Assembly: GCA_030682405.1 (NCBI GenBank)
Contig: JAUXOF010000038.1
Location: 1,044-65,043, forward strand
Direction of reading: 5' to 3'
Length of the DNA: 64,000 nucleotides
Source of the DNA: Thermodesulfovibrionales bacterium
Lineage (GTDB): Bacteria > Nitrospirota > Thermodesulfovibrionia > Thermodesulfovibrionales > JdFR-86
Part shown: piece by piece, positions 1 through 64,000 of the stretch
Layout: each line of letters opens with the position of its first letter
How positions within the stretch are numbered: the first letter of the stretch is position 1
The notes under the pieces: model-generated
The model's database searches: none
Told to the model about the DNA's origin: nothing
What the model saw: the letters and a program-made list of their open reading frames with translations, nothing else
Translations under genes and position numbers: made by a program

Positions 1-532
1 GGCAATGGCAAGGGAGTTCGGGCTTCCCGCATCGGAGAGGCCTGAAAGCCAGGAGATATGCTTTGTGGGAGAGGGCAGGTACGCTTCGTTCATAGGAAGC
101 CTTGCGCCCGGAAAGGAAGGCCCAATCCTTGATATGAAAGGTAATGAAATAGGAAAGCACCACGGCATCCACCTCTATACCATAGGCCAGAGAAAGGGGC
201 TTGGGATATCATCTCCCCATCCTCTTTTTGTGGTAAAGATAGACCCTAAGAAAAACGCTGTTTATGCCGGGACTAAGGAGATGGCATTCCGCAGGGAGTT
301 TCCAGTCGGCAGCCTCAACCGGCTTATCCCCCAAAAAAAGGACTTCAGGGCAGGGGTAAAGGTGCGCTCCATGATGAAGGATGAGCCGGCCACGGTATAC
401 GCCCTTGATAACGGAAAAGTAAAAGTGGTCTATGACGAGCCCCAGTGGGCGCCTGCGCCCGGGCAGTCGGCGGTTTTTTATGACGGGGATATCGTGATAG
501 GCGGAGGGGTGATAGAGGAAATTATGGAATAA
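1..532 (+). CDS. mnmA: tRNA 2-thiouridine(34) synthase MnmA, C-terminal portion (5' end outside window)
   Basis: The ORF 5..532 translation contains the ESQEICFV segment and the C-terminal barrel region typical of MnmA/TrmU. The frame is open to the window edge. Confidence 0.8.
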   Translation, partial: AMAREFGLPASERPESQEICFVGEGRYASFIGSLAPGKEGPILDMKGNEIGKHHGIHLYTIGQRKGLGISSPHPLFVVKIDPKKNAVYAGTKEMAFRREFPVGSLNRLIPQKKDFRAGVKVRSMMKDEPATVYALDNGKVKVVYDEPQWAPAPGQSAVFYDGDIVIGGGVIEEIME

Positions 533-535
533 AAA

Positions 536-557
536 GGGAGGGACTAAAGTCCCTCCC
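536..557. terminator. Hairpin between convergent mnmA and cytochrome genes (bidirectional terminator candidate)
   Basis: gggagggac-taaa-gtccctccc forms a perfect 9-bp stem. The A5 run on its left gives a U-tract for the minus-strand transcript. The plus-strand side has only a weak T tract. Confidence 0.55.
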
Positions 558-573
558 TTCCATCAGACAGAGA

Positions 574-1800
574 TTATCTCCTTACCTGTGTATGCTCGGC
601 CCTCAGCTTCTGCGCCTCGTCCTTTATCTTCTGAAGGGTCTCCTTCATCGGCGCCCAGCCGTACCAGTGCATATAGTCGGGGTTTGAGTGAAATGCGCCC
701 TGAAATGCCCTCATCCTATACTCAAGGAACATCACATAGAGGTCCTGCTCTATGGCGCTCCTTGCCTCGTAGAACTGAAGGAGGTCAGGAGCAAAAGTCC
801 ATCCAAGGGGTTTTCTGAGTATGCCGTCGGCATACAAGTCCTGCACCACCCTTATGGCCTCGGCCATTAGCTTGTCTACGTCCTTTATCACCATGTCGGC
901 TGCAGAAAGTTGTGCCTTTGCATAGGAGTCGCCGTGGCACTGGCCGCATACCTTGACCATCTTGTCCCTTTGCGTTTGGAACTCCTCTTTCGTAAGCCTT
1001 GCGACCTTCCCTGCCTTTACCACATCGAGCCTTGCCGTTGGGCTGCCCTTTTCGTCAAGCACACCCAATGCCTGAAGAATAGTCACCCTGTCGGTGAGCC
1101 AGTCCTTGTCGTCCTCAGGAAGCCTCAGGGCAAGGAACCCCCATGCGGTCATAACCCCGTGGTCTCCGTCAGGCATGTGGCATGTCTGGCATGTGGGCGC
1201 CCTTTTTGAGCCCTGCCCCTCTATCTGCCATATCGTGCCGTGCTTTGACGTTGACCACATCTCCCACTGCGGGTGGTCAAACCCCATATGGCAGGTCTGG
1301 CATGCCCTCGGGTCAAGGGCCTCGGACTTCTTAAATGAGTGCCTTGTGTGGCAGGAGTCGCACTGCGCGTTGCCGTAGCGGTAAGCTGCCGCCTCCCCGG
1401 CCTTTGTGCCTATCTTGTGGCACCCTGAGCACCCCTTGTATCCCCCGCCTACCACAGCCGGAGGCTGATGCGCCCACATGGGCATTGCGCTTGAGGCAAC
1501 CCATGCAAGGTTGTGCTTTCCAGCCTTAAACTGTTCGACCTTGTTTTTGTGGCACGGCGCGCATGTCTCTGGCGTGGGCATCTTTGCAAGGGCCGCATCA
1601 TCAGCCTTGTTATGGGCGTTGCCGTGGCAGCCTGAGCAGTCAAGCACCTTTGACATCTTACCCTCAAAATACTGCTTTACAACACCGGGGGTCGTCTTCT
1701 TATGGCATTCGATGCATGAGCTTTTCTTTGCTGCCGCAAAGCCCGCGCTTGACAGGGCAAAGACAAAAGCGATTGATAGTAAAACCCTCAGATACTTCAT
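574..1800 (-). CDS. Secreted octahaem c-type cytochrome, hydroxylamine-oxidoreductase (HAO) family-like
   Basis: Eight CxxCH motifs (CIECH, CSGCH, CAPCH, CSGCH, CDSCH, CQTCH, CQTCH, CGQCH). N-terminal signal peptide MKYLRVLLSIAFVFALSSAGFAA. Start moved to the ATG at 1800, which lies 5 nt after a GGAGGAG Shine-Dalgarno. Confidence 0.75.
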   Translation of the reverse strand: MKYLRVLLSIAFVFALSSAGFAAAKKSSCIECHKKTTPGVVKQYFEGKMSKVLDCSGCHGNAHNKADDAALAKMPTPETCAPCHKNKVEQFKAGKHNLAWVASSAMPMWAHQPPAVVGGGYKGCSGCHKIGTKAGEAAAYRYGNAQCDSCHTRHSFKKSEALDPRACQTCHMGFDHPQWEMWSTSKHGTIWQIEGQGSKRAPTCQTCHMPDGDHGVMTAWGFLALRLPEDDKDWLTDRVTILQALGVLDEKGSPTARLDVVKAGKVARLTKEEFQTQRDKMVKVCGQCHGDSYAKAQLSAADMVIKDVDKLMAEAIRVVQDLYADGILRKPLGWTFAPDLLQFYEARSAIEQDLYVMFLEYRMRAFQGAFHSNPDYMHWYGWAPMKETLQKIKDEAQKLRAEHTQVRR

Positions 1801-1980
1801 CATCTCCTCCTCTTCCAAAAACATTTAAGATACACCCTCCAACCTGTTCCTCTGACCTGTTTGTCTGGCTTCCCACCTCCTTTTCCGCCGGAAGCCCTCC
1901 CCTGTAATTTCAATCATAGGGGAATCGCCGGATTTTTCAAGGGGGCAACTCCCCCATCCGATAAAAAGGCAGCGCCCACG

Positions 1981-1996
1981 TGTGATAAGAGTCTCA
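1981..1996. promoter_or_regulatory. CRP/FNR-family-type palindrome in the divergent intergenic region
   Basis: TGTGATAAGAGTCTCA has one mismatch to TGTGA-N6-TCACA. It lies between the cytochrome gene (-) and the flavoprotein gene (+). Confidence 0.35.
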
Positions 1997-2120
1997 TAGC
2001 GAATAGGTTAACCGAAAGCTGAAAGAGAGGCTATGATATGAATCATAAACTAAATCCAATATTACATTTAGATGGCCTGAATGCGTTTAAACCATTATAA
2101 TCTTTAATGGAGGGCTGTTT

Positions 2121-3326
2121 ATGAACTATCTCATAATCGGAAACGGGGTTGCCGGCACTGAGGCAGCGGCCAATATAAGAAAGATGGACGGGGAAGGGAA
2201 AATAACCATCGTCACAAAAGAGGCATACCCCTTTTACAGCAGGATACGGCTTATAGACTTCCTCTCCGAAGGGGTGGATGAAAAAGGACTGGCAATAAAA
2301 AATGACGGGTGGTATGAGGAAAATAAAATAGAGCTTATTCTGAACGCCGAGGTGACGGACATTGATTACGAAAAAAAAGCGGTCATCCTCTCGTCAGGCC
2401 GGAGGATGAGGTTCGACCGCCTCCTTCTATCAATGGGAAGCGTATGCTACGTCCCGCCCATCCCCGGAGTTGAAAAGCCCGGTGTTTTCACATTAAGAAC
2501 ACTGAAGGATGCAATAGCGATAAGGGAGTATGCGCGGACAAACCGGCGACTCCTGCTCATAGGGGGCGGGGTCTTGGGCCTTGAGGCAGGCAACGCCCTG
2601 AGGAAGACCGGGAGTTCGGTCACTGTCGTAGAGTATTTCCCCCGGCTTCTTCCGAGACAGATGGACAATGAAGGCGCCGCAATGCTCAGGGCGCAGATGG
2701 AGGCCATGGGGTTTAAGTTCCATCTCGGGGTAAAATCCAAGGAAATACTCGGAGACGGCCATGCCGGGGCCCTTATGCTTGAGGACGGAAGGCGCATAGA
2801 CTGCGACATGATAATCGTCTCGGCAGGCGTAAGGCCGGATACGGCATGCGCCGGAAGCCTCAAGCTTAATGTCGGCAAAGGGATTGTGGTCAACGACAGG
2901 ATGGAAACCGGGCTGCCCGACGTATATGCGGCAGGGGATGTCGCAGAGCACAGGGGAGTATGCTACGGCATATGGCCTGCGGCTCAGGAGCAGGGCAAGG
3001 CGGCAGGGATAAACATGGCGGGCGGCACTGCATTTTACGAAGGAACTGTCATGTCCAACAGGCTCAAGGCGGCGGGCATAGACCTCGTCTCGGCAGGGGA
3101 CATAGACCCGGAGGGCAAAAGCGAATCCATAGTCTCAAAAGACCCTGTAAATTACATATACAAAAAACTGGTCATAAAAGACAACATTATTGCCGGCGCA
3201 ATCCTTCTTGGCGACACAAAAGACCGGGCAAAAATCATTAAAACCATGGAGGATAAAACGGATATAAGCCCTATGCGCAAAGGGCTTGAGAACTGGAACC
3301 TTGAAGCCCTTGAGGGCGTCCGGTAA
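2121..3326 (+). CDS. NAD(P)/FAD-dependent pyridine nucleotide-disulfide oxidoreductase (NirB N-terminal / rubredoxin-reductase-like)
   Basis: N-terminal GxGxxG (IIGNGVAGTEAA), a second dinucleotide fold (LIGGGVLGLEAG) and an AAGDVAE FAD motif. No sirohaem or Fe-S domain is present. Confidence 0.7.
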   Translation: MNYLIIGNGVAGTEAAANIRKMDGEGKITIVTKEAYPFYSRIRLIDFLSEGVDEKGLAIKNDGWYEENKIELILNAEVTDIDYEKKAVILSSGRRMRFDRLLLSMGSVCYVPPIPGVEKPGVFTLRTLKDAIAIREYARTNRRLLLIGGGVLGLEAGNALRKTGSSVTVVEYFPRLLPRQMDNEGAAMLRAQMEAMGFKFHLGVKSKEILGDGHAGALMLEDGRRIDCDMIIVSAGVRPDTACAGSLKLNVGKGIVVNDRMETGLPDVYAAGDVAEHRGVCYGIWPAAQEQGKAAGINMAGGTAFYEGTVMSNRLKAAGIDLVSAGDIDPEGKSESIVSKDPVNYIYKKLVIKDNIIAGAILLGDTKDRAKIIKTMEDKTDISPMRKGLENWNLEALEGVR

Positions 3327-3377
3327 AGTTGACAGAGGGGACTGTTAAAGGTTATCTTACAGTTTATTATGAATTGC

Positions 3378-3450
3378 GGGCCGCTAGCTCAGTTGGTAGA
3401 GCAACGCCCTTTTAAGGCGTGGGTCGTTGGTTCGAATCCAACGCGGCTCA
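3378..3450 (+). tRNA. tRNA-Lys (anticodon UUU)
   Basis: Cloverleaf folded by hand: acceptor GGGCCGC/GCGGCTC, D arm GCTC..GAGC, anticodon stem ACGCC/GGCGT with loop CTTTTAA, T arm GTTGG-TTCGAAT-CCAAC, discriminator A. No encoded CCA. Confidence 0.9.
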
Positions 3451-3466
3451 TATGAAATTAAACCTT

Positions 3467-3544
3467 GTCCCCATCGTCTAGTCCGGCCTAGGACATCGCC
3501 CTTTCAAGGCGGTAACATGGGTTCGAATCCCATTGGGGACGCCA
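3467..3544 (+). tRNA. tRNA-Glu (anticodon UUC), CCA encoded
   Basis: Acceptor GTCCCCA/TGGGGAC, anticodon stem TCGCC/GGCGG with loop CTTTCAA, T arm ATGGG-TTCGAAT-CCCAT, then G and CCA. Confidence 0.9.
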
Positions 3545-3554
3545 ATGAAAATCA

Positions 3555-3586
3555 GGGGGTTGCGGCAAGCGGCCCCTTTTCTTTTT
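3555..3586 (+). terminator. Rho-independent terminator after the tRNA pair
   Basis: ggggttgc-ggcaa-gcggcccc stem-loop (8 bp including 2 G-U pairs) followed by ttttcttttt. Confidence 0.55.
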
Positions 3587-3636
3587 CCTCCGGTTGCAGC
3601 AGAATTGTAGCAGTCCCCTTTCCCGTGGAAATTTTG

Positions 3637-3668
3637 TATAATTGTGCAGTGTTTTCAGCGCTGAAAAC
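3637..3668 (+). promoter_or_regulatory. TATAAT box followed by an 18-bp perfect palindrome just upstream of the mod RBS
   Basis: TATAAT at 3637-3642 with no good -35. gttttcagcgctgaaaac (3651-3668) is perfectly self-complementary and ends 15 nt before the mod ATG. Confidence 0.3.
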
Positions 3669-3682
3669 CGAAGAGGATATTT

Positions 3683-5869
3683 ATGGCACGACTGACGGAA
3701 CAGGAACAACAGGAAATCATCCGATACCTTGAGGCGGGCAAGCCGCTGCCGGACAATTACCGCTTTTTGCTGTTTGAGGAAAAGCGCGAGGTCGAGCTTG
3801 TCTGGAACGGCAAGTCGGGCGAGGTCTGTAACATCGTCCTGCCGTTTCAGGTTATAGAGCAGGTGGACGAGCCGCGCGAGGAAAAGGCAACTGCGCCGCT
3901 GGCGCTCGGACTCTTTGACACGGATGGTCGTGGCCGACAGCTCAAGGGCTGGACTAATAAACTCATCTGGGGCGACAACAAGTTGATTCTATCAAGCCTG
4001 AAAAACGGGCCGATGCGCGAGGAGATAGAGAAACAGGGAGGTATCAAGCTCATCTACATCGACCCGCCCTTTGACGTGGGCGCAGACTTCAGCATGGACA
4101 TAGAGATAGGCGACGACACCTTTACCAAGAAACCCAATGTGCTTGAGGAGATAGCGTACAGGGACACATGGGGCAAGGGCGCAGACTCATTCATCGCCAT
4201 GATATACGAACGGCTTGTGCTCATGCGCGACCTGCTCGCCGAGGATGGGAGTATTTATGTGCATTGCGATTGGAGAGTAAATAGCTATCTTCGACTGATA
4301 CTGGATGAGATTTTTGGAAAAGATAATTTTCGAAATGATATTATTTGGTATTACCGTAGATGGACTGCTGGTAGTAACGCATATCAACGGATGCATGATA
4401 TTATATTTTTTTATTCAAAAGGACAACATTTTGAGTTGAACCCTGTATTTGTAGAAACAACCGAAGGGCAAAAATTAAAGCATGAAAAAGGGTGGGATAG
4501 AAACTCTGTCCTGATTGGCGGGAAGAGACAACCACAATTATTAGTATATGACCAAAATAAAGTTGATTGGGCTATAAAAGAAGGGCGTATAAATCCAAAC
4601 GAATATGCTCGTATCGTTAAGGTAAACACAGGAGAAACTATTGCTCCGGATGTCTGGGAAATAAATTTTATCAATTCTCAAGCAAAAGAAAGACTTGACT
4701 ACCCTACCCAGAAGCCTGAAGCCCTGCTTGAACGCATCATCAAAGCCTCTTCCAACGAAGGCGACCTTGTGGCTGATTTCTTCTGCGGTTCCGGCACGAC
4801 TGCATCTGTCGCTGAAAAGCTCGGCAGGAAGTGGATAGTAACCGACCTCGGAAAGTTCGCCGTACACACGACGCGCAAGCGGATGATCGGCGTCCATCGG
4901 CAATTGAAGGCCGCAGGAAAGAATTACCGCGCTTTCGAGCTATTGAACCTCGGCAAGTACGAACGCCAGCACTACATCGGCGTGAACCCTAACCTCCGGG
5001 ACGAGGAGAAACAAAAACAAATCGAGAAGAAGGCCGAAGAATTCGTTGAACTCATCCTCCGCGCATACCGCGCCGAAAAGACCGAGGGCTTTACGACCTT
5101 CCACGGCAAGAAGGCCGGTAGGCTCGTGGCCGTGGGGCCGGTGAACCTGCCTGTAACCCGCCTCTTTGTTGAAGAGGTAATTTTGGAATGCCGCAAAAAG
5201 CACATTACCAAGGTGGATATCTTAGGCTTCGAGTTCGAGATGGGCCTGTTCCCCAATGTGCTCGACGACGCCAAGGCGAAGGGCATAGACATTGCCCCCA
5301 AGTATATTCCCGCAGAGGTCTTTGACAAACGCGCGGTCGAGAAGAATCAGGTGGTATTCCACGACGTATCGTTTATCGAGGTCACGCCGCACGTCAAGGG
5401 CAATAATGTCTCAGTTGAACTGACCGATTATTCCGTATTTTACTCACAGGATTCCATAGCCGCCGCTGAGGCATCTCTAAAGGACAAAGGAAGCAAGGTC
5501 GTTGTCGAGAAGGGCCAAATCGTAAAGGTGAGCAAAGACAAAAACGGCATCGTCAAGCGCGAGGTGCTCACCAAGAAGTGGACTGACTGGGTGGACTACT
5601 GGGCAGTGGACTTCGACTTCGAGAGCAAGCGGGAGATAATCCGCATCCAGAACGCCGAGAGCGGCGAGTGGGAAGAGGTCTGGACGGGAGACTATATCTT
5701 TGAGAACGAGTGGCAGTCCTTCCGCACGAAGAAAGACCGTTCGCTCGAACTTAAAAGCTCCACACAGGAATGCCCGCCCGGACGGCGCAAGATAGCGGTG
5801 AAGGTTGTGGACATATTCGGAAACGACACGATGAAAATAATCGAGGTTAATGTCGGGGGCAAAAAGTAA
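3683..5869 (+). CDS. mod: Type III restriction-modification system methyltransferase (Mod), beta-class N6/N4 MTase
   Basis: Motif [12 protein letters not shown] precedes motif [21 protein letters not shown] (beta-class order), with [14 protein letters not shown] between them. The stop overlaps the res start (TAATG). Confidence 0.85.
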
Positions 5870-8559
5870 TGGGCTTGCACAGGGACTTCCCATCCTCCCC
5901 ACATGCAATATTAGACCCCTCGGTACGCTGGTTTCCGGCTGACGAAGCGCTAAGGACTACAAGTGCTGATAAACTTATGCCGCCCCTTGTGCCTGAGCTT
6001 CGCAAACAGGTGAAGGCATGGCGCGACGAGGGCTATGATGGCGCTACCGATACGAGCCGAAGCCTCCTTAACTGGTGGTTCGGCACACCCCACCTTCTGC
6101 CCAAGTTAGACGGCACTATGGAGGAGTTTCAGTATTATTTCGCACAGCGCGAGGCGCTTGAGACTATTGTTTATCTTTATGACGTTGTAGGGGTGAAGGA
6201 CAAGTACGACATGATGCGCTTTGACGGCTCAGGGGCTGTCTCTACCGGGATGTTTGACGAGTCATGGCGGCGGTTCGTCGTGAAGATGGCTACAGGCACT
6301 GGCAAGACCAAGGTCATGAGCCTCGTGCTCGCGTGGAGCTATTTTCATAAACTCTACGAGCCTGAATCAGAGCTTGCACGTAATTTTCTGGTAATAGCGC
6401 CCAATATCATAGTGCTTGACCGAATATACAGGGACTTTAGGGGGTTACGCATTTTCTTTAAAGACCCTGTACTGCCGGATAACGGGGTTGACGGTCGGAA
6501 CTGGCGCGACGATTTCCAGTTTGTTACCCTGCATAAGCAGGACGAGGTTTGTATCACCCGTCCCGTGGGGAATATCTTTCTGACCAATATCCACCGCGTC
6601 TATGCAGGGGATGACATCCCGCCCTCGGCAGACGACGAGGATACGATGGATTACTTCCTCGGCAAGCGACCCACCGGGGCGACCACTGATTCCAAGGTTG
6701 ACCTCGGCATGATAGTGCGCGATATTGACGAGCTTGTCGTCTTAAACGACGAGGCGCACCATATCCACGACAACCGCCTTGCGTGGTTTAAGTCCATCGA
6801 GGACATACATAACCGCTTGAAGCAGAAGGGCGACGCACTTTCGCTTCAGGTGGACGTAACCGCTACTCCAAAGCACAATAACGGGGCTATCTTCGTGCAG
6901 ACCGTGGCCGATTACCCCCTTGTTGAAGCCATATCCCAAAACGTGGTCAAGCACCCTGTACTACCCGATGCCGCAAGCAGAGCAAAGCTCGTGGAGCAAC
7001 AGAGCGCAAAGTATACGGAGAAGTATGCCGACTACCTTCATCTGGGCGTGCTTGAGTGGCGCAAAGCGTATGCGGAACACGAGAAGGTGGGGAAGAAGGC
7101 AATACTGTTTGTCATGACCGATGACACCAAAAACTGCGATGACGTGGCCGCATATCTCGAATCGACATATCAGGAACTTAAGGACGCGGTTTTGGTCATT
7201 CATACGAACGATAACGGAGAGATATCCGAATCCACACAGAAGAAAAAAAAGGAAGAGTTGGACAAGCTGCGAAAGCAGGCTAATGAAATTGACGGAGAGG
7301 AAAGTCCCTATAAAGCCATTGTCTCGGTTATCATGCTTAAAGAGGGCTGGGATGTCCGCAATGTCACGACCATCGTGGGCCTTCGGCCCTATACCGCGAA
7401 AAGCAATATCCTGCCTGAGCAGACCCTTGGACGCGGATTGCGCAAAATGTATCCCAGCGGCATAGAGGAATACGTAAGCGTCGTTGGGACAAACGCCTTT
7501 ATGGATTTTGTGGAGTCCATACAAGCCGAAGGGGTCGTGCTGGAGCGCAAACCCATGGGGGAAGGCACGAAACCCCTTACCCCTCTGGTCGTGGAAATCG
7601 ATAAGGAAAACAAGAGCAAGAACATCGACGCCCTTGATATCGAAATCCCTGTATTGTCTCCGAGGGTTTACCGCGAATATAAGAACTTGGGCGCTCTGGA
7701 TGTAAGCGCATTAGGGCACGCCAAGGTTCTCTATAAACAGTTCACGCAGGAAGAGCAACGGGAGATAGTGTTCAAGGATATTACGACCGGGGAAGTTACG
7801 CACACGACTATCCTTGATACCGCCGGAATCGCGGATTATAACAGCGTGATAGGGTATTTCTCACAGACCATAATGAAGGATCTGCGCTTGGTCAGCGGGT
7901 ATGACGTACTTTACGGTAAGGTGAAGAGCTTTGTGCAGAGGCATCTGTTTGACCGGCAGGTGGAACTTGAGGATGCAAATACTCTCAGAAATCTGTCCGA
8001 AGTGGCCGCCACCAAAACACTAATCGAAACGTTCAAAAGGGCGATAAATGCGTTGACCATCCAAGACAAAGGCGATGCCAAGATTCGAGACGTTATCAAA
8101 TTGAGGCAGACCCGCCCCTTTGTGACGAAGGATCAAGGTTACCTTATCCCGAAAAAGAGCGTTTTTAACAGGATTATAGGGGACAGTCACCTTGAGTTGC
8201 TGTTCGCGAAATTTCTGGAAGACTGCGATGATGTGGTTTCTTACGCCAAGAATTATTTCGCGGTAAATTTCAAGCTTGATTACGTAAATGCTGATGGAAA
8301 TATTTCAAACTATTATCCTGATTTTTTAGTCAAACTATCCGATAAAGAGATTTACATTGTAGAGACAAAGGGGCAGGAGGAATTGGATGTTCCTTTGAAG
8401 ATGCAACGGTTGCGGCAATGGTGCGAGGATATCAACCGGGTGCAGGCAGACGTTAAATACGACTTTGTTTACGTGGATCAGGAGGGTTTTGACAAATACA
8501 AGCCCACCTCATTCCGGCAATTGGTTGATGGCTTCAGGGAATACAAAGAGAAAGCATGA
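5869..8559 (+). CDS. res: Type III restriction enzyme Res subunit (SF2 helicase-like ATPase plus C-terminal PD-(D/E)xK nuclease)
   Basis: Walker A MATGTGKTKV, DEAH box LNDEAHH, helicase motif VI region QTLGRGLR, and a C-terminal YYPDFLV...IVETKG nuclease-like motif. Confidence 0.85.
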   Translation: MGLHRDFPSSPHAILDPSVRWFPADEALRTTSADKLMPPLVPELRKQVKAWRDEGYDGATDTSRSLLNWWFGTPHLLPKLDGTMEEFQYYFAQREALETIVYLYDVVGVKDKYDMMRFDGSGAVSTGMFDESWRRFVVKMATGTGKTKVMSLVLAWSYFHKLYEPESELARNFLVIAPNIIVLDRIYRDFRGLRIFFKDPVLPDNGVDGRNWRDDFQFVTLHKQDEVCITRPVGNIFLTNIHRVYAGDDIPPSADDEDTMDYFLGKRPTGATTDSKVDLGMIVRDIDELVVLNDEAHHIHDNRLAWFKSIEDIHNRLKQKGDALSLQVDVTATPKHNNGAIFVQTVADYPLVEAISQNVVKHPVLPDAASRAKLVEQQSAKYTEKYADYLHLGVLEWRKAYAEHEKVGKKAILFVMTDDTKNCDDVAAYLESTYQELKDAVLVIHTNDNGEISESTQKKKKEELDKLRKQANEIDGEESPYKAIVSVIMLKEGWDVRNVTTIVGLRPYTAKSNILPEQTLGRGLRKMYPSGIEEYVSVVGTNAFMDFVESIQAEGVVLERKPMGEGTKPLTPLVVEIDKENKSKNIDALDIEIPVLSPRVYREYKNLGALDVSALGHAKVLYKQFTQEEQREIVFKDITTGEVTHTTILDTAGIADYNSVIGYFSQTIMKDLRLVSGYDVLYGKVKSFVQRHLFDRQVELEDANTLRNLSEVAATKTLIETFKRAINALTIQDKGDAKIRDVIKLRQTRPFVTKDQGYLIPKKSVFNRIIGDSHLELLFAKFLEDCDDVVSYAKNYFAVNFKLDYVNADGNISNYYPDFLVKLSDKEIYIVETKGQEELDVPLKMQRLRQWCEDINRVQADVKYDFVYVDQEGFDKYKPTSFRQLVDGFREYKEKA

Positions 8560-8590
8560 GGCTACAATCCACATATGAAGCCCCCCTTAG

Positions 8591-8698
8591 CTTAGGGAAT
8601 GCTATGCCCTCTACGGCCTCACCCCTGAAGAGATTGAAATCGTGGAGGGGAAAAGGCAGTTGAAATGTGATGCCTATGGAAAACCTGTTATACTATAA
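8591..8698 (+). pseudogene. Orphan 3' gene tail (YALYGLTPEEIEIVEG...) of a lost methyltransferase/restriction-type gene
   Basis: A short frame open only from 8591 encodes LRECYALYGLTPEEIEIVEGKRQLKCDAYGKPVIL*. The LYGLTxEEIxIVE ending is typical of N6-MTase/Type IIG-like C-termini. No upstream body of the gene is present. Confidence 0.45.
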
Positions 8699-8726
8699 AT
8701 ATGACTTTTTAGGGAGGTGAACGCTG

Positions 8727-8927
8727 ATGAAAGTTAAAGCAACCTTCGTTAAAGACGGCGACTGGTGGGTAGCATGGACCGATGATGTCCCCGGTGCAAT
8801 GACGCAGGGAAAAACCTTAGAAGAAGCAAAGGAAAATCTCGTTGATGCCATAAAGGAGATGATGCAGCCCGTTGATATTTCCAAGCTGCCTGAAAGAGAA
8901 GTGGTGCTGGAAGAAATTGAAGTATGA
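8727..8927 (+). CDS. hicB: HicB-family antitoxin (short form, no DNA-binding domain)
   Basis: 66 aa, MKVKATFVKDGDWWVAWTDDVPGAMTQGKTLEEAKENLVDAI matches the HicB N-terminal fold signature. GGAGG RBS. The stop overlaps the next start. Confidence 0.75.
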   Translation: MKVKATFVKDGDWWVAWTDDVPGAMTQGKTLEEAKENLVDAIKEMMQPVDISKLPEREVVLEEIEV

Positions 8928-9115
8928 AGCGAAAAGAACTAATCAGGCACTTGGATCGGCATGGTTGTGTTCTTTTAAAAGAAGGGGCGAAACATACCAG
9001 ATACATAAACCTCGCCGAACCAAATCTCATCACAACTATACCGAGACATAATGAGATTGCAGACCTTTTGGCTATCAAGATTTGTAGACAACTTGGAATC
9101 CCTGACCCTAAGTAA
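8924..9115 (+). CDS. hicA: HicA-family mRNA interferase toxin
   Basis: 63 aa, KELIRHLDRHGCVLLKEGAKHTRY...IPRHNEI, a YcfA/HicA-like pattern with the conserved His. 4-nt overlap with hicB. Confidence 0.75.
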   Translation: MKRKELIRHLDRHGCVLLKEGAKHTRYINLAEPNLITTIPRHNEIADLLAIKICRQLGIPDPK

Positions 9116-9281
9116 AAAAAGGCAAGTCTATGCCCTCTACAACCTCACCCCGGAAGAGACTGACGGGTTTCCCCAAATAAGCAGTGGGTTACTTAAAAGA
9201 GGAGACCATTTCCCGTCCAAGGCATTGTTTTTACTGCACTTTGTTAGTGGTATGAATATTGCTTCCATAGAAATCCGATAA
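9116..9281 (+). pseudogene. Second orphan gene tail (..VYALYNLTPEE..), diverged copy of the 8602-8633 segment
   Basis: 9128-9159 matches 8602-8633 at 29 of 32 nt. The reading frame (part of ORF 9051..9281) diverges right after PEE. No intact gene is present. Confidence 0.4.
9248..9263 (+). promoter_or_regulatory. Sigma-54 (-24/-12) promoter candidate for the lipoprotein/L,D-transpeptidase operon
   Basis: TGGTATGAATATTGCT has the exact GG-N10-GC spacing of TGGCAC-N5-TTGCW. It lies about 128 nt upstream of the ATG at 9391, and the operon ends with a sigma-54-dependent regulator. Confidence 0.5.
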
Positions 9282-9322
9282 GGGCACTGAAAGGGGGTGT
9301 TTTGCTGTTTTAGCCGGCGGGG

Positions 9323-9346
9323 TGCCGGAGTGCTTGCCGGAATGCT
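9323..9346 (+). repeat. Tandem 12-bp direct repeat in the 5' leader
   Basis: tgccggagtgct followed directly by tgccggaatgct (1 mismatch). Confidence 0.6.
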
Positions 9347-9390
9347 CGGATGTTCAACAAATCATATTCAAAATTAAGGAGGAGACTATT

Positions 9391-9984
9391 ATGAAGAAGT
9401 ACATGAAGTACATGGCGCTGGCACTTGTGGCCATGGCCATTCTTGCAGGCTGCGGCAAGCAGCCGACAGCGGAAATCGATGCGGTCAAGGCGGCTATTGA
9501 CGTTGCGGTGGCCGAGGGCGCCGCAAAGTATGCGGCAGAAGACGTCAAGCTCTTAAACGACGGGCTTACGGCAGCTATGGACGAGGTCAAGGTACAGGAC
9601 GGAAAGTTCTTCAAGAACTACGGCAAGGCAACAGAGATGCTTGCCAAGGTAAAGGCGGACGCAGAGACGCTTAAGACCGCACTGCCTGAAAAGAAAGAGC
9701 AGGCCAAAACCAGCGCCCTGAGCGCACAGGAAGAGGCCAAGAAGGCCGTGGCAGAGGCAGCAGGACTCCTTAAAAAGGCCCCGAAGGGCAAGGGCACGAG
9801 GGCGGACGTAGAGGCCCTTAAGGCCGACCTCAAGGGCGTTGAGGACGCACTCGTAGAGGTTCAGGGCCTCATAGACACCGAAGACTACGTTGCTGCCGCC
9901 GACAAGGCCAACGCAGCCAAGGAAAAGGCTGCCGGCATATCGGCTGACGTAACGCAGGCATTGGAAAAGACAGGCAAGAAGTAA
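9391..9984 (+). CDS. Ala/Lys-rich helical lipoprotein (DUF4398-like N-terminal region)
   Basis: AAGGAGGA RBS at 9376-9383. Signal peptide with lipobox LAGC. The ORF-track start at 9322 was rejected. Confidence 0.65.
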   Translation: MKKYMKYMALALVAMAILAGCGKQPTAEIDAVKAAIDVAVAEGAAKYAAEDVKLLNDGLTAAMDEVKVQDGKFFKNYGKATEMLAKVKADAETLKTALPEKKEQAKTSALSAQEEAKKAVAEAAGLLKKAPKGKGTRADVEALKADLKGVEDALVEVQGLIDTEDYVAAADKANAAKEKAAGISADVTQALEKTGKK

Positions 9985-9990
9985 ACCCCC

Positions 9991-11085
9991 TTGACAGGCA
10001 CTCTCGCAAAGGCCATAGCGCTGTTGCTATGCCTGTCCTTTTGGGGCTGTAGCAGTCCGACACTGCCGCCAGAGGTGAAGCTTGCCAAAACACAGGAGCA
10101 CAGCCTCTGGCGGGCAGGTGCCGAGGCATATACGCCCGAGGACTACAACAGGTATAAAGAAGCCCTGCAGGAAGTCAAAAGCGACCTCATCAAACAGGAG
10201 GTGCGGCTTTCATGGTTCAGGGATTACGCAGCGGTAGAGTCCCGTTTCAGGGAAATCCTAAAACAGGGCGAAGGACTTCTCAGGAAGGTACAAGAGGAGA
10301 AGAAACTCAGGGCCGAGAGCACCGAGCAGGAGATTCTCGTTTTTCAGGAAAAGCTCCAGACCCTTAAGAGGCTGAGCGCTATGATAAACGAGGGACGGCT
10401 TTCAAGGGCGGACATCACAAAGGCCGAACTGGCATTAGCCGAGGCCCAAACCCTGCACCGAAGAGGACACTACCCATTGGCCGAGGAAAAGCTAAGCAGC
10501 ATATCCGACTACATAACATCCGGCGAGGAGGCTATCCGGCCTATACTAAGCCGCTTTACCGACCGCGCCCTTATAGCGAAGTGGCAGGGGTGGGTGCAAA
10601 GCACAGTGGCCGAGTCAAAGGCAAAAGGCTCCTACGCCATCGTCATAACCAAGGTCAACCGCAGGCTTACCGTGTACAGAAACGGAGCCGTCCTTAAGAC
10701 CTATGAAATCAATATAGGCAGACGGGGCTCGCTCGATAAAGTCCATGCCGGCGACCACGCCACACCAGAGGGCAGGTACAGCATAGTCAAGAAACTGCCG
10801 AGAAGCCGCTACTATAAGGCGCTCCTTATCAACTACCCCAACGAGGAGGACTTAAGGCAGTTCCTTGCCGCCAAGAAAAAGGGAATCATCCCTGCAAGCG
10901 CAAAGATAGGCGGTCTCATAGAGATACACGGCGGCGGCAAAGAGGGAATGACCTACGGCTGTGTCTCACTTGAGAACAGACACATGGATGAGCTTTACGG
11001 CCTCGTTGATACGGGCACACCCGTAACCATCGTAGGCGTAACGGAATATCAAAACAGCATCTCCTCTGAGCTAAGGGAGCGGTAG
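9991..11085 (+). CDS. L,D-transpeptidase (YkuD domain) lipoprotein with long coiled N-terminal region
   Basis: Lipobox FWGC. C-terminal IEIHGGGKEGMTYGCVSLEN is the H...GC catalytic signature of YkuD enzymes. Confidence 0.75.
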   Translation: MTGTLAKAIALLLCLSFWGCSSPTLPPEVKLAKTQEHSLWRAGAEAYTPEDYNRYKEALQEVKSDLIKQEVRLSWFRDYAAVESRFREILKQGEGLLRKVQEEKKLRAESTEQEILVFQEKLQTLKRLSAMINEGRLSRADITKAELALAEAQTLHRRGHYPLAEEKLSSISDYITSGEEAIRPILSRFTDRALIAKWQGWVQSTVAESKAKGSYAIVITKVNRRLTVYRNGAVLKTYEINIGRRGSLDKVHAGDHATPEGRYSIVKKLPRSRYYKALLINYPNEEDLRQFLAAKKKGIIPASAKIGGLIEIHGGGKEGMTYGCVSLENRHMDELYGLVDTGTPVTIVGVTEYQNSISSELRER

Positions 11086-11086
11086 G

Positions 11087-11707
11087 GTGAGGATTAAGGG
11101 ACTCCCCATGGTCTTTGCCGCAGTGCTTGCAGTCTTCCTCATCATGGAAGCTGCGGGCTACTATATAGGCTCACGCGCTCAAGTGGCAGACAGGGGGCTG
11201 CCTCAGACAAAGGGGCTTAGGGCCGAGAACCGGGCCCTCAGGGCAAAACTTGAGGGTTTGGCGCCAAAGGGAATCCATATAGTTATAGACACGGCAGATA
11301 ACACATTGTTTCTTAAAAACGGCGCAAAAACCCTTAAGGCCGTGGTGATATCAAGCGGAAGCGGAAGCATTCTGAAGGACACCGCAGGCAAGAGGCAGTG
11401 GGTCTTCGATACGCCGCGCGGCGAGTACGCCGTCAAGTCCAAGATAAAAAACCCCAACTGGATAAAGCCTGATTGGGCCTTCATCGAGGAGGGCGAAAGT
11501 ATCCCAAGCGAGTTAAAGGACAGGGTGGAGGAAGGGGTGCTCGGCGAGTACGCACTGGGCTTTGGAAGCGGCTACTTCATACACGGCACACTCTATAGGA
11601 GGCTCCTTGGCAGGAGCGTGACCCACGGCTGCATCAGGGTCGGGGACCAAGACCTCAAGGCCGTTTACAATGCCTCCCCCATCGGGACAAGGATATTCAT
11701 ATTTTAG
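11087..11707 (+). CDS. L,D-transpeptidase (YkuD domain), membrane-anchored
   Basis: N-terminal TM helix. YFIHGTLYRRLLGRSVTHGCIRV is the canonical H-x16-(S/T)HGC motif. Confidence 0.8.
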   Translation: MRIKGLPMVFAAVLAVFLIMEAAGYYIGSRAQVADRGLPQTKGLRAENRALRAKLEGLAPKGIHIVIDTADNTLFLKNGAKTLKAVVISSGSGSILKDTAGKRQWVFDTPRGEYAVKSKIKNPNWIKPDWAFIEEGESIPSELKDRVEEGVLGEYALGFGSGYFIHGTLYRRLLGRSVTHGCIRVGDQDLKAVYNASPIGTRIFIF

Positions 11708-11724
11708 CGGCCAGAATAGTCGGA

Positions 11725-12342
11725 TTGCTCGGTCTGCTGACGGCCCTCCTCATCTCACAGGAGGCCTTCTCCGGTGACATCAAGGGGCTTGGCGAAGAAA
11801 ACCGGCTGCTAAAGGCCGAGCTTCAGCTGGCCCATAAGCAGGACATCTATTTTGTCTTTGACATGTCTATGATGAAAATAGACCTGAAGGCCCGCGGAGC
11901 GACACTCAAACAGTGGGCTGTTCAGGACACGAAACTCTGGGGCTACCGCCCTGATATAAAGCCGCATGCGCTTCTTAAAAAGAGCACGCTCCTAAAGCCG
12001 CGCCGGGCCAAAATCAAGCCCGGCAGCAGCGCGGAGGTGACGGAGGATCCCGAGGCCCTCGAACTTAAGGACATGCCGTCAAGCTACAGCCTCCATATAA
12101 GCGACGGCGTGCTCATATCAGTAAGGCCCGAAGGAGGGGGGCCGCTGTCCGCCCTCATGGGCTTTGGCCGTAAGGTCAGGCTGCAGATTTCCCGCCCCCT
12201 GCTCAGCCTCTGGAACGCCGTCTCCGGGAGGCCGTTCAGCGCAATAGACCTCGTCATGAAGGAAAAAGAGGCGCAGGCGCTGTACTGGTCTTTTTCAGAG
12301 GGCTCAGGGTGTATAATATATTATACGACTACCGATGATTAA
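11725..12342 (+). CDS. Hypothetical protein; N-terminal part paralogous to the preceding L,D-transpeptidase, catalytic signature absent
   Basis: GLGEENRLLKAELQ..IYFVFDMSMMKIDLKARGATLK parallels GLRAENRALRAKLE..IHIVIDTADNTLFLKNGAKTLK of the 11087 gene. There is no IHG...HGC motif. The 3' end overlaps the kinase start. Confidence 0.5.
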   Translation: MLGLLTALLISQEAFSGDIKGLGEENRLLKAELQLAHKQDIYFVFDMSMMKIDLKARGATLKQWAVQDTKLWGYRPDIKPHALLKKSTLLKPRRAKIKPGSSAEVTEDPEALELKDMPSSYSLHISDGVLISVRPEGGGPLSALMGFGRKVRLQISRPLLSLWNAVSGRPFSAIDLVMKEKEAQALYWSFSEGSGCIIYYTTTDD

Positions 12343-13765
12343 AGACTATTTCCTCAGACTCTCCCTTAACAAGAAGCTGGTGCTCATGATGCTGTTTTTG
12401 AACCTGAGCCTCATTGCCGCGCTCATCTTCCTTTACTACCAGACGGAGAAGGCCATATACAGCGAGTTTGAAAGGCATATCACAGAGCTCACGAAGGCGA
12501 TACGGCTCGGGATGGAGGAGGTCACAAGCGGCGGCACCCCGGATGAAAAAAGGCTGCAAAACTACCTCAAGAAGCTGAACACCAAAGGCGTCAGGGAGAT
12601 ATCCCTCATCAGCACCTCCGACAGAATCGTCTCAAGCACAAACCCCGGAAACGTCGGCAAGTGGATAACGAAACAGAAGAAGGAACTCATATTCAAAGCC
12701 GAGCTCGGAGAGCCGGTGACCGGCAGGGAGCAGGACTTCGATGTAATAGTTCCGGTTATGGCGGGCGAAAAGCACCTCGGCTATGTACACCTGTCCATGA
12801 ACACTGAGGACTTCTCGGTCTTCATGCAGAGGGGCGTAATAAGAAGGGTCATTGCGGCCTCCGCGGTCTTCGGCATAGGGATAATACTCGCCGTATTCCT
12901 TGCGGGCAGATACACAAGACCCATAGAGGACGTGGTCAGGGCGGCAAAAAGCGTTGCAGGCGGCGACCTCAGCCAGAGGCTCCAGACCGACAGGAAAGAC
13001 GAGATAGGGGAACTCACCGGCAGCTTCAACTATATGGTGGGCAAACTCAGGGAGGAGCAGGAACTCAGGGAAAGGCTCAGAAAGGCCGAGCACTTTGCCG
13101 GCATGGGGCAGTTCTCAAGCAGCATCGCACACGAGATAAGAAACCCCCTGAACTTCATAAGCCTCTCCATAGACCACATAAGGGAGAGGTATGCGCCTGA
13201 GGCCCTTGAGGACAGGACAAGTTTCAACTCCCTGATACTGAACATCAAAAAGGAGATTCAGCGTGTAAGCGGGTTTGCCGAGGGTTTTCTGGACTTCAGC
13301 AGGCCCATCGGGCTTAACCTCCGGAGAACGGACATGGGCGGCCTGATTAAGGGCGTCATCGAACTCGTCTCTGCAAAGGCGGAGAAGGAAGGCATAAAAA
13401 TAGAGAGGCATTACAAGGCCCTGCCGGAACTCGATGCAGACGCCGACCTCATAAAGACATGCCTTTACAACATCATACTGAACTCATTCCAGGCCATGCC
13501 CGGAGGCGGCAGTCTCAGAATCGGCACAGAGGCCTCAGGCGGGATGCTCTCCATCTCTGTGTCGGACACAGGCAGCGGCATCCCCGAAGACAAGGCGGCG
13601 CGTGTATTTGAGCCGTTCTTTACAACCAAGGACAAGGGCTTGGGGCTCGGCCTCTCCCTGACAAAGCGGGTCATAGAGGAACACGGAGGCGCTGTAGAGT
13701 TCAAAAGCGCCGAGGGCAAAGGCTCCACCGTGACGATTACCCTGCCCTTGGCGCAGGAGGCCTGA
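12335..13765 (+). CDS. Sensor histidine kinase (2 TM, HAMP, HisKA, HATPase_c)
   Basis: HAMP segment RPIEDVVRAAKSVAGGDLSQRL..DEIGELTGSFNYM, H-box SSSIAHEIRNPLN, and a G-box region DTGSGIP...GLGLGL. Confidence 0.85.
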   Translation: MIKDYFLRLSLNKKLVLMMLFLNLSLIAALIFLYYQTEKAIYSEFERHITELTKAIRLGMEEVTSGGTPDEKRLQNYLKKLNTKGVREISLISTSDRIVSSTNPGNVGKWITKQKKELIFKAELGEPVTGREQDFDVIVPVMAGEKHLGYVHLSMNTEDFSVFMQRGVIRRVIAASAVFGIGIILAVFLAGRYTRPIEDVVRAAKSVAGGDLSQRLQTDRKDEIGELTGSFNYMVGKLREEQELRERLRKAEHFAGMGQFSSSIAHEIRNPLNFISLSIDHIRERYAPEALEDRTSFNSLILNIKKEIQRVSGFAEGFLDFSRPIGLNLRRTDMGGLIKGVIELVSAKAEKEGIKIERHYKALPELDADADLIKTCLYNIILNSFQAMPGGGSLRIGTEASGGMLSISVSDTGSGIPEDKAARVFEPFFTTKDKGLGLGLSLTKRVIEEHGGAVEFKSAEGKGSTVTITLPLAQEA

Positions 13766-13766
13766 G

Positions 13767-15143
13767 ATGCCGGCGGTTGTCCTCATCGTAGATGACGAGC
13801 CCCTTCAGAGGGAGATACTAAAGACCATCCTTGATGCCGAAGGGTATGAGACCCGCACTGCAGGCGGAGGTCTGGAGGCCCTGAGGATGGCAAAGGAGCA
13901 GCACCCCGACATCATCCTGACCGACCTGAAGATGGACGGCATGAACGGCATAGAGCTCATGGAGGCGATGCCCGGGGAGCCGTTTGCGCCCACGGTTATA
14001 ATCATGACCGCCCACGGCACGATTTCCTCGGCAGTGGCCGCTGTTAAGAAAGGCGCCTTTGACTACCTGACCAAGCCGCTTGAAAAAGACACCCTGATTC
14101 TGACCCTGAGGAGGGCCGAGGAGCGCGTTTCACTCCGTAAGGAAAACCTCCATCTCCAGAGGGAGCTTTACGGCAGGTTCAAAATAGAGGGGATAATCGG
14201 CAGCTCCCAGATGATGCGCTCGGCCATAGATGTCATGAAGAGGGCCTCGCCCACTGCAGTGACAATGCTCGTAAGGGGGGAGTCCGGCACAGGCAAGGAA
14301 CTCGTTGCGAGGGCGATACATTACAACAGTCCGAGGAAAAGGGGGCAGTTTACAGCGCTAAACTGTGCGGCAATCCCTGAAGGGCTTTTCGAGTCCGAGC
14401 TTTTCGGTTATGAGCCGGGGGCGTTCACAGGCGCATCGGGCCTCAAAAAGGGGCTTTTTGAGGAGGCGGACGGAGGAACACTATTCCTCGACGAGATAGG
14501 GGACCTGCCGTTTACAACGCAGTCAAAACTCCTGAGGGTCATACAGGACAAAGAGATAAGAAGGCTCGGCGGAAAAAACACAGTCAAGGTAGATGTCAGA
14601 ATCATTGCAGCCACGAACAAGGACCTCGAAAAAGAGGTCTCAAAGGGCGCATTCAGGGAGGACCTCTACTGGAGGCTCAAGGTGGTCACCATAGACCTGC
14701 CGCCCTTAAGGGAGAGGCGGGAGGACATCCCCGAACTTGCGGACTTATTTATGAAAAAATACAGCCGCGAGTTCGGAAAGAGAATAAAGGGTATAGAGCC
14801 CAGTGCGCTCAAGGCCCTCGGCGACTACGGTTGGCCCGGCAATATAAGACAGCTTGAGTCCGTTGTGGAAAAGGCAGTGCTCGTAAACGACACCGGCATT
14901 ATAGGACTTAGCGACATTGGTAATGACCTCAGGCCCGGCGGCCCCGGAGGCGCATACGACATTGACATTCCTGAGGGCGGGATGGACTTTGAGGAGCTTG
15001 AAAAAGAGCTCATCAGGAAGGCCATGCTCAGGGCGGACGGGGTAGCCGCAAAAGCCGCAAGGCTTCTTGGAATGAGCTATAAGACGTTCCTCTACAGGCT
15101 TGAGAAGTTCAACCTTGCACCGCCGGACAAGGAAAGTGCGTAG
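13767..15143 (+). CDS. Sigma-54-dependent response regulator (NtrC family: REC, AAA+, Fis-type HTH)
   Basis: REC with DLKMDGMNG, Walker A GESGTGKE, GAFTGA loop (EPGAFTGA), and a C-terminal HTH AAKAARLLGMSYKTFLYRL. Confidence 0.9.
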   Translation: MPAVVLIVDDEPLQREILKTILDAEGYETRTAGGGLEALRMAKEQHPDIILTDLKMDGMNGIELMEAMPGEPFAPTVIIMTAHGTISSAVAAVKKGAFDYLTKPLEKDTLILTLRRAEERVSLRKENLHLQRELYGRFKIEGIIGSSQMMRSAIDVMKRASPTAVTMLVRGESGTGKELVARAIHYNSPRKRGQFTALNCAAIPEGLFESELFGYEPGAFTGASGLKKGLFEEADGGTLFLDEIGDLPFTTQSKLLRVIQDKEIRRLGGKNTVKVDVRIIAATNKDLEKEVSKGAFREDLYWRLKVVTIDLPPLRERREDIPELADLFMKKYSREFGKRIKGIEPSALKALGDYGWPGNIRQLESVVEKAVLVNDTGIIGLSDIGNDLRPGGPGGAYDIDIPEGGMDFEELEKELIRKAMLRADGVAAKAARLLGMSYKTFLYRLEKFNLAPPDKESA

Positions 15144-15165
15144 CGCCCGCTTTAAGGCAATGCCC

Positions 15166-16713
15166 TTACCGCCCCTTTATCATCGCTATATGCCTTTGCC
15201 AGTTCTCCCCCCTGCCCGGGAAATCGGTTCTGTAATGCGCCCCTACGCTCCCTTCCCTTAAGAGTGCTGCCTCGGTTATCAGGGCAGCCGTCTGAAGCAT
15301 GTTTTTAAGCTCAAGCTCCCGCCTCGTAGCAAAGGTCTTATCGAGGATATACTGCCACTCCCCAAGCTTTTCCTTTGCAGCCGTGAGAGAGTCTTTGCAC
15401 CTTATGATTCCGACTTTTTCCCACATCAGCTTCCTCATCTGCCCCCGTATCTCGTCATGGGCGGGGATTGAGTGGAATGTAAATGCCGGAGGCATGGCCT
15501 CAGCCTCCGGGGGCCTGCCCATGCCTCTAACACTGGAAAGTGCGGAGCTTCCGGCCCTTTTCCCGTAAACAAGGCCTTCAAGAAGGCTGTTGCTTGCAAG
15601 CCTGTTTCCGCCGTGGACGCCTGTGCATGCAACCTCGCCGGCTGCAAAAAGCCCCTTTATGCTCGTCCCTCCGCCGGTATCGGTTTTTACTCCTCCCATC
15701 ATATAGTGCGCGGCAGGGCTTACCGGGATGAGGTCTTTTGTTATGTCCACTTCGTACTTCAGGCATGTGGAATATATCCTCGGAAACCTTTTTTTCACGA
15801 ACCCGGCATCAAGGTGCGTAAGGTCAAGGTACACGTGGCTGCTTTTGGTTATGAACATCTCGGAGATTATGGCGCTTGCGACCACGTTTCTGGGGGCAAG
15901 CTCAGCCATTGGATGGTATCTCTGCATGAAGGGTTCCCTGTTTATATTCCTCAGGCGTCCGCCCTCCCCTCTCATGGCCTCGCTCAGGAGGAAATGCGGG
16001 GCAGAAGGCAGATAAAGGCCCGTAGGGTGAAACTGCACAAACTCCATGTCCTCAAGCTCGGCGCCCGCCCTGTAGGCTATGGCCATGCCGTCTGCGGTCG
16101 CAACCTGAGGGTTGGTCGTTATGGAGAATATCTGTCCGCCTCCGCCTGAGGCCAGAATAGTGGCGCGGGCAAACACGGGAGAAATCTTCCTGTCCCTTAA
16201 GACGTAGGCGCCTATGCATCCGCCGTCCTGCACAATCAGGTCAACGGCCATGGTAAAGGGCGACCTCCCGACCGATGGGAAAGACCTGACCTTCTGAAGC
16301 AATACCCTCTCAAGCTCCTTGCCTGTGGCATCGCCGTGCGCATGGAGGATTCTCTTTCTTGAATGGGCGGCCTCCAGAGTGAAGGCAAGCCTTGAGCACT
16401 CCTTGTCAAACTCAGCGCCCCATGAGATTAGCTCAAGTATGCTCTCCGGCCCCTCTTCGACGAGAATCCTCACGGCATCCTCCCTGCAAAGGCCGTCGCC
16501 CGCCTTTAAGGTGTCCTCATAGTGGATGCCGACTTCGTCCTCATCGCTTAAGGCGACCGCAATCCCGCCCTGCGCGTACTCGGTGCTGCTTTCAGAGGGG
16601 ATGTCCTTTGTGACGACAAGGACATCCCCGTGAGGGGCCAGCTCTATGGCCGCCCTCAGCCCGGCCACGCCGCTTCCGATTATCAGGAAATCAACGCTCT
16701 CCTGCCTGCCCAC
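15166..16713 (-). CDS. nadB: L-aspartate oxidase
   Basis: FAD motif IIGSGVAGLRAA, plus EFVQFHPTG and RGEGG motifs. The length and C-terminal helical domain are typical of NadB. Confidence 0.85.
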   Translation of the reverse strand: MGRQESVDFLIIGSGVAGLRAAIELAPHGDVLVVTKDIPSESSTEYAQGGIAVALSDEDEVGIHYEDTLKAGDGLCREDAVRILVEEGPESILELISWGAEFDKECSRLAFTLEAAHSRKRILHAHGDATGKELERVLLQKVRSFPSVGRSPFTMAVDLIVQDGGCIGAYVLRDRKISPVFARATILASGGGGQIFSITTNPQVATADGMAIAYRAGAELEDMEFVQFHPTGLYLPSAPHFLLSEAMRGEGGRLRNINREPFMQRYHPMAELAPRNVVASAIISEMFITKSSHVYLDLTHLDAGFVKKRFPRIYSTCLKYEVDITKDLIPVSPAAHYMMGGVKTDTGGGTSIKGLFAAGEVACTGVHGGNRLASNSLLEGLVYGKRAGSSALSSVRGMGRPPEAEAMPPAFTFHSIPAHDEIRGQMRKLMWEKVGIIRCKDSLTAAKEKLGEWQYILDKTFATRRELELKNMLQTAALITEAALLREGSVGAHYRTDFPGRGENWQRHIAMIKGR

Positions 16714-16739
16714 TCATTGCCTCTTTGCGGCATCGCATT

Positions 16740-17405
16740 TCATATGCCGTCTCCCATAAGCTCCTTAAAGTCGGATATTGACGGGAATTCCGAAGCAGGC
16801 CTTTTAGTTTCCTTAGAACTGGCCGCGGTCTTAAGCAGGATGTATTTTATTCCGTAGAGCCTTGCGGTCTTAAGAACCTCCTCCGTGTCGTCTATGAAAA
16901 GACTCGTTTGCTTTTGGAACCCCAAAAGGGACTCTGCCTTTTCCCAGAACTTAAGGCTCTCCTTCGGATGCCCGAGGTCAAAGGAGGCGATTACGGAATC
17001 GAAATATTTTCCTATGCCGGTCTTTTTGAATTTTATGTCAATGGACTTGTAATGCGCGTTCGTAAGGAGAAAAATCTTTTTCCCGTGCCTCCTCATCTCC
17101 TTGAGGAAATCCTCCACATGCGGGTGCACCTCAACGAGGTGCTTTATCTGCTCTTTGAGGGCCGGTATGTCAAGAGCCAGCTCCCTTGACCAGAAATCAA
17201 TGTCAGTCCAGTTCAGGGTGCCCTCATGCCTTTTGTATTTACTCATGAGATGCCCCTTTGCGCTGCCGAAGGTGATATTGTTTCTCTCGGCGTATTTCTC
17301 CGGCACGAGGTGTTCCCAGAAATAGTCGTCAAAGTACTTATCAAGGAGGGTGCCGTCCATGTCAAGGAGGACGTATTTTATCTCTTTAAGGGGAATGCCA
17401 TTCAT
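16740..17405 (-). CDS. HAD-superfamily hydrolase
   Basis: Motif I LLDMDGTLLD, motif III/IV region FIDD. Start placed at MNGIPL, which follows GGAGGCAGGAG. The ORF track allows a start at 17453. Confidence 0.7.
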   Translation of the reverse strand: MNGIPLKEIKYVLLDMDGTLLDKYFDDYFWEHLVPEKYAERNNITFGSAKGHLMSKYKRHEGTLNWTDIDFWSRELALDIPALKEQIKHLVEVHPHVEDFLKEMRRHGKKIFLLTNAHYKSIDIKFKKTGIGKYFDSVIASFDLGHPKESLKFWEKAESLLGFQKQTSLFIDDTEEVLKTARLYGIKYILLKTAASSKETKRPASEFPSISDFKELMGDGI

Positions 17406-17497
17406 CTCCTGCCTCCGGATGCTCGGGATAGGAAAGTTTAACATTTCCGGCATGAAAACACCGCGGAGAAATTCCGTCTTGGGTTAAAGGAGACTCC

Positions 17498-18913
17498 TCA
17501 GTACCCCTCCGAAGTCCACATGTCCTTTGTGAACCTTACGGTCAGGTTCCTGCCCGAGTCCTTGGCCTTGTAGAGCGCGATATCTGCATACTTTATGGAC
17601 TGCCAGAAGTTGGGCGTGTCCTTCGGGAACTCGGCTATGCCTATGCTTATCGTCTTTTGTATGAAGCCCTTTGGCATCTTTATCTTCGTTTCCTCTATCT
17701 TCTTCCGTATCTTCTCGGCGATATTCCTCGACTCCCCGTCCTTTATGTCCTGAAGCACGGCCAGAAACTCCTCCCCCCCGAACCGTACCACCATGTCCGA
17801 CGCCCTGACGCTGTCCCTTATGATGTTGGACGTCTCCCTGAGCACAGCATCTCCCACGTTGTGGCCGTATGTGTCGTTGACCTCCTTGAAGAAATCAAGG
17901 TCGCACATCAGAAGGCCGATGTTCGTGCCCCTCCTGTGGGTCGTCGCAACGAGGGTCTCTGAGTACTCCTCAAGGAATCTCCTGTTATAAAGCCCTGTCA
18001 TCGGGTCCCTGAGCGAGGATTCCTTAAGGGTATCCATGAGCCTCTTTGCCTCAAGGACAGGCAATGCCTCCTTGATATACTTCTGGGCCCTCAACACATG
18101 TTTGTGCATGTCCTTATGCACTTCGCTGTTTTCGAAAATGAACTGGGTCACGCCTCCGGTGCTGTCGCCTATTATCATGGGGACGCAGATATACTGCTGC
18201 TCCGGGCTGCCGAGGAAATGCTTGCATATCCCCGGATAAGACAGCGAGGAGACGATATCGCCGGTCCTTTTTGCCCTGCAAAGGCTGGAGTTTACAAGCA
18301 TGTCCCTTTTGCAGGTCTCATCCGCCACCCCGCTTCCGCTGTTCATCGCCCGCATGGTATTTTTGCTGTTTGAGACCTCGTATATCTGGTATGACTTCAG
18401 GCCTAATGAATCGAAGGCGGTGCCGAGCCTTATGTAAATATCCTGCGGGGTGTCGTCCTCCTCTATGACCTTCTTGAAGAAATTCATGTCATGGATAGCC
18501 TCAAGGAGCTTGTTGAACTTGCCGGAAAGTTCGCCTATCTCATCTTTGGACGTGATTAATATCTTTTTGGACAGGTCTATCTCACCCTCTGAGATGGACT
18601 CTATCTGGTCAATCATAGCGTTTATGGGCCTTGTCATTGACCTTGAGAACCAATAGGCAAAAAACAGCAGCAACGCGATGGCAATCATTGCGGCCATAGC
18701 AATCATTATGCGGGAGGCCATGTTGTCGGCGGAGAATATTCCCACCCCTGCGATGAGCAAAAACCAAGCGCCGACCCCCGAACAGAAGATGAGGAACTTC
18801 TTCTTGATGGGCATGTCGGAAAAGGTGACAAAATCGACTGCGCGGGTCAATCTTTCCTTGCTGCTCTTCAACCGCTTCCCCCCAAACAAATTCGTGCTCC
18901 ATGAATATAGCAA
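17498..18913 (-). CDS. Membrane diguanylate cyclase (TM, HAMP, Cys-containing GAF-like middle domain, GGDEF)
   Basis: HAMP RPINAMIDQIESISEGEIDL..DEIGELSGKFNKL. Active GGDEF domain with RFGGEEF, preceded by DPMTGLYNRR. The true start may be the internal MPIKKKF. Confidence 0.85.
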   Translation of the reverse strand: MLYSWSTNLFGGKRLKSSKERLTRAVDFVTFSDMPIKKKFLIFCSGVGAWFLLIAGVGIFSADNMASRIMIAMAAMIAIALLLFFAYWFSRSMTRPINAMIDQIESISEGEIDLSKKILITSKDEIGELSGKFNKLLEAIHDMNFFKKVIEEDDTPQDIYIRLGTAFDSLGLKSYQIYEVSNSKNTMRAMNSGSGVADETCKRDMLVNSSLCRAKRTGDIVSSLSYPGICKHFLGSPEQQYICVPMIIGDSTGGVTQFIFENSEVHKDMHKHVLRAQKYIKEALPVLEAKRLMDTLKESSLRDPMTGLYNRRFLEEYSETLVATTHRRGTNIGLLMCDLDFFKEVNDTYGHNVGDAVLRETSNIIRDSVRASDMVVRFGGEEFLAVLQDIKDGESRNIAEKIRKKIEETKIKMPKGFIQKTISIGIAEFPKDTPNFWQSIKYADIALYKAKDSGRNLTVRFTKDMWTSEGY

Positions 18914-18992
18914 ACACTACATATTTTTGTAAATATCTTTTTATGCCCCGCAATTCTTGCAAGCATGGGTTGTGCAGGCCTCCGGCCCCCGG

Positions 18993-19030
18993 CGGGAAAA
19001 ATAGAAGGGGCAGGATATATTTCCTGCCCC
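18993..19030 (-). terminator. Rho-independent terminator after atpE
   Basis: On the minus strand, ggggcagga-aatata-tcctgcccc (9-bp stem) is followed by ttctattttt. Confidence 0.6.
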
Positions 19031-19076
19031 TTTATGAAGTGTTGCCCCTGTTTCAGGGGCCGAAAAAAACAGCGGT

Positions 19077-19430
19077 TTAGAAGAAAAGTTTCAGGTTGAT
19101 GAGAATGCCCAGCGACACGAGCAGCGCATAGATAGCCAGAGACTCTATCATTGCCAGACCGATGATGAGCGTTGTCGTGATTTTGCCGGATGCACCCGGG
19201 TTCCTTGCCACTCCCTCGCATGCCCTGCTTAAGCCGAGCCCCTGACCGATAGCTGCGCCGAAAGCGGCAATGCCTATTGCAAGACCGGCTGCAAGGGCGC
19301 CCATGGCCTTAAGCGAATCCGACCCTGAAACAGCGGCGGCCGGTGCAGCTTCCTCGGTAGCGAGCGCCAGCGGGGCGAGCATCATGACAAAGGCCATTGC
19401 GAGAACTGCAAATGTTGTAACCTTTTTCAT
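19077..19430 (-). CDS. atpE: F0F1 ATP synthase subunit c with an N-terminal signal-peptide-like extension
   Basis: Core AAGLAIGIAAFGAAIGQG...RNPGASGKITTTLIIGLAMIESLAIYALLV is a canonical c-subunit hairpin with the carboxylate Glu. It is preceded by about 45 extra residues, MKKVTTFAVLAMAFVMMLAPLALATEE... Confidence 0.85.
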   Translation of the reverse strand: MKKVTTFAVLAMAFVMMLAPLALATEEAAPAAAVSGSDSLKAMGALAAGLAIGIAAFGAAIGQGLGLSRACEGVARNPGASGKITTTLIIGLAMIESLAIYALLVSLGILINLKLFF

Positions 19431-19451
19431 TATTCGTTCCTCCTTTCTTTA

Positions 19452-20135
19452 TTAATGACCCTCTTCAACAGCGCCCGCAAGATAGAGCGTTGCCAAGAGG
19501 GTGAAAACAAAAGCCTGAATAAGGCTGACCAACGTACCCAATGCCAATATGAGCGTCGGGACTATCCACGGCGTAAGCATTGCAAGCACCATGAGTATGA
19601 TATGTTTTGCCAGCATATTGCCGAAAAGCCTCACAGACAGCGTAAGCGGCCTTACAAGATGCCCGATGCCCTCTATCACAAACATCAGCATCATAAGAGG
19701 CAGCGCCGCGACAGAGCGGATAGGTCCCATAAAATGCTTGAAATATCCGAGACCGTGGGCCCTCAGGCCGTAGTAGTGGGTCGCAAAAAACACGGGTATG
19801 GCCATAGAGGCGTTCATGTTTATGTTCGCCGTGGGGGATGCAAAACCCGGAATCAGGCCCATGAAATTGCAAAGCAGTATGTACATGAAAAGCGTCCCTA
19901 TCAGGGGAGACAGCCTTTCGCCCCAGCGGTGGCCGATGTTCTCCTCGGAGAGGTTCACCATGCCCTCCACAAAGGTCTCGACGACATTCTGCATGCCCCT
20001 CGGCACAAGCTGCAACGTCCCCCTTACCGCAAGCGAAACCCCTATGAGGATAAACGAACCCAGAAAGGCGAAAGATACAAAAGGCGGTACGACCTGCGGG
20101 TTAACCACTATGTCCATTAAAGTAGGTTCTGTCAT
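19452..20135 (-). CDS. atpB: F0F1 ATP synthase subunit a
   Basis: LTLSVRLFGNMLAKH contains the essential Arg motif. Multi-TM profile. Confidence 0.85.
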   Translation of the reverse strand: MTEPTLMDIVVNPQVVPPFVSFAFLGSFILIGVSLAVRGTLQLVPRGMQNVVETFVEGMVNLSEENIGHRWGERLSPLIGTLFMYILLCNFMGLIPGFASPTANINMNASMAIPVFFATHYYGLRAHGLGYFKHFMGPIRSVAALPLMMLMFVIEGIGHLVRPLTLSVRLFGNMLAKHIILMVLAMLTPWIVPTLILALGTLVSLIQAFVFTLLATLYLAGAVEEGH

Positions 20136-20233
20136 TTCTACCTCCGGAGAAAAATTAGTTTATAATAATTAAAAACCCCGCCGATGTCAAGGACATTTCC
20201 CCTTTGTGTCAAGCCAAAGTAGAAATGTCCTAT

Positions 20234-20260
20234 TCTTACACGTCTTACACGTCTTACACG
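20234..20260. repeat. Three perfect tandem copies of a 9-bp unit (tcttacacg)
   Basis: tcttacacgtcttacacgtcttacacg, in the divergent atpB/Nudix intergenic region. Confidence 0.9.
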
Positions 20261-20364
20261 CTTGGTTTTTGTATACCGGCAAGACTAAATCCTGAAGAGT
20301 TCTCCCTGATGAAAACTCACACAACAAGTTGAATAGAGAAGGCCTGGTATGGTTAAATCATTAT

Positions 20365-20862
20365 ATGCAGGACGAGATGCTCGAAGTGGTGGATGAAAAA
20401 GGCAATATCCGAGGCATTGCCCCGCGTTCGGTCATCCACGGAAACCCCTCCATGATGCATCGCGTAGTGCACATCCTCGTCTTCAACAAAAAGGGACAGC
20501 TTCTGCTTCAGAAACGCTCCCTTAAAAAAGACGTTGCCCCGGGCATGTGGGATACGTCCGTCGGGGGGCATGTTGACCCCGGCGAAGATATCGAGGAGGC
20601 GGCGGAAAGAGAACTGATGGAAGAACTCGGAGTCAGGGGAAAGCTTAAATTCCTCTACACCTACACCCACACGAACCCTTACGAGACCGAGATTGTCTAT
20701 ACGTTTACCTGCCTGCACGAGGGAGGGTTTTCATTCAACAAAAAAGAGATTGACGAGATAAGGTTCTGGGACATAGACGGCATAAGGGAGCAAACCGGCG
20801 CCGGGCTCCTCAGCGACAATTTTGAACACGAGTTCGCAACCTATCTTAAGGCCGGGCTATGA
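20365..20862 (+). CDS. Nudix hydrolase
   Basis: Nudix box GGHVDPGEDIEEAAERELMEELG. Start chosen at MQDEML. The ORF track allows a TTG at 20329. Confidence 0.8.
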   Translation: MQDEMLEVVDEKGNIRGIAPRSVIHGNPSMMHRVVHILVFNKKGQLLLQKRSLKKDVAPGMWDTSVGGHVDPGEDIEEAAERELMEELGVRGKLKFLYTYTHTNPYETEIVYTFTCLHEGGFSFNKKEIDEIRFWDIDGIREQTGAGLLSDNFEHEFATYLKAGL

Positions 20863-20903
20863 CGGAAAATTCCCGCCCGCCTGCCGGTTAAAAGACGCTG
20901 CAT

Positions 20904-21548
20904 TCAGCAACCCTTAGGCGAGTTGTTCTCCGCGCCGAAAATATATTTGTGAATCTGGAGGTTCAGCCTCACATCGAGCCTGTCCTCGAGAATCCACTCC
21001 GCAAGGGTTTTCGGGCCGAGAAACTCAAAGGCAGGAGAGAAAAGGACTTTGCATTTGTCCCTCAGGGAATATTTTGATATAAACTCCCTTGCCCATTCAT
21101 AGTCGGCCCTGTCCACGATTACAAACTTAACCTCGTCTTTGGGCTTCAGAAAGTCCAGATTAGACAGGTCCATCTCCCCGGCCATGCCGCTTTGGGGGGT
21201 CTTGATATCAAGCACTATAACGGCCCTCGGGTCAATATCCTTTATGCTCATGCTCCCGTTTGTTTCGATAAGGACTAAATGGCCGTCATTCAGCAGGCGC
21301 TCTATCAGATGAAAAACCCCCTCCTGCAAAAGAGGCTCCCCGCCCGTAATCTCCACAAGGTTCACTCCCACAATGGAGACCTCGTTGATTATCTCATCCT
21401 CTGTGAGTTCCATGCCGCTGTCATAGGCATAGGCAGTGTCGCAGTAAAAACACCTCAGATTGCAGCCTGAGAGCCTTATAAAAGTGCAGGGGACGCCGGC
21501 ATAGCTTGACTCTCCCTGTATGCTCGTAAATATCTCGCTGACCTTCAT
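20904..21548 (-). CDS. queE: 7-carboxy-7-deazaguanine synthase (radical SAM)
   Basis: MKVSEIFTSIQGESSYAGVPCTFIRLSGCNLRCFYCDT is the QueE N-terminal signature with a CxxxCxxC-type cluster. Start moved to the MKVSEIF Met. Confidence 0.85.
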   Translation of the reverse strand: MKVSEIFTSIQGESSYAGVPCTFIRLSGCNLRCFYCDTAYAYDSGMELTEDEIINEVSIVGVNLVEITGGEPLLQEGVFHLIERLLNDGHLVLIETNGSMSIKDIDPRAVIVLDIKTPQSGMAGEMDLSNLDFLKPKDEVKFVIVDRADYEWAREFISKYSLRDKCKVLFSPAFEFLGPKTLAEWILEDRLDVRLNLQIHKYIFGAENNSPKGC

Positions 21549-21583
21549 CCGTTTTCTCCGTCCCGTATAATAATATAAATCCG

Positions 21584-22480
21584 TCAAAACTTAAAATAAG
21601 ACTTTAAGACCCTCCCCTTCTCATCCATAACCACTGTTGCCGTAAAATGCTCGTCCGCCATGAAGGAATATGATAGTTCCTTCCACTTAACCGTTACGGC
21701 GCCGTTCTGTCTTTTGACCTCAGGATAGGGATATTTTGCAAAATAAAGGAAGTTTTTTACAACCCTGTCCTGCTTGGACATCTCTATCAAAGGGTCGCTC
21801 GCAGGCGGAGGATATGTCTCCTGAAAGCATATCCTTCCTGTAAACATATCCGCAAACCCAACCCTGACGCCGTCCTTGGACCTTGCCACAAACCACCACC
21901 TCAGGAAATCATTCGGAAGGGGGCAGACCGTGCATGTGGATTCATCCAGCCTGTGCCTTAAAAAATCTTCCGCTTTCTCGTGCAGATAGTACCTGCCGCC
22001 TGCATACAGCCCGAAAAACATCAGGGTAAAATAGGCTGCCGCCACAGCCCTTTTTTTATTGAAGGCGGCAAAAACCACGCCCGCCAGCAGGCCGATGCTG
22101 ACATACGGGTCTATTATGAACGCAAGGTCAAGGGAATACGCCTGCCAGTTAAGGGGAGACATCAGCCGCACGCCGTATTGGTTTATGAGGTCAAGCAAGA
22201 TATGAAACCCGTATGCCAAAGCAGAAAGGGAAAAGTAATACAGAAACCCTTTTCTCAGACCGAATATGAGGCCTATCACAAGAGATACGGCAAGTAAGGC
22301 CAATATCCCGTGAGTTATTCCCCTGTGGTATCTGAGGAACACGTCCACGCCCCAAAACCTCGTTATATAGTCAAGGTCAGGCGCCACAGAGGCAAAAAGC
22401 GCCACCCAGAGAGCAGCCCTTCTTTTGAAGCCTAAGTTCTTTATGGTTATGCCGGCAAGGGCATGGGTTACGGGGTCCAT
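21584..22480 (-). CDS. Membrane-bound metal-dependent hydrolase (YdjM/DUF457 family) with a C-terminal soluble extension
   Basis: MDPVTHALAGI...APDLDY...HRGITHG motifs and several TM helices. Confidence 0.65.
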   Translation of the reverse strand: MDPVTHALAGITIKNLGFKRRAALWVALFASVAPDLDYITRFWGVDVFLRYHRGITHGILALLAVSLVIGLIFGLRKGFLYYFSLSALAYGFHILLDLINQYGVRLMSPLNWQAYSLDLAFIIDPYVSIGLLAGVVFAAFNKKRAVAAAYFTLMFFGLYAGGRYYLHEKAEDFLRHRLDESTCTVCPLPNDFLRWWFVARSKDGVRVGFADMFTGRICFQETYPPPASDPLIEMSKQDRVVKNFLYFAKYPYPEVKRQNGAVTVKWKELSYSFMADEHFTATVVMDEKGRVLKSYFKF

Positions 22481-22632
22481 GGGTTTTGGAGATTATCATT
22501 TCTCAGCCACATCTGTAAAGCAGCGGAAGTCCCGATTAACCCGCCGCAAAAAACACCGTCCGTTAAAACCTCTTTACTTATCGCATAATCCATAATAGAA
22601 TTTAGGCAAGGGATTGACACCGTGGAGGGACT

Positions 22633-23007
22633 ATGACCGAAATGCTTCTTTTGGCAATAGTGGTTATCCTATCAGTGATAGCCGGTTTTCTCATACCCAC
22701 GCTCATTGAGCTGAAAAATGCCTCTAAAGAGTTAAGCAAGTTCCTCAACACCACAGAGAGCACGCTTAAGCCGACGCTTGAAGAGCTTAACGTGGTTCTG
22801 AAGGATGTCAAGGAAATCACATCAGACATAAACTCAGTTACCGCTGATGTCAGGAAATTCTCCTCTGCCGTAGGCGGCGTAGCCGAAAACATCCACGAAA
22901 TAAACAGGATTATGGGCGAAATACCGGCAAGGGTCTCCGGCATCAGGGCAGCCGTCGGAGCCGCGTTTGGGTTTCTTTTGACGAATCTCTTTAAAAAAGG
23001 TCAATGA
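22633..23007 (+). CDS. DUF948-type membrane-anchored stress protein
   Basis: A single N-terminal TM followed by a coiled region (IELKNASKELSKFLNTTESTLKPTLEEL), typical of DUF948. Confidence 0.5.
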   Translation: MTEMLLLAIVVILSVIAGFLIPTLIELKNASKELSKFLNTTESTLKPTLEELNVVLKDVKEITSDINSVTADVRKFSSAVGGVAENIHEINRIMGEIPARVSGIRAAVGAAFGFLLTNLFKKGQ

Positions 23008-23333
23008 CCTTCAAGGAGGAAACTGTGAGACACGACGAAGGGCATAGCGCAGGCACGGTAGTCTTATCCTTTCTATTCGGCGGAGTTGTAGGCGCAGGGC
23101 TTGCGCTTTTGCTTGCGCCGCAGTCAGGCCGCGAGACGAGGCAGAAAATCAGGGAATATGCCGATGACGTAAGGGAAAAGGCCGAAGACATAGCGGAACA
23201 GGTAAAAGAAAAAATGGACTCGGCGCTGCACAGCGGCAAGGACTATGTGGGCGAGAAAAAATCCATAATAACCGCGGCAATAGAGGCGGGCAAAGAGGCC
23301 TACGAAAAAGAAAAGGAAAAACACGCAAAATAG
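23004..23333 (+). CDS. YtxH domain-containing protein
   Basis: FLFGGVVGAGLALLLAPQSGRETRQKIREYADD matches the YtxH signature (LLAPxSGxETR). 4-nt overlap with the previous gene. Confidence 0.65.
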   Translation: MTFKEETVRHDEGHSAGTVVLSFLFGGVVGAGLALLLAPQSGRETRQKIREYADDVREKAEDIAEQVKEKMDSALHSGKDYVGEKKSIITAAIEAGKEAYEKEKEKHAK

Positions 23334-23348
23334 GGGGCCGGTTCGGGC

Positions 23349-25004
23349 ATGGGAGATAAAAGCAAGACGAAGGAAGAACTCCTCGATGAAGTAGCCCGCT
23401 TGCGCAGCCGCATTGCCGCGTTTGAGTCTACGGAGTCAGGGAATCCCGCCTTAAGCGAAAAGGACAAAGCCCGGAATTATCTCGATGTTGCTGGGGTGAT
23501 GTTCATCGTTGTCGATGCCGATGAAAGAGTCAGCCTCATAAATAAAAAGGGATGCGAGATACTGAGATACGGCGAGAGCGAAATCATAGGCAAAAACTGG
23601 TTTGAATTCATCCCGGAAAGGATGAGGGAAGATGTAAGGGGAATCTTTAAAAAACTGATGACCGGAGAGGTGGAGCCTGTAGAATATTTTGAAAACCCGG
23701 TACTGACCAAAGACGGGGATGAGAAAATCATCGCGTGGCATAACACGCTTCTTAGGGACGATGACGGCAGAATTACCGCTACGCTTAGTTCCGGGGAGGA
23801 CATAACAAAACGCAGGGAGATGGAAGAGACCCTCAGTGCCGCGCGCAGGAAGATGGAGGCTGAGGCGCTGAGGGCGGAGAAGCTCGAATCCCTTGGGGTT
23901 TTGGCCGGCGGGATAGCGCATGAATTCAATAACCTCCTGACCGCCATCCTCGGCAATGTTTCCCTTTCTAAGATGTACTCAAAGCCCGGGTACGAGGCAT
24001 TCGATATGCTGCTGGAGATAGAGAAGGCGTCTATCAGGGCAAAGGGCTTGACCCAGCAACTGCTGGCCTTCTCAAAGGGCGATGCCCCTGTCAAAAAGAC
24101 GGTCTCCATTTCGGTATTGCTGAGGGATTCCATAAATCTTTCATTGAACGTCCCCAATATCAGGTGCGAACTTTCCATTCCCGATGACCTGCCGCCTGTC
24201 GTGGCGGATGGAGGTCAGATAACCCAGGCAGTCGGCAGCCTGCTCACCAACGCCCAGCAGTCAATGCCAGGAGGCGGAGTTATCAGCGTGACGGGTGAAA
24301 ATGTAACTATGGGCAAGGAAAGCGCTTTACCGCTTGAACAAGGAAGATATGTAATGATAACAGTTAAGGATGCCGGGACCGGCATACCTGCCGAGCACAT
24401 CCAGAAGATATTCGACCCGTTTTTTACGACGAAAGAAGGGGCTGGAGGCCTGGGACTCACGAGCGCTTACTCCATAGTGAAAAAACACGGCGGCTATATT
24501 GCTGTTGAGTCCGAACCAGTAGCCGGCTCGACCTTCCGTATTTATCTGCCGGCATCAGGGGAGAGGCTTCCTGCTGAGGAGGATTCCGGGAGTTTTTCCG
24601 CTGCCGGAAAGGGGAGGGTGCTTGTCATGGATGACGAGGAACTGGTCAGGATTGTTGCGGACAGGATGCTCGTTCAATGCGGGTATGAGGCTGAGGCCGC
24701 AGAGGATGGCGGCTCGGCCATTGAGCTTTACAGGAAAGCCAAGGAGGCGGGAAAGCCCTTTGATGTCGTGATAATAGACATTGTCGTCCGAAGCGGGATG
24801 GGCGGCAAGGAGATGATGGAAAAACTTCTTGAGCTGGACCCTGATGCAAATGCGATAGTCTCAAGCGGTTATTCCGATGCCCCGTTGATGGCTGAATACG
24901 GAAAATACGGCTTCAAAGGAACCCTTCCCAAGCCGTACGAGACCGCTGAATTAAGCCGCGTGCTGCGGGAAGTGATTAAGGGAAAGCGGTCCGGCGGGCA
25001 ATAG
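23349..25004 (+). CDS. PAS-domain hybrid sensor histidine kinase (PAS, HisKA, HATPase_c, REC)
   Basis: H-box GGIAHEFNNLL, ATPase DAGTGIP..GGLGL, and a C-terminal receiver VLVMDDEE...DIVVRSGMGG. Confidence 0.85.
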   Translation: MGDKSKTKEELLDEVARLRSRIAAFESTESGNPALSEKDKARNYLDVAGVMFIVVDADERVSLINKKGCEILRYGESEIIGKNWFEFIPERMREDVRGIFKKLMTGEVEPVEYFENPVLTKDGDEKIIAWHNTLLRDDDGRITATLSSGEDITKRREMEETLSAARRKMEAEALRAEKLESLGVLAGGIAHEFNNLLTAILGNVSLSKMYSKPGYEAFDMLLEIEKASIRAKGLTQQLLAFSKGDAPVKKTVSISVLLRDSINLSLNVPNIRCELSIPDDLPPVVADGGQITQAVGSLLTNAQQSMPGGGVISVTGENVTMGKESALPLEQGRYVMITVKDAGTGIPAEHIQKIFDPFFTTKEGAGGLGLTSAYSIVKKHGGYIAVESEPVAGSTFRIYLPASGERLPAEEDSGSFSAAGKGRVLVMDDEELVRIVADRMLVQCGYEAEAAEDGGSAIELYRKAKEAGKPFDVVIIDIVVRSGMGGKEMMEKLLELDPDANAIVSSGYSDAPLMAEYGKYGFKGTLPKPYETAELSRVLREVIKGKRSGGQ

Positions 25005-25005
25005 G

Positions 25006-25569
25006 TTACATATCCCTTTCTGCCTTTTCGCAGAGACTTCCCAGATGCTGAACGACCTGGTCTTTGGGCGTATCCGTCTTTGCGCACATGCCCGAGGAAA
25101 TGAGCTTCATAAACCCAGCGTTCACTTTCTTGCCGTCCCTGATAAAGGATATTACGCTGCCCTTTTGGAGGTCTTCCCTGCTGTAAAAACTCAGGGCTTT
25201 TTTGTTGAACACCTTTGAAGCCTCGTCCATGAAGTCACTGGCGGCTTTTGCATCGCAGACGGCGATAAAGTCATGGGAGTTGAAGGCTCCGACAAATGCC
25301 TTGTACTTATCGGCCGTTGTCTTGAGCACGGCAGCGGCCCACTGGATTATGTCGGCATGCCTGTCCGGGCCGTATTTTATCAGGTAAGGGTGTATATTGG
25401 CGATTCTCACATATAATATATGTTTCAGGGGCTTGCCGTAGACCTCTGATATCCACTTTATTATGGCGGGTTTTTCAGGCAATCCAGTGAGGTAGTCGGG
25501 CCATAAGTACGGGTTATCCTGTTTTTTATGCAGTGCCTTGATGTATTTTTTTGCTTCCTTTGTTCCCAT
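25006..25569 (-). CDS. Stand-alone degenerate GGDEF-like domain protein (FNSHDF in place of GG(D/E)EF)
   Basis: DYLTGLPEKP aligns to DxLTGLxNRR. YVRIANIHPYLIKYGPDRHADIIQWAAAVL aligns to the DIDxFKxINDxxGHxxGDxxL block. VGAFNSHDFIAV aligns to RxGGDEFxxl. Confidence 0.5.
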   Translation of the reverse strand: MGTKEAKKYIKALHKKQDNPYLWPDYLTGLPEKPAIIKWISEVYGKPLKHILYVRIANIHPYLIKYGPDRHADIIQWAAAVLKTTADKYKAFVGAFNSHDFIAVCDAKAASDFMDEASKVFNKKALSFYSREDLQKGSVISFIRDGKKVNAGFMKLISSGMCAKTDTPKDQVVQHLGSLCEKAERDM

Positions 25570-25635
25570 GGCCAGCCTGATTTATTATTAACCGGAGCGG
25601 CGTCCGTGTCAAGTTGAAGTTACAATTTGATGCGT

Positions 25636-28386
25636 CTATTTTTTCTTCTTCTTAAGCAGTGCCTGTGCAGCCGCAAACCTTGCGATGGGCACCCTGAAAG
25701 GCGAGCAGCTTACATAGTCGAGCCCTATATTATAGCAAAACTCCACGGACTTCGGCTCTCCCCCGTGCTCGCCGCAGATGCCGATTTTGAGGTTTTTCTT
25801 TACCTTCCTGCCTTTTTCGACCCCCATACGCATCATGGCGCCGACACCGTTTATGTCTATGGAGATGAACGGGTCGTCCGTGAGGATGCCGTTTTCAACG
25901 TAAAAAGGCAGGAACCTCCCTGCGTCGTCCCTTGATAGGCCGTAGACCGTCTGCGTAAGGTCGTTTGTGCCGAATGAATAGAAGTCCGCATATTCGGCTA
26001 TCTCATCCGACGTCACGCAGGCGCGCGGAAGCTCTATCATAGTGCCCACGGTATAAGGCACTTTTATTTTATACCCCTTCTGCACCCTTTCGGCAACGGA
26101 GACGGTAAGGTCTCTCATCGCCTGAAGCTCCTTGACGTGCCCCACAAGCGGTATCATTATCTCCGGTATAACCTTTACCTTCTCCTTTACAAGCTCGCAT
26201 GCGGCCTCCATGACGGCCTGAACCTGCATCTCGTATATCTCGGGATAGGTCAGGCCCAACCTGCACCCCCTGTGCCCGAGCATGGGGTTGAACTCATGAA
26301 GGGATTTATTTTTGGCGTTTAACTGCTCAAAAGGCACTCCCATATCGGATGCCAGTTCCTCAAGCTCCTTATCCGTATGCGGGAGGAATTCATGCAGGGG
26401 CGGGTCAAGAAGCCTTATGGTCACAGGGAGGCCGTTCATCGCCCTGAATATCCCCATGAAGTCCCTTTTCTGTACCGGCAGAAGCTTGGCAAGGGCCTTC
26501 TTTCTCCCCTCAACCGTTTCAGAAAGTATCATCTCCCGCACGGACTTTATCCTGTCGGCCTCAAAGAACATATGCTCAGTCCTGCAAAGGCCTATCCCCT
26601 CGGCGCCGAAGTTCCTTGCCACTACGGAGTCGTTGGGTGTGTCCGCATTCGCCCTGACCTTCAGCGTCCGTATCTTGTCCGCCCATGTCATCAATTCCTT
26701 GTACCACGGGTTATGCTCTGGGTTGGCAGACAATAGGTCGAGCTTGCCTTCATACACCCGTCCCTTTGTCCCGTTGAGGGTTATCCAGTCCCCTTCTTTT
26801 ATGGTTCTTCCGTTTACATGGAATTCTTTTCTTGCGATGTCTATATTGAGCGCCGAACAGCCCACTATGCAGCACTTGCCCCAGCCTCTGGCAACGAGGG
26901 CCGCGTGGCTTGTCATGCCGCCCTTTGCCGTCAGTATGGCCTGTGCGGCATGCATTCCGTGCACATCCTCAGGCGATGTCTCGTTCCTGACGAGGATTAC
27001 CTTCTCTCCCCGCTTTGCCCAAGCCTCTGCATCATCGGCAGTGAATACCGCCTTCCCTATCGCTCCGCCCGGGCCTGCCGGCAGGCCCTTTGCAAGCTCC
27101 ACTGCCTTTTTTTCGGCAACCGGAGCCACGCTCGGGTGCAGAAGCTCGTCTATCTGGTCGGGCTTGACCCGCAGGACAGCAGTTTCTTTGGTAATCAGCT
27201 TTGACTTTGCCATCTCCACGGCCATGCGTATGGCGGCCTGACCGTTTCTCTTGCCCACCCTCGTCTGGAGCATCCATAGCTTTCCGTCCTCTACGGTGAA
27301 TTCGATGTCCTGCATGTCCTTGTAGTGTTTTTCAAGCTTTTTCTGGATGCCGAACAACTGTTTATAGATGGCGGGCATGTTTTCCTCAAGCGAAGACAGG
27401 TGCATAGTGTCTTCCGTCTTGCCAGCTTTGTTCACCGGATTGGGGGTCCTGATGCCTGCAACAACATCCTCCCCCTGTGCGTTCGGGAGCCATTCGCCGA
27501 AGAACACGTCTTCCCCTGTGGCCGGGTTGCGGGTGAAGGCAACGCCGGTTGCGGAATTGTCACCCGTGTTGCCGAAGACCATGGACTGGACATTGACAGC
27601 CGTTCCCCACTCTTCGGGAATTTTCTCGATTCTGCGGTACGATACGGCGCGCCTTCCCATCCATGACTGAAATACTGCGCCGATGCCGCCCCATAACTGC
27701 TCCATGGGGTTGTCCGGGAATTCTTTTTTGAGGGTGTGCCTGATGATGACCTTGAATTCGTCGGCAAGTATTTTGAGGTCCTCCACGGTCAAATCCGTAT
27801 CGTTTGAGTATCCCTTTTCCTTTTTCAGCCTCTCCAAAGCATGTTCAAGCTTCTGCCGGATGCCTATGCCCCCTTCCGGCTCTATCCCAGCCGCCTTTTC
27901 CATAACTACGTCCGAGTACATCATGAGCAGCCTGCGGTATGCGTCGTATACGAAACGTTCGTTGCCGGTTTTCCTGACAATCCCCGGGATTGTCTTTGTG
28001 GTCAATCCGATGTTAAGCACCGTCTCCATCATGCCGGGCATGGAACTGCGCGCACCGGAACGCACTGAAACTAAAAGCGGGTCATTGGGGTCTCCGAATT
28101 TTTTCCCTATAATCTTTTCCACTCTGGCCAGTGCGGCCTCGGCCTCTGCCTTAAGCTCGCGCGGGTATTTGCGGTTATTTTTGTAGTAAAGCGTGCAAAC
28201 TTCCGTGGTTATGGTAAAGCCGGGCGGTACAGGAATGCCGAGATTTACCATCTCGGCAATGTTTGCGCCCTTGCCGCCCAACAGGTTTTTCATGTCAGTC
28301 CTGCCGTCGGCCTTGCCCCCTCCGAAAAAGTAAACGTATTTTTTCTTTTTAGGGGCGGGGGGGTTAGAAGCCGTTTTCTTTGCCAT
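25636..28386 (-). CDS. ppdK: Pyruvate, phosphate dikinase
   Basis: GGKGANIAEM ATP-grasp motif, the phospho-His segment GGMTSHAALVARGWGKCCIVG, and C-terminal FGTNDLTQ and CGEHGGEP motifs. 916 aa. Confidence 0.95.
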   Translation of the reverse strand: MAKKTASNPPAPKKKKYVYFFGGGKADGRTDMKNLLGGKGANIAEMVNLGIPVPPGFTITTEVCTLYYKNNRKYPRELKAEAEAALARVEKIIGKKFGDPNDPLLVSVRSGARSSMPGMMETVLNIGLTTKTIPGIVRKTGNERFVYDAYRRLLMMYSDVVMEKAAGIEPEGGIGIRQKLEHALERLKKEKGYSNDTDLTVEDLKILADEFKVIIRHTLKKEFPDNPMEQLWGGIGAVFQSWMGRRAVSYRRIEKIPEEWGTAVNVQSMVFGNTGDNSATGVAFTRNPATGEDVFFGEWLPNAQGEDVVAGIRTPNPVNKAGKTEDTMHLSSLEENMPAIYKQLFGIQKKLEKHYKDMQDIEFTVEDGKLWMLQTRVGKRNGQAAIRMAVEMAKSKLITKETAVLRVKPDQIDELLHPSVAPVAEKKAVELAKGLPAGPGGAIGKAVFTADDAEAWAKRGEKVILVRNETSPEDVHGMHAAQAILTAKGGMTSHAALVARGWGKCCIVGCSALNIDIARKEFHVNGRTIKEGDWITLNGTKGRVYEGKLDLLSANPEHNPWYKELMTWADKIRTLKVRANADTPNDSVVARNFGAEGIGLCRTEHMFFEADRIKSVREMILSETVEGRKKALAKLLPVQKRDFMGIFRAMNGLPVTIRLLDPPLHEFLPHTDKELEELASDMGVPFEQLNAKNKSLHEFNPMLGHRGCRLGLTYPEIYEMQVQAVMEAACELVKEKVKVIPEIMIPLVGHVKELQAMRDLTVSVAERVQKGYKIKVPYTVGTMIELPRACVTSDEIAEYADFYSFGTNDLTQTVYGLSRDDAGRFLPFYVENGILTDDPFISIDINGVGAMMRMGVEKGRKVKKNLKIGICGEHGGEPKSVEFCYNIGLDYVSCSPFRVPIARFAAAQALLKKKKK

Positions 28387-28685
28387 TAGAAGCCTCCATG
28401 AATAATAATATTAGCCTGTTAAGATAACCTACTTACGGTCAAAATTTCAAGGGCAGAGGCACATGCTTATTAGCGATATTTTATAAAACAATGCCTGAAC
28501 ATATCTTAATTAAAACATTAAGTATAAACATCAAACTATCTAAATAATTTAATTTAATGGCTCAAGTTTTATCGTGAAATCAAAATTCAAATGCCATACG
28601 TATCCAAAAGAGTCTATTAAAAAATCAAATAGAAAGGCTCATAAAAAAGGGTTGTTGGTATGGCGTTAAGGGGAAATCCTATCCA

Positions 28686-30809
28686 TTATTTTGTCTTTGC
28701 CTCGTATACGCCGTCCCACCGGGTTCCATCGGGCACGGGAGGGTTTTCAATGAACTCCGCGCACCTTTCGGCATAGACCAGAGAGGTCTTATCTTTATAG
28801 CTTTCATAAAGGGATTTGAAAATCCCGCCTGCCTCTTTGAATTCCATTGCCCTGTAAAGACCGCGGGCTTCGTGAAAACGTTTTATCAGCGCCTCATTCT
28901 CGGTGATGGGCAGTTCGTATATCGTAACCGGCTTGTCCTTGCCCTTTACCTTAATCACGTCAAGCTCCCTGAACTTCAATTTCGGGTTTGCCTCGGCTCC
29001 CATGCCTTCAATATGACGCACGGCGAATTCGCTTACCACTATATGCGCCTTGTAGACCTTGCACATCCCCTCAAGGCGGGAGGCTAAGTTTACAGTGTCC
29101 CCTATGGCCGTGTAGTCGAACCTGACGTCCGTGCCCATGTTCCCGACAATCGCATCCCCGGTGTTTATGCCCACTCCGATGTCTATTTCCATAAAACCCT
29201 TCTCTTTGAAAGCTGCATTGAGCTCTTTCAGTTTCTCCATCATCCCAAGGGCGGTCTCGCATGCAAGGGCCGAGTGGTTCTCTATTGTAAGCGGCGCGTT
29301 ATATAACGCCATTATGGCATCCCCTATGTACTTGTCGAGCGTGCCCTTGTGCTTGAGCACAAGGTTTGTCATAGGCCCCAGATACTGGTTCAGAAGGAGG
29401 ACGAGGTTTTCAGGGGAAAGCTTCTCGGACATGGTGGTAAAACCTCTTATGTCGGAGAATAGGACGGTAATCTCCCTTCTTTCGCCTCCGAGTTTCAGTC
29501 TGTCGGGGTTTTTTATTATCTCGCCCACGAGGTCGGGTGAGACGTAGCTCGTAAACGCCTTCTTCATAAACCGTGATTTTTGTTCTTCCACAAGGTTTCT
29601 GTATGCCTCAGCGCCCAGATATGAAATTGTTATGGAGATAAAGGGAAAGAGCATGGAGGTGTTTAAAAGGTAGTCAGAAAAGAGCACATAGTCTATATAT
29701 GAATAAAGCCCTATTGTCAGGAGGAAAAAGAGCAGGGCGGAAACCGTTCTCCTTATGAAGCTCAGTATCAGGGTCAGCATGAGGGGGAAAAATATGATGA
29801 AAAACATCTCAAGACCTATCACGCGCCCGTCCCTTAACAGGAACCTCTGCTTAAGGACGCTTGAGGCGACGGTTGCATGTATCTCGACCCCCGGAAGCAC
29901 CGGGTCCACCGGGGTTGCCCTTACATCTGCAATCCCGACTTCCGTAGGCCCTATGAAGACTATCGCATCTTTGAGGCTGCCGGGCTTAAGCCTCCCCTTT
30001 ATCACATCCACCGCAGGCACCGTCCTGAATGCGCCCTGCCTGCCGTAATAATTCAGCGTGAGCCTGCCGGATTCGTCCGCCGGGATTTTTCTTGAGCCTA
30101 TCAGCAGCTTATCCACTCCGTAGACCGCTATCTCAAGGACGACTTCATTGCCAAGGTAATGGCGGAGGGCCTGTAAGGGCAGCGAAGGATAGACCTCGCC
30201 GTTATAGAGCAGAAGGAGGTTTGCAGCCCGTATCAGGCCGTCTTTGTCAGGGATGATGTTAAAGTAACCGGATGAATCGGCGGCCATGGATATGGGCGGT
30301 ATGTTGGTCTCCACCTCCGGATAGGCCACTATCGGGACTTCCTCTACGCCGTCGTGCATCTTCAGTATCTTTATCTTCGAGGGCTCTATCAGTTCGGGCC
30401 ATGAGACCTGGCTTTCCTCCTCGTGCCTGAAGTAATAGCCTGCAATCACGTTTCCGCTTTGCCTCATGGCATCGGAAAGCGCCATGTCCGAGCGGGAGTT
30501 GGAAGGCTCCGCAAAAATCATGTCAAGGGCGATGGTCTTTGCGCCGTAGACATTCAGGCCGTTTATGAGCCCTGCCATGACCTCCCTGTCCCACGGCCAC
30601 CTGCCGAGCTCGTTGACGCTTTTTGAATCTATGGCGGCTATGACCACCCTTTCGTCGGGCTTGACCTCTTCTCTGAGCTTAAGCCTGGCGTCCTTGAGCT
30701 TGAGGTCTATCCCGCTTAGGAACTCTATCTTGCCCCTGTAAAGGGCAAGGGTGGCCGATGCCGCAATGATGCCTATGAGCAGGGATATGAGGATACGGCG
30801 GAGCTTCAT
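28686..30809 (-). CDS. CHASE2-domain class III adenylate/guanylate cyclase
   Basis: N-terminal TM and an extracytoplasmic CHASE2-like region, three TMs, then a cyclase domain REITVLFSDIRGFTTMSE...GDAIMALY...INTGDAIVGNMG. Confidence 0.85.
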   Translation of the reverse strand: MKLRRILISLLIGIIAASATLALYRGKIEFLSGIDLKLKDARLKLREEVKPDERVVIAAIDSKSVNELGRWPWDREVMAGLINGLNVYGAKTIALDMIFAEPSNSRSDMALSDAMRQSGNVIAGYYFRHEEESQVSWPELIEPSKIKILKMHDGVEEVPIVAYPEVETNIPPISMAADSSGYFNIIPDKDGLIRAANLLLLYNGEVYPSLPLQALRHYLGNEVVLEIAVYGVDKLLIGSRKIPADESGRLTLNYYGRQGAFRTVPAVDVIKGRLKPGSLKDAIVFIGPTEVGIADVRATPVDPVLPGVEIHATVASSVLKQRFLLRDGRVIGLEMFFIIFFPLMLTLILSFIRRTVSALLFFLLTIGLYSYIDYVLFSDYLLNTSMLFPFISITISYLGAEAYRNLVEEQKSRFMKKAFTSYVSPDLVGEIIKNPDRLKLGGERREITVLFSDIRGFTTMSEKLSPENLVLLLNQYLGPMTNLVLKHKGTLDKYIGDAIMALYNAPLTIENHSALACETALGMMEKLKELNAAFKEKGFMEIDIGVGINTGDAIVGNMGTDVRFDYTAIGDTVNLASRLEGMCKVYKAHIVVSEFAVRHIEGMGAEANPKLKFRELDVIKVKGKDKPVTIYELPITENEALIKRFHEARGLYRAMEFKEAGGIFKSLYESYKDKTSLVYAERCAEFIENPPVPDGTRWDGVYEAKTK

Positions 30810-31870
30810 TTATCTATTATGCCAAGGATTGTGTCCACGTTGTTTACATGTTTTCCGCCGGGATATTCCCTTTTGTACTGAAGAAGCCTTTCCTTGGCCT
30901 GCGCCTTGAACCCGAGTTCGTAGAGGGTCATGCCGACAAGATAGAGTGCGGTTTCCCTCTGCGTTCCTGAGGGGTATTCCTCAAGCACGAGGAGGTATTC
31001 CGAGAGCGCGGCCTCGGAGTTTCTTAGAAACCGTGAATATACAGCGCCCCTTTCAAGCCTCGCATCCCCTCTGAGTTCCGGCAGGCTTGTAAGGTCGAGG
31101 GCTATCTGAAAAACATAAAGCGCATCGTCGTATTTGCCGGAGTCGGCCAGATAGTGGCCGTGGTTGATATTCCACCTTGCGATTATGTGGGGCAGGTTGC
31201 CCGAGGCCTCCCAGTCAGAGGGCGGGGCTGCTGCGGTTATATTCTCAAAGCCCTTCTTTGCCTCATAAAGAGGGGTGCCGGGCTCGACCTTTACTGTGTC
31301 GGTCGGGATGTAGCCCCGTGTGTTCTGAACCATGGTGTCTGCGCTGAGAGCTTTATGGGACGCGGCGTCTCCTGAGACATCGGCACTGCCCTCGTTGCCG
31401 AAAAATACGTTGGCAGGCCCCTCGGTCATTATCATGAACTCCGTGCCCCTTACGCCCGCGACCGCTGTCGGGCTTTTAACCTTGTAATTGACCTTCTCTC
31501 CGGCAAGCCTTGTAACAGAGGCCCTTAGTTTTCCCTTTGTAATGCTGAATACGCCGTCCTTTTTGCCTTTGCCTATGACGAACTCGGTTATCTCAAGCTC
31601 GGTGCCGTTGGCAAGGGTGAGTTTGCTTCCGTCTGAAAGCTCTACAGATGCCCATCCGTCAGTACCGGTCTTTATCCAGTAACCCTGCTCAAGCTGGGTG
31701 TCCTTTTTTGCGGGCTGATACGGGATGTTGTTCATCTTCCGGTAAGAGACCTCTCCGCTTAACTTTGCGATTTTGCCTGCAGGGCTTCCCGCTGCCCATG
31801 ACGGTGCGGCAAAAAACAGCGCTGCAATGAAAACCACCAGTAACCGCTTAATAAGAATATTAAAGGACAT
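30806..31870 (-). CDS. Secreted FecR-domain protein with C-terminal TPR-like repeats
   Basis: Signal peptide. FecR-like beta region (GYWIKTGTDGWASVELSDGSKLTLANGTELEI). The stop overlaps the cyclase start. Confidence 0.7.
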   Translation of the reverse strand: MSFNILIKRLLVVFIAALFFAAPSWAAGSPAGKIAKLSGEVSYRKMNNIPYQPAKKDTQLEQGYWIKTGTDGWASVELSDGSKLTLANGTELEITEFVIGKGKKDGVFSITKGKLRASVTRLAGEKVNYKVKSPTAVAGVRGTEFMIMTEGPANVFFGNEGSADVSGDAASHKALSADTMVQNTRGYIPTDTVKVEPGTPLYEAKKGFENITAAAPPSDWEASGNLPHIIARWNINHGHYLADSGKYDDALYVFQIALDLTSLPELRGDARLERGAVYSRFLRNSEAALSEYLLVLEEYPSGTQRETALYLVGMTLYELGFKAQAKERLLQYKREYPGGKHVNNVDTILGIIDK

Positions 31871-31938
31871 ATTCAGCCTCCTTGTTCAGTGCTTAGATTA
31901 TACATCATAAGCAGACGGTGTTAAAGGGAATTTTCACG

Positions 31939-32961
31939 TTATAAATCCCCTTGCGCCTTCTTAAAAAGCCCCTCCATCTTTTTCGTTTCCCCGGCTATTT
32001 CCCTCAATGTGCGTGCAAGGGACGGGCGCCCCATCTCCTCGGCTTTTGAAGCCCACTCCAGATAGGTCTCCGCATGTTCGGCATTATGCTCATCCCAGTG
32101 CCCAAGAAGTATTTTAAGCCTGCCTGTGTCCGTCAAAGGGCTTTCATCAGTCTCCTTTGCCGGGGCGGCCTCTTCATGCTCGTGCTCGTGAGCGCCCCAG
32201 TGGCTGTGCTCGTGCTCATACCACGAGTGCCTGTGCAGGTGCTTATGGATAAGATTGGCCTTAAGCAGGGAGTCGTGGTCTTCGAGCGCCTCCCACGGAC
32301 CGGCCTCAAGCAGCACCCTGTGGTCCTCTCCGATTACGATTGTCCTGTCCGAGATGTCCCCGATTATGTGCAGGTCGTTTGTGGCCGTGATTATCGTCTT
32401 TCCCGCCTCCCTCAGGCCGATGATGAGGTCTGTTATCTCCACTTGGCTCCGGGGGTCAAGCCCTGATGTCGGCTCATCGAGGAGCAGAACATCGGGGTTT
32501 GTGCTCAGGCATGTGCCGAGGGCGACTTTCTTCATTTCCCCGCCGCTTAAGTCCCAAGGCCCCCTGTCTTTAAGATGCCCTATGCCGAGCATCTGCGAGA
32601 TGTCCTCCGCCCTTTGCCCTGCCTCTTTTATGCCAAGCCCGAGTTGGAGAGGGCCGAAGAGGAGTTCGTCCCACACGCTCAGCGAGAAGAGCTGGGCATG
32701 GGAGTTTTGAAAGAGGAGGGAGACCCTCTGCCTGAGCCACAGGGGATAACCGTCCTCTATCTCCGCGCCGAATGCGAAGATTTTACCGGATTCGGGCTTT
32801 ATAAGCCCGTTTAAGATATAAAGCAGGGTGGACTTTCCAGAGCCGTTAGTGCCTATTATGCTCAGGCTTTCCCCACGAGACACGGTGAACGAGACGCTGT
32901 CCACAGCCTTGGCCCTGTTCAGGTAGGAATAAGAAACGTCTTTAAGCTCCAGTACGTTCAT
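31939..32961 (-). CDS. cbiO: ECF/CbiO-type transporter ATPase with a 102-aa His-rich C-terminal extension
   Basis: Walker A GTNGSGKST, signature LSGGEMKK, Walker B LLLDEPTSGLD. Tail HKHLHRHSWYEHEHSHWGAHEHEHEE. Start set at the ATG 32961 (MNVLELKDV), which overlaps the cbiQ stop (ATGA). Confidence 0.85.
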   Translation of the reverse strand: MNVLELKDVSYSYLNRAKAVDSVSFTVSRGESLSIIGTNGSGKSTLLYILNGLIKPESGKIFAFGAEIEDGYPLWLRQRVSLLFQNSHAQLFSLSVWDELLFGPLQLGLGIKEAGQRAEDISQMLGIGHLKDRGPWDLSGGEMKKVALGTCLSTNPDVLLLDEPTSGLDPRSQVEITDLIIGLREAGKTIITATNDLHIIGDISDRTIVIGEDHRVLLEAGPWEALEDHDSLLKANLIHKHLHRHSWYEHEHSHWGAHEHEHEEAAPAKETDESPLTDTGRLKILLGHWDEHNAEHAETYLEWASKAEEMGRPSLARTLREIAGETKKMEGLFKKAQGDL

Positions 32962-33923
32962 TTCCCTCTTTCTTTTCCCGGGGCCTCTAATGTGCATCCC
33001 CTTGACTCCATTGCCATCTGGAGGTCCCTGCTGAGGTTGAGGCTTATCGAAAAGAGCATTCCCATTCTGGATGCCGCCCATGCCCTTGCGCCGGAGGCCG
33101 TGCCTCCCTTTGCGCCGGGGCTTGCAGCCTTTCCGTCTTCCGATGCCCCTGATATGTTTCTTGACCTGTAAGCCGTTATGAATTCCTCAAGCCTCTTTAA
33201 GAGGAAAAATATATACCTGTAGCTTATGGAGAATATGGATTTAAGCGTGCCGGGAAGGAAGAACGAGACCGCCTTTATGAGTTTTGCAGGCGGTGTGGTC
33301 AGTGTCTGAAGAAATACGATTAGGACCGAGGCCGTGACCCTGAGGACGAGGGTAAGGGCGCTTGTGAGGCCGGTTTTTGTAACGGTTATCTCCTGAGGGA
33401 TGGATATAGGCCCGAGTTTATAGGCGCCCTTCAGCGTAAAGAGCGTGGCAATGCCCTCGCCGCGGACCACAAGGTTAAGCACGGAAGGGGCTGCTATAAA
33501 AAGTGTAAATAAAAAAACAGGAAAGATTTTTCCGAGGAGCGTTGTCAAAGGTATGCGGGACAGGATTGCCAGCAACAGGGACAGTGAAATGAAAGCCGCA
33601 AGGCCGGCGGGGTGTTTTTGGATGCTTATGGCGAAAATTAAAACAACTGCGGCTGACAGCTTTAACCTGGGCTCAACCCTCTGGAGAACCCCTTTTTTTG
33701 CCGAGAGTTTTTCATTGAAAAGGGCGTCTTTAATAAAAGAGACCGAATGCCTGAGAGTCCTGTCAAGAAATTTCTCTTTCGGCTGCGCCCCCTTCCGCCG
33801 GGGCTTGTAGCCCTTTCGCCGGGGCTCGTAGCCCCTTTCGCGCGTGGCCGTGCCCCTTTCGCCGGGGCTCGTAGCCCTTTCGCCGGGGGCCGTGCCCCCT
33901 TTAAGCCAGTCAGGTATTTCCAT
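32958..33923 (-). CDS. cbiQ: ECF transporter transmembrane (T) component CbiQ with an unusual repeat-containing N-terminal extension
   Basis: The VEPRLKL segment (DPRxK-type) and the TM profile fit CbiQ. The first ~55 aa are heptad repeats. An internal start (the TTG of LDRTL) cannot be excluded. Confidence 0.7.
   Translation of the reverse strand: MEIPDWLKGGTAPGERATSPGERGTATRERGYEPRRKGYKPRRKGAQPKEKFLDRTLRHSVSFIKDALFNEKLSAKKGVLQRVEPRLKLSAAVVLIFAISIQKHPAGLAAFISLSLLLAILSRIPLTTLLGKIFPVFLFTLFIAAPSVLNLVVRGEGIATLFTLKGAYKLGPISIPQEITVTKTGLTSALTLVLRVTASVLIVFLQTLTTPPAKLIKAVSFFLPGTLKSIFSISYRYIFFLLKRLEEFITAYRSRNISGASEDGKAASPGAKGGTASGARAWAASRMGMLFSISLNLSRDLQMAMESRGCTLEAPGKERGK
33783..33887 (-). repeat. 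Five imperfect tandem 21-bp units (encode PGERATS/PGERGTA/TRERGYE/PRRKGYK/PRRKGAQ)
   Basis: The (c)ctttcgccggggctcgtagc-like unit recurs at about 21-nt spacing, at the 5' end of the cbiQ ORF. Confidence 0.8.
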
Positions 33924-34275
33924 TTTTACCGTTTAGGGTTTGTGCCCTGTTTTTTGTGAGAATCTTTCCCAATGCGTAAGCGATTAAAACTACGAGCAGA
34001 ACGCCGATTATGCCTGTAAATATGTACGATGCATATCCCCTGAAGCCTTCTTCCCATCCTCTTACAGTGTAGTCGGGAAAGGGCGACTTCCAAAATTCCG
34101 AAAGCCTTCTAAGCCCTTCCGGGACATAGCCGGAGATTTTCTCTATCTCATCTGGTCCCCACTCGCCCCATGCGCCTCCTGCCTTGAAAAGCTCAGGCAG
34201 AAGCAGTCCGATGGGGCTTAAGAGAATCATTACGATGATGCCTATCCAGAGTTTTTTGGTTTCCGGGACTTTCAT
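33910..34275 (-). CDS. PDGLE-domain small membrane protein (CbiN-position component)
   Basis: An N-terminal TM, a GEWGPDEIEKISGYVPEGL segment resembling the PDGLE motif, and a C-terminal TM. It sits between cbiM and cbiQ with overlapping stops and starts. Confidence 0.55.
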   Translation of the reverse strand: MKVPETKKLWIGIIVMILLSPIGLLLPELFKAGGAWGEWGPDEIEKISGYVPEGLRRLSEFWKSPFPDYTVRGWEEGFRGYASYIFTGIIGVLLVVLIAYALGKILTKNRAQTLNGKNGNT

Positions 34276-34949
34276 CTCATCTCCTTAATGAGCTCGGGAT
34301 GCGATTTATTGATATACGAGAGGACTAAAACCGTGACCGCCGCCTCCACAAGGCCGAACAGCACAAGGTGCTCTGTCATTATGACGGGGATTGTAAGGCT
34401 CAGAGGAAAAGGGCTGTAAAGCGGCCTTCCGTCCGGCCCTGTATGGAGCGCTGTTTGTATCCCAAGTTCAAATGCCGTAAGAAACGCCGCAATGTTTATC
34501 CCGATATAAGCGCCTGCGCCCGCTCCGAATAGTTGTCTCTTTAATGACGCATCCCTGCCTTTGGCTATGACCCTGTAGACGGCATAGCCTGAGAGTGTTT
34601 CTGCAAAGGCAATGTTGAAACAGTTTGCGCCCATTGCAGTGATGCCGCCGTCTCCGAACATGAGGGCCTGTATCATTAGCGCCACGGAGACGGCCATAAC
34701 AGCGGGCCACGGCCCTATGAGCACGGCTATAAGCACTGCCCCGGTTGCGTGCCCTGTAGTGCCTGCCGGGATTGGGACATTGAACATCATTATCACGAAG
34801 CTGAAGGATGCGGCAAGCGCAAGGAGCGGGACCTCGGATGCCTTCAGAGTCTGTTTAATCTTCCTTGAGGCGTAAAACCAAATCAGGGACATCGCAAGCC
34901 AGAGGCTTCCGTATGTGACCGGGCCGAGGTATCCGTCGGGTATGTGCAT
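34272..34949 (-). CDS. cbiM: CbiM/NikM-type substrate-capture component of a Co/Ni ECF transporter
   Basis: The N-terminus MHIPDGYL is the hallmark metal-binding start of CbiM/NikM. Multi-TM. Confidence 0.85.
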   Translation of the reverse strand: MHIPDGYLGPVTYGSLWLAMSLIWFYASRKIKQTLKASEVPLLALAASFSFVIMMFNVPIPAGTTGHATGAVLIAVLIGPWPAVMAVSVALMIQALMFGDGGITAMGANCFNIAFAETLSGYAVYRVIAKGRDASLKRQLFGAGAGAYIGINIAAFLTAFELGIQTALHTGPDGRPLYSPFPLSLTIPVIMTEHLVLFGLVEAAVTVLVLSYINKSHPELIKEMR

Positions 34950-34983
34950 GTTTAAAACCTCACAAAGTTCTTTTCATCATGGG

Positions 34984-37632
34984 TTATGCCGGGGCTGAAG
35001 AAGGCTCGGGCGCGGTTTTTTTAAACGTGATTTTTTCTCCTTCCACGTCCGCCTCTATTGCGTCGCCTTCGGTGAATGTGCCGTCCAGAATCTTAAGCGA
35101 GAGGGGGTTGAGCAGTTCCCTCTGTATGGCCCTTTTAAGCGGCCTTGCGCCGTACACCGGGTCGTAGCCCCTCTCGGCAAGCCATGTCTTTGCGGTCTCG
35201 GTAAGGGTGATGTCCATGCCTTTTTCAAGCAGGAACTTTTTCATCCTCTCCGTCTGAATGTCTGCTATGTCCTTGAGCATCTTCTTTGAAAGCGGGTTGA
35301 ACATAATCGTCTCGTCAACCCTGTTTAAAAACTCCGGCCTGAAGAACGCCTTCAGGTCTTCCATAACCCTTGCCTTAAGTGAGTGCTCGTTTTCCGTCTG
35401 CCAGTGCACCGGCCTCTTTGCCATTTCGGCAAGCGCTTCCTGTATATGGGCGCTTCCGATATTGGAGGTCATTATCACCACCGTGTTGCGGAAATCCACA
35501 GTCCTTCCGTGGCCGTCCGTGAGCCTTCCGTCATCGAGCACCTGCAAAAGGAGGTTAAAGACCTCGGGATGGGCTTTTTCAACCTCGTCAAAGAGCAGGG
35601 TTGAGTACGGCCTTCTCCTTACGGCCTCGGTAAGCTGTCCGCCTTCTTCGTAGCCCACATAGCCCGGAGGCGCGCCTATGAGCCTTGAGACCGTGTGCCT
35701 TTCCTGATACTCGGACATGTCTATCCGTATCATGGCGCTTTCGTTGTCAAAGAGGAACTCTGCGAGCGCCCTTGCAAGCTCGGTCTTTCCGACCCCTGAG
35801 GGGCCTAAGAATATGAAGGAGCCTATCGGCCTGTTGGGGTCCTGAATGCCGGCCCTTGCCCTCCTGACGGCGTTTGAGACGGCCTCTATGGCCTCGTCCT
35901 GTCCCACCACCCTCAGCCTCAGCCTGTCCTCCATATGTATCAGCTTTTTGACCTCCGTCTCAAGCATCCTTGAGACCGGTATCCCCGTCCACTTGGATAC
36001 GACCTCTGCTATGTCCTCCTCTATGACCTCTTCCTTGAGCATCCTCCTTATTGCCTGCTTCTTGCGGAGTTTTGCGTTCTCTTCATTCAGCGCCTTATCA
36101 AGCTCAAGGAGCCTGCCGTACCTGAGTTCAGCCGCCTTTGCAAGCTCTCCGTCCCTTTCCGCATGCTCGGACTCCATGCGTGTCTTCTCAATCTGTTCCT
36201 TAAGCTCCCTCATCCTTGTGATGGTCTCTTTTTCGCTGAGCCACTGCGCCCGGAGTTCGTCCCTCCTGCTCTGAAGCTCTGCCATGTCTTTTGTAATCTT
36301 CTCAAGCCTTTCCCTTGCGCCGGAGGAGTCGTCCTTCTGGAGGGCCTGTTTTTCTATCTCGTGCTGCCGGTATTTTCTTTCCAGCTCGTCAAGCTCAACC
36401 GGCATGCTGTCTATTTCCATCTTGAGTTTTGATGCGGCCTCATCTATGAGGTCTATGGCCTTATCAGGCAGGAACCTCCCGGTGATGTATCTATTGGAAA
36501 GCACTGCCGCGGCTATGAGGGCGGAGTCCTTAATCTTGACGCCGTGATGCACCTCGTATTTTTCCTTGAGCCCCCTTAGTATCGAGATTGTGTCCTCCAC
36601 CGAAGGCTCTTTTACGTAGATAGGCTGGAACCTGCGTTCAAGGGCCGTGTCTTTTTCTATGTGCTTCCTGTATTCGTCTATTGTGGTTGCGCCCACGCAC
36701 CTGAGGTCTCCCCTCGCAAGCGCGGGTTTAAGCATGTTGGAGGCGTCTATTGCCCCTTCTGCAGCTCCCGCTCCGACCATCGTGTGGAGCTCGTCTATGA
36801 AGAGTATCACCCTGCCTTCGGCCTGCTCTATCTCCTTTATTACCGCCTTCAGCCTCTCCTCGAACTCGCCCCTGAACTTTGAGCCGGCAACGAGCGCTCC
36901 CATGTCCAGTGCGGCCACCCGCTTCCCCTTCAGGGTCTCCGGCACATCCCCCTGAACTATCCTCTGCGCCAGCCCCTCGGCTATTGCGGTCTTTCCAACA
37001 CCAGGGTCTCCTATAAGAACTGGGTTGTTTTTCGTCCTTCTTGAGAGCACCTGTATCACCCGCCGTATCTCGTCGTCCCTGCCGATTACGGGGTCGAGCT
37101 TCCCCCTGCGCGCAAACTCGGTCAGGTCGCGGCTGTAGCGGCTTAAGGCCTGATACTTCTCCTCCGGGTTCTGGTCGGTAACGCGTTGCGCTCCCCGTAT
37201 CTCCCTCATTGCCGAAAGGGCGTTGTCAGCGGTTATGCCGTGACGCTTGAGGGTTTCGGAGGCATGGCCGCCTTCGTATATGATGCCGAGCAAAAGGTGC
37301 TCTACGCTTGTGTATTCGTCCGTCAGGCGTTCCGCCTCGGTCCCTGCCCTTTCAAAGACCGCCTTAAGGCCGGGGGATACGTAGATTTGCCCAAGGGGGG
37401 TTGCGCCGGAGACCTTGGGGAAACGTTCCATATCGTTATTTATGTCTATCTTCAGGCCGTTTAAGTCCGCGCCGAGCCTCTTTGCTATCTGTGCGGAAAC
37501 GCCCTCTTCGTCCTCAAGGAGTGCAAGAAGGAGGTGTTCGGGCTGAAGCTCCTGGTTGCCTTTTTTTTCGGCAAGCCTCTGAGCGGCCTCAACAGCCGAC
37601 TGGCTCTTTATGGTGAGTTTGTCCAATCTCAT
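34984..37632 (-). CDS. clpB: ATP-dependent chaperone ClpB
   Basis: 882 aa with two AAA+ modules ([13 protein letters not shown] and [13 protein letters not shown]), a long middle coiled coil, and the N-terminal Clp repeat. Confidence 0.95.
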
Positions 37633-37976
37633 TCCGCCTCCTCGAAAAATATCTTTCGTATCTTCTCTTCAAAATCGTGCCTCGTGTCCTCCTCAAGGGC
37701 CTGCATCATTTCCGCCATCTCCCTCTGAAGGATTTCAAGCCTATGCCTCATCCTTAGGATTATGTCCACCCCAGCCCTGTTTACCCCGAATTCCCTTGTG
37801 AGCCTGAGTATGGTTTCAAGCCTTTCGACATCCCCCTCGGAGTACAATCTCTGATTGCCTGCCCTCTGGGGCGTTATGAATCCTTCCCTTTCGTACATCC
37901 TCAGGGTCTGGGGGTGCACATGCAGCCTTTTGGCTACGATGCGTATCATGTATACGGGTTCGGACTTATCCCTCAT
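37629..37976 (-). CDS. hspR: MerR-family heat-shock regulator, HspR-like
   Basis: [51 protein letters not shown] matches the HspR/MerR HTH. It sits between dnaJ and clpB and overlaps the clpB start. Confidence 0.65.
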
Positions 37977-37990
37977 CTCAAACAGTCCCC

Positions 37991-39070
37991 TTATTTTTTA
38001 ATCATCCCCGTGCGGGGATTTTCCCTGTAGGAGGCATCTATCTCCTTTATCGCATCCTTTGCGCTCTGGCTCATGTCCTTTGGCACTGCTATTTCGATGT
38101 CCACGTAAAGGTCTCCCTTTCCTCCCCTTGCCGGAGATGGAAACCCCTTTGCCTTTAGCTTAAACCTCTGCCCGCCCTGCGTTCCGGCAGGAAGGGTCAT
38201 GACAGCCGTGCCGTCTACAGCAGGCACCTCTATCTTTGCCCCAAGGGCGGCCTCTCCGAACGTGACCGGCAGTTTCAGGTACAGGTCGTCGCCTTTTCTT
38301 TCAAACAGGGGATGAGGCCTGACGCTTATCCTTATATTGACGTTCCCTGCCGGCCCCCCCAGATACCCTGCATTGCCCATGCCCCTGAGCCTAAGCATCG
38401 AGCCGTTGTCAACCCCTGCCGGTATCTTGACGCTCAGGGACTCTGAGCTTAGAACCGTGCCGGCCCCGCCGCATGCCCTGCACGCCTTTGTGATTTTCCC
38501 CCCGGCCCCGCCGCATGCCGCGCATGTCTGCGACATCCTAAAAACCCCCCTCGATGCCTCTATCCTTCCGCTTCCCCTGCATTTGTCGCAGGTCTTGGAT
38601 TCCATAGCCCCGCTTGCGGCGCATTGGGCGCATGGAGACTCCCTGTTTACGGTTATCTTTTTTGTGGCGCCGGAAAACGCCTCTTCAAGGGTGACCTCAA
38701 GCCCCATTACGAGGTCCGCCCCCCTTGAGTGTGACTCGCGCCTTCCTGATGAGTCGCCGAATATGTTTCCTAAGTCGAATCCGAATATGTCCTCAAACCC
38801 AGGCATCTCAAACGGGCTCCTGCCGTACCACGGCCCTCCCTCCTCAAACGGAGACCTGCCGGAGCGGTCATACCCCTGCCGTTTCTTTTGGTCGCTTAAG
38901 ACGGCATATGCCTCGTTTATCTCCTTGAACTTCTCCTCCGAGGCCTTATCCCCGGGGTTCAGGTCAGGATGGTACCTCCTTGCAAGCTTCCTGTAAGCCC
39001 CTTTTATCTCCTCAGGGCTTGCCCCTTTGTTTATGCCTAATAGTTCGTAATAATCCTTGACTGCGGCCAT
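37991..39070 (-). CDS. dnaJ: DnaJ/CbpA-type co-chaperone with zinc-finger domain
   Basis: J domain DYYELLGI...YHPDLNP, four CxxCxGxG-type repeats ([32 protein letters not shown]), and a C-terminal substrate-binding domain. Confidence 0.85.
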
Positions 39071-39089
39071 TTTTCTTTCCTTAGTTCAT

Positions 39090-39118
39090 ATAATATGCCT
39101 TTAGTCGGTTCATGTCAA
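39090..39118 (-). promoter_or_regulatory. Near-consensus sigma-70 promoter for dnaJ-hspR-clpB
   Basis: Minus strand TTGACA (39118-39113), a 17-nt spacer, TATTAT (39095-39090), then AAGGAAAG RBS and the ATG at 39070. Confidence 0.55.
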
Positions 39119-39198
39119 GTCTTCTCTGCCGGATGGTTATGATGTCAAGACCTCCTCAGATGCCTATAAGTCTAACAGGTTAAGGCGGGGTGTCAATG

Positions 39199-39238
39199 CT
39201 TGAAGGAGGATTTGACAAGGAACTCCTTGTTTCTTGAC
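39199..39238. promoter_or_regulatory. Inverted repeats upstream of the dnaJ promoter (weakly HAIR-like)
   Basis: CTTGAAG-N7-TGACAAG (39199-39219) shares CTTGA...CAAG with the HspR HAIR consensus CTTGAGT-N7-ACTCAAG. A perfect palindrome acaagga-ac-tccttgt (39215-39230) is flanked by ttgac repeats. Confidence 0.25.
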
Positions 39239-39366
39239 TTAGCCCTGCGTCATAAAGTAAACTTACGGTTATCGTAATGTTATGCAATTGCAACAGCGGC
39301 ATTGCCAAACGCAGCAGTTGATACTAAGATAAGAAACACTATTAGAAAAAGAAGGAGGAGAAGGGG

Positions 39367-40350
39367 TTGTTTAAATCTAAGAGACTCATCAGGATAGCAG
39401 CAGCATTATTGTTTCTCGTGGTTGTCTTCGGGGCCACGGCCTTGTTTGCATCCGATGCAGCGGATGTGGCTAAAAATGCCCTTCCTCTTACCGAGGAGAG
39501 CAGTATGCCGTGGTGGGGCTGGCCTCTCATCCTTTTTGTGGTCACTTTCATTCTCGGGATACTGGCGGTATTGGGCGGGGTCGGCGGTGGGGTTCTGTTC
39601 GTCCCCATCATAGGGGGTTTTTTCCCCTTCCATCTGGATTTCGTAAGGGGGGCAGGGCTTCTGGTTGCTCTGGCGGGCGCGCTGGCCGCAGGGCCCGGGC
39701 TTCTTAAAAGGGGACTTGCCGACCTAAGGCTGGCAATACCAGTGGCTCTAATAGCGTCTTCCTTCGCTATAGTGGGCGCGATGATAGGCCTTGCGCTTCC
39801 CACAAACGTAGTGCAGACCGCGCTCGGAGCGACCATACTCGGCATCGTCGCTATCATGCTGATGGCAAAGAAATCGGAGTACCCTGAGGTCAAGCAGGCC
39901 GACGCCCTCTCCACGGCGCTGAGGATAAACGGCATATACACCGAGGTATCCACAGGCGAGGAGATAAACTGGCAAATACACAGGACAGTAAAGGGCCTCC
40001 TGCTTTTCATAATCGTCGGAGTGATGGCTGGCATGTTCGGACTCGGCGCAGGCTGGGCAAATGTGCCGGTGCTAAACCTCCTGATGGGCGCCCCGCTTAA
40101 GATCTCAGTTGCAACGAGTAAATTCCTGCTTTCCATAACGGACACCTCTGCGGCATGGGTATACATCAACAACGGCGCGGTGCTGCCAATGATAGTGGCG
40201 CCCTCGATAGTGGGGATAATGCTCGGTTCGATAGTGGGAGTGAAAATCCTCGTAAAAACGAAGCCGGCGGCGGTCAAATATATCGTCATCGTCATGCTCC
40301 TTTTTGCAGGGGCAAGGGCGTTTCTTAAGGGCCTCGGCATCTGGACATAA
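39367..40350 (+). CDS. TauE/SafE (DUF81) family anion exporter-type permease
   Basis: GVGGGVLFVPIIGG and a second-half repeat GLGAGWANVPVLNLL. 8-TM profile. TTG start after GAAGGAGGAG. Confidence 0.75.
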   Translation: MFKSKRLIRIAAALLFLVVVFGATALFASDAADVAKNALPLTEESSMPWWGWPLILFVVTFILGILAVLGGVGGGVLFVPIIGGFFPFHLDFVRGAGLLVALAGALAAGPGLLKRGLADLRLAIPVALIASSFAIVGAMIGLALPTNVVQTALGATILGIVAIMLMAKKSEYPEVKQADALSTALRINGIYTEVSTGEEINWQIHRTVKGLLLFIIVGVMAGMFGLGAGWANVPVLNLLMGAPLKISVATSKFLLSITDTSAAWVYINNGAVLPMIVAPSIVGIMLGSIVGVKILVKTKPAAVKYIVIVMLLFAGARAFLKGLGIWT

Positions 40351-40382
40351 GGTAAGGATTATCGCATAAAGGAGGATTTAAA

Positions 40383-40796
40383 ATGGCCAAGAATCAGGCT
40401 ACGGAAGAGCAGATTAAATATGCCGGAATGTTAGATAAAGGGATGAAGATAGGGTTTGTTCTCGTAGTCGTCTCGTTCATTCTCTACATAACAGGGATAA
40501 TGGCCCCGTATCTCCCCATAAACGACCTTCCGAAATACTGGGGCATGCCGGTTCACGACTACCTGAAGGCAACGAACATACACATGGGCTGGGCATGGCT
40601 TGGGATGCTACAGAAGGGCGATTTTATCAACTTCATCGGCATAGCGTTCCTTGCCGGAGTGACCATACCGTGCTACATCGCAATTATGCCGATATTCCTT
40701 AAGAAAAAGGACAAGGTGTATTTCACCCTTGCCCTTTTAGAGGTGACGGTGCTTGCACTTGCGGCATCCGGCCTCCTTAAGTCCGGCGGACATTGA
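40383..40796 (+). CDS. DUF1634-like small membrane protein (usual TauE partner)
   Basis: 137 aa with 3-4 TM. The C-terminal FLKKKDKVYFTLALLEVTVLALAAS resembles the DUF1634 end. It lies immediately downstream of the TauE gene. Confidence 0.5.
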   Translation: MAKNQATEEQIKYAGMLDKGMKIGFVLVVVSFILYITGIMAPYLPINDLPKYWGMPVHDYLKATNIHMGWAWLGMLQKGDFINFIGIAFLAGVTIPCYIAIMPIFLKKKDKVYFTLALLEVTVLALAASGLLKSGGH

Positions 40797-40799
40797 AGT

Positions 40800-40827
40800 G
40801 CAGATTGCAGGACTGCCTGTAATCTGC
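40800..40827 (+). terminator. 12-bp stem hairpin after the DUF1634 gene (no clear U-tract)
   Basis: gcagattgcagg-actg-cctgtaatctgc (one G-U pair), followed by tatatt. Confidence 0.35.
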
Positions 40828-40943
40828 TATATTCCGAATCAGGGAAGGCGGGGTCTATTATTTACCCTGCCTTTGAGACAACGGCGCTGTTTAGGGCACG
40901 GAAAGGCATGTTAAAACAGGGGGCGCGCTAAAAAGGAGGACTA

Positions 40944-41825
40944 ATGGGTGACAAGATTTTTGCAAAATTAGACAACCTTCTCATCACCACGGACGGCTCG
41001 GAGTTCAGCGAGGGCGCAGTAAGGGAGGGCATAAGGCTTGCCAAAAACTCAGGCGCAAAAGTCACGGCCCTCTATGTAGTGGAGTTCAATCCCGAGTTCG
41101 AGGCCCTCGCCCCGAATCTCGTGGAGAAGATGGAGATAGAGGCCGCCGGGCAACTGAAGGGCATAAAGGAGAAGGCAGTAAAGGAGGGCGTCTCCTGCAC
41201 AATATTCATGAGAAGGAGCGACAGCCCTTACAAGGCGATAGTGGATGAGGCGGCAGGGGAATCCGCCGACGTGATAGTCATGGGCAGGCGCGGAAGGACC
41301 GGCCTTAAGAGGCTTCTCATGGGAAGCGTCACGGCAAAGGTCATAGGCCACGCCCGGTGCAATGTCCTCGTGGTTCCGAGGGCCGCAAACATATACCTGA
41401 GAAATATCCTCATAGCGACCGACGGCTCCAGATACGGCATCGAAGCCGCCTCTATGGCGGTGGGCATAGCAAAACGCTCAGCGGCGAACCTTATTGCCGT
41501 ATCCGTTGTGCCCTCGGAGGCAGCCCCATTTATACAGGCGGAGATGCAAAAGGGCCTCATCGCCGAAAAAGAGCTCAAGGAGGCTGAAAAAAATGTCGCC
41601 GCCGTAAAGGCGATGGCTCAAAAAGAAGGCATCAGCGCAGAAGGGATTGTCGCGGCCGGCCACCTCCACGAGGCGATTCTGGAGATTGCAAAGGAAAAGA
41701 ATGTCGACCTGATCGTAGTGGGCAGCCATGGAAGAACAGGGATAACGAGGCTCCTCATGGGCTCGGTTGCCGAGAGGGTCATCGGACATGCCGATTGTGC
41801 AGTGCTCGTGGTGAAGGCCGGCTAA
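40944..41825 (+). CDS. Tandem-domain universal stress protein
   Basis: Two UspA domains, each with the ATP-binding G-x2-G-x9-G(S/T) motif (GRRGRTGLKRLLMGS and GSHGRTGITRLLMGS). Confidence 0.85.
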   Translation: MGDKIFAKLDNLLITTDGSEFSEGAVREGIRLAKNSGAKVTALYVVEFNPEFEALAPNLVEKMEIEAAGQLKGIKEKAVKEGVSCTIFMRRSDSPYKAIVDEAAGESADVIVMGRRGRTGLKRLLMGSVTAKVIGHARCNVLVVPRAANIYLRNILIATDGSRYGIEAASMAVGIAKRSAANLIAVSVVPSEAAPFIQAEMQKGLIAEKELKEAEKNVAAVKAMAQKEGISAEGIVAAGHLHEAILEIAKEKNVDLIVVGSHGRTGITRLLMGSVAERVIGHADCAVLVVKAG

Positions 41826-43189
41826 GCCTCCACGTTTTCGAGCCCGTATTTCTTGAGCTTCCTCCAGAGCGAGACCCTGTCAATGCCGAGTATCTGTGCG
41901 GCAAGGGTCTTGTTGCCTCCGACCTCCCTGAGAACCCATTTTATGTAGGACTCCTCCTGCTCCTCGAGCGCGGGGATTCTGCCTTCCTTCTTCCTGAATA
42001 TCCTTACGGTAAGCTCCCTCAGGTCTTCGGGCAGGTGTGCGACCTCTATGGCAGAGCTGTTTGAGAGGGCAACGCCCCTTTCTATTATGTTTTCAAGCTC
42101 CCTCACATTGCCGGGGAAGTCGTAGTTCATAAGGATGAAGGTGACATCCTCCGAGATATTGCCGACGGTCTTTTTCATAAGCGAGGAATACTTCTTGATG
42201 AAGTAATAAGCCAGTAGCGGGATGTCCTCCTTTCTTTCGGCAAGCTGGGGTATATGGAGCGAGACGACATTGAGCCTGAAGAACAGGTCCTGCCTGAAAC
42301 GGCCCTCCTTTATGGAGTCCTTGATGTTCCGGTTGGTCGCCGCAACGAACCTCACGTCCACCCTGACGGGCAAAGTGCCGCCCACCCTCAGGAACTCTTT
42401 TTCCTGTATGGCCCTGAGGAGCTTGACTTGCATCGAAGTGGGCATCTCGGTTATCTCGTCGAGGAACAGCGTGCCTCCGGAGGCCATCTCTATAAGGCCC
42501 TTTTTCATCTCGGTTGCGCCCGTGAATGCCCCTTTTTCGTGCCCGAAGAGCTCGTTTGAAAGAAGCTCCTCTGTGAATGCCCCGCAGTTGATGGCATAGA
42601 ACAGGCCCCCCGCCCTTTTGCTTGCGTAGTGGATGTATCTGGACAGAAGCTCCTTGCCGGTGCCGGATTCGCCGGTGACGATTATATTGCAGTCGGTGGG
42701 GGCGAGCTGCCTTGCAGTATCGAGGAGGGCCAGCATCTTCGGGTTCTGCGTGATTATCTTAACCTTGCCGGAAAAGCTCTCAAGCTGGCTACGGAGCTCT
42801 TCGTTTTCCTTCTTGAGCCTCACCTTCTCAATGGCCTCCCACACGACCTTCCTTACCTCGTCGAGCTTGAAGGGCTTCGCTATGTAGTCGTATGCGCCCT
42901 TTTTCATCGCCTGTATGGCGGACTTTATGGTCGCATACCCTGTTATCATTATGACCTCGGCATCGGGGTAAAGGTCCCTGCACTTTTTCAATATCTGCAT
43001 CCCGTCGACCTTTTCCATCTTCAGGTCCGTAAGCACGACATCGAACCACTGCTCATCGAGGAGCTTGAGGGCATTAGGCCCTTGTTGTGTCCCTACGACC
43101 TCGTACCCCTCCTTCTCCATGACATGCTGGAGGTTTCTGAGGGCAATCTGCTCGTCATCGACGATCAGGATTTTTGCCTTATATTTCAT
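41822..43189 (-). CDS. Sigma-54-dependent response regulator (NtrC family)
   Basis: REC (DLKMEKVDG), Walker A GESGTGKE, GAFTGA (EKGAFTGA), and a C-terminal HTH. Confidence 0.9.
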   Translation of the reverse strand: MKYKAKILIVDDEQIALRNLQHVMEKEGYEVVGTQQGPNALKLLDEQWFDVVLTDLKMEKVDGMQILKKCRDLYPDAEVIMITGYATIKSAIQAMKKGAYDYIAKPFKLDEVRKVVWEAIEKVRLKKENEELRSQLESFSGKVKIITQNPKMLALLDTARQLAPTDCNIIVTGESGTGKELLSRYIHYASKRAGGLFYAINCGAFTEELLSNELFGHEKGAFTGATEMKKGLIEMASGGTLFLDEITEMPTSMQVKLLRAIQEKEFLRVGGTLPVRVDVRFVAATNRNIKDSIKEGRFRQDLFFRLNVVSLHIPQLAERKEDIPLLAYYFIKKYSSLMKKTVGNISEDVTFILMNYDFPGNVRELENIIERGVALSNSSAIEVAHLPEDLRELTVRIFRKKEGRIPALEEQEESYIKWVLREVGGNKTLAAQILGIDRVSLWRKLKKYGLENVEA

Positions 43190-44613
43190 GGACCGGTCTC
43201 CTTTAACGGTAGTTTTATCGTAAATGTTGTCCCCTGCCCCGGGGTGCTGTCCACCTCTATAGTGCCTTCGTGATCTTCGATGATCTCGCGGGCGACGAAA
43301 AGCCCGAGACCCGAGCCCTTTCCCTCGGCCTTTGTCGTAAAAAACGGGGTGAATATCTTCTCCATTTCCTCGGCCTCTATCCCCGTGCCTGTGTCCTGAA
43401 TCTTTATCTCAACGGTTTTATCCGGGGTGGTTTCTCCGGCAGAGATGAGGATCGTTCCTTCGCCGGGGATAGCGTCGATGCCGTTTTTTATGATGTTCAG
43501 AATTGCCTGCTCTATCCTCTGTTTGTCGGCCATGAGCCAGAGGTCATCAGGGATGTTCACCCTCACCTCAACCTGCGTAAGGATTTCACCCCTCAGGAGC
43601 CTGAGCGTATCCTCTATCAGATCCGTGAGAGGCAGGGGCACCCTTTCAAACTCTTTCTTTTTCGAAAATTCGAGGAGGGAATGTATGATGCCCTTCGCCC
43701 TTTCCACCTGTTCTTCTATCTGACCGAGCAGTTCTTTCTTAAAGCCAATATCCCCCTCCTCTATCTCCTCGCTGAGTATCTGGCAGGAGGTCGATATGTT
43801 GGAGAGGGGGTTGTTGAGCTGATGGGCGACCCCCGAGACCATCGTGCCGAGGGATATGAGTTTTTCTGACTGAAGGATAAAACTTTTCTGCCTGAGTTCA
43901 AGCTCGCTCATCATCCTCCGGAATGCACTATAGAGAGATATTATCTCTATGTCGGTCGAGTCGACCGCAAGGATATTGAACTTGCCCTCCGCAACCTTCC
44001 GCATACTGCCTTCTATCTGCTCCAACGGCCTTACGACCATGCGCGACAGATACTGGCCTATGGCACAGCCGGCTATTATGAGAAAGAAGATGGAGCCGAT
44101 GAGTATCTTCCTTGATGAGGCTATCAGTGACCGGATATATTCCCGCTCCGTCAAAGACATACGCTCCGCTTTGTCGACGATCTCGCGGCCTTTCAGCCGT
44201 ATCTTGCCTTCCATGACGTAAGCCCCTACGGTGTCGGATGTTTTATCCGTCTCGAAATATCTCTTCATAAGGGACTTGTAATCCCTGATGGCAAGCTCCA
44301 AGGCGGAGATGTAGGCTTCGATGGCAAGGCCTTCGAATGCCTCCTTGTTTTTGTTTATAATGTCCTCTGCCGTCTCAGTAAACAGCAGGTTTTGGGCGTA
44401 GTCGTCAGCGGTATTGTAGAGGATATAGTTTTTTTCGAACCTCCTCATCTCCAAGGTCGTATCAAAAAGCTCGGAGACCACCATGCTCGCCGCAACCTTC
44501 CTGTCGACCACCGTCAGATTGAAGTAATTCACCAAGGCGATGAGGACTATCAGGCCTAAACAGACATAGAAACCATAGCTTACCTTTTTGCGGATGCTCG
44601 ATTGAAAACGCAT
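43186..44613 (-). CDS. Sensor histidine kinase (periplasmic helical sensor, HAMP, HisKA, HATPase_c)
   Basis: Two TMs flanking a ~150-aa helical region, H-box SGVAHQLNNPL, and ATPase motifs DTGTGI...GSGLGL. Overlaps the regulator start. Confidence 0.85.
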   Translation of the reverse strand: MRFQSSIRKKVSYGFYVCLGLIVLIALVNYFNLTVVDRKVAASMVVSELFDTTLEMRRFEKNYILYNTADDYAQNLLFTETAEDIINKNKEAFEGLAIEAYISALELAIRDYKSLMKRYFETDKTSDTVGAYVMEGKIRLKGREIVDKAERMSLTEREYIRSLIASSRKILIGSIFFLIIAGCAIGQYLSRMVVRPLEQIEGSMRKVAEGKFNILAVDSTDIEIISLYSAFRRMMSELELRQKSFILQSEKLISLGTMVSGVAHQLNNPLSNISTSCQILSEEIEEGDIGFKKELLGQIEEQVERAKGIIHSLLEFSKKKEFERVPLPLTDLIEDTLRLLRGEILTQVEVRVNIPDDLWLMADKQRIEQAILNIIKNGIDAIPGEGTILISAGETTPDKTVEIKIQDTGTGIEAEEMEKIFTPFFTTKAEGKGSGLGLFVAREIIEDHEGTIEVDSTPGQGTTFTIKLPLKETGP

Positions 44614-44791
44614 GGAACAATATTAGCACTAAATCATTGCAAAATGCAACCCCTGACATCAAGGATGCAACAGTAATTTAGGCGTGTTTTATAAAGGGAA
44701 GTCAGTTGTCCGATGCATATTGCAACATTTGTTCCCCCTCCGAACCTGCCGAATTTCAATTATTTCAAGCAGTTATATGCCCCCTATCCTC

Positions 44792-44807
44792 TGGCATGAA
44801 TGTTGAT
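44792..44807 (+). promoter_or_regulatory. Sigma-54-like -24/-12 element upstream of the small-ORF operon
   Basis: TGGCATGAATGTTGAT has correct GG-N10 spacing, but the -12 is GA rather than GC. It closely resembles the 9248 element TGGTATGAATATTGCT. It lies 48 nt upstream of the ATG at 44855. Confidence 0.3.
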
Positions 44808-44854
44808 ATATGTATCTTTAAAGGCCCACGAGGGCTATTCAAAGGAGGTGCAGG

Positions 44855-45022
44855 ATGAAGGGTATCGTGAAAAAACTGGGGGACATCTTCTCGGCGGTCG
44901 CATTTGCCGAAGAGGGCGAGCATGAGACGGCAAGGGAGATTATGAGGGGAGTCGAGCCTGAGAAGAAGGCCGAAAGCCCCGAGCCGCTGGGGGTCGGGGG
45001 CTTTTTAGCAGAGGAGAACTGA
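44855..45022 (+). CDS. 55-aa protein carrying the SAVAFAEEGE motif (below the ORF-track size cutoff)
   Basis: AAAGGAGGTG RBS at 44841-44850. MKGIVKKLGDIFSAVAFAEEGEHETAREIMRGVEPEKKAESPEPLGVGGFLAEEN. The stop overlaps the next ATG (TGATG). Confidence 0.55.
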   Translation: MKGIVKKLGDIFSAVAFAEEGEHETAREIMRGVEPEKKAESPEPLGVGGFLAEEN

Positions 45023-45492
45023 TGGGCAGTTTCGATGACCTGATGTCGGCGGTCACCTTTGCCGAAGAGGGCGAATCAGGGAAGGCGAGGGAGATACTCG
45101 GCGGCAAAAAGACGGTACTCCTTGCCATATCCGACAGGCTGTTGGACAAAAACGCCTTAAAGTATGCCCTTAGCATCTGTAGTCGCCTGAGGGCCAATCT
45201 CGAGATACTTTACGTGACCGAAACAGACAGGGCAAAGACGAGGCTCAAGGAATTCCTCTCCGAGTTCGGCAGTTTCTCTGCCGAACTCAACTGTGTAGTA
45301 AAAGGAGGATGCGTTAAAAAAGCGATTCTCGACCACACCAACGAGAAGCGGGCGATAGAATTCGTCGTCATAGGCTCGACTCCTGAGCTTGAGACAGGAT
45401 GCAGAGCAGACAAAAGGCTCTCGTCGGAATGGGAGAAACTCAGGTGCCCCCTCGTAGTTGTATCCAAGGGGCCACTGCCTGAAGGAGTGTAA
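45022..45492 (+). CDS. USP-like (adenine-nucleotide alpha-hydrolase fold) protein with an N-terminal SAVTFAEEGE motif, no ATP-binding glycine motif
   Basis: MGSFDDLMSAVTFAEEGESGKAREIL is followed by a USP-like core (VLLAISD...LEILYV...FVVIGS...CPLVVV). G-x2-G-x9-G(S/T) is absent. Confidence 0.6.
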   Translation: MGSFDDLMSAVTFAEEGESGKAREILGGKKTVLLAISDRLLDKNALKYALSICSRLRANLEILYVTETDRAKTRLKEFLSEFGSFSAELNCVVKGGCVKKAILDHTNEKRAIEFVVIGSTPELETGCRADKRLSSEWEKLRCPLVVVSKGPLPEGV

Positions 45493-45563
45493 AAATAGGG
45501 ATAGAACAAAGATATTTTTTTTGTGTGCGTTGAAACTTTATAAAGACCTAAAGGAATAACAAA

Positions 45564-46304
45564 ATGTTGACAGAAAATACCATTGACAGAGACGGCCAGC
45601 AGAAACTCTATGTGCAGGTCTACGGCAGCATCAAGGATAAGATAGAGAGATGCCAATGGCCGGTATCCGCACAGATACCGACCGAGGATGAGCTCTGCAT
45701 TACCTACGGTGTCAGCAAGGCCACGGTAAGGATAGCAATCTCCAACCTCGTAAGGGACGGCTACCTCAGGAGGCAGCAGGGCAAGGGAACGTTTGTGGCC
45801 AGTTCCATGCCTCACATGGGGATGGCGATGAGGACGATTTTTACGGAGGACATGTTCGGAGAGGGGGTGAAAGCAAAAAAAGAAGTGCTGGTAAAAGGGA
45901 TAAAAGAGCCGCCTGAGGACATAAAGGAATATCTTAAGGCTAAAGACGATATCTTCTACGTCTTCCTAAAAAGGCTTGTTGACGGCGAGCCCGCATATGT
46001 GGAAGAGTCCTTCATCCCGCTTCAGGTGTTCCCCGGAGTGGCGAGCGAGGACATAAGCCGTGCGTCATTTTATGACCTTATACAGGAAAAAGCGGTCAGA
46101 AAGATATTCAAGGTGGTTCAGACCATAGAGATTACAATGTTGAGGGGCGATATTGCGGCCGTGCTGAAACGGCCGGAAGGCTCGCCGGCGCTGCTTCTGC
46201 ACAGGCTGCTTTTGGGCTCCAACGAAATCCCCATAGCCTATACGAGGCTTACGGGAATCGGCGGAAAGTACAAGATACAGACCGAATTCGAAAGGGTCAA
46301 ATAA
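45564..46304 (+). CDS. GntR-family (HutC-type, UTRA effector domain) transcriptional regulator
   Basis: wHTH IPTEDELCITYGVSKATVRIAISNLVRDGYLRRQQGKGTFV and a ~160-aa C-terminal UTRA-like domain. Confidence 0.85.
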   Translation: MLTENTIDRDGQQKLYVQVYGSIKDKIERCQWPVSAQIPTEDELCITYGVSKATVRIAISNLVRDGYLRRQQGKGTFVASSMPHMGMAMRTIFTEDMFGEGVKAKKEVLVKGIKEPPEDIKEYLKAKDDIFYVFLKRLVDGEPAYVEESFIPLQVFPGVASEDISRASFYDLIQEKAVRKIFKVVQTIEITMLRGDIAAVLKRPEGSPALLLHRLLLGSNEIPIAYTRLTGIGGKYKIQTEFERVK

Positions 46305-46317
46305 CTATACGGAGGTT

Positions 46318-47607
46318 TTGGAAATGAGTTTTCCAAGGAAGGTTTTTGAGTTTCTCAAGGCGTCCTCCGTAGCCCACGCAAAGTGGGACTACGAGGTCTC
46401 GATGTCAATTCTTAAAAACAGGAAGAAGATGCTGATACTCCTTGCCCTGTGCCTGCCCATACTGGCGGTTACGATGCTTGAGGCAGGCGACATGATAGGC
46501 AGCAAAACGGCATATGCCCCGGCGTTCTACTCGACGGGCATATTCCTCGCCTCCATAGCCATAGGGCTTTGCGCCGGCCTGATAACCGGGTGCATCGGGG
46601 CGGGCGGAGGCTTCATAATAACCCCTGCCCTCATGGCGGCAGGCGTCAAGGGAATCCTCGCAGTAGGCACCGACCTCTTCCACATATTCGCAAAGGCGAT
46701 AATGGGCACGTCCGTGCACAAGAAACTCGGCAACGTCTCGGTGAAGCTGGCCGGTGCGTTCCTTGTGGGCTCTGCCGGCGGCACATTCATAGGCGGGGCA
46801 ATCAACAAGGGGCTTTACGATAAGGACCCGCTCCTTAGCGAGGCGTTCATAAGCCTTGTGTATGCGGTGCTCTTAGGCTTTTTAGGGTTTTACGCCCTCG
46901 CCGACTTCCTCAAGTCAAGGAAAGGGAGCGCGGGCGGGGACGCCCACGGCGGGCCTTCCGGCGCGACCGGGCTTTCCATAAAGGTCCAGAATATAAAAAT
47001 CCCGCCCTCAATAACCTTTGACGAGGACTATGTGCCCGGCGGCAAGAAGATATCCGGCGTAATAGTGGCGGCAGGCGGCGTCATCGTCGGCATAATGGCC
47101 GCTATAATGGGCGTGGGCGGAGGGTTCATCACCTTCCCGATGTTCGTCTATGTCTTTGGGGTTTCCTCTATGACCACGGTTGGCACGGACATCCTCCAGA
47201 TAATCTTCACCGCAGGGCTTGCGGCAGTAGCCCAGTACGCAATCTACGGCTATGTCTTTTACAGCCTGGCGATGGGCATGCTCCTCGGCTCCCTGATAGG
47301 CATACAGATCGGCGCCCTCACAACAAAGGTCGTAAAGGGCATCCACATCAGGGGCTTCTATGCAGTTTCAATACTCGCGGGCTTTATAAACAGGGCAGCA
47401 ACCCTTCCAAAGAAGCTCACGGAGCTTGAGGTCATAAACCTCTCCAAACCCCTTGTCAATGGGATTGAGTCCGCAGGCAATGTCATATTCTGGATAGTCG
47501 TCAGTGCATTTGCGGTTTGGGTAATAAGCAAGTTCGTAACCAACATAGGCACATTAAGGGGCGAGGACGAAGCGGCAGCCCCTGTGCTTGCAAAGGAGAA
47601 GGTATAA
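46318..47607 (+). CDS. TauE/SafE (DUF81) family permease, long form
   Basis: GCIGAGGGFIITPALMAAG and MGVGGGFITFPMFVYVFG half-repeats with a long central hydrophilic loop. The ATG at 46324 is an alternative start. Confidence 0.75.
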   Translation: MEMSFPRKVFEFLKASSVAHAKWDYEVSMSILKNRKKMLILLALCLPILAVTMLEAGDMIGSKTAYAPAFYSTGIFLASIAIGLCAGLITGCIGAGGGFIITPALMAAGVKGILAVGTDLFHIFAKAIMGTSVHKKLGNVSVKLAGAFLVGSAGGTFIGGAINKGLYDKDPLLSEAFISLVYAVLLGFLGFYALADFLKSRKGSAGGDAHGGPSGATGLSIKVQNIKIPPSITFDEDYVPGGKKISGVIVAAGGVIVGIMAAIMGVGGGFITFPMFVYVFGVSSMTTVGTDILQIIFTAGLAAVAQYAIYGYVFYSLAMGMLLGSLIGIQIGALTTKVVKGIHIRGFYAVSILAGFINRAATLPKKLTELEVINLSKPLVNGIESAGNVIFWIVVSAFAVWVISKFVTNIGTLRGEDEAAAPVLAKEKV

Positions 47608-47608
47608 C

Positions 47609-48319
47609 ATGCTGATAAAAAACAAAAAAATTTTTAGCCTTGGGATGGTTTTTGCGATAACCTTCCTTGGGGTGCTGGTCCTCATATTCTCGCCGGTCTT
47701 CAAAGGCCAAAACGGCCTTGATTTTGCAGACAACAGCTTCAACAAGCTCTCCAAAGGCTCCTCGTACTTCATCCCCAAGGTGACAAAGGCGGTAAAGGAA
47801 TTCGCCGGAAAGTCGGTATCCGTCACCCTGAAATACGACAAACCCGAGGAGGCGGAGGCCGCGGCCAAGCTCTTCACCACGGCAGGAGCGCAGGCCGAGG
47901 TAAGCGGCGCGGAGCTTAAGGTTCAGGGAGACCTCGGCGCAATCCTTCAGTCCGCGGTCAACGATTCCGACGCAATGTACAAAAACGACGGCAAGACAGT
48001 CGCCGACAGATACGGCATGGACGAGAAGGCCGCAATGAAGAGCTGGTGGACGGCCCTCTCCAAGATGGAAAAGAACATGAAGAAGGAAAAGCTCATCGCG
48101 GAGGGCAAGGTAATCTACGAGGTGAACAAGAAGGCCGTGGAGCCGGGGTACAACTACTACAAAATAGATGCTCAGAATGTGAGCGAACACTCAGGCATGA
48201 TGACCGGGCTGCTCGTCTTCTACGTCGCATACACCATGTGGTGGGGATATGCCATATTCTACCTCTTCGAGGGGGTCGGCCTCACCATGAAGAAGTCAAA
48301 GGTTAAAAAGGAAATATAG
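47609..48319 (+). CDS. Hypothetical bitopic/polytopic membrane protein (partner of the TauE-like permease)
   Basis: AAGGAGAAGG RBS. N-terminal TM (IFSLGMVFAITFLGVLVLIF), a ~150-aa soluble region, and C-terminal TMs (MMTGLLVFYVAYTMWWGYAIFYLF). No family recognised. Confidence 0.6.
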   Translation: MLIKNKKIFSLGMVFAITFLGVLVLIFSPVFKGQNGLDFADNSFNKLSKGSSYFIPKVTKAVKEFAGKSVSVTLKYDKPEEAEAAAKLFTTAGAQAEVSGAELKVQGDLGAILQSAVNDSDAMYKNDGKTVADRYGMDEKAAMKSWWTALSKMEKNMKKEKLIAEGKVIYEVNKKAVEPGYNYYKIDAQNVSEHSGMMTGLLVFYVAYTMWWGYAIFYLFEGVGLTMKKSKVKKEI

Positions 48320-48328
48320 GAGGAGGAT

Positions 48329-48766
48329 ATGAATATATTGGTTCCGGTTGATGGCTCGAAGTGTTCGCTTGAGGGTTTGAAGGTTGCGAGGGATTACGCA
48401 AAAACGAAAGACGCAAACATATACCTGATTAATGTAACACCCTACATTGAGTTTGTTGACCTTGAGATTTCGGCTTCCGAGAGGGAGAAGCTAACACAGA
48501 GCATGGAAAAACGGTCAGACGATATAGTCAACCAGGCTTGTAAGATGCTGTCGGCGCAGGATGTTATCGCGACATGTAAGACTGTTACGGCCTCTGTTTC
48601 CGTGCCCGATGCGATAATAGACTTCGCGGAAAAGGAAAAGATAAACCTCATAATCATCGGCAGTAGAGGCCTGGGCACATCTAAAAAGTTCAGGCTTGGC
48701 AGTATCGCCGCAAAAGTGGTGAGGCATAGCCACTGCGGCGTTTATGTAGTCAAAGAGCCCTGCTAA
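48329..48766 (+). CDS. Universal stress protein (single UspA domain)
   Basis: ILVPVDGS...IIGSRGLGTSKKFRLGS (G-x2-G-x9-GS)...CGVYVV. Confidence 0.85.
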   Translation: MNILVPVDGSKCSLEGLKVARDYAKTKDANIYLINVTPYIEFVDLEISASEREKLTQSMEKRSDDIVNQACKMLSAQDVIATCKTVTASVSVPDAIIDFAEKEKINLIIIGSRGLGTSKKFRLGSIAAKVVRHSHCGVYVVKEPC

Positions 48767-48785
48767 GGCTTATGATTTAAAAAAA

Positions 48786-48813
48786 GGCGGACATGATGTC
48801 CGCCTTTTTTTTT
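48786..48813 (+). terminator. Rho-independent terminator
   Basis: ggcggacat-g-atgtccgcc stem followed by a T9 run. The upstream A-run makes it potentially bidirectional. Confidence 0.8.
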
Positions 48814-48872
48814 AACAGGCGCCCGCATCATTATGTTATGTTAAAATAAAAAAATCTTTAGGGGCTGAAATT

Positions 48873-51128
48873 TTGGAAGAAAAAAAGCTTTCCCTTTCCG
48901 GTCTCAGGCGACTAATAATTCGCCTGATAGAGAGGTTTTGCCCCTTTAATGTGACATTGCTTCAGGTTATGGTCGGCCTTTTTACGGCAGTAATGCTCCT
49001 TGTGGTGCTTATATTAGGCTGGATGTCCTCTACAAAGGTAAAAGAAGTCGTGACCATGGACTTCAATCAACAGCAGTTGGTCCTCGCACAACATGCAGCC
49101 GGACAGATAGAGAACAATCTGAACTCATTGAAAAGGGAGATGTCCCTCCTCAGTCTTTCCCCTTCCGTGCAGTACTCCGAGGCGGTCTTTATGGGCAGCC
49201 GGATGGGGATTGCCTTTTCAAGCATTAAGGACAGCGGCGGACTGGACATAAGGTTCATTGAGGCCGGAAAACCCCTGACCCACATGGTGGATGACCATGG
49301 ATACCGGAGAGCGCGTCCTGCCCCGGAGGATAAATATTATCTTGAGTGGGCAAGGCGGAAAGAAAATAGGGGCAGTACAATAATAAGCGCTGTCTCCCCT
49401 GTGATATATGGAGACGGCAGGCATAAGCTCGCAATGAAGATGGCGCTGCCTGTCTATCAGGTCTCGGTTGACGAGACCCATCGGATGGCAACGAATAAAT
49501 TCTCCGGGGTCCTGATATTCCTCGTAGATGCGACCGGGCTAATAGAGGAAATAACAAAGGGTATAAAGTCGGGCAAGACCGGCTATGCATGGGTCATGGA
49601 TAAAAACGGGATATTCCTTTACCACCCCGAAAGCAAGTTTATAGGCAAAGATGCCTTCACCGCACGCGAGGAAAAAAAGCCCACAATATCCTTTGCGAGG
49701 ATTAATGAGATTCAGAAAGAGATGATGCTGGCCGGAAAAGAGGGCACAAGCTGGTATATTTCAGGATGGCACAAAGGCGTTGAGGGCGAGATGAAGAAGC
49801 TGATTGCCTATACCCCGATTAGCCTCGGTGGTTCATCCGGCCAGCTATGGTCGGTTGCAGTCGTGGCCCCCATAAGCGAAGTGGCAGATGCAGTTCATTC
49901 TATCCAGGTCCGCCAGATTTCGCTTCAGGCTGTCATCATCGCCGTAATTTTATTGGGCGGAATGGCAGTTACATACCTGATTGTTAACTGGTCGGACATG
50001 CTCAGTCAGGAGGTCGAGAAGAAAACCGCAGAAGTCAAAAAGTCCGAGCAGAGGTACATGTCCCTTGTTGAGAATGCAGAGGACGTCATATTCACCGTGG
50101 ATTGCAGCGGAAACTATCTTTCGATAAACAGATATGGCGCACAGTTCCTCGGCAGCACCCCTGATGGTATCATAGGCCGCAACCTATCGGAAGTCCTCTT
50201 ATGGCCCTCCGGCGAGGCGATGCTCATGGCGGTCATGGACGTGTTTGAAAGCAAAAAAGGCAGCCAGATAACACACCCTGTTAAAATAGGCGAGCAGGAG
50301 TACTGGCTTAACACCAACTTCAGGAGGCTCATGGACGGCGAAGGCAACGTCTACGCCGTTCTGGGCATATCGAGGGACATCACGGACAGGAAGAAGATGG
50401 AGGAGAGGAGCTACCATACAGAGAAACTGGCCTCTATGGGCACTCTTGCCGCAGGCGTGGCGCATGAGATAAACAACCCCCTCGGCATCATCCTCGGCTT
50501 TACGGACCTGCTACTGGAGAAAACAGGGCGGGGGACCGAGGAGCACGATATGCTTGAGACGATAGAAAAGCACGGTCTGCGCGCCAAAAGGGTCGTGGAG
50601 AACCTTCTGAGCTTCGCCAGGTACTCGGAATATAAAGAGGAACTCGTCAATATCAACGACAACATAAAGGACGTGCTATCGGTAGTTGAAAACACCCTGC
50701 GTGTGAACAAGATTTTCCTCAAACAGGAGCTTCAGGACGGGCTGCCGCCTGTCGGTGGGTGCGCGGAGGAACTGCAGCAGGTATTCTTCAACATAATAAC
50801 CAACGCGGTCTCAGCCATGAAAAAAGGAGGCGCACTGACGGTTGCGACACGGAGCATAAACGGGCAGCAGGTAGAGGTCAGATTCGCCGACACCGGAGAC
50901 GGCATAAGAAAGGAGCATAGGGACAGGATATTCGACCCGCTGTTCACCACTAAGAAGATAGGCGAGGGGACGGGCCTTGGCCTTTCGGTCTCTTATGGCA
51001 TTATAATGAAGTACGGAGGAACTATCAGTTTTGAGACAAAGACGGAAGATGAATCCTTTGAAACAGGGACGACTTTTATAATAACCCTGCCGGCGGCAAA
51101 AACGCTTACGGATAAGAACGCCGGCTGA
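48873..51128 (+). CDS. Sensor histidine kinase (Cache-type periplasmic domain, PAS, HisKA, HATPase_c)
   Basis: Two TMs around a ~300-aa region with YAWVMDKNGIFLYHP (Cache-like). PAS (SLVENAEDVIFTVD), H-box AGVAHEINNPL, and ATPase DTGDGI..GTGLGL. Confidence 0.85.
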   Translation: MEEKKLSLSGLRRLIIRLIERFCPFNVTLLQVMVGLFTAVMLLVVLILGWMSSTKVKEVVTMDFNQQQLVLAQHAAGQIENNLNSLKREMSLLSLSPSVQYSEAVFMGSRMGIAFSSIKDSGGLDIRFIEAGKPLTHMVDDHGYRRARPAPEDKYYLEWARRKENRGSTIISAVSPVIYGDGRHKLAMKMALPVYQVSVDETHRMATNKFSGVLIFLVDATGLIEEITKGIKSGKTGYAWVMDKNGIFLYHPESKFIGKDAFTAREEKKPTISFARINEIQKEMMLAGKEGTSWYISGWHKGVEGEMKKLIAYTPISLGGSSGQLWSVAVVAPISEVADAVHSIQVRQISLQAVIIAVILLGGMAVTYLIVNWSDMLSQEVEKKTAEVKKSEQRYMSLVENAEDVIFTVDCSGNYLSINRYGAQFLGSTPDGIIGRNLSEVLLWPSGEAMLMAVMDVFESKKGSQITHPVKIGEQEYWLNTNFRRLMDGEGNVYAVLGISRDITDRKKMEERSYHTEKLASMGTLAAGVAHEINNPLGIILGFTDLLLEKTGRGTEEHDMLETIEKHGLRAKRVVENLLSFARYSEYKEELVNINDNIKDVLSVVENTLRVNKIFLKQELQDGLPPVGGCAEELQQVFFNIITNAVSAMKKGGALTVATRSINGQQVEVRFADTGDGIRKEHRDRIFDPLFTTKKIGEGTGLGLSVSYGIIMKYGGTISFETKTEDESFETGTTFIITLPAAKTLTDKNAG

Positions 51129-51143
51129 TAAAAAGGAGAAGGC

Positions 51144-51566
51144 ATGCCTGAGAAACTCTTGATAGTGGACGATGAGCCGGATATGCTGAAGCTTTTGAAC
51201 ATGATTATCAAAGAAAGGACGCCGTATGAAACGCTGACCACAAATAACCCCATTGAGGCGCTCAAGCTGGTCCGGCAGGGAGGGTTCGACCTCGTCATAG
51301 CGGACCTGAAGATGCCCGGGCTTGACGGCATGGAACTACTGGATGCGGTGAGGCTCGCTGATGAGGATATCCCCGTCATCATCATAACCGCATATGGCAC
51401 GGTCGAGGCGGCAATAGAGACTATGCGCAGGGGCGGCTTTGACTTCATATCAAAGCCCTTCAGAAAAGAGCAGATACTCTTCACCATAGACAAGGCCCTG
51501 AAATGGGTCGGCCTCCAGAAGGAAAACAGGATACTGAAGGAGCAGCTTAAGAAACTCAGCGGCTGA
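51144..51566 (+). CDS. Stand-alone receiver-domain response regulator (NtrC-type REC plus linker, no output domain)
   Basis: LIVDDEPD...DLVIADLKMPGLDG...KPF, then the linker LQKENRILKEQL and a stop. The 3' end overlaps the convergent gene by 11 nt. Confidence 0.8.
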   Translation: MPEKLLIVDDEPDMLKLLNMIIKERTPYETLTTNNPIEALKLVRQGGFDLVIADLKMPGLDGMELLDAVRLADEDIPVIIITAYGTVEAAIETMRRGGFDFISKPFRKEQILFTIDKALKWVGLQKENRILKEQLKKLSG

Positions 51567-54162
51567 GGTGAAGCCTCAGGAAATCGTTCAAAAACATCTC
51601 GGTGACAGCATCGTTGTACATGGCCATGTCAAGCTGCTTGGTGTAGACCGTCAGCTTTCCCATCTTCTCAAGTGTCTCCTCGATGTCCGACTGCCTGTAT
51701 TTGGTCAGGTTGGCGTCTATCACGTCCTCAATCACGGTTACCCTGAAATCCAGTTTTTTGAGGATATCCGTTATCAGCCTGACCCTCCTTAACCTCCTGT
51801 CCGTGGCGGCCCCTCCGCCCTTAAAAAAGAATTTTATGTAATTGTCGTTTATGTTGTCGCCGGCATATGCCTCCACCATCGAGAAGTGATAGCCGAGCCT
51901 TATGCTGAAATTCATGTAATTGCGGGACACTATCGCATAGCTCTTGCCTCCCATTTTGCGGAGCTCCTCCTCCTGTATGGTGGTCGTATGCGCAACCATC
52001 CCCAGAAACCCCTTGACGTCTGCGGACCTCGGTTCCGGCCATTTCATGCCCGTCAGTCCCCTCAGGAACGCGCTGAAGGGTATGGAGACTATATCCTCAG
52101 GCGCAACCTTCCTTAAATCGCCCTTTATGCCCCCTTCGATATCAAGCAGATGGGCGTCTATGGGGATGCCGGCCTTAAGCGCGCTTGTTTGGGAACCGAG
52201 CCTCTTTGCGTCGCCGGCCTCCGCAAAGGCGACTGCCGAAAGCAGGTCCTCAAGGCTGTCAATGGCCTGCCCCTTGCCTGTCTTGAATATCTCGGCCATC
52301 GCCATCTCATGGACAAATCTCGTTATGTCATGAAACGTCCTGCATGAGTCCGCCCTGAAGTCCTTGTCGTCGGGGTCCACAAGGTTGAGCGGGACTATTA
52401 GCTTCAGAACCCTCTGAAGCGTCTGGAACAGGCGCGTGTCTTTAAAGGGTTCCCTTCGTTTTGTGGCGCACTTAAGCACCTCCTCGACCCTGCCCTCATA
52501 GATGTTGCAGTTAATCGCATCCACTGTCACTTCCTGCCCGTCCCTTATCAGCCGCGTTGCATCGCCGGCATCGAGAATCGTCGGGATGCCGTATTCCCTT
52601 GAAAGGGACGCCATATGCCCGGTGGCGCTGCCTACGTCGGTGACGATGGCAGAGGCCTTGTTCATCACGGTAACGAATTTTGTTGAACTGTGTCTTGCCA
52701 CAAGCACGGCGCCATCGGGGAAATCCTTCAGTCCCTCGTCGTCCCTGAATATAAATGCCTTCCCTGAGGCCGCGCCCTTGCAGGCTATGACCCCCCCGCT
52801 TATAAGGACGTTATACCCCTCCACGCGCAAAGGCACGCTGCATGAAGGCTGCCCCGCCTCAACCGTCATTAACGGCCTGCTCTGAAGGATATTCACGCAG
52901 CCGTCCCGGGCAACGGCCCACTCTATGTCCTGAGGCCTGCCGTAATGTTCCTCAAGGGCAATGGCATAGTCAAAGAGGCTTTCTATCTGTTCGCCTGATA
53001 GAGACGGCCTGTCCCAAAGCCCTTCAGGGACGCCGACCTCCATTATATCGCCTTCAGGGCTGCACACGAGCATCTTCCGCTGCCCGTGCGCGGCCTCGGA
53101 CAGGACGGCCCCGGTCTGTCTTGAGACGATGTACGAATCCGGGGTCTCCGTTCCGTCTACAACTGATTTTCCAAGCCCCCGCATGGCGTTGATGATAACC
53201 TTATCGCCTTCAGGCTCGTTGGGGTCCCTTGTGTAGACCACCCCTCCGGAGGCGGCATCCACCATCGTAAGGACGCCGACTGCCATGACCATATCGTCTT
53301 CGGAAAAACCCCTTGTCTTATAGTAGAAGATGGCCTGATGGGTAAAGAGGCTTGATATTACCTCCTTATATTTGCTGAGAATCGAATCTCCGGGCACATT
53401 CAGAAAAGTGGCGTACTGCCCTGCAAAACTGAAATCCCCGTCTTCGTAGATTGCGCTGCTTCTGACCGCCACCCTCGCAGCCGCACCCGCCTTCAGGCAA
53501 AGCTCGGAATACGCCTTCATGACAGTGTGTTGCAAATCCGCAGGGATTTCCGCATCCGCCACCATGCCCTGTATCTGATTGCTCGTCTCTGTGAGTTCGT
53601 TAAGGTCGTCAATCCCCATCTCCGAAAGCCTTTTGTTTATCCTGTCAGCAAGCCTGTTGTGCTCCATAAACCTCTTGAAGGCATATGCGGTGATTGAAAA
53701 GCCATCCGGCGTCTGGAACTTCAGGCGGTTTTTGATTTCGCCGAGGTGTGCGATTTTGCCGCCGGCGATGCCGGACATCTCCTTTGTAATGGAGGAAAGC
53801 GCAATGGCAAGGTCGCTGACCGGAATCTCAAGTTTGCGGGTCAGGGTGTTTGAGATTTCCTCCTTTATGCCCCCGTAAACTTTATATAACTGCATGTATT
53901 CGCCATTGGAAAGGTCATTCATGTGCTCTATAATCTTAAAAACCCCTTCGGATACATGCAGTACGCTCTCGTTGATATACTGCCTATCAAAGAGGTACTC
54001 CCCGGAAAGCTTCTCCTCCATGTCAGCCATAAGCATCAGGACATTGTTGTTTTCCTTCAGTAGGGACTGAAAAGCAGTATACTTTTTCCTTAATGCCTCC
54101 ATAAGGCCGTCATGCTGAACCTTTTTGGGTTTTTTGCGGAATTTTTCAAAAAAACCCTTCAT
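51556..54162 (-). CDS. PEP-utilising-enzyme family protein: PPDK_N-type ATP-grasp plus swivel phospho-His domain plus ~330-aa non-TIM C-terminal region
   Basis: IAGGKIAHLGEI and VAVRSSAIYEDGDFSFAGQYATFLNV (nucleotide-binding domain). TDVGSATGHMASLSREYGIPT (mobile His domain). The C-terminus lacks the NDLTQ/CGE motifs seen in the ppdK of this window and contains LLSAVAFAEAGD. Confidence 0.75.
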   Translation of the reverse strand: MKGFFEKFRKKPKKVQHDGLMEALRKKYTAFQSLLKENNNVLMLMADMEEKLSGEYLFDRQYINESVLHVSEGVFKIIEHMNDLSNGEYMQLYKVYGGIKEEISNTLTRKLEIPVSDLAIALSSITKEMSGIAGGKIAHLGEIKNRLKFQTPDGFSITAYAFKRFMEHNRLADRINKRLSEMGIDDLNELTETSNQIQGMVADAEIPADLQHTVMKAYSELCLKAGAAARVAVRSSAIYEDGDFSFAGQYATFLNVPGDSILSKYKEVISSLFTHQAIFYYKTRGFSEDDMVMAVGVLTMVDAASGGVVYTRDPNEPEGDKVIINAMRGLGKSVVDGTETPDSYIVSRQTGAVLSEAAHGQRKMLVCSPEGDIMEVGVPEGLWDRPSLSGEQIESLFDYAIALEEHYGRPQDIEWAVARDGCVNILQSRPLMTVEAGQPSCSVPLRVEGYNVLISGGVIACKGAASGKAFIFRDDEGLKDFPDGAVLVARHSSTKFVTVMNKASAIVTDVGSATGHMASLSREYGIPTILDAGDATRLIRDGQEVTVDAINCNIYEGRVEEVLKCATKRREPFKDTRLFQTLQRVLKLIVPLNLVDPDDKDFRADSCRTFHDITRFVHEMAMAEIFKTGKGQAIDSLEDLLSAVAFAEAGDAKRLGSQTSALKAGIPIDAHLLDIEGGIKGDLRKVAPEDIVSIPFSAFLRGLTGMKWPEPRSADVKGFLGMVAHTTTIQEEELRKMGGKSYAIVSRNYMNFSIRLGYHFSMVEAYAGDNINDNYIKFFFKGGGAATDRRLRRVRLITDILKKLDFRVTVIEDVIDANLTKYRQSDIEETLEKMGKLTVYTKQLDMAMYNDAVTEMFLNDFLRLHLSR

Positions 54163-54279
54163 GCCTAATTATACCCCATAAGCCATAATTTTTCATAAAC
54201 CAGACTTCCGGGATGTGAGTGCATTTTTTAAGCTTAAAAACTCTTTTTTTTCAGGGGGTTACAAAGCATAAAAAAAGAC

Positions 54280-54308
54280 TTGACAAAAAAAAGCCTTTCG
54301 GTTAATAT
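54280..54308 (+). promoter_or_regulatory. Sigma-70 promoter for the GntR-headed operon
   Basis: TTGACA (54280-54285), a 17-nt spacer, TAATAT (54303-54308). Confidence 0.55.
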
Positions 54309-54309
54309 C

Positions 54310-54354
54310 ATTTCATTATAATTAAATAGATTATAATGAAATACCTTATAATGA
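54310..54354. promoter_or_regulatory. Operator candidate: perfect 13-bp inverted repeat plus a third half-site
   Basis: atttcattataat-N7-attataatgaaat (54310-54342) and a further ttataatga at 54346-54354. These lie between the -10 box and the GntR ATG at 54356. Confidence 0.55.
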
Positions 54355-54355
54355 T

Positions 54356-55102
54356 ATGATTAAACAAGAACGGTCAGTAAACAGGGACAAGCCCCAAAAG
54401 CTCTATATCCAGCTCCTCGATATAATAAGGGAAAGGATAGAGGCTGGCGAATGGCCTGTAGGCTCGCAGATACCTATAGAGGAGGAGCTATGCAGGGTTT
54501 ATGGAGTGAGCAAGGCCACAGTGAGGTTTGCGGTCTTGGAGCTTGTAAGAAAGGGCTATCTCAAGCGGCAGCAGGGCAAGGGCACCTTCGTCTGTAAAAG
54601 GGTCATACCCGAAGGGCTTACAATGTCAAGCAGCTTCAAGGAGCTGATGCTTGAGCACGGGATAGCCTACACCACCATACTGCTCGCCCAGACGGTGCTG
54701 ATGCCGATAGACGACCTTGACGTAAAGCTCGAAATCCCTGAAAACACCCATGTCATATACATAAAAAGACTGCGGAGCGTGGAGGGCGAGCCTGCCGTGA
54801 TTCAGGAATCCTTCATCCCACACCACATATGCCCTTCCCTTCTTAAGGAGGATGTTGTGGAAAACTCCCTGTTTGAGCTCTTCGAGAACAAATACGACAT
54901 AACCATTACCGGGGTCAGGGACTTCATAGAGGTCGCATACTCCAGCGCAGGCGAAAGCAAGCTCCTTGGGCTTCCGAAAGACTCGCCGGTGCTGCTGCTT
55001 GAGCAGCACTTCTACTCAGGGGAGTCGCAGATAATGTACATGCGCTCTGTGAAGCGCCCGGAGAGGTTCAGGCTGTCCATAGATTTCAAGAAAAAGGAGT
55101 GA
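54356..55102 (+). CDS. GntR-family (HutC-type, UTRA) transcriptional regulator, paralogue of 45564..46304
   Basis: IPIEEELCRVYGVSKATVRFAVLELVRKGYLKRQQGKGTFV is nearly identical in the HTH to the other GntR. The effector domain has diverged. Confidence 0.85.
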   Translation: MIKQERSVNRDKPQKLYIQLLDIIRERIEAGEWPVGSQIPIEEELCRVYGVSKATVRFAVLELVRKGYLKRQQGKGTFVCKRVIPEGLTMSSSFKELMLEHGIAYTTILLAQTVLMPIDDLDVKLEIPENTHVIYIKRLRSVEGEPAVIQESFIPHHICPSLLKEDVVENSLFELFENKYDITITGVRDFIEVAYSSAGESKLLGLPKDSPVLLLEQHFYSGESQIMYMRSVKRPERFRLSIDFKKKE

Positions 55103-55145
55103 ACGGTTTCCGTATTTTTGATAAATCAAGGTTAAAGGAGGCTTT

Positions 55146-55667
55146 ATGGCAGGGACTAAGACTGTAAAGGATTTGATGGTCGGCGTTTTTGACTTCCCGC
55201 ACATACCTTATTGGTTCACGATAAGGCAGGCAATCGGAATCATCAGGGTGTCATTTTTAAGCACAAAGAAATACCCCCAGCCCATGGCGATACTCGTGTT
55301 TGACGAAAAGTACAACCTTCTGGGCACGCTCGGTCTTAAGGATATCCTGAGGGGGCTTGAGCCGAGATTTCTAAGGCCCACGACAAAGGCGCAGGTGCAT
55401 GCAGAGGACGAATCCGGGCTTTCCGTACTTTGGGACACCCCCTTTGACACGGAATCTAAAAAGAACGCAGAGCGGCCTGTAAGCGAGGTTATGACTTCTA
55501 CAAAGTTCTTCGTCAAACCCGAAGACCCCATCACAAAGGCGGCATACCTCATGGTCCATAACGACCTTGCCCTGCTGCCCGTTCTGGAGGATAAGAAGAA
55601 GTTTGTGGGATTGATAAGGATGATAGAGATATTCGATGAACTGTCAACCGCAATCTTAGCGGAATAA
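55146..55667 (+). CDS. CBS-domain pair protein
   Basis: Two CBS-like units (VKDLMVG...LLGTLGLKDILRGL and VSEVMTSTKFFVKPEDPITKAAYLMVHNDLALLPVLEDKKKFVGLIRMIEI). Confidence 0.7.
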   Translation: MAGTKTVKDLMVGVFDFPHIPYWFTIRQAIGIIRVSFLSTKKYPQPMAILVFDEKYNLLGTLGLKDILRGLEPRFLRPTTKAQVHAEDESGLSVLWDTPFDTESKKNAERPVSEVMTSTKFFVKPEDPITKAAYLMVHNDLALLPVLEDKKKFVGLIRMIEIFDELSTAILAE

Positions 55668-55679
55668 AGGAGATACTAT

Positions 55680-57230
55680 ATGGAAAAGAAAAACAAAACT
55701 CAGCAGGGACTGCCGGAGCCTCCGCAGGAGATACTGGTTGCAACGCCAAAAATACCTTTTGACTGGAAAAGGGTTTTTTTCATATTGCTCGGGCTTTCTC
55801 TTTTCCTTGTTATTTATTATATGCCGCCGTGGAAGGAAGCCCTTGACCCGACCGGCAAGGCATTCTCCCTTTCTAAAGAAGGCAAAGGAGCAATCGCACT
55901 CTTCCTTTTGGCGGGCATATGGTGGGTGTTTGAGGTAGTGCCCATCGGCGTGACGGCCTTAGCCATAGGCGTGTTTCAGGCGCTTTTCGGCATCCGTTCG
56001 GCAAAAGAGGCGTTCAAGGATTTCATGGACCCTTCGGTCATGTTCATCTTCGGCTCTGTGGTGGTCGGGCTTGCGTTCACAAAATCCGGCCTGACAAAGC
56101 GTCTCGCCTATAAGATGCTCGGCGTGGTCGGCGAGAATACAGGCATGATACTCCTCGGCTGTCTTGTGGTCACGGCGGGGCTTGCCCACTTCATGGCGCA
56201 CACCGCTGCCGCAGCAACCGTATTCCCTATCCTTTTGGCCATCTACGCACTATACGGCGAGGGCGACAAGCCGTCCAATTTCGGCAAGGCCCTTTTTATA
56301 GGCATGGCGTATGCGGCTGGAGCGGGCAGCATCATTACATTCTTAGGCGCGGCCCGTGGCCCGGCGGCTGCGGGCATGTTCAAGGAGTTCACCGGCAGGG
56401 ACGTCGGGTTTTTCGAGCTTACGAAATACATGTTCCTCGTCGGCTGGCTCATGGTATTTATTATCTGGGGTTACCTTATGATATTCCTTAAACCGGAAAA
56501 GAAGGTCATAGCCGGGCTGAAAGAAAAGGTGAAAAAGCTCTCCAAGGAGCTCGGCCCCGTGACGAGGGACGAGAAGTTCGTCATCTTCTGCGTCATCGGC
56601 GTGGTGATAGTAATGTCTTTACAGTCCCTTGTGCCGGCCCTCAAGTCCATGGACAGGGCGGCCATAATGCTCATCTCCACCCTCCTCTTTTTCGTATTCA
56701 AGGTGCTTACCGTGAAGGAGCTTGAGGAAATCCCGTGGAACATAATACTCCTTTTCAGCGGTGCGATGAGCATCGGGTTCTGCCTCTGGCAGACAGGGGC
56801 CGCACAATGGATGGCTGTCAACTGGCTCGTGATGTTCCAGAAGGCGCACTGGCTCGTATTCGTGCTGAGCATAGCGACATTCGTCCTCCTTATGACGAAC
56901 TTCATAATGAACGTGGCGGCTATTGCGATTTCGCTGCCGGTCTCTCTGGTCATCGCCCAGTATCTGGGCGTGGCCCCTGATGTGATATTTTACGCCTCTC
57001 TGGTCACCGCGGGCATGCCCTTCCTGCTCCTCATCGGAGCGGCCCCCAATGCAATCGCTTATGAATCCAAGCAGTTTACTACGGGCGAGTTCTTCAAACA
57101 CGGGATACCGATGAGCATTATACTGATAGTCGTCCTCGGCGCGGCCCTTATCACCATATGGCCGCTTTTCGGCATGCCGATTACGCTCCCGGCTTCAGCC
57201 GTGGAGATAACGAATGCGGTTGTGAGGTAG
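55680..57230 (+). CDS. DASS/SLC13-type anion permease (ion-transporter superfamily)
   Basis: 516 aa with about 12+ TM. GIWWVFEVVPIGVTAL and a later LPVSLVIAQ...GAAPNAIAY resemble the two hairpin/SNT-type regions of DASS carriers. Confidence 0.65.
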   Translation: MEKKNKTQQGLPEPPQEILVATPKIPFDWKRVFFILLGLSLFLVIYYMPPWKEALDPTGKAFSLSKEGKGAIALFLLAGIWWVFEVVPIGVTALAIGVFQALFGIRSAKEAFKDFMDPSVMFIFGSVVVGLAFTKSGLTKRLAYKMLGVVGENTGMILLGCLVVTAGLAHFMAHTAAAATVFPILLAIYALYGEGDKPSNFGKALFIGMAYAAGAGSIITFLGAARGPAAAGMFKEFTGRDVGFFELTKYMFLVGWLMVFIIWGYLMIFLKPEKKVIAGLKEKVKKLSKELGPVTRDEKFVIFCVIGVVIVMSLQSLVPALKSMDRAAIMLISTLLFFVFKVLTVKELEEIPWNIILLFSGAMSIGFCLWQTGAAQWMAVNWLVMFQKAHWLVFVLSIATFVLLMTNFIMNVAAIAISLPVSLVIAQYLGVAPDVIFYASLVTAGMPFLLLIGAAPNAIAYESKQFTTGEFFKHGIPMSIILIVVLGAALITIWPLFGMPITLPASAVEITNAVVR

Positions 57231-57234
57231 GGTC

Positions 57235-57948
57235 ATGGGCTTTGAGAAAGTCTTAGAGAAGATTTTCCCCGGAGCACTCGGGGAGGTCGGGTTTGTGCAG
57301 AAGACATACAGCGAACTTAAGCCCATGGGGTTTCGCTCGGAAAACACCATAGTGTCTGTCTGTATATGCAGGGACGAAATCTCCCAGTCCGTGCGGAGCA
57401 TCATAAAGCACGTATGGGGGGAGGCGTTCAACCTCTCAAGCCTTGCGGGCATGTTCTTTGCCGGAAAGACAGGCATTAAGGCCGCTATGCACCACGCCCC
57501 AATCACTGACGGCAAGGAACGGTATGTGTTTTACGGCATGTCCCACATTGCAATAGACAGTGAGGGCCGAATCGGGACATGCAGGAGGACGGGAAGGCAG
57601 GAGGAGTCGGTTGCATGCGGCGCGCTGGCCGCATTCCAGGAAGAGATGGCCGGCGGAAGGCTCGATGTCTCACTTGACATTGAGGACGTGGAGCAGAGCC
57701 TGATAAAGATGCGCCTGATAAAGAAAATAACATATGGCCGCATCCCGGAACTCTTGGAGCTTACGAAAATCACCCTGTCTGCGATTCAGGAGGACCTCGA
57801 AAACACCCTCAAAGGGGTTGTGGACACAGAAAAAAGCGACTACGCCCTTATAACCGGCATACAGGTACACGGCCCGGACGGAAACTACGTATGGCCCTCG
57901 TCCTCTTACGCGATTGTAAACAGAGAAAGACATGAAATCAAGCTTTAA
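57235..57948 (+). CDS. Soluble protein resembling the LCIB/LCIC (beta-carbonic-anhydrase-fold) family
   Basis: 237 aa. Candidate Cys/His/Cys metal ligands lie in SVCICRDE (C43/C45), GMSHIAID (H104) and SVACGAL (C128), with spacing like beta-CA-fold LCIB proteins. The assignment is from memory of the family pattern, not a search. Confidence 0.4.
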   Translation: MGFEKVLEKIFPGALGEVGFVQKTYSELKPMGFRSENTIVSVCICRDEISQSVRSIIKHVWGEAFNLSSLAGMFFAGKTGIKAAMHHAPITDGKERYVFYGMSHIAIDSEGRIGTCRRTGRQEESVACGALAAFQEEMAGGRLDVSLDIEDVEQSLIKMRLIKKITYGRIPELLELTKITLSAIQEDLENTLKGVVDTEKSDYALITGIQVHGPDGNYVWPSSSYAIVNRERHEIKL

Positions 57949-57960
57949 GAAGGAGAAAAT

Positions 57961-58449
57961 ATGAAGGCAAAGGACTTGATGATACCGCTTCGGGAATACC
58001 TGAGGCCGGACACTACGCTTAGAGAGGCTGCAAACATCCTGAGGACTGCAAACCGGGGCGAGGAGAAGGTCGGAGTCAAAGGGCTTCCCGTGCTTGATGA
58101 AAGCGGAAAGATGATAGGGTTTCTATCTATAGGCGACATTCTGAAGGCCGTGTTCCCCTCGTACATGTCCCTTATGGACTTAGGGGACTTCACGTGGGAC
58201 GGCATGGTAGAGGACATGGCAAAAAAAGCAGGGGGCAAAAAGGTCTCGGACATGATGACCAAAAAAGTCATAAGCGTAAACGAGGACTCATCCCTGATGG
58301 AGTGCGTTGACCACATGCTCAAAAACAACGTAAAGAGGCTTCCGGTAATAAGCAAAGACGGCGGGGTTACAGGGATTCTCTACGAAAGGGACGTGTTTTT
58401 TGCAATCACAAAGGCAATGCTTGAGGAAAATCAGGGAGGTGCGAAATGA
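57961..58449 (+). CDS. CBS-domain pair protein
   Basis: MKAKDLMIPL...GLPVLDESGKMIGFLSIGDILKAV and VSDMMTKKVISVNEDSSLMECVDHMLKNNVKRLPVISKDGGVTGILYERDV. The stop overlaps the next start. Confidence 0.8.
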   Translation: MKAKDLMIPLREYLRPDTTLREAANILRTANRGEEKVGVKGLPVLDESGKMIGFLSIGDILKAVFPSYMSLMDLGDFTWDGMVEDMAKKAGGKKVSDMMTKKVISVNEDSSLMECVDHMLKNNVKRLPVISKDGGVTGILYERDVFFAITKAMLEENQGGAK

Positions 58450-59807
58450 CGCACGAGGCAGCGCAGCCCTTTATAATGGATACGGCCTTCTGGACTGCTA
58501 CGATAATATTTCTTATGGCCTATGCGGTAATCGTCTCAGAGAAGATACATAAGACCATAGTGGCGATATTCTGCGCGTCCCTCATGCTTGTCCTCAAGAT
58601 ACTTCACCAGCACGAGGCCTTTCATGTGGAGGAGTTCGGGGTGGACTGGAACGTCATATTCCTGCTGATAAGCATGATGGTGATAATCAACCTGATGAGG
58701 CCGACCGGCGTTTTTGAATACATAGCGATTAAGAGCGCAAAATGGGGCAGGGGCGAGCCGTTCAGGATAATGGCCATTTTTGCGATAGTCACTGCCGTCC
58801 TCAGCGCCTTGCTTGATAACGTTACAACAGTGCTGCTCATCACGCCTGTCACGCTCCTCATAGCCGACGCCCTTGAGGTGGACCCTATACCGTATCTCAT
58901 CTCCTGCGTTCTGGCCTCAAACATAGGCGGCACGGCCACACTGATAGGAGACCCGCCGAATATAATGATAGCCTCAAAGGCGCAGCTTAATTTCATGGAC
59001 TTCATCTACCACCTGTCGCCAATAGTCATAATCATAATGGTCTTCTATGTCTTCGCGATAAAGCTCATCTGGGGCAAAAAGCTCGTGACGAGGGACGAAC
59101 TTAAGCAGAGGATAATGTCCATGAACGAAAACGAGGCGATTAAGGACCCTGTGATGCTAAAGAAGTCCCTTGTCGTCCTCGGCCTCGTCCTCACGGGTTT
59201 TGTGTTCCACGGCGCGCTTCACTTTCAGCCTGCGACCGTCGCGCTATTCGGCGCAGGGCTTCTTCTTTTGCTTTCAAAGACCCACGAGCCTCATCACATA
59301 CTTGCCGAGGTTGAATGGCCCACGATATTTTTCTTCATTGGGCTTTTCATCATCGTAGGCGGTGTCGTGAAGGTGGGGCTTATAAAGTGGATGTCCGTTC
59401 AGGTGCTTGACATAACGCAGGGCAACCTCTTTGCAACCTCCATGGTTATAATGTGGTTTTCCGCCTTCGCCTCAGCCATAGTGGACAACATCCCCTATGT
59501 GGCCACGATGAACCCCTTGATAGTGGATATGGCGGGTCAATTGTGGCCCGATTTGTCGGGTGTCCAGCTCCTTCATCACCCTGACCTCATGCCTATCTGG
59601 TGGTCACTTGCCCTCGGTGCCTGCCTTGGGGGAAACGGCTCGGCAATCGGGGCCTCGGCAAACGTAATAGTGGTCGGCATGTCCGAGAAGGCCGGCAAAA
59701 AAATATCCTTCATGAAATTCATGGCCTACGGCATGCCGCTTATGATAATGACCGTAATCATCTCGACGGTCTACGTCTGGCTGAGATATTACGTGCTGAA
59801 GATATAG
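58446..59807 (+). CDS. ArsB/NhaD-superfamily (YbiR/SLC13-like) anion permease
   Basis: 453 aa, multi-TM. LLDNVTTVLLITPV and AIVDNIPYVATMNP repeats are typical of the ArsB/NhaD permease fold. Confidence 0.65.
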   Translation: MTHEAAQPFIMDTAFWTATIIFLMAYAVIVSEKIHKTIVAIFCASLMLVLKILHQHEAFHVEEFGVDWNVIFLLISMMVIINLMRPTGVFEYIAIKSAKWGRGEPFRIMAIFAIVTAVLSALLDNVTTVLLITPVTLLIADALEVDPIPYLISCVLASNIGGTATLIGDPPNIMIASKAQLNFMDFIYHLSPIVIIIMVFYVFAIKLIWGKKLVTRDELKQRIMSMNENEAIKDPVMLKKSLVVLGLVLTGFVFHGALHFQPATVALFGAGLLLLLSKTHEPHHILAEVEWPTIFFFIGLFIIVGGVVKVGLIKWMSVQVLDITQGNLFATSMVIMWFSAFASAIVDNIPYVATMNPLIVDMAGQLWPDLSGVQLLHHPDLMPIWWSLALGACLGGNGSAIGASANVIVVGMSEKAGKKISFMKFMAYGMPLMIMTVIISTVYVWLRYYVLKI

Positions 59808-59911
59808 GACAACTTTAGCAGGCTGATAGCAGTCTATGAGGTTTAACCCCGGCCTTGTCGGGCGTGCCGGTTAATGGCATATCTTAGGTGGAGACTGTCA
59901 GAGAGGAGAAC

Positions 59912-59974
59912 ATGTTTGAGTTAAGAGAAAATTATATGTCAAATCCCCTCAAGGCCTTGAGGAGGATGTTATGA
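59912..59974 (+). CDS. Possible 20-codon leader ORF overlapping the nhaD start
   Basis: GAGAGGAGAA RBS, then ATG at 59912. MFELRENYMSNPLKALRRML. The stop TGA overlaps the nhaD ATG (ATGA). Confidence 0.25.
   Translation: MFELRENYMSNPLKALRRML
59947..59962 (+). promoter_or_regulatory. 16-bp perfect palindrome overlapping the nhaD Shine-Dalgarno
   Basis: cctcaaggccttgagg. The 3' arm forms part of GAGGAGGA, 9 nt before the ATG at 59971. Confidence 0.4.
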
Positions 59975-61260
59975 TGACCATGGTAGCAGTCGTCTTCGTG
60001 CTCGCTTACTCGTGCATAGCGGTCGAGCACTACGTTAAAATCAACAAGTCCGCCATAGCCCTTATAGCCGCAGGGCTGATGTGGACGCTATACTCCTTTG
60101 CAAGCCCCACGGGCGTCGAAGGCGTAATCCACCAGCTCACGGAAAAGTTAGGCGAAACAGCGGCAATAGTATTCTTTCTGATATGCGCCATGACCATCGT
60201 CGAGGTGACCGACTCCCACGGCGGTTTTGAGGTCATCACCTCGCGCATCAAGGCCACAAAACTTTCGAGCCTGCTCTGGATAATCGGCTTCATCAGCTTC
60301 TACCTGTCAGCCATATTGGACAACATGACCACCACCATAGTGATGGTCACCCTGATGAAGCGCCTCCTTAAAGACCACAAACAGCGCCTTTTCTTTGCAG
60401 GCATTATCGTGATTGCCGCCAATGCCGGAGGCGCATGGACTCCAATCGGCGACGTAACCACCACCATGCTCTGGATAGGCGGACAAATCACCACGGGCGC
60501 TATCATGAAGGGCCTCTGGATTGCATCCATGGTCAATCTGCTTATCCCCCTGATATTGGCCACCTTATTCATGAAGAGCCTCAAGGGCAATGTCGTTCCG
60601 CCTGACAATGTCGAAAACGGAGTCACCAATACCTCTCAGTTTGAAAAGAACCTGATGTTTTTTATGGGCATAGGCTCCCTGATGTTCGTTCCGGTGTTCA
60701 AGGCCGTTACGCATCTTCCCCCGTACCTCGGCATTCTTCTTGCCTTGGGCGTGCTCTGGCTTGTAGGCAATATACTTCACCGCAATAAGCCCGAAGAGGA
60801 AAAGGAACATCTCACCTTGACCAAGGCCCTCAAGCGCATAGATATGGCAACGGTGGTGTTCTTTATCGGCATCCTGCTTGCCGTCGCCTCCCTTTCTGCA
60901 AACGGCATGCTCCCTGCGCTTGCCGGGTGGCTCGATGCAAAGTTAGGCAACCAGTCTCTGATTGTCATTATCATCGGCCTTGCTTCGGCTGTCATAGACA
61001 ACATCCCTCTTGTGGCCGCTTCAATGGGCATGTACCCGCTCTCCCAGTACCCTACGGACTCATTCCTTTGGGAGTTCATGGCCTATGCTGCAGGCACCGG
61101 AGGCTCTATCCTGATTATCGGCTCAGCCGCTGGCGTGGCAGCCATGGGTCTTGAAAAAATCCAGTTCTTCTGGTATGCCGTGCGCATCGGGCCGCTTGCC
61201 TTTGTCGGGTATTTCGCCGGCATTGCGGCATACATGATTCAATACAAACTTCTTCACTGA
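59971..61260 (+). CDS. nhaD: NhaD-type Na+/H+ antiporter
   Basis: 429 aa. SAILDNMTTTIVMV and SAVIDNIPLVAA repeats and the overall TM pattern are typical of NhaD. Confidence 0.75.
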   Translation: MMTMVAVVFVLAYSCIAVEHYVKINKSAIALIAAGLMWTLYSFASPTGVEGVIHQLTEKLGETAAIVFFLICAMTIVEVTDSHGGFEVITSRIKATKLSSLLWIIGFISFYLSAILDNMTTTIVMVTLMKRLLKDHKQRLFFAGIIVIAANAGGAWTPIGDVTTTMLWIGGQITTGAIMKGLWIASMVNLLIPLILATLFMKSLKGNVVPPDNVENGVTNTSQFEKNLMFFMGIGSLMFVPVFKAVTHLPPYLGILLALGVLWLVGNILHRNKPEEEKEHLTLTKALKRIDMATVVFFIGILLAVASLSANGMLPALAGWLDAKLGNQSLIVIIIGLASAVIDNIPLVAASMGMYPLSQYPTDSFLWEFMAYAAGTGGSILIIGSAAGVAAMGLEKIQFFWYAVRIGPLAFVGYFAGIAAYMIQYKLLH

Positions 61261-61287
61261 GTTTTCAGGTCTCTAAGGAATAAAAAA

Positions 61288-61313
61288 GGGCGGCTTTCAG
61301 GCCGCCCTTTTTT
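61288..61313 (+). terminator. Rho-independent terminator after nhaD
   Basis: gggcggc-tttcag-gccgccc followed by T6. An A6 run precedes the stem. Confidence 0.8.
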
Positions 61314-61620
61314 ATGGGGACAGATGAGAAAAATATGCCCCATGGCCTCGCCGCAGTAACCACATCTCCGAGTTAGCGCCCTCAACCTGCCAATAGAGAA
61401 GAGACAACCGCACCATCCACGAGCCTTTATATAAAACCCGCTTCCGCCTGTCGCTTGCACCCCCCCTACGGTCCTGGTTCGGCTGAACTGGTTCGGGTAG
61501 ACCATGACCGTAAGGCCCGCTTATCATCCATTCATGAGGACCGAGTAATCAGATTAAATTCCCGCCGGGCGTGCCCGGGCACGCCCTTTCCCCCCATGCG
61601 GGCAGGGAGAAGGAGGACGG

Positions 61621-61851
61621 ATGAAGGAACAATCATGCATCAAGCCGGGGTCATTTGAGAGATGGGCGCTTCGGCAGCTTAGAGAAAAAAGGATGTGCAG
61701 GGTGGAGAGTTCCATGACCTGCCTTCCGCTCGGCAACGACCCGATATGCCGGGCCTGCTATGAGGGAGATTTGAGCACCGGCGAGAGGGCTGCGAGCACC
61801 GGCGTAGAAGGCTGCGAGCCGGGATGCGCTCAGAAACGGGTGAGACTGTGA
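61621..61851 (+). CDS. Hypothetical Cys-rich small protein
   Basis: GAAGGAGGA RBS 5 nt upstream. 76 aa with 7 Cys (..CLPLGNDPICRAC..). No family recognised. Overlaps the next ORF. Confidence 0.3.
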   Translation: MKEQSCIKPGSFERWALRQLREKRMCRVESSMTCLPLGNDPICRACYEGDLSTGERAASTGVEGCEPGCAQKRVRL

Positions 61852-62357
61852 GCAGGAGGATTGAGGACCTTTATCCTCCGGTGGCTGAGATGTGCAGGAG
61901 GTTTCTCCATCTCTGCGGACAAAAGGGAATAGAGGCCGTAATCACCTCGACCCTCCGCACTGAAGACGAGCAGCTTGCGCTCTTTGCTCAGGGCAGAAAG
62001 AAACTCTCTTATGTAAACGGCCTCAGGCAGGACGCCGGCCTTCCTCCCATAACCGAGGAGCAGAACAGGCGCATCGTAACTAAAAGCTCCATATCCGTCC
62101 ACCGGTTCGGGTGCGCATTCGATGTTGCGCTTAAGAAGGACGGCGGGGCTGTATGGGATGTAAAGGCAGACCTCAACAGAAACGACATTTCCGACTATGA
62201 GGAGATGGGCCTGACAGGAGAGTCCATAGGCCTCAGATGGGGCGGCAGGTTCCGCTTTAGGGACTACTGCCATTTTGAATACACAGGCGGCCTCGGCATT
62301 GAAGAGCTTGAGGCAGGCGCGCGGCCTCAGGGACCGCGGGAAAAGGAGGATTTATGA
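61824..62357 (+). CDS. Peptidase M15 (VanY/L-alanyl-D-glutamate peptidase type) endolysin
   Basis: SVHRFGCAFD (SxHxxGxAxD zinc motif) and a distal DYCHFEY His. The start is uncertain (the GTG at 61848 is possible). Confidence 0.7.
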   Translation: MRSETGETVSRRIEDLYPPVAEMCRRFLHLCGQKGIEAVITSTLRTEDEQLALFAQGRKKLSYVNGLRQDAGLPPITEEQNRRIVTKSSISVHRFGCAFDVALKKDGGAVWDVKADLNRNDISDYEEMGLTGESIGLRWGGRFRFRDYCHFEYTGGLGIEELEAGARPQGPREKEDL

Positions 62358-62779
62358 GCGTTTTGGGGATGGTTTTGCCTGCCCTGATGCCCGCAGTGGC
62401 GGACGGGCTCAAGGGATTGTTCCAGAGATTTTTCAGAGGGGAAAAGCCTGTAACCGCAGCCGAGCAGATAGAACTCATGCGGGCGGAGACGGAAAAACTA
62501 AGGGCAATAGCCTCGCTTGACCGGCCCTCGGAGAACATCTCCCCTTGGGTTTCAAACCTGAGGGCGAGCTTCAGGTACATTGCGGCAGGGCTGATTATCA
62601 CAGGCACGCTCCTCTTCACCCTCATTTATTTCTGGATGAGCCACGAAAGCCCCGAAGGCAAGGCCCTGCCTGCGGCGCTCGGGGTGCTTGAGCTTTTCCT
62701 TGAACTCTCGGCCTCGGTATTCAGTTTCATGTTCGGCGACAGGGTATACCTGCGCCTCAAGGCGGGAGGGCATAGATGA
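62354..62779 (+). CDS. Holin-like membrane protein (resembles the 3TM GTA-type holin family)
   Basis: An N-terminal amphipathic segment, AEQIELMRAETEKL, then PWVSNLRASFRYIAAGLIITGTLLF and further TMs. 4-nt overlap with the endolysin gene. Confidence 0.45.
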   Translation: MSVLGMVLPALMPAVADGLKGLFQRFFRGEKPVTAAEQIELMRAETEKLRAIASLDRPSENISPWVSNLRASFRYIAAGLIITGTLLFTLIYFWMSHESPEGKALPAALGVLELFLELSASVFSFMFGDRVYLRLKAGGHR

Positions 62780-63120
62780 TAGAAACGGAGTTCATGAAGG
62801 CCCTGATAAACGCAGGGGTCGGAGCTTTCATAGCCCTGCTCATCCTCGTCGGGCTTTACAGGATAGCCCACAGGATAGGGATTGAGTTCGTAAGGGCGCA
62901 GCAGGCTCAGGCCGAGGCCCTTGGAAGGCAGGCCCAGAGCATGGAGGGGCTTACAATGTCCATTCAGGATTTTGTAGGCAGGGACTCGGGAGAGCACAGG
63001 GAGATGCTCGTGCTCCTGAGATTTATAGCACAACAACAGCAAACATTCGACGAGGTGAAGGTTGAACACAACTACCGCAAAAAACAGGCGCATCCGCATT
63101 GCCCTGTTAAATCTTCTTAA
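62776..63120 (+). CDS. Hypothetical phage membrane protein
   Basis: An N-terminal TM (INAGVGAFIALLILVGLY) followed by a Gln-rich coiled region. Start overlaps the previous stop. Confidence 0.45.
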   Translation: MIETEFMKALINAGVGAFIALLILVGLYRIAHRIGIEFVRAQQAQAEALGRQAQSMEGLTMSIQDFVGRDSGEHREMLVLLRFIAQQQQTFDEVKVEHNYRKKQAHPHCPVKSS

Positions 63121-63361
63121 GACCGAGTATCCGGGCGCGCTTGATACAAAGGCCCTACAGTTTGCCATGGACAATCTGGGCTATCCCATGCCGGAGGGAA
63201 GTCTCCATGCGCATCTCCGCTACCTTGAGGAAAAGGGCTGTGCGAAACTTGAGCGCAGGGAGGGCCACGGCTTCAGCATCGCATTTACATATCTTACGGC
63301 AATGGGATGGGACCTCCTTGACGGCCATCTGAAGGAAAGGGGGATAGATGAAGAGCTCTGA
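63062..63361 (+). CDS. Hypothetical phage protein, winged-helix-like
   Basis: GAGGTGAAGG RBS before the TTG. LHAHLRYLEEKGCAKLERREG resembles a wHTH wing. Overlaps the preceding ORF by 59 nt. Confidence 0.4.
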   Translation: MNTTTAKNRRIRIALLNLLKTEYPGALDTKALQFAMDNLGYPMPEGSLHAHLRYLEEKGCAKLERREGHGFSIAFTYLTAMGWDLLDGHLKERGIDEEL

Positions 63362-63632
63362 GACGAAAACCGCGCGCAGGAAAAAGATATCCCCCCCGGC
63401 CTTGGAGGCAGAGATGATAACGGCCCTCATAAGGCGTAAGGAGGAATACGAAAGATACTTCAGCACAAAAGAGGATATAGACCCTAAGGTGGAGCAGGCG
63501 TTTACGAACATAGTCAAGCTCATTATCGAGCTTGCAAGGGGCCGGACTGAGCCTGAAAAGAAAGACCCTGAAGAGATGAAGCGCGTGGCGGAGGAGATAC
63601 TTGAAAGAGAGTACGGCATCAAGAGAAATTAG
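63348..63632 (+). CDS. Hypothetical phage protein upstream of the terminase (small-terminase position)
   Basis: 94 aa, charged and helical. The position directly 5' of the large terminase gene is the only functional hint. Confidence 0.35.
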   Translation: MKSSETKTARRKKISPPALEAEMITALIRRKEEYERYFSTKEDIDPKVEQAFTNIVKLIIELARGRTEPEKKDPEEMKRVAEEILEREYGIKRN

Positions 63633-63705
63633 TAATCCCCCCTGCCCCGCTTTAGTAAACGCCTATGGCTCGGAGCCAACGGCTCATAGAGGGGATGAGG
63701 GGGAA

Positions 63706-64000
63706 TTGCTAAAAATTCTTCTTCCTTACCAGCAGAGGTGGGTGAATGACAAATCCACCCTCAAAATCTGGCTCGCCTCAAGGCAAATAGGAAAGTCCTT
63801 TGCCGTTGCGGTGGAGGCCGTGAACGAGGCGCTTACGTCAAGGTGCGACAACCTCATCCTTTCGTCCTCGGAAAGACAGTCCAAAGAGGTGATGCAAAAG
63901 GTATATTCGCACCTGAGATATTTAAACGAAATGAGCGATGAGGTTGTCGAGGCCGAGAGCGAGACCAAAGAGGAGGTCGTTCTCCCAAACGGCTCGCGCA
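63706..64000 (+). CDS. Phage terminase large subunit, N-terminal part (3' end outside window; not in ORF track)
   Basis: TTG start after GAGGGGATGAGGGGG. MLKILLPYQQRWVNDKSTLKIWLASRQIGKSFAVAVEA... has the YQxxW and RQxGKS Walker-A-like pattern of Mu gp28-type terminases. The frame is open to the window end. Confidence 0.6.
   Translation, partial: MLKILLPYQQRWVNDKSTLKIWLASRQIGKSFAVAVEAVNEALTSRCDNLILSSSERQSKEVMQKVYSHLRYLNEMSDEVVEAESETKEEVVLPNGSR

Follow-up and report, generated by a model that had tools for sequence, protein, structure and literature searches.

The window (the whole 64-kb stretch of DNA that was analysed) carries exactly three copies of a motif with the core SAVxFAExGE, here called the hairpin from its predicted shape. 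Two are encoded by adjacent genes, a small ORF and the gene of a USP-like protein, and the third lies in a PEP-synthase-like enzyme. The region comprises the following features:

41822-43189, minus strand: sigma-54-dependent response regulator (REC, Sigma54_activat and HTH_8 by Pfam), divergent from the hairpin operon
43186-44613, minus strand: membrane histidine kinase (HAMP-HisKA-HATPase by Pfam), partner of the sigma-54 regulator
44792-44807, plus strand: sigma-54-type promoter-like site TGGCATGAATGTTGAT, 47 nt before the ATG of the small ORF
44842-44849, plus strand: putative ribosome-binding site AAGGAGGT, read from the sequence, 5 nt before the small-ORF ATG
44855-45022, plus strand: small ORF for a free-hairpin protein of 55 aa; hairpin at aa 8-30 (nt 44876-44944)
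45022-45492, plus strand: USP-like protein, 156 aa; N-terminal hairpin at aa 4-26 (nt 45031-45099)
45564-46304, plus strand: GntR/UTRA regulator, between the USP-like gene and TauE; missing there in most other cassettes
46318-47607, plus strand: TauE/TSUP permease, 429 aa (Pfam); the usual next gene after the hairpin-USP-like gene
47588-48319, plus strand: two-TM protein, 243 aa, family unassigned; follows TauE in a subset of cassettes
48329-48766, plus strand: canonical USP, 145 aa (Pfam, 92.5 bits)
48873-51128, plus strand: dCache-PAS histidine kinase (Pfam)
51144-51566, plus strand: single-domain response regulator without hairpin, 140 aa (Pfam), convergent with the enzyme gene
51556-54162, minus strand: PEP-synthase-like enzyme, 868 aa, with a PPDK_N ATP-grasp domain, a mobile His domain and a 300-aa C-terminal domain of an uncurated family
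52195-52257, minus strand: insertion SLEDLLSAVAFAEAGDAKRLG of about 20 aa (aa 636-656) within the C-terminal domain of this enzyme, comprising first helix and turn

The three copies, all of them at the places given in the earlier note, scored 58, 57 and 42 bits with a profile HMM, and the runner-up stretch in the window reached 5.9 bits. Chance could be excluded as their origin, because the window, translated in six frames, contained the 10-residue pattern three times against 3e-6 expected occurrences. At the DNA level the two adjacent copies were identical at 27 of 29 core positions (93%), close to the 90% first estimated, and the hairpins of the small ORF and the USP-like gene at 48 of 66 positions over 22 codons. 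A search with the 31-column profile among 1.84 billion representatives returned 1009 protein clusters at E<=1e-3 and 102 at E<=1e-10; the best 150 of the 1009 were viewed. This search, which had been suggested as a check together with a tabulation of hosts, yielded several host types and a concentration of matches in one type of gene neighbourhood.

The consensus of the motif is [KR]-phi-E-x-phi-M-x-A-[VIA]-[TAS]-F-A-E-[AE]-G-E-[FHY]-[ED]-T-A-R-E-phi-phi. Seven positions were near-invariant over 327 distinct instances, with conservation of 98% for A-3, 97% for F0, 97% for A+1, 94% for E+2, 96% for G+4 and 95% for A+9. Position -4 was occupied by S, T, A, V and M in 27, 23, 21, 12 and 12% of the instances and position -1 by T, A and S in 47, 38 and 12%, and at no position of the motif was a Ser, Thr, Tyr, His or Asp residue conserved. 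The motif had been described as belonging to no named domain, and indeed no Pfam or NCBIfam model matched it at its cut-off, TPR models doing so below threshold only; a literature search with the motif string and with the link between enzyme and receiver found nothing. The SAVxFAExGE stretch is a genuine and conserved module of about 25 residues that has not been catalogued so far.

The small ORF, taken to be unannotated in the earlier note, has a GenBank entry, Q8J64_03855, a hypothetical protein from a Thermodesulfovibrionales MAG. The tail of its 55-aa product beyond the hairpin is not conserved. Equivalent small ORFs occurred 5' of the USP-like gene in many loci, and small ORFs of this kind were conserved in dozens of genomes with variation at the third codon position. 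The entropy at the three codon positions was 0.76/0.47/1.67 bits in 66 small ORFs, and judged from these sequence patterns the small ORFs are under coding selection. A duplication artefact or a non-coding small ORF was ruled out by the conservation between genomes and by the codon-position entropy. The site TGGCATGAATGTTGAT was the sole match to the sigma-54-type promoter pattern in the window, and no sigma-70-like site was detected in the intergenic region upstream of the small ORF. In other genomes 35 of 181 motif ORFs had the pattern no more than 250 nt upstream, the background being 0.005 per 250 nt. The stop codon of the small ORF shares one base with the ATG of the USP-like gene (TGATG).

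Among 67 homologues of the USP-like protein, residues F13, A14, E15, G17, E18 and A22 were each conserved in at least 90%. Pfam Usp (PF00582) matched the 156-aa protein over residues 30-79 only, with 20.3 bits against a cut-off of 24 bits. The core was nevertheless modelled by AF2 as a USP alpha/beta fold with a pLDDT of about 80-88, and the top 30 Foldseek matches to it were all USPs, with E values down to 1.3e-5. UspA, TeaD of TeaABC and the USP domain of KdpD were among the fold matches at E values of about 1e-5, and the USP-like gene directly precedes a permease, a further likeness to the USPs that go with transporters and kinases. The ATP motif G-x2-G-x9-G(S/T) of the UspFG type was absent from the family consensus ...VGSTPELDIECKxGEKxLSxAWKxLKCPLVVV, so that the description of a USP-like domain lacking the ATP-binding glycines agreed with both model and consensus. 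Canonical USPs, in contrast, have no hairpin. The consensus resembles the non-ATP UspA type, and three Cys residues are near-invariant in the family. Residues 1-27 of the USP-like protein had a pLDDT below 50 and the motif was left unpacked on the domain, as would be expected in such a model if the segment folds or binds in trans; packing of the hairpin onto the USP core of the same chain was not supported.

The 868-aa enzyme resembles the family of PEP synthase, pyruvate phosphate dikinase and rifampicin phosphotransferase in its ATP-grasp and mobile His domains (PF01326, 297 bits; PF00391, 71.8 bits), and it has, like PEP synthase, PPDK_N followed by a mobile His domain with the catalytic His, retained in TGHMAS at aa 514-519. 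Unlike that family, it carries an uncurated C-terminal domain and a hairpin insertion. A C-terminal PEP/pyruvate-binding barrel was not detected, and no Pfam match was obtained after residue 549. The score with TIGR01418 (NCBIfam PEP_synth) was 359.6 against a cut-off of 739.75, with an alignment that stops at residue 598, and PDB matches covered residues 120-566. The 300-aa C-terminal domain also exists alone. The third motif copy had been placed in the C-terminal region of the enzyme, and its first helix and turn are present there; the second helix (HETAREIL) is missing. The insertion SLEDLLSAVAFAEAGDAKRLG was found only in the closest enzyme subclade and was lacking in most homologues of the domain, while a second subclade carries a full hairpin at a different site. 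Hairpins have thus been inserted at two independent sites across the enzyme family, and the motif behaves as a portable add-on and not as part of a domain core.

The helix-turn-helix shape first proposed from the sequence was also obtained by AF2 for the two-repeat homologue P0002, in which helices H2-19/H23-30 and H41-52/H56-62 were predicted with a pLDDT of 84. Helix A would correspond to phi-E-D-phi-M-x-A-phi-[TA]-F-A-E, the turn to x-G-E and helix B to [FHY]-[ED]-T-A-R-E-phi-phi. The two hairpins of P0002 did not pack confidently on each other; a hairpin-hairpin bundle within the protein was not obtained with confidence, and the pTM of 0.42 does not favour intramolecular pairing. A fold search with the P0002 model gave no significant match.

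In its predicted helix-turn-helix unit of about 25-30 residues, the motif resembles TPR and TPR-like hairpins, including the FimV C-terminal motif, and it shares with the TPR consensus the spacing of A at -3, F at 0, G at +4, an aromatic residue or His at +6 and A at +9. TPR hairpins generally serve protein-protein contacts. Matches to FimV_Cterm and to models of the TPR clan were weak, the latter remaining below their cut-offs (TPR_12, 25.5 against 30.1 bits; TPR_6, 18.7 against 26.3; TPR_4, 18 against 27), and the TPR models matched none of the window proteins. Unlike the contiguous tandem array of 34-residue units that forms the TPR superhelix, motif copies occur singly or up to three per protein, separated by variable linkers of 10-25 residues. 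The near-invariant FAExGE core has no counterpart in TPR, nor has the use of the motif as an add-on and loop insertion in enzymes and signalling domains.

Among the matches listed, the hairpin was observed in five settings: in free small proteins with one to three copies; at the N-terminus of USP-like proteins of about 157 aa; in an internal loop near aa 45 of a second USP-like class, sometimes twice; at the C-terminus of single-domain response regulators; and as loop insertions in the PEP-synthase-like enzyme family. The hairpin-tailed proteins of about 150 aa in related loci matched Pfam Response_reg with 46.8 to 111.8 bits over residues of about 6-117, the hairpin following thereafter. In an arbitrary metagenome sample the hosts were free, USP-like and receiver proteins only, and no fusion to a kinase, activator or permease was present.

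The gene order in other genomes was commonly histidine kinase and sigma-54 activator, sigma-54-type promoter, small hairpin ORF, hairpin-USP-like gene, TauE permease and a tandem USP; a second type of cassette carries a DASS permease. Two or more hairpin ORFs were found in 62 of 84 loci. Cassettes typically combine a multi-hairpin mini-protein with two single-hairpin receivers, or one USP-like hairpin with a free one. In the 44 cassettes flanked by 5 kb or more on each side, a sigma-54 activator was located within 5 kb in 84%, a permease in 82%, a USP in 82% and a TauE gene of the 429- or 327-aa type in 77%, and a homologue of a histidine kinase (HAMP-HisKA or dCache/PAS type) adjoined 77%. 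The trio of kinase, REC and enzyme genes recurred in other loci. In L025, L048 and L070 it follows the hairpin-USP-like gene and the tandem USP, and these loci have no permease.

The earlier note had suggested that the motif is a docking or recognition peptide by which the small protein and the USP-like protein are linked to the enzyme. Its portable nature stands, as does co-occurrence with such enzymes in other genomes, which was found within 10 kb in 15 of 84 loci, frequently with both in one operon (L037, L073 and L093). The motif is, however, not specific to the three proteins or to the enzyme, being tied far more often to sigma-54 activators, histidine kinases, TauE/DASS permeases and USPs, and it also tails receiver domains. 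With moderate confidence we infer that it is a portable docking module, by which hairpin-tagged proteins pair or bind a shared partner. It would then act as a piece for protein-protein docking, as neither a catalytic nor a phospho-acceptor site, that became attached in evolution to three types of signal input (USP-like proteins, receivers and the PEP-synthase-like ATP/phospho-His enzyme) as well as being kept in free mini-proteins. All of these genes lie in or beside operons with an anion permease of the TauE/TSUP or DASS type, which would be switched on by the neighbouring histidine kinase and sigma-54 activator. In the window, the sigma-54-type promoter lies before the free 55-aa hairpin, translationally coupled to the hairpin-USP-like protein, and the enzyme, 6.5 kb away, would expose helix A as an insertion in a surface loop. 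Hairpins would most likely pair mutually, or else bind a common partner surface, bringing the tagged proteins into a single regulatory complex in which free and multi-hairpin mini-proteins might serve as scaffold or competitor and exert feedback on operon or permease. The amino acid identity of hairpins was 0.557 within a cassette and 0.526 across genomes, a marginal difference that counts against the docking reading.

It is possible, though rather improbable, that all hairpins bind one hairpin-free partner, for which the sigma-54 activator is the most economical candidate, and that the hosts deliver different signals to it; the operon's first genes would then exert feedback on their own activator. 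The activator is the most constant neighbour and is homologous over the cassettes; the permeases, by contrast, come from two families without relationship, TauE and DASS/CitMHS. Hairpin genes come first behind the sigma-54-type promoters, the long variable linkers between repeats recall beads on a string, and the uncertain packing of hairpin on hairpin would also suit such binding. PspA is a feedback regulator of the sigma-54 activator PspF, and Sda is a helical-hairpin anti-kinase of KinA; both are small feedback regulators whose genes come first in the operons under their control. The small hairpin proteins resemble both pairs, PspA-PspF and Sda-KinA, as small helical proteins encoded first in a sigma-54-type operon beside kinase and activator. 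They have no sequence relationship to PspA or Sda and are also fused to signalling domains; the likeness concerns a possible mode of working. The activator of L091 has no N-terminal regulatory domain, as in PspF, but this is one case only. Adjacency of activator and kinase may reflect operon regulation, which explains it equally well with neither being a physical partner, and a hairpin-activator fusion or another direct link was not seen.

It appears unlikely that USP-like and other accessory proteins use the hairpin to attach to the neighbouring permease and gate it, as regulatory subunits of the transporter comparable to the USP TeaD of TeaABC. The frequency of permeases near the cassettes, the presence of USP, CBS and TrkA_C domains (all typical of transporter regulation) in these operons and the resemblance of the USP-like core to TeaD and KdpD are in its favour. 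The same binding surface would, however, be needed on two unrelated permease families, L025, L048 and L070 lack a permease, and the receiver and enzyme hosts are left unexplained.

A more specific version of the docking module is doubtful indeed: as a dedicated docking code for a signalling pathway that had gone unrecognised, it would let the swivelling phospho-His domain of the enzyme exchange phosphate with single-domain response regulators recruited through hairpins, making the enzyme a phosphodonor other than a kinase for two-component systems; USP-like and mini-hairpin proteins would compete for the same dock, and all together would control sulfur-oxyanion (TauE/DASS) uptake in sulfate reducers. 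Very little can be said for another role that the earlier note had raised, in which the PEP-synthase-like phosphotransferase would act on the small and USP-like proteins and the motif would be its substrate, pseudosubstrate or autoinhibitory segment. Enzyme genes do lie near hairpin genes in the loci mentioned, the enzyme family acquired the hairpin twice, and its acceptor domain has no assigned specificity; but the motif is unlikely to be a substrate segment, because no phospho-acceptor residue is conserved, such an enzyme is missing within 10 kb of most hairpin cassettes, and most enzyme homologues have no insertion. It is extremely improbable that the copies have no function in common, the motif being only a TPR-like hairpin of a generic, low-information kind or having arisen where the 5' end of the USP-like gene was duplicated locally, and the census largely refuted this: the sub-threshold TPR matches, a cross-match of the profile to a PPR protein and the near-identity of the adjacent copies stand against the near-invariant positions, the concentration of matches in one neighbourhood type, the conserved small ORFs, the independent insertions in receiver, USP-like and enzyme hosts and the excess over chance in the window.

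The module is spread through bacteria of the sulfate-reducer type, in several kinds of signalling proteins and around anion-transporter operons controlled by sigma-54, and docking is most likely its role. If it is a docking code, mini-proteins, degenerate USPs, tailed response regulators and an orphan PEP-synthase-like enzyme would be joined in one regulatory machine. This gene set surrounds candidate permeases for sulfate or sulfur oxyanions of Thermodesulfovibrionia and Thermodesulfobacteriota. The leading candidate sulfate transporters in sulfate reducers are TSUP and DASS carriers (PMC5840216). It is unusual for enzymes and signalling domains to have acquired a single TPR-like hairpin as a mobile insertion, and for curators the motif defines a new, clean family that numbers more than 1000 clusters. 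Many ORFs of 45-130 aa, easily dismissed in annotation, can now be recognised as real genes.

Some further readings of the motif were considered. A targeting peptide for bacterial microcompartments or encapsulins was rejected, no shell or encapsulin genes being present in the neighbourhood tables, and so was a mimic of the kinase DHp H-box (SAVAF against SGVAH), with an hhalign probability of 0.07% against the neighbouring kinases. The acidic residues that are conserved might serve only to cap the helices structurally, which would count against docking. A metal-binding cluster of Glu and His is unlikely, and the 'H' position, occupied in equal measure by F, H, Y and W, is thus indicated to be an aromatic packing position.

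The window lies in a 65,361-bp contig of a Thermodesulfovibrionales (Nitrospirota) MAG. Three copies of the SAVxFAExGE motif had been claimed in an earlier note, and all were present exactly where it had placed them:

44855-45022, plus strand, small ORF of 55 aa with hairpin copy 1, ribosome-binding site AAGGAGGT
45022-45492, plus strand, gene of the 156-aa USP-like protein with hairpin copy 2 at the N-terminus; its ATG and the small-ORF stop overlap by 1 base
51556-54162, minus strand (opposite to the other two), 868-aa PEP-synthase-like enzyme with motif copy 3 at residues 636-656

Only about 3e-6 copies of the motif pattern were expected in the window by chance; with the motif profile, the three copies reached 58, 57 and 42 bits, against 6 bits or less for everything else. 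The motif is real and far beyond chance. The near-identity reported for the DNA of the two neighbouring copies was borne out, with 27 of 29 core bases matching. The small ORF had been called unannotated, but has a GenBank entry as a hypothetical protein (Q8J64_03855).

A motif profile of 31 columns, made from the three motif contexts, was searched against 1.84 billion representative proteins and matched 1009 clusters at E ≤ 1e-3, of which 102 reached E ≤ 1e-10. Most of the top matches had a length of 90-135 aa and two or three copies; in others, one to four copies lay N-terminal to USP-like domains. No model in Pfam or NCBIfam covered the motif, which showed only sub-threshold matches to TPR, EIIA-Lac-hairpin and FimV_Cterm, and no paper describing it was found in a literature text search with motif strings. 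The motif defines a family of over 1000 clusters that is not curated, in agreement with the earlier statement that it is not a named domain. The consensus of 327 distinct instances was [KR]-phi-E-x-phi-M-x-A-[VIA]-[TAS]-F-A-E-[AE]-G-E-[FHY]-[ED]-T-A-R-E-phi-phi, in which A-3, F0, A+1, E+2, G+4 and A+9 were each 94-98% conserved. Each copy in a two-repeat homologue was predicted by AF2 to be a helix-turn-helix (pLDDT 84), as had been proposed for the hairpin. The relative arrangement of its two hairpins was without AF2 confidence (pTM 0.42), and a PDB fold search with this model gave no significant match.

The module has the shape of a TPR-like hairpin and also its residue spacing, the conserved residues being spaced like TPR consensus positions 8, 11, 15, 17 and 20. 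It differs from TPR, however, in failing curated TPR thresholds, in forming no contiguous 34-residue array and in its peculiar FAExGE core; unusual, too, is that it serves as a lone mobile insert in enzymes and signalling domains. The PPR protein P0209 (971 aa) cross-matched the motif profile in seven stretches, indicating that lone weak profile matches can be generic TPR/PPR-like helices. A likeness to the kinase H-box (SAVAF versus SGVAH) was tested and ruled out.

Hosts were searched with a custom ORF and HMM pipeline in 80 loci from species-representative genomes, 120 metagenome stretches and several contigs fetched by protein. The free form was seen in small proteins, 45-70 aa long, that contain a single hairpin; the 55-aa protein is essentially the hairpin followed by a non-conserved tail. 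The codon-position entropy of 66 distinct small ORFs was 0.76, 0.47 and 1.67 bits, and their six core codons showed 7178 synonymous versus 1000 non-synonymous differences. Judged from their sequences, the small ORFs are protein-coding and under selection. Larger mini-proteins, designated class A, carried two or three hairpins and a C-terminal F(L)xxVGLxGVRxxYG motif, which was duplicated in some members. Their last hairpin had a conserved Cys (FAEADC/ANC/AGC; P0002, P0207-P0338, alignment A4).

The 156-aa protein had been described as a USP-like domain lacking the ATP-binding glycines. AF2 gave it a USP fold (core pLDDT 80-88), all top Foldseek matches were USPs, among them TeaD and the KdpD USP domain, and the nucleotide-binding glycine motif was absent; with 20.3 bits it did not reach the Pfam Usp cut-off of 24 bits. 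By analogy, this host may work like transporter-associated USPs such as TeaD, although, unlike these, it is not a Pfam-level member. Its family has three near-invariant Cys residues, C97 (in GCMKK), C127 and C142 (in CPLVVV), which, in a USP fold without the ATP glycine motif, may form a redox or metal-sensing site. The N-terminal motif was near-universal in 67 homologues, all from Nitrospirota-type metagenomes, and F13, A14, E15, G17, E18 and A22 were at least 90% conserved. In the predicted structure of the window protein, the motif was not packed on the domain (pLDDT below 50, residues 1-27), as would be expected of a segment binding something in trans. In a second USP-like class, one hairpin, or in some cases two, was inserted past the second strand at about residue 45. 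Tandem pairs in the same internal loop were observed in ORFs of 201-203 aa (loci L020, L034, L036, L043 and L015), indicating that copy number varies at a single host position.

The 868-aa enzyme consists of a PPDK_N ATP-grasp domain, a mobile His domain with the His kept, and a C-terminal part whose last 300 residues matched no Pfam model, NCBIfam model or solved structure (PDB) by sequence. Its score was far under the PEP-synthase equivalog cut-off, and only the first two domains are common to it and PEP synthase. It is therefore predicted to be a phosphotransferase rather than a bona fide PEP synthase. Within the C-terminal-domain family, the motif was an insertion of about 20 residues confined to the closest subclade (about 10 of 120 homologues among the matches listed), the gap being closed in the others listed. 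The enzyme family has two independent insertion sites:

Site A, within the PPDK_N domain, full hairpin (L062, L074, L023)
Site B, in the C-terminal domain, helix A and turn only (window, L017, L077)

The C-terminal domain of about 300 aa (residues 560-868, window 51556-52485) is an uncurated domain family. It also occurred by itself, in proteins of about 229, 393 and 540 aa encoded on long contigs, one from Acidobacteriota. The co-occurrence of motif genes with PEP-utilising-type enzymes elsewhere was confirmed, as the enzyme was found in 15 of 84 hairpin loci. Its neighbours were almost always a kinase and a single-domain receiver (window 48873-54162; L025, L048, L070, L037, L073, L093), and L037, L073 and L093 shared the operon order TauE, 243-aa protein, enzyme, receiver. 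This adjacency suggests that the enzyme itself belongs to a two-component circuit.

The remaining hosts were single-domain response regulators with the hairpin immediately C-terminal to the receiver domain (Pfam Response_reg 47-112 bits). An arbitrary metagenome sample yielded no additional host types. Hairpin loci were mostly from Nitrospirota/Thermodesulfovibrionia, with a minor share from Thermodesulfobacteriota/Desulfobulbales, Thermoleophilia and Anaeromyxobacteraceae. As a module the motif is conserved and portable, and it has been grafted repeatedly and independently onto three signal-input protein classes. The earlier reading of an unnamed hairpin, portable as a recognition element and linked to the enzyme family, is partly right, but it was too narrow.

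At least two hairpin genes were clustered in 62 of 84 loci. The dominant cassette starts with a pair of histidine kinase and sigma-54 activator, placed either divergently or upstream, the small hairpin ORF and the hairpin-USP-like gene, continues with a TauE permease of about 429 aa, occasionally a membrane protein of about 243 aa, and a tandem USP, and occasionally ends with a trailing hairpin mini-protein. The tail of the latter was strongly basic, and its conserved end, RP(x)3LRA, may represent a further short linear motif (L001 13448-13630; L003 13430-13606; L009, L029, L049, L050; P0003, P0199, P0216, P0247). In the second cassette, a class A mini-protein is followed by two receivers with hairpin tails and a plain one, then by a CBS protein and a DASS permease; class A was observed at its head in L085, L082, L072, L140, L150 and L179. 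Of 44 cassettes flanked by at least 5 kb on either side, 84% had a sigma-54 activator within 5 kb, 82% a USP, 82% a permease and 77% a kinase. Among 181 hairpin ORFs, 35 had a TGGCAY-N5-TTGMW site in the 250 nt upstream (background 0.005 per 250 nt). The sole site of this type in the 64-kb window lay 47 nt upstream of the small-ORF ATG, and no sigma-70-like site was found in that intergenic region. The free and tethered forms are predicted to be co-expressed from sigma-54-type operons.

The hairpin may well be a portable docking module, through which the tagged accessory signalling proteins of one operon would assemble. We infer docking from the conserved hairpin shape, the co-expressed free and tethered forms, the repeated grafting and the lack of any conserved phospho-acceptor residue across the 327 instances. 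Three kinds of partner are conceivable, the first two being roughly equally likely. Hairpins could pair with each other: a cassette usually contains either a mini-protein bearing several hairpins and two receivers bearing one each, or a free hairpin and a single USP-like hairpin, and TPR-type hairpins stack mutually. Hairpins within a cassette were only slightly more alike than those between genomes. The partner could instead be a single shared non-hairpin protein, most economically the sigma-54 activator, the only protein with homologues across cassettes whose permeases are unrelated. PspA-PspF is a precedent for a partner acting on a sigma-54 activator, and by analogy would favour this reading, as does a REC-less activator adjoining one cassette (L091). 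The third conceivable partner is the permease. The earlier suggestion that the motif mimics a substrate is very improbable, given the missing phospho-acceptor.

The docking module would connect mini-proteins and degenerate USPs with tailed response regulators and with an orphan phosphotransferase, all encoded around candidate sulfur-oxyanion permeases of sulfate-reducing lineages; TSUP and DASS carriers are candidate sulfate transporters (PMC5840216). The window also has a CBS and DASS pair, farther along from the hairpin operon, and two GntR/UTRA regulators:

45564-46304, regulator 1, between the USP-like gene and TauE, a slot empty in most other genomes
54356-55102, regulator 2, ahead of the CBS protein and DASS (Na_sulph_symp/CitMHS) permease at 55146-57230

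Two TauE permease types were observed (46318-48319 and 39367-40796), each paired with its own small membrane partner, and both pairs recurred across loci. The 429-aa TauE was followed by a 243-aa two-TM protein matching no known family, and the 327-aa TauE by a 137-aa protein with a weak DUF1634 match, whose counterparts in related loci showed weak or faint AF_1016 (PF27327) matches. In L091 (8001-12018), a three-hairpin USP-like protein lay beside a CitMHS+TrkA_C permease and a PspF-like sigma-54 activator of 340 aa without any N-terminal regulatory domain.

Follow-up and report, generated by a model that had tools for sequence, protein, structure and literature searches.

A conserved operon linking a divergent DASS carrier to an LCIB-family carbonic anhydrase-fold protein in a Thermodesulfovibrionales bacterium: a candidate inorganic-carbon uptake module

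In cyanobacteria, the Na+/HCO3- symporter SbtA works with SbtB, a PII-like regulator that senses nucleotides. Carbonic anhydrases (CAs) were reportedly found by Felce and Saier in 2004 to be fused to, or encoded beside, SulP sulfate-type carriers. We know of no report of a bicarbonate carrier among DASS proteins, which we count against the reading preferred below, and DASS is absent as a term from a review of the DIC toolkit (PMC10880623). The algal LCIB proteins work around the pyrenoid, with no link to DASS carriers in PMC8825250 or PMC7215798, and LCIB/LCIC of Chlamydomonas are inactive as CAs in vitro (PMC8825250). Our literature search found no published description of an operon joining LCIB and DASS genes such as the one analysed here.

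The window, a 64,000-nt stretch of DNA, comes from the metagenome-assembled genome of an uncultured, sulfate-reducer-type member of the Thermodesulfovibrionales. Its ORF list places seven + strand genes back to back at 54356-61260, with the following features in and around them:

51556..54162, - strand: PEP-synthase-like protein, 868 aa, divergently transcribed (Pfam PPDK_N and PEP-utilizers only)
54280..54308, + strand: candidate sigma-70-like promoter upstream of the GntR gene, TTGACA-17-TAATAT (10/12 in a consensus scan; pattern match only)
54310..54342, no strand: candidate GntR operator, a perfect 13-nt inverted repeat, ATTTCATTATAAT-N7-ATTATAATGAAAT, directly after the -10 element
54356..55102, + strand: GntR/HutC-subfamily regulator (PF00392, E=4e-16; PF07702, E=3e-28)
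55146..55667, + strand: stand-alone CBS-pair protein 1 (CBS1), 173 aa, paired with the DASS carrier (PF00571)
55680..57230, + strand: divergent DASS/SLC13-family carrier, 516 aa (PF00939, E=9e-43; Na_sulph_symp/CitMHS)
57235..57948, + strand: LCIB/LCIC-family (theta-/beta-type) carbonic anhydrase-fold protein, 237 aa (PF18599, E=3e-55)
57961..58449, + strand: stand-alone CBS-pair protein 2 (CBS2), 162 aa, paired with the ArsB/NhaD-like permease (PF00571 in two stretches, E=1e-27)
58446..59807, + strand: IT-superfamily permease of CitMHS type, ArsB/NhaD/MamN-like (PF03600, E=3e-89)
59971..61260, + strand: NhaD-type Na+/H+ antiporter, 429 aa (NF038006, 166.8 bits, cut-off 80)
61282..61313, no strand: strong bidirectional intrinsic terminator ending the operon, A6-GGGCGGC-loop-GCCGCCC-T6 by sequence reading

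The genes are separated by 43, 12, 4, 12, -4 and 163 nt, and the preliminary description of seven same-strand genes with these gaps and a strong terminator matches the ORF list and sequence in every detail. Pfam and the ORF order likewise agree with its statement that each of two permeases is preceded by its own stand-alone CBS protein. The terminator hairpin was missed by a simple scan and found by reading the sequence; its RNA fold reaches -31.7 kcal/mol (z = -6.0), a stability equalled by none of 200 shuffles. A paralogous GntR/UTRA-TauE module (TauE being of the sulfite-exporter family) lies 8 kb upstream of the operon. We tentatively read the locus as a system for Na+-coupled bicarbonate uptake with a cytoplasmic CA, Na+/H+ recycling, gating by the CBS proteins and control by GntR, and would give this reading somewhat less than an even chance.

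The 57235 protein is clearly a member of the LCIB/theta-CA family with an intact zinc site, and may be catalytic. It scores 187 bits against Pfam LCIB_C_CA (cut-off 25), matches CrLCIC at E=2e-40 (PDB matches: 5b5x, E=2e-40; 5k5w, E=1e-38), and carries nothing N-terminal beyond the LCIB domain and no extra domain. Its Cys/His/Cys pattern had been likened to LCIB/LCIC, and the motifs picked out do align with the ligand positions of CrLCIB/LCIC; Cys45, His104 and Cys128, together with R46, D47 and E48, are invariant in 34 close and 14 distant homologues. The AF2 model (pLDDT 87.6) retrieved CrLCIB first with Foldseek (TM 0.81-0.85), followed by canonical beta-CAs, so that the HMM and structure-prediction checks proposed earlier both returned the LCIB family, the LCIB fold and an intact zinc triad. 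The invariant Arg of the C-R-D-E motif is common to bacterial proteins of this type and to Chlamydomonas LCIB/LCIC; this shared residue and the inactivity of the algal proteins in vitro are counted against the bicarbonate reading.

Gene order was compared across about 100 related loci, 54 of which had enough flanking sequence to judge the order of DASS and LCIB. The unit conserved among the roughly 100 loci is regulator-CBS-DASS-LCIB. DASS lies immediately upstream of LCIB in 49 of the 54 informative loci and, as these are independent, the arrangement is far beyond chance. CBS1 is always immediately upstream of DASS, typically at a gap of 9-16 nt, and a GntR gene opens the module in 42 loci. 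At one locus (L098) a histidine kinase and a sigma-54 regulator take the place of GntR while the CBS-DASS-LCIB core is kept, and in a rearranged Rokubacteria locus (L003) LCIB still adjoins GntR-CBS-DASS. What follows LCIB differs between loci, but 49 of the 57 have an ion translocator there: 33 have an ArsB/NhaD-like permease, with or without a CBS gene, 7 have NhaD, 5 an Mrp antiporter and 4 a V-type ATPase. NhaD comes after the ArsB-like gene at other loci. Of the seven-gene order expected to be conserved, GntR-CBS-DASS-LCIB thus stands, and the whole does not, the CBS2/ArsB-like pair being exchangeable.

More distant LCIB homologues (at most 52% identity) showed no DASS linkage in the loci examined, a further point counted against the bicarbonate reading. 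Two such contexts were counted for it. A 44%-identical homologue (L104) is encoded just downstream of a SulP+STAS transporter, an independent association with the family of the bicarbonate carrier BicA. In a Chloroflexota locus (L096) the LCIB gene lies within a periplasmic-binding-protein ABC-transporter operon and adjoins a gene with an allophanate-hydrolase C-terminal domain, a context that we take to be bicarbonate-dependent urea carboxylation chemistry. In some loci (L085, L100), LCIB is directly beside Mrp/Proton_antipo_M genes.

The DASS carrier falls about 3 bits short of TIGR00785 (195.4 bits, cut-off 198.6), and it shares 81-89% identity with its 120 best homologues in the database. 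It aligns with VcINDY (E=4e-27) over residues 72-494, where the first SNT motif has become A-H-T, the L5ab 'SPPN' has become 'AARG' and the second SNT motif has become M-N-V. The first motif is unlike that of all characterised carboxylate and sulfate carriers. Among 52 orthologues, His174 and Arg226 are invariant and Asn411 is kept in 51; the Asn of the second hairpin and the Pro-Asn of TM10b are also retained. By sequence, its structure matches are to cotransporter-type DASS proteins only and not to the exchanger LaINDY, and the invariant His and Arg would fall near Na1 and L5ab, where NaS1 binds its small inorganic anion. In other members of the DASS family, Arg and His take the place of Na+ (PMC7553777). 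We regard the protein as a candidate Na+-coupled transporter of a small anion, putatively bicarbonate.

Sulfate, thiosulfate, sulfite or phosphate could be imported with Na+ instead, with the CA balancing protons or charge in a sulfur-cycling anaerobe. CAs are, as noted above, known fused or adjacent to SulP sulfate-type carriers (compare L104), and both the Thermodesulfovibrionales host and the GntR/UTRA-TauE paralogue would suit such a function. DASS also includes Na+/sulfate carriers, and NaS1 places sulfate near Na1/L5ab, the region remodelled here; however, sulfate transport by NaS1 requires both SNT motifs (PMC11584011), of which the first is absent. No sulfate-activation or sulfate-reduction genes were linked in the loci examined, and it is not evident what a dedicated CA would do in sulfate uptake. 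Oxyanion import is improbable on this evidence.

The regulator at 54356 joins a winged helix to a UTRA effector domain, with TreR, HutC, PhnF and similar proteins as its NCBIfam neighbours. The arms of the inverted repeat behind its candidate promoter are 100% complementary in a repeat search, with a third half-site at 54346-54357; the pattern occurs once in the window, where shuffles expect 0. Some orthologous loci have similar TTATAA(C/T)-type palindromes 30-50 nt ahead of GntR, although the sequence is not strictly conserved. HutC-type GntR regulators with UTRA domains typically sense organic metabolites; this regulator would suit an organic ligand at least as well as a carbon-status signal. 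The divergent PEP-synthase-like gene has homologues (cluster c4) in the same divergent position beside GntR in 26 related loci, and this conserved neighbour is probably co-regulated with the operon. The regulator type and this enzyme, which hints at an organic substrate, are both counted against the bicarbonate reading.

They would fit a module in which the DASS protein takes up a mono- or dicarboxylate or a similar organic acid that is also the ligand of the repressor, the dikinase activates the acid or its product, and the CA feeds bicarbonate to a carboxylation or hydrates the CO2 of a decarboxylation. All the functionally described DASS members cited here carry di- or tricarboxylates or sulfate (PMC7553777, PMC11584011; PDB matches), and genes for CAs often lie near those for carboxylases (PMC13147460). 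However, the first carboxylate-binding SNT motif of the carrier is lost and the second altered, no carboxylase or catabolic gene is conserved inside the module across the loci compared, and the genes that vary downstream encode ion translocators, not enzymes. The PEP-synthase-like protein combines an ATP-grasp PPDK_N domain with a phosphohistidine swivel domain and ends in ~300 aa of uncharacterised sequence; PDB PEP synthases align to residues 120-566 only, the last 309 aa have no Pfam match, and the PEP/pyruvate-binding C-terminal domain is missing. We consider organic-anion import unlikely.

The last gene had been named as a Na+/H+ antiporter, and NF038006 bears this out; its TIGR00775 score is 393.5 bits, under the cut-off of 577. 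The 58446 permease falls far under the cut-offs of the NCBIfam ArsB, NhaD and MamN models and is a full-length paralogue (25% identity) of the NhaD downstream. The CBS2 stop and the permease start overlap by 4 nt, as in 13 of 19 loci. In NCBIfam and structure-sequence comparisons, neither permease falls among the characterised carriers of dicarboxylates or arsenite, a placement that would have spoken against the preliminary description. Its view of the 58446 permease as a second anion importer needs revision: because the CBS2/ArsB-like pair is an interchangeable accessory and related to NhaD, a cation/proton translocator is the likelier function. The proposed Na+ recycling is strengthened, since Mrp antiporters or V-type ATPases replace NhaD at the same position elsewhere.

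NhaD and Mrp are also classic alkaline/Na+ stress antiporters, and genes for universal stress proteins, CBS proteins and two-component systems lie around the module both in the window and in related genomes. The CA, anion carrier and antiporters might accordingly buffer cytoplasmic pH in acid or alkali defence rather than supply carbon, with any CO2 leak part of the function and not a cost. Against this, Na+/HCO3- symport, Na+/H+ antiport and CA would sum to a pH-neutral process, so the module would move carbon and not protons unless Na+ exits by an ATPase; by our own stoichiometric reckoning, a Na+/H+ antiporter in the same operon would suit net DIC uptake better than acid extrusion. The tight CBS-DASS-LCIB coupling and the metabolite-type repressor also look substrate-specific, and a stress island seems to us quite unlikely.

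Under the preferred reading of bicarbonate uptake, GntR, CBS1, DASS and LCIB would form an inducible inorganic-carbon acquisition module in this anaerobic bacterium. The DASS carrier would import bicarbonate (or carbonate) together with a single Na+ bound at the second (Na2-type) site, which is retained, while His174 and Arg226 would stand in for the first Ser-Asn-Thr/Na1 site and touch the small anion. The cytoplasmic CA would equilibrate imported bicarbonate with CO2 for carboxylation enzymes using either form. The co-transported Na+ would leave, and the proton consumed by dehydration return, through NhaD or, in other genomes, through Mrp, a V-type ATPase or the ArsB/NhaD-like paralogue, for a net pH-neutral uptake of H2CO3 powered by the membrane potential. 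The CBS proteins may bind an adenine nucleotide and shut the carriers at low energy, as SbtB acts on SbtA, and a carbon-status metabolite may open the operon by releasing the GntR/UTRA repressor from the promoter-overlapping palindrome. Counted against this reading is the expectation that a cell making a cytoplasmic CA alongside an HCO3- importer would lose CO2 by leakage and spend its ion gradient to no gain (PMC10880623).

Among known systems, Chlamydomonas LCIB/LCIC and diatom PtLCIB3/4 (theta-CA, PF18599) share family, fold and Cys-His-Cys zinc triad with the 57235 protein, which is nearer to green-algal LCIB (136-142 bits), whose C-R-D-E it has, than to the diatom proteins (64-69 bits). 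Unlike the algal LCIB, the 237-aa bacterial protein has no N-terminal extension and is encoded in an operon with DASS, CBS and Na+ translocators, which gives a genetic handle on LCIB function. The proposed logic resembles that of SbtA/SbtB, with a Na+-dependent bicarbonate carrier, an adjacent small adenine-nucleotide sensor and recycling by Na+/H+ antiport. However, the parts are not homologous, DASS replacing SbtA and a CBS pair the PII-like sensor, and the operon also encodes a cytoplasmic CA, something that cyanobacteria avoid (PMC10880623). BicA/SulP transporters and SulP-CA gene pairs or fusions also link a secondary anion carrier to a CA at the gene level, and the LCIB homologue of L104 is itself next to a SulP+STAS gene. 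The SulP-CA systems have a STAS domain in cis and a canonical beta-CA, whereas here an IT/DASS elevator carrier is accompanied by a trans-acting CBS protein and an LCIB-type CA. The complexes for vectorial hydration of CO2, DAB/DAC (DabBA) and cyanobacterial NDH-1/Cup, likewise pair a beta-CA-like or CA-like soluble subunit with a cation-translocating membrane partner, much as LCIB adjoins Mrp/Proton_antipo_M genes in L085 and L100. However, the module contains no DabA (PF10070) or Cup homologue, and its constant membrane partner is DASS rather than a Proton_antipo_M subunit. VcINDY, NaS1 and LaINDY share the fold family of the DASS carrier, which differs from VcINDY and NaS1 in its A-H-T at the first SNT motif and its invariant Arg in L5ab, and resembles the Arg/His Na+ surrogates of LaINDY-type exchangers in one half-site only.

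The seven same-strand genes of the preliminary description were recovered in the ORF list, with gaps of 43, 12, 4, 12, -4 and 163 nt between them. They and the gene divergent from them are as follows.

51556-54162, reverse strand: PEP-synthase-like protein, 868 aa, with ATP-grasp and phosphohistidine swivel (GSATGHMAS)
54356-55102, forward strand: GntR/UTRA (HutC-type) regulator (PF00392 58.9 bits, PF07702 98.7 bits)
55146-55667, forward strand: CBS protein 1 (Pfam/NCBIfam)
55680-57230, forward strand: DASS/SLC13-type carrier (PF00939 147 bits, cut-off 27)
57235-57948, forward strand: LCIB_C_CA protein (PF18599 187.3 bits, cut-off 25, E=3e-55)
57961-58449, forward strand: CBS pair 2 (Pfam/NCBIfam)
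58446-59807, forward strand: CitMHS-type permease of the IT superfamily, resembling ArsB, NhaD and MamN (below every specific cut-off)
59971-61260, forward strand: predicted NhaD antiporter (NF038006 166.8 bits, cut-off 80)

In the annotation of the source MAG (Thermodesulfovibrionales), the LCIB gene is a 'hypothetical protein' and the carrier an 'SLC13 family permease'.

The strong terminator said to close the operon could be read in the sequence as a hairpin, A6-GGGCGGC-loop-GCCGCCC-T6, which starts 22 nt past the nhaD stop codon (-31.7 kcal/mol; z = -6.0 against shuffles). A permissive Rfam scan of 50000-64000 gave sub-threshold sRNA-like matches over this terminator and nothing else; the 163-nt gap before nhaD holds no Rfam riboswitch, and its predicted structure is not significant (z = -1.0). 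Pattern matching placed a promoter-like TTGACA-17-TAATAT 5' of the GntR gene. Abutting its -10 element is a perfect 13-nt inverted repeat, ATTTCATTATAAT-N7-ATTATAATGAAAT (54310-54342), which is unique in the window and is followed by a third half-site at 54346-54357. The repeat is the obvious candidate for the operator of the GntR protein. The sequence of the palindrome is not conserved in orthologous loci, where a loose TTATAA-type theme alone recurs. The regulator joins an N-terminal GntR winged helix-turn-helix to a C-terminal UTRA domain and was placed in the HutC subfamily by Pfam; no NCBIfam equivalog model matched it at cut-off.

In the PEP-synthase-like protein, a C-terminal region of about 300 aa stands in place of the PEP/pyruvate-binding domain; this region had no Pfam match, and its single-sequence AF2 model was unusable (pLDDT 35). 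The gene is divergent from the GntR gene in 26 of the related loci (among them L001, L019, L092 and L100) and is sometimes duplicated, as in L100. Further upstream, 40944-51566 forms a regulatory and stress 'island'. It contains a tandem USP, a HAMP histidine kinase and its neighbouring sigma-54 response regulator, and a paralogous GntR/UTRA regulator (38% identical to that of the operon), after which come a TauE-family anion permease and a further USP; a Cache-PAS histidine kinase and a receiver protein complete the set. The same regulatory and stress gene set flanks the module in L092. On the other side, phage-like genes (61824-63632) begin about 500 nt past the terminator. One encodes an endolysin (phrog_2649, E=6e-22), and the products of two others fall in PHROG families that lack a known function; no tRNA gene was found at the junction.

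The resemblance of the 237-aa protein to LCIB, at first guessed from three short motifs, was borne out by Pfam, by PDB sequence matches and by fold. The PF18599 match covers profile positions 5-221 of 223, and the crystal-structure sequences matched were Chlamydomonas LCIC (E=2e-40) and LCIB (E=1e-38) and diatom PtLCIB4 (E~1e-17). Cys45 (VCICRDE), His104 (MSHIAID) and Cys128 (VACGAL) align on the Cys, His and Cys of CrLCIB/LCIC. The zinc triad of theta-CAs has been defined as C61/H117/C141 of 5B5Y (PMC13147460), and the His-to-Cys spacing of 24 is equal in the two proteins. These three residues, together with Arg46, Asp47 and Glu48, are invariant in 34 close homologues (59-68% identity) and 14 more distant ones (42-55% identity), and invariant or almost so in two broader homologue sets. 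An AF2 model (pLDDT 87.6) recovered the LCIB fold, with 5k5w, 5b5x, 6kfs and 5b5y as top Foldseek matches (TM 0.74-0.88), a group including CrLCIB, CrLCIC, 6kfs and PtLCIB4, followed by canonical beta-CAs. The protein is a member of the LCIB/theta-CA family by sequence and model, and a putative carbonic anhydrase.

The LCIB family comprises 1395 cluster representatives (50% identity) at E<=1e-3. A search for Rosetta-stone fusions among its long representatives returned probably eukaryotic proteins in which LCIB is joined to ankyrin, EF-hand or amine-oxidase domains or is present in tandem, and no LCIB-transporter fusion. One homologue, P0120 (360 aa), combines PF18599 with a response-regulator receiver domain (PF00072) in a single chain. 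Bacterial LCIB proteins score about twice as many bits against green-algal LCIB/LCIC as against diatom PtLCIB4, and a profile of 21 short (~240-aa) representatives, taken as bacterial, matched proteins of the streptophyte alga Closterium.

The C-R-D-E motif of green-algal LCIB/LCIC is also present in the bacterial proteins. CrLCIB/LCIC have no CA activity in vitro, and this lack of measurable activity prompted the idea of a one-way 'CO2 pump' (PMC8825250). Applied to the operon, the idea would make the LCIB homologue a partner-dependent one-way CO2 hydratase rather than a free CA, with an ion-coupled membrane protein setting the direction; the DASS carrier would be this partner, its place being taken in some genomes by an Mrp-type Proton_antipo_M complex. 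Such an arrangement would parallel DabA-DabB and CupA-NDH-1 and would explain why Chlamydomonas LCIB/LCIC, which also bear C-R-D-E, are inactive in vitro yet needed for CO2 uptake. We nevertheless regard it as improbable, and as the least likely of the readings weighed here.

The carrier scored 195.4 bits against TIGR00785, just under the cut-off of 198.6, and cleared that of PF00939. An alignment with VcINDY spans residues 72-494 (E=4e-27), and its structure matches were to cotransporter-type DASS proteins and yeast PHO90 only. The substrate carboxylates of VcINDY and related carriers are held by two Ser-Asn-Thr motifs, which also contribute to the two Na+ sites (PMC7553777), and the first of these motifs is described as highly conserved across DASS proteins. 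In the VcINDY alignment neither Ser-Asn-Thr hairpin-tip motif is intact in the carrier: motif 1 reads A173-H174-T175 and motif 2 M410-N411-V412. Loop L5ab, 'SPPN' in VcINDY, reads 'AARG' and includes Arg226, while the Pro-Asn of TM10b is retained. Across 52 orthologues His174 and Arg226 are invariant, Asn411 is kept in 51, and the altered motif residues are kept in 50-52. DASS exchangers carry an Arg at Na1 and a His at Na2 as permanent Na+ surrogates (PMC7553777). Membership of that clade (LaINDY, CitT type) was rejected: the carrier has no sequence affinity to it, LaINDY giving no match even at E<=10, and its basic residues lie only around the first half-site.

Sulfate, a small ion, is bound by NaS1 close to Na1 and loop L5ab (PMC11584011). 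We infer that the subfamily has swapped its Na1 half-site for fixed positive charges contacting a small anion and has kept a Na2-type site. A site remodelled in this way would fit a small inorganic anion, whichever that may be, and a reduced Na+ stoichiometry better than a dicarboxylate. The HutC regulator and the PEP-synthase-like neighbour point to an organic substrate, and a module for an organic anion is a rather unlikely alternative; uptake of an oxyanion we consider quite unlikely. The carrier is far more conserved than the LCIB protein, its best 120 homologues being 81-89% identical as opposed to 59-68% for LCIB (at least 81% identity among the 120 matches listed). Two of the DASS proteins, 83% and 82% identical, carry the labels Candidatus Aenigmarchaeota and Proteobacteria/Desulfo-, respectively, which may reflect binning errors or transfers.

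The conservation of the operon was assessed by mapping the seven window proteins with phmmer onto 11 loci taken from reference genomes, 80 taken from metagenomes and 13 obtained by look-ups of individual homologues. The metagenome loci were found via the 14-sequence alignment and belong mostly to the same clade (50-66% identity). Of 54 loci that extend more than 1.7 kb 5' of LCIB, 49 have the DASS gene directly upstream of it on the same strand. Among the five exceptions, a Rokubacteria locus (L003) has the rearranged order LCIB-GntR-CBS-DASS, and in L085 the upstream neighbour of LCIB, 30 nt away, is an Mrp Proton_antipo_M gene. CBS1 always precedes DASS, typically by 9-16 nt, and is itself preceded by GntR in 42 loci; L098 has a histidine kinase and a sigma-54 regulator instead of GntR, with CBS-DASS-LCIB intact. 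Of 57 loci, 33 have the ArsB/NhaD-like permease downstream of LCIB, alone or together with a CBS gene, and 7 have NhaD there. Another 5 have an Mrp multisubunit antiporter, which Pfam annotates in full in L100, and 4 have a V-type ATPase operon, whose A, B, D and I subunits were confirmed. Constant upstream genes and variable downstream ion translocators indicate that the conserved unit is regulator-CBS-DASS-LCIB plus an interchangeable cation-translocating accessory. The gene order is conserved for the first four genes, and the complete seven-gene order of the window is one variant.

Several loci carry a small PF05635 gene ('23S rRNA-intervening-sequence protein') between DASS and LCIB (L042:4345-4731, L069:6515-6901, L100:6611-6982 and others), and in L098 (7771-9069) a sigma-54 activator gene lies directly 3' of LCIB. 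LCIB adjoins Mrp-type antiporter operons in L085:5162-7702, where the Proton_antipo_M gene encodes 600 aa, in L100:7001-14744, and in L019, L064, L065 and L090; this adjacency recalls the DabB-DabA and NDH-1-Cup pairings.

The product of 59971-61260 scores above the NF038006 cut-off and is a predicted NhaD Na+/H+ antiporter; its TIGR00775 score of 393.5 bits is below the cut-off of 577. Neither ArsB (NF011980 108 against 457, TIGR00935 98 against 415, NF033877 81 against 760) nor MamN (187 bits against a cut-off of 500) could be upheld as the identity of the 58446-59807 product, whose best match is the generic CitMHS (ArsB structure 10tp, 64.5 bits). This ArsB-like permease and the neighbouring NhaD are paralogous over their full length (25% identity, E=7e-19), with LDN and VDNIP motifs common to the aligned blocks. 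The paralogy with NhaD, and a position shared with NhaD, Mrp and V-ATPase, suggest with low confidence that the permease translocates cations or protons; a role as second anion importer is less likely. CBS1 and CBS2 are distant paralogues (23% identity). The pairing of each permease with its own CBS protein holds, as both are tightly coupled, and the 4-nt overlap of CBS2 and permease genes recurs in 13 of 19 loci.

Linkage to DASS is confined to LCIB genes whose products share at least about 53% identity with that of the window, and more distant homologues occur in other contexts. In a Nitrospira genome the gene stands alone. In a Chloroflexota MAG (L096:3269-10132), LCIB separates the two ATPase genes of an ABC-transporter operon of the periplasmic-binding-protein type, read here as Urt-like, and a gene with an allophanate-hydrolase C-terminal domain then follows; this context hints at a connection with bicarbonate-dependent urea carboxylation. 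Two unrelated contigs (L099 and L101), each with a WhiB gene and presumably actinobacterial, carry homologues about 30% identical in one shared arrangement: a Redoxin gene, a second gene, then LCIB. The second gene encodes a DsbD_TM-like membrane protein in L099 and an unannotated 277-aa protein in L101. A distant homologue in a deltaproteobacterium lies near three Proton_antipo_M genes. In L104 (4647-7831), a SulP+STAS transporter gene is directly followed, after 581 nt and on the same strand, by a 44%-identical homologue, and a CBS gene lies close by. The bicarbonate carrier BicA of cyanobacteria belongs to SulP (PMC10880623), and this pairing implies that two unrelated superfamilies of secondary anion carriers have independently become paired with LCIB-type genes.

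The preliminary description had proposed a Na+-coupled bicarbonate/CO2 capture module in which NhaD recycles Na+ and the CBS proteins gate by energy charge. Its observations were confirmed, while its interpretation was supported in part and has been sharpened. Na+-coupled bicarbonate uptake by the DASS carrier, LCIB-type interconversion with CO2 and recycling of Na+ together make up the best-supported reading, which we hold tentatively. Family membership, site conservation and synteny were observed, and from these we infer the substrate, its direction, the ion coupling and the ligands of the CBS proteins and the regulator. The DASS carrier would import bicarbonate with Na+, a cytoplasmic LCIB-type enzyme would interconvert it with CO2, and an antiporter or ATPase would recycle the Na+. 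The CBS proteins may make the activity of the carriers depend on adenylate status, in the manner of SbtB with SbtA, and the GntR repressor may respond to a carbon-status metabolite. Na+/HCO3- symport, dehydration (which uses one H+) and Na+/H+ antiport would sum to pH-neutral import of H2CO3, which would explain the frequent co-encoding of an antiporter in particular. The same neutrality argues against a pure pH-defence role, and pH or Na+ homeostasis is an unlikely function for the operon.

The evidence opposing bicarbonate uptake is substantial. To our knowledge, no DASS protein is a bicarbonate carrier, and the closest characterised proteins, LCIB and LCIC, are inactive in vitro. A cytoplasmic CA alongside a bicarbonate importer would also be expected to cause CO2 leak (PMC10880623). 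The HutC regulator and the PEP-synthase-like neighbour, with their hint of an organic substrate, count against this reading too.

If bicarbonate uptake is the true function, a DASS carrier with a CBS sensor and an LCIB-type CA would be an additional inorganic-carbon transporter family. It would then be common among the anaerobic Nitrospirota that live in groundwater and sediments, in which the inorganic-carbon supply to carbon-fixation routes is poorly understood. If the one-way hydratase were instead correct, the operon would represent a new bacterial CO2/HCO3- pump and would provide the missing mechanism of algal LCIB. LCIB is a key, mechanistically unresolved part of the algal CO2-concentrating mechanism and a transplant target of crop engineering; it gains here its first bacterial operon-level functional context, an ion-coupled carrier with Na+/H+ recycling that is testable in E. 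coli. A few complementation and uptake assays in E. coli would decide the function of the operon, which makes the locus an attractive experimental target, and the decision would also bear on the algal mechanism. The carrier is a natural experiment on how elevator carriers alter substrate and ion coupling.

The known prokaryotic DIC uptake families are SbtA, SulP/BicA, CmpABCD, Chr, DAB/DAC and NDH-1-Cup (PMC10880623), a review of the DIC toolkit in which the term DASS is absent. Theta-CAs are treated in the literature as essentially algal, and our literature search found no description of bacterial LCIB operons or of this operon. Searched against Pfam and NCBIfam, the seven proteins matched GntR/UTRA, CBS, Na_sulph_symp/CitMHS, LCIB_C_CA and ArsB/NhaB/NhaD-type families, and none of the defining subunits of known DIC uptake systems. 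We classify the operon as a putative inorganic-carbon toolkit, with transporter, CA and sensor, composed of parts not previously used in this way. The module would work much like SbtA/SbtB, SulP-CA pairs and DAB, yet it belongs to none of those families.
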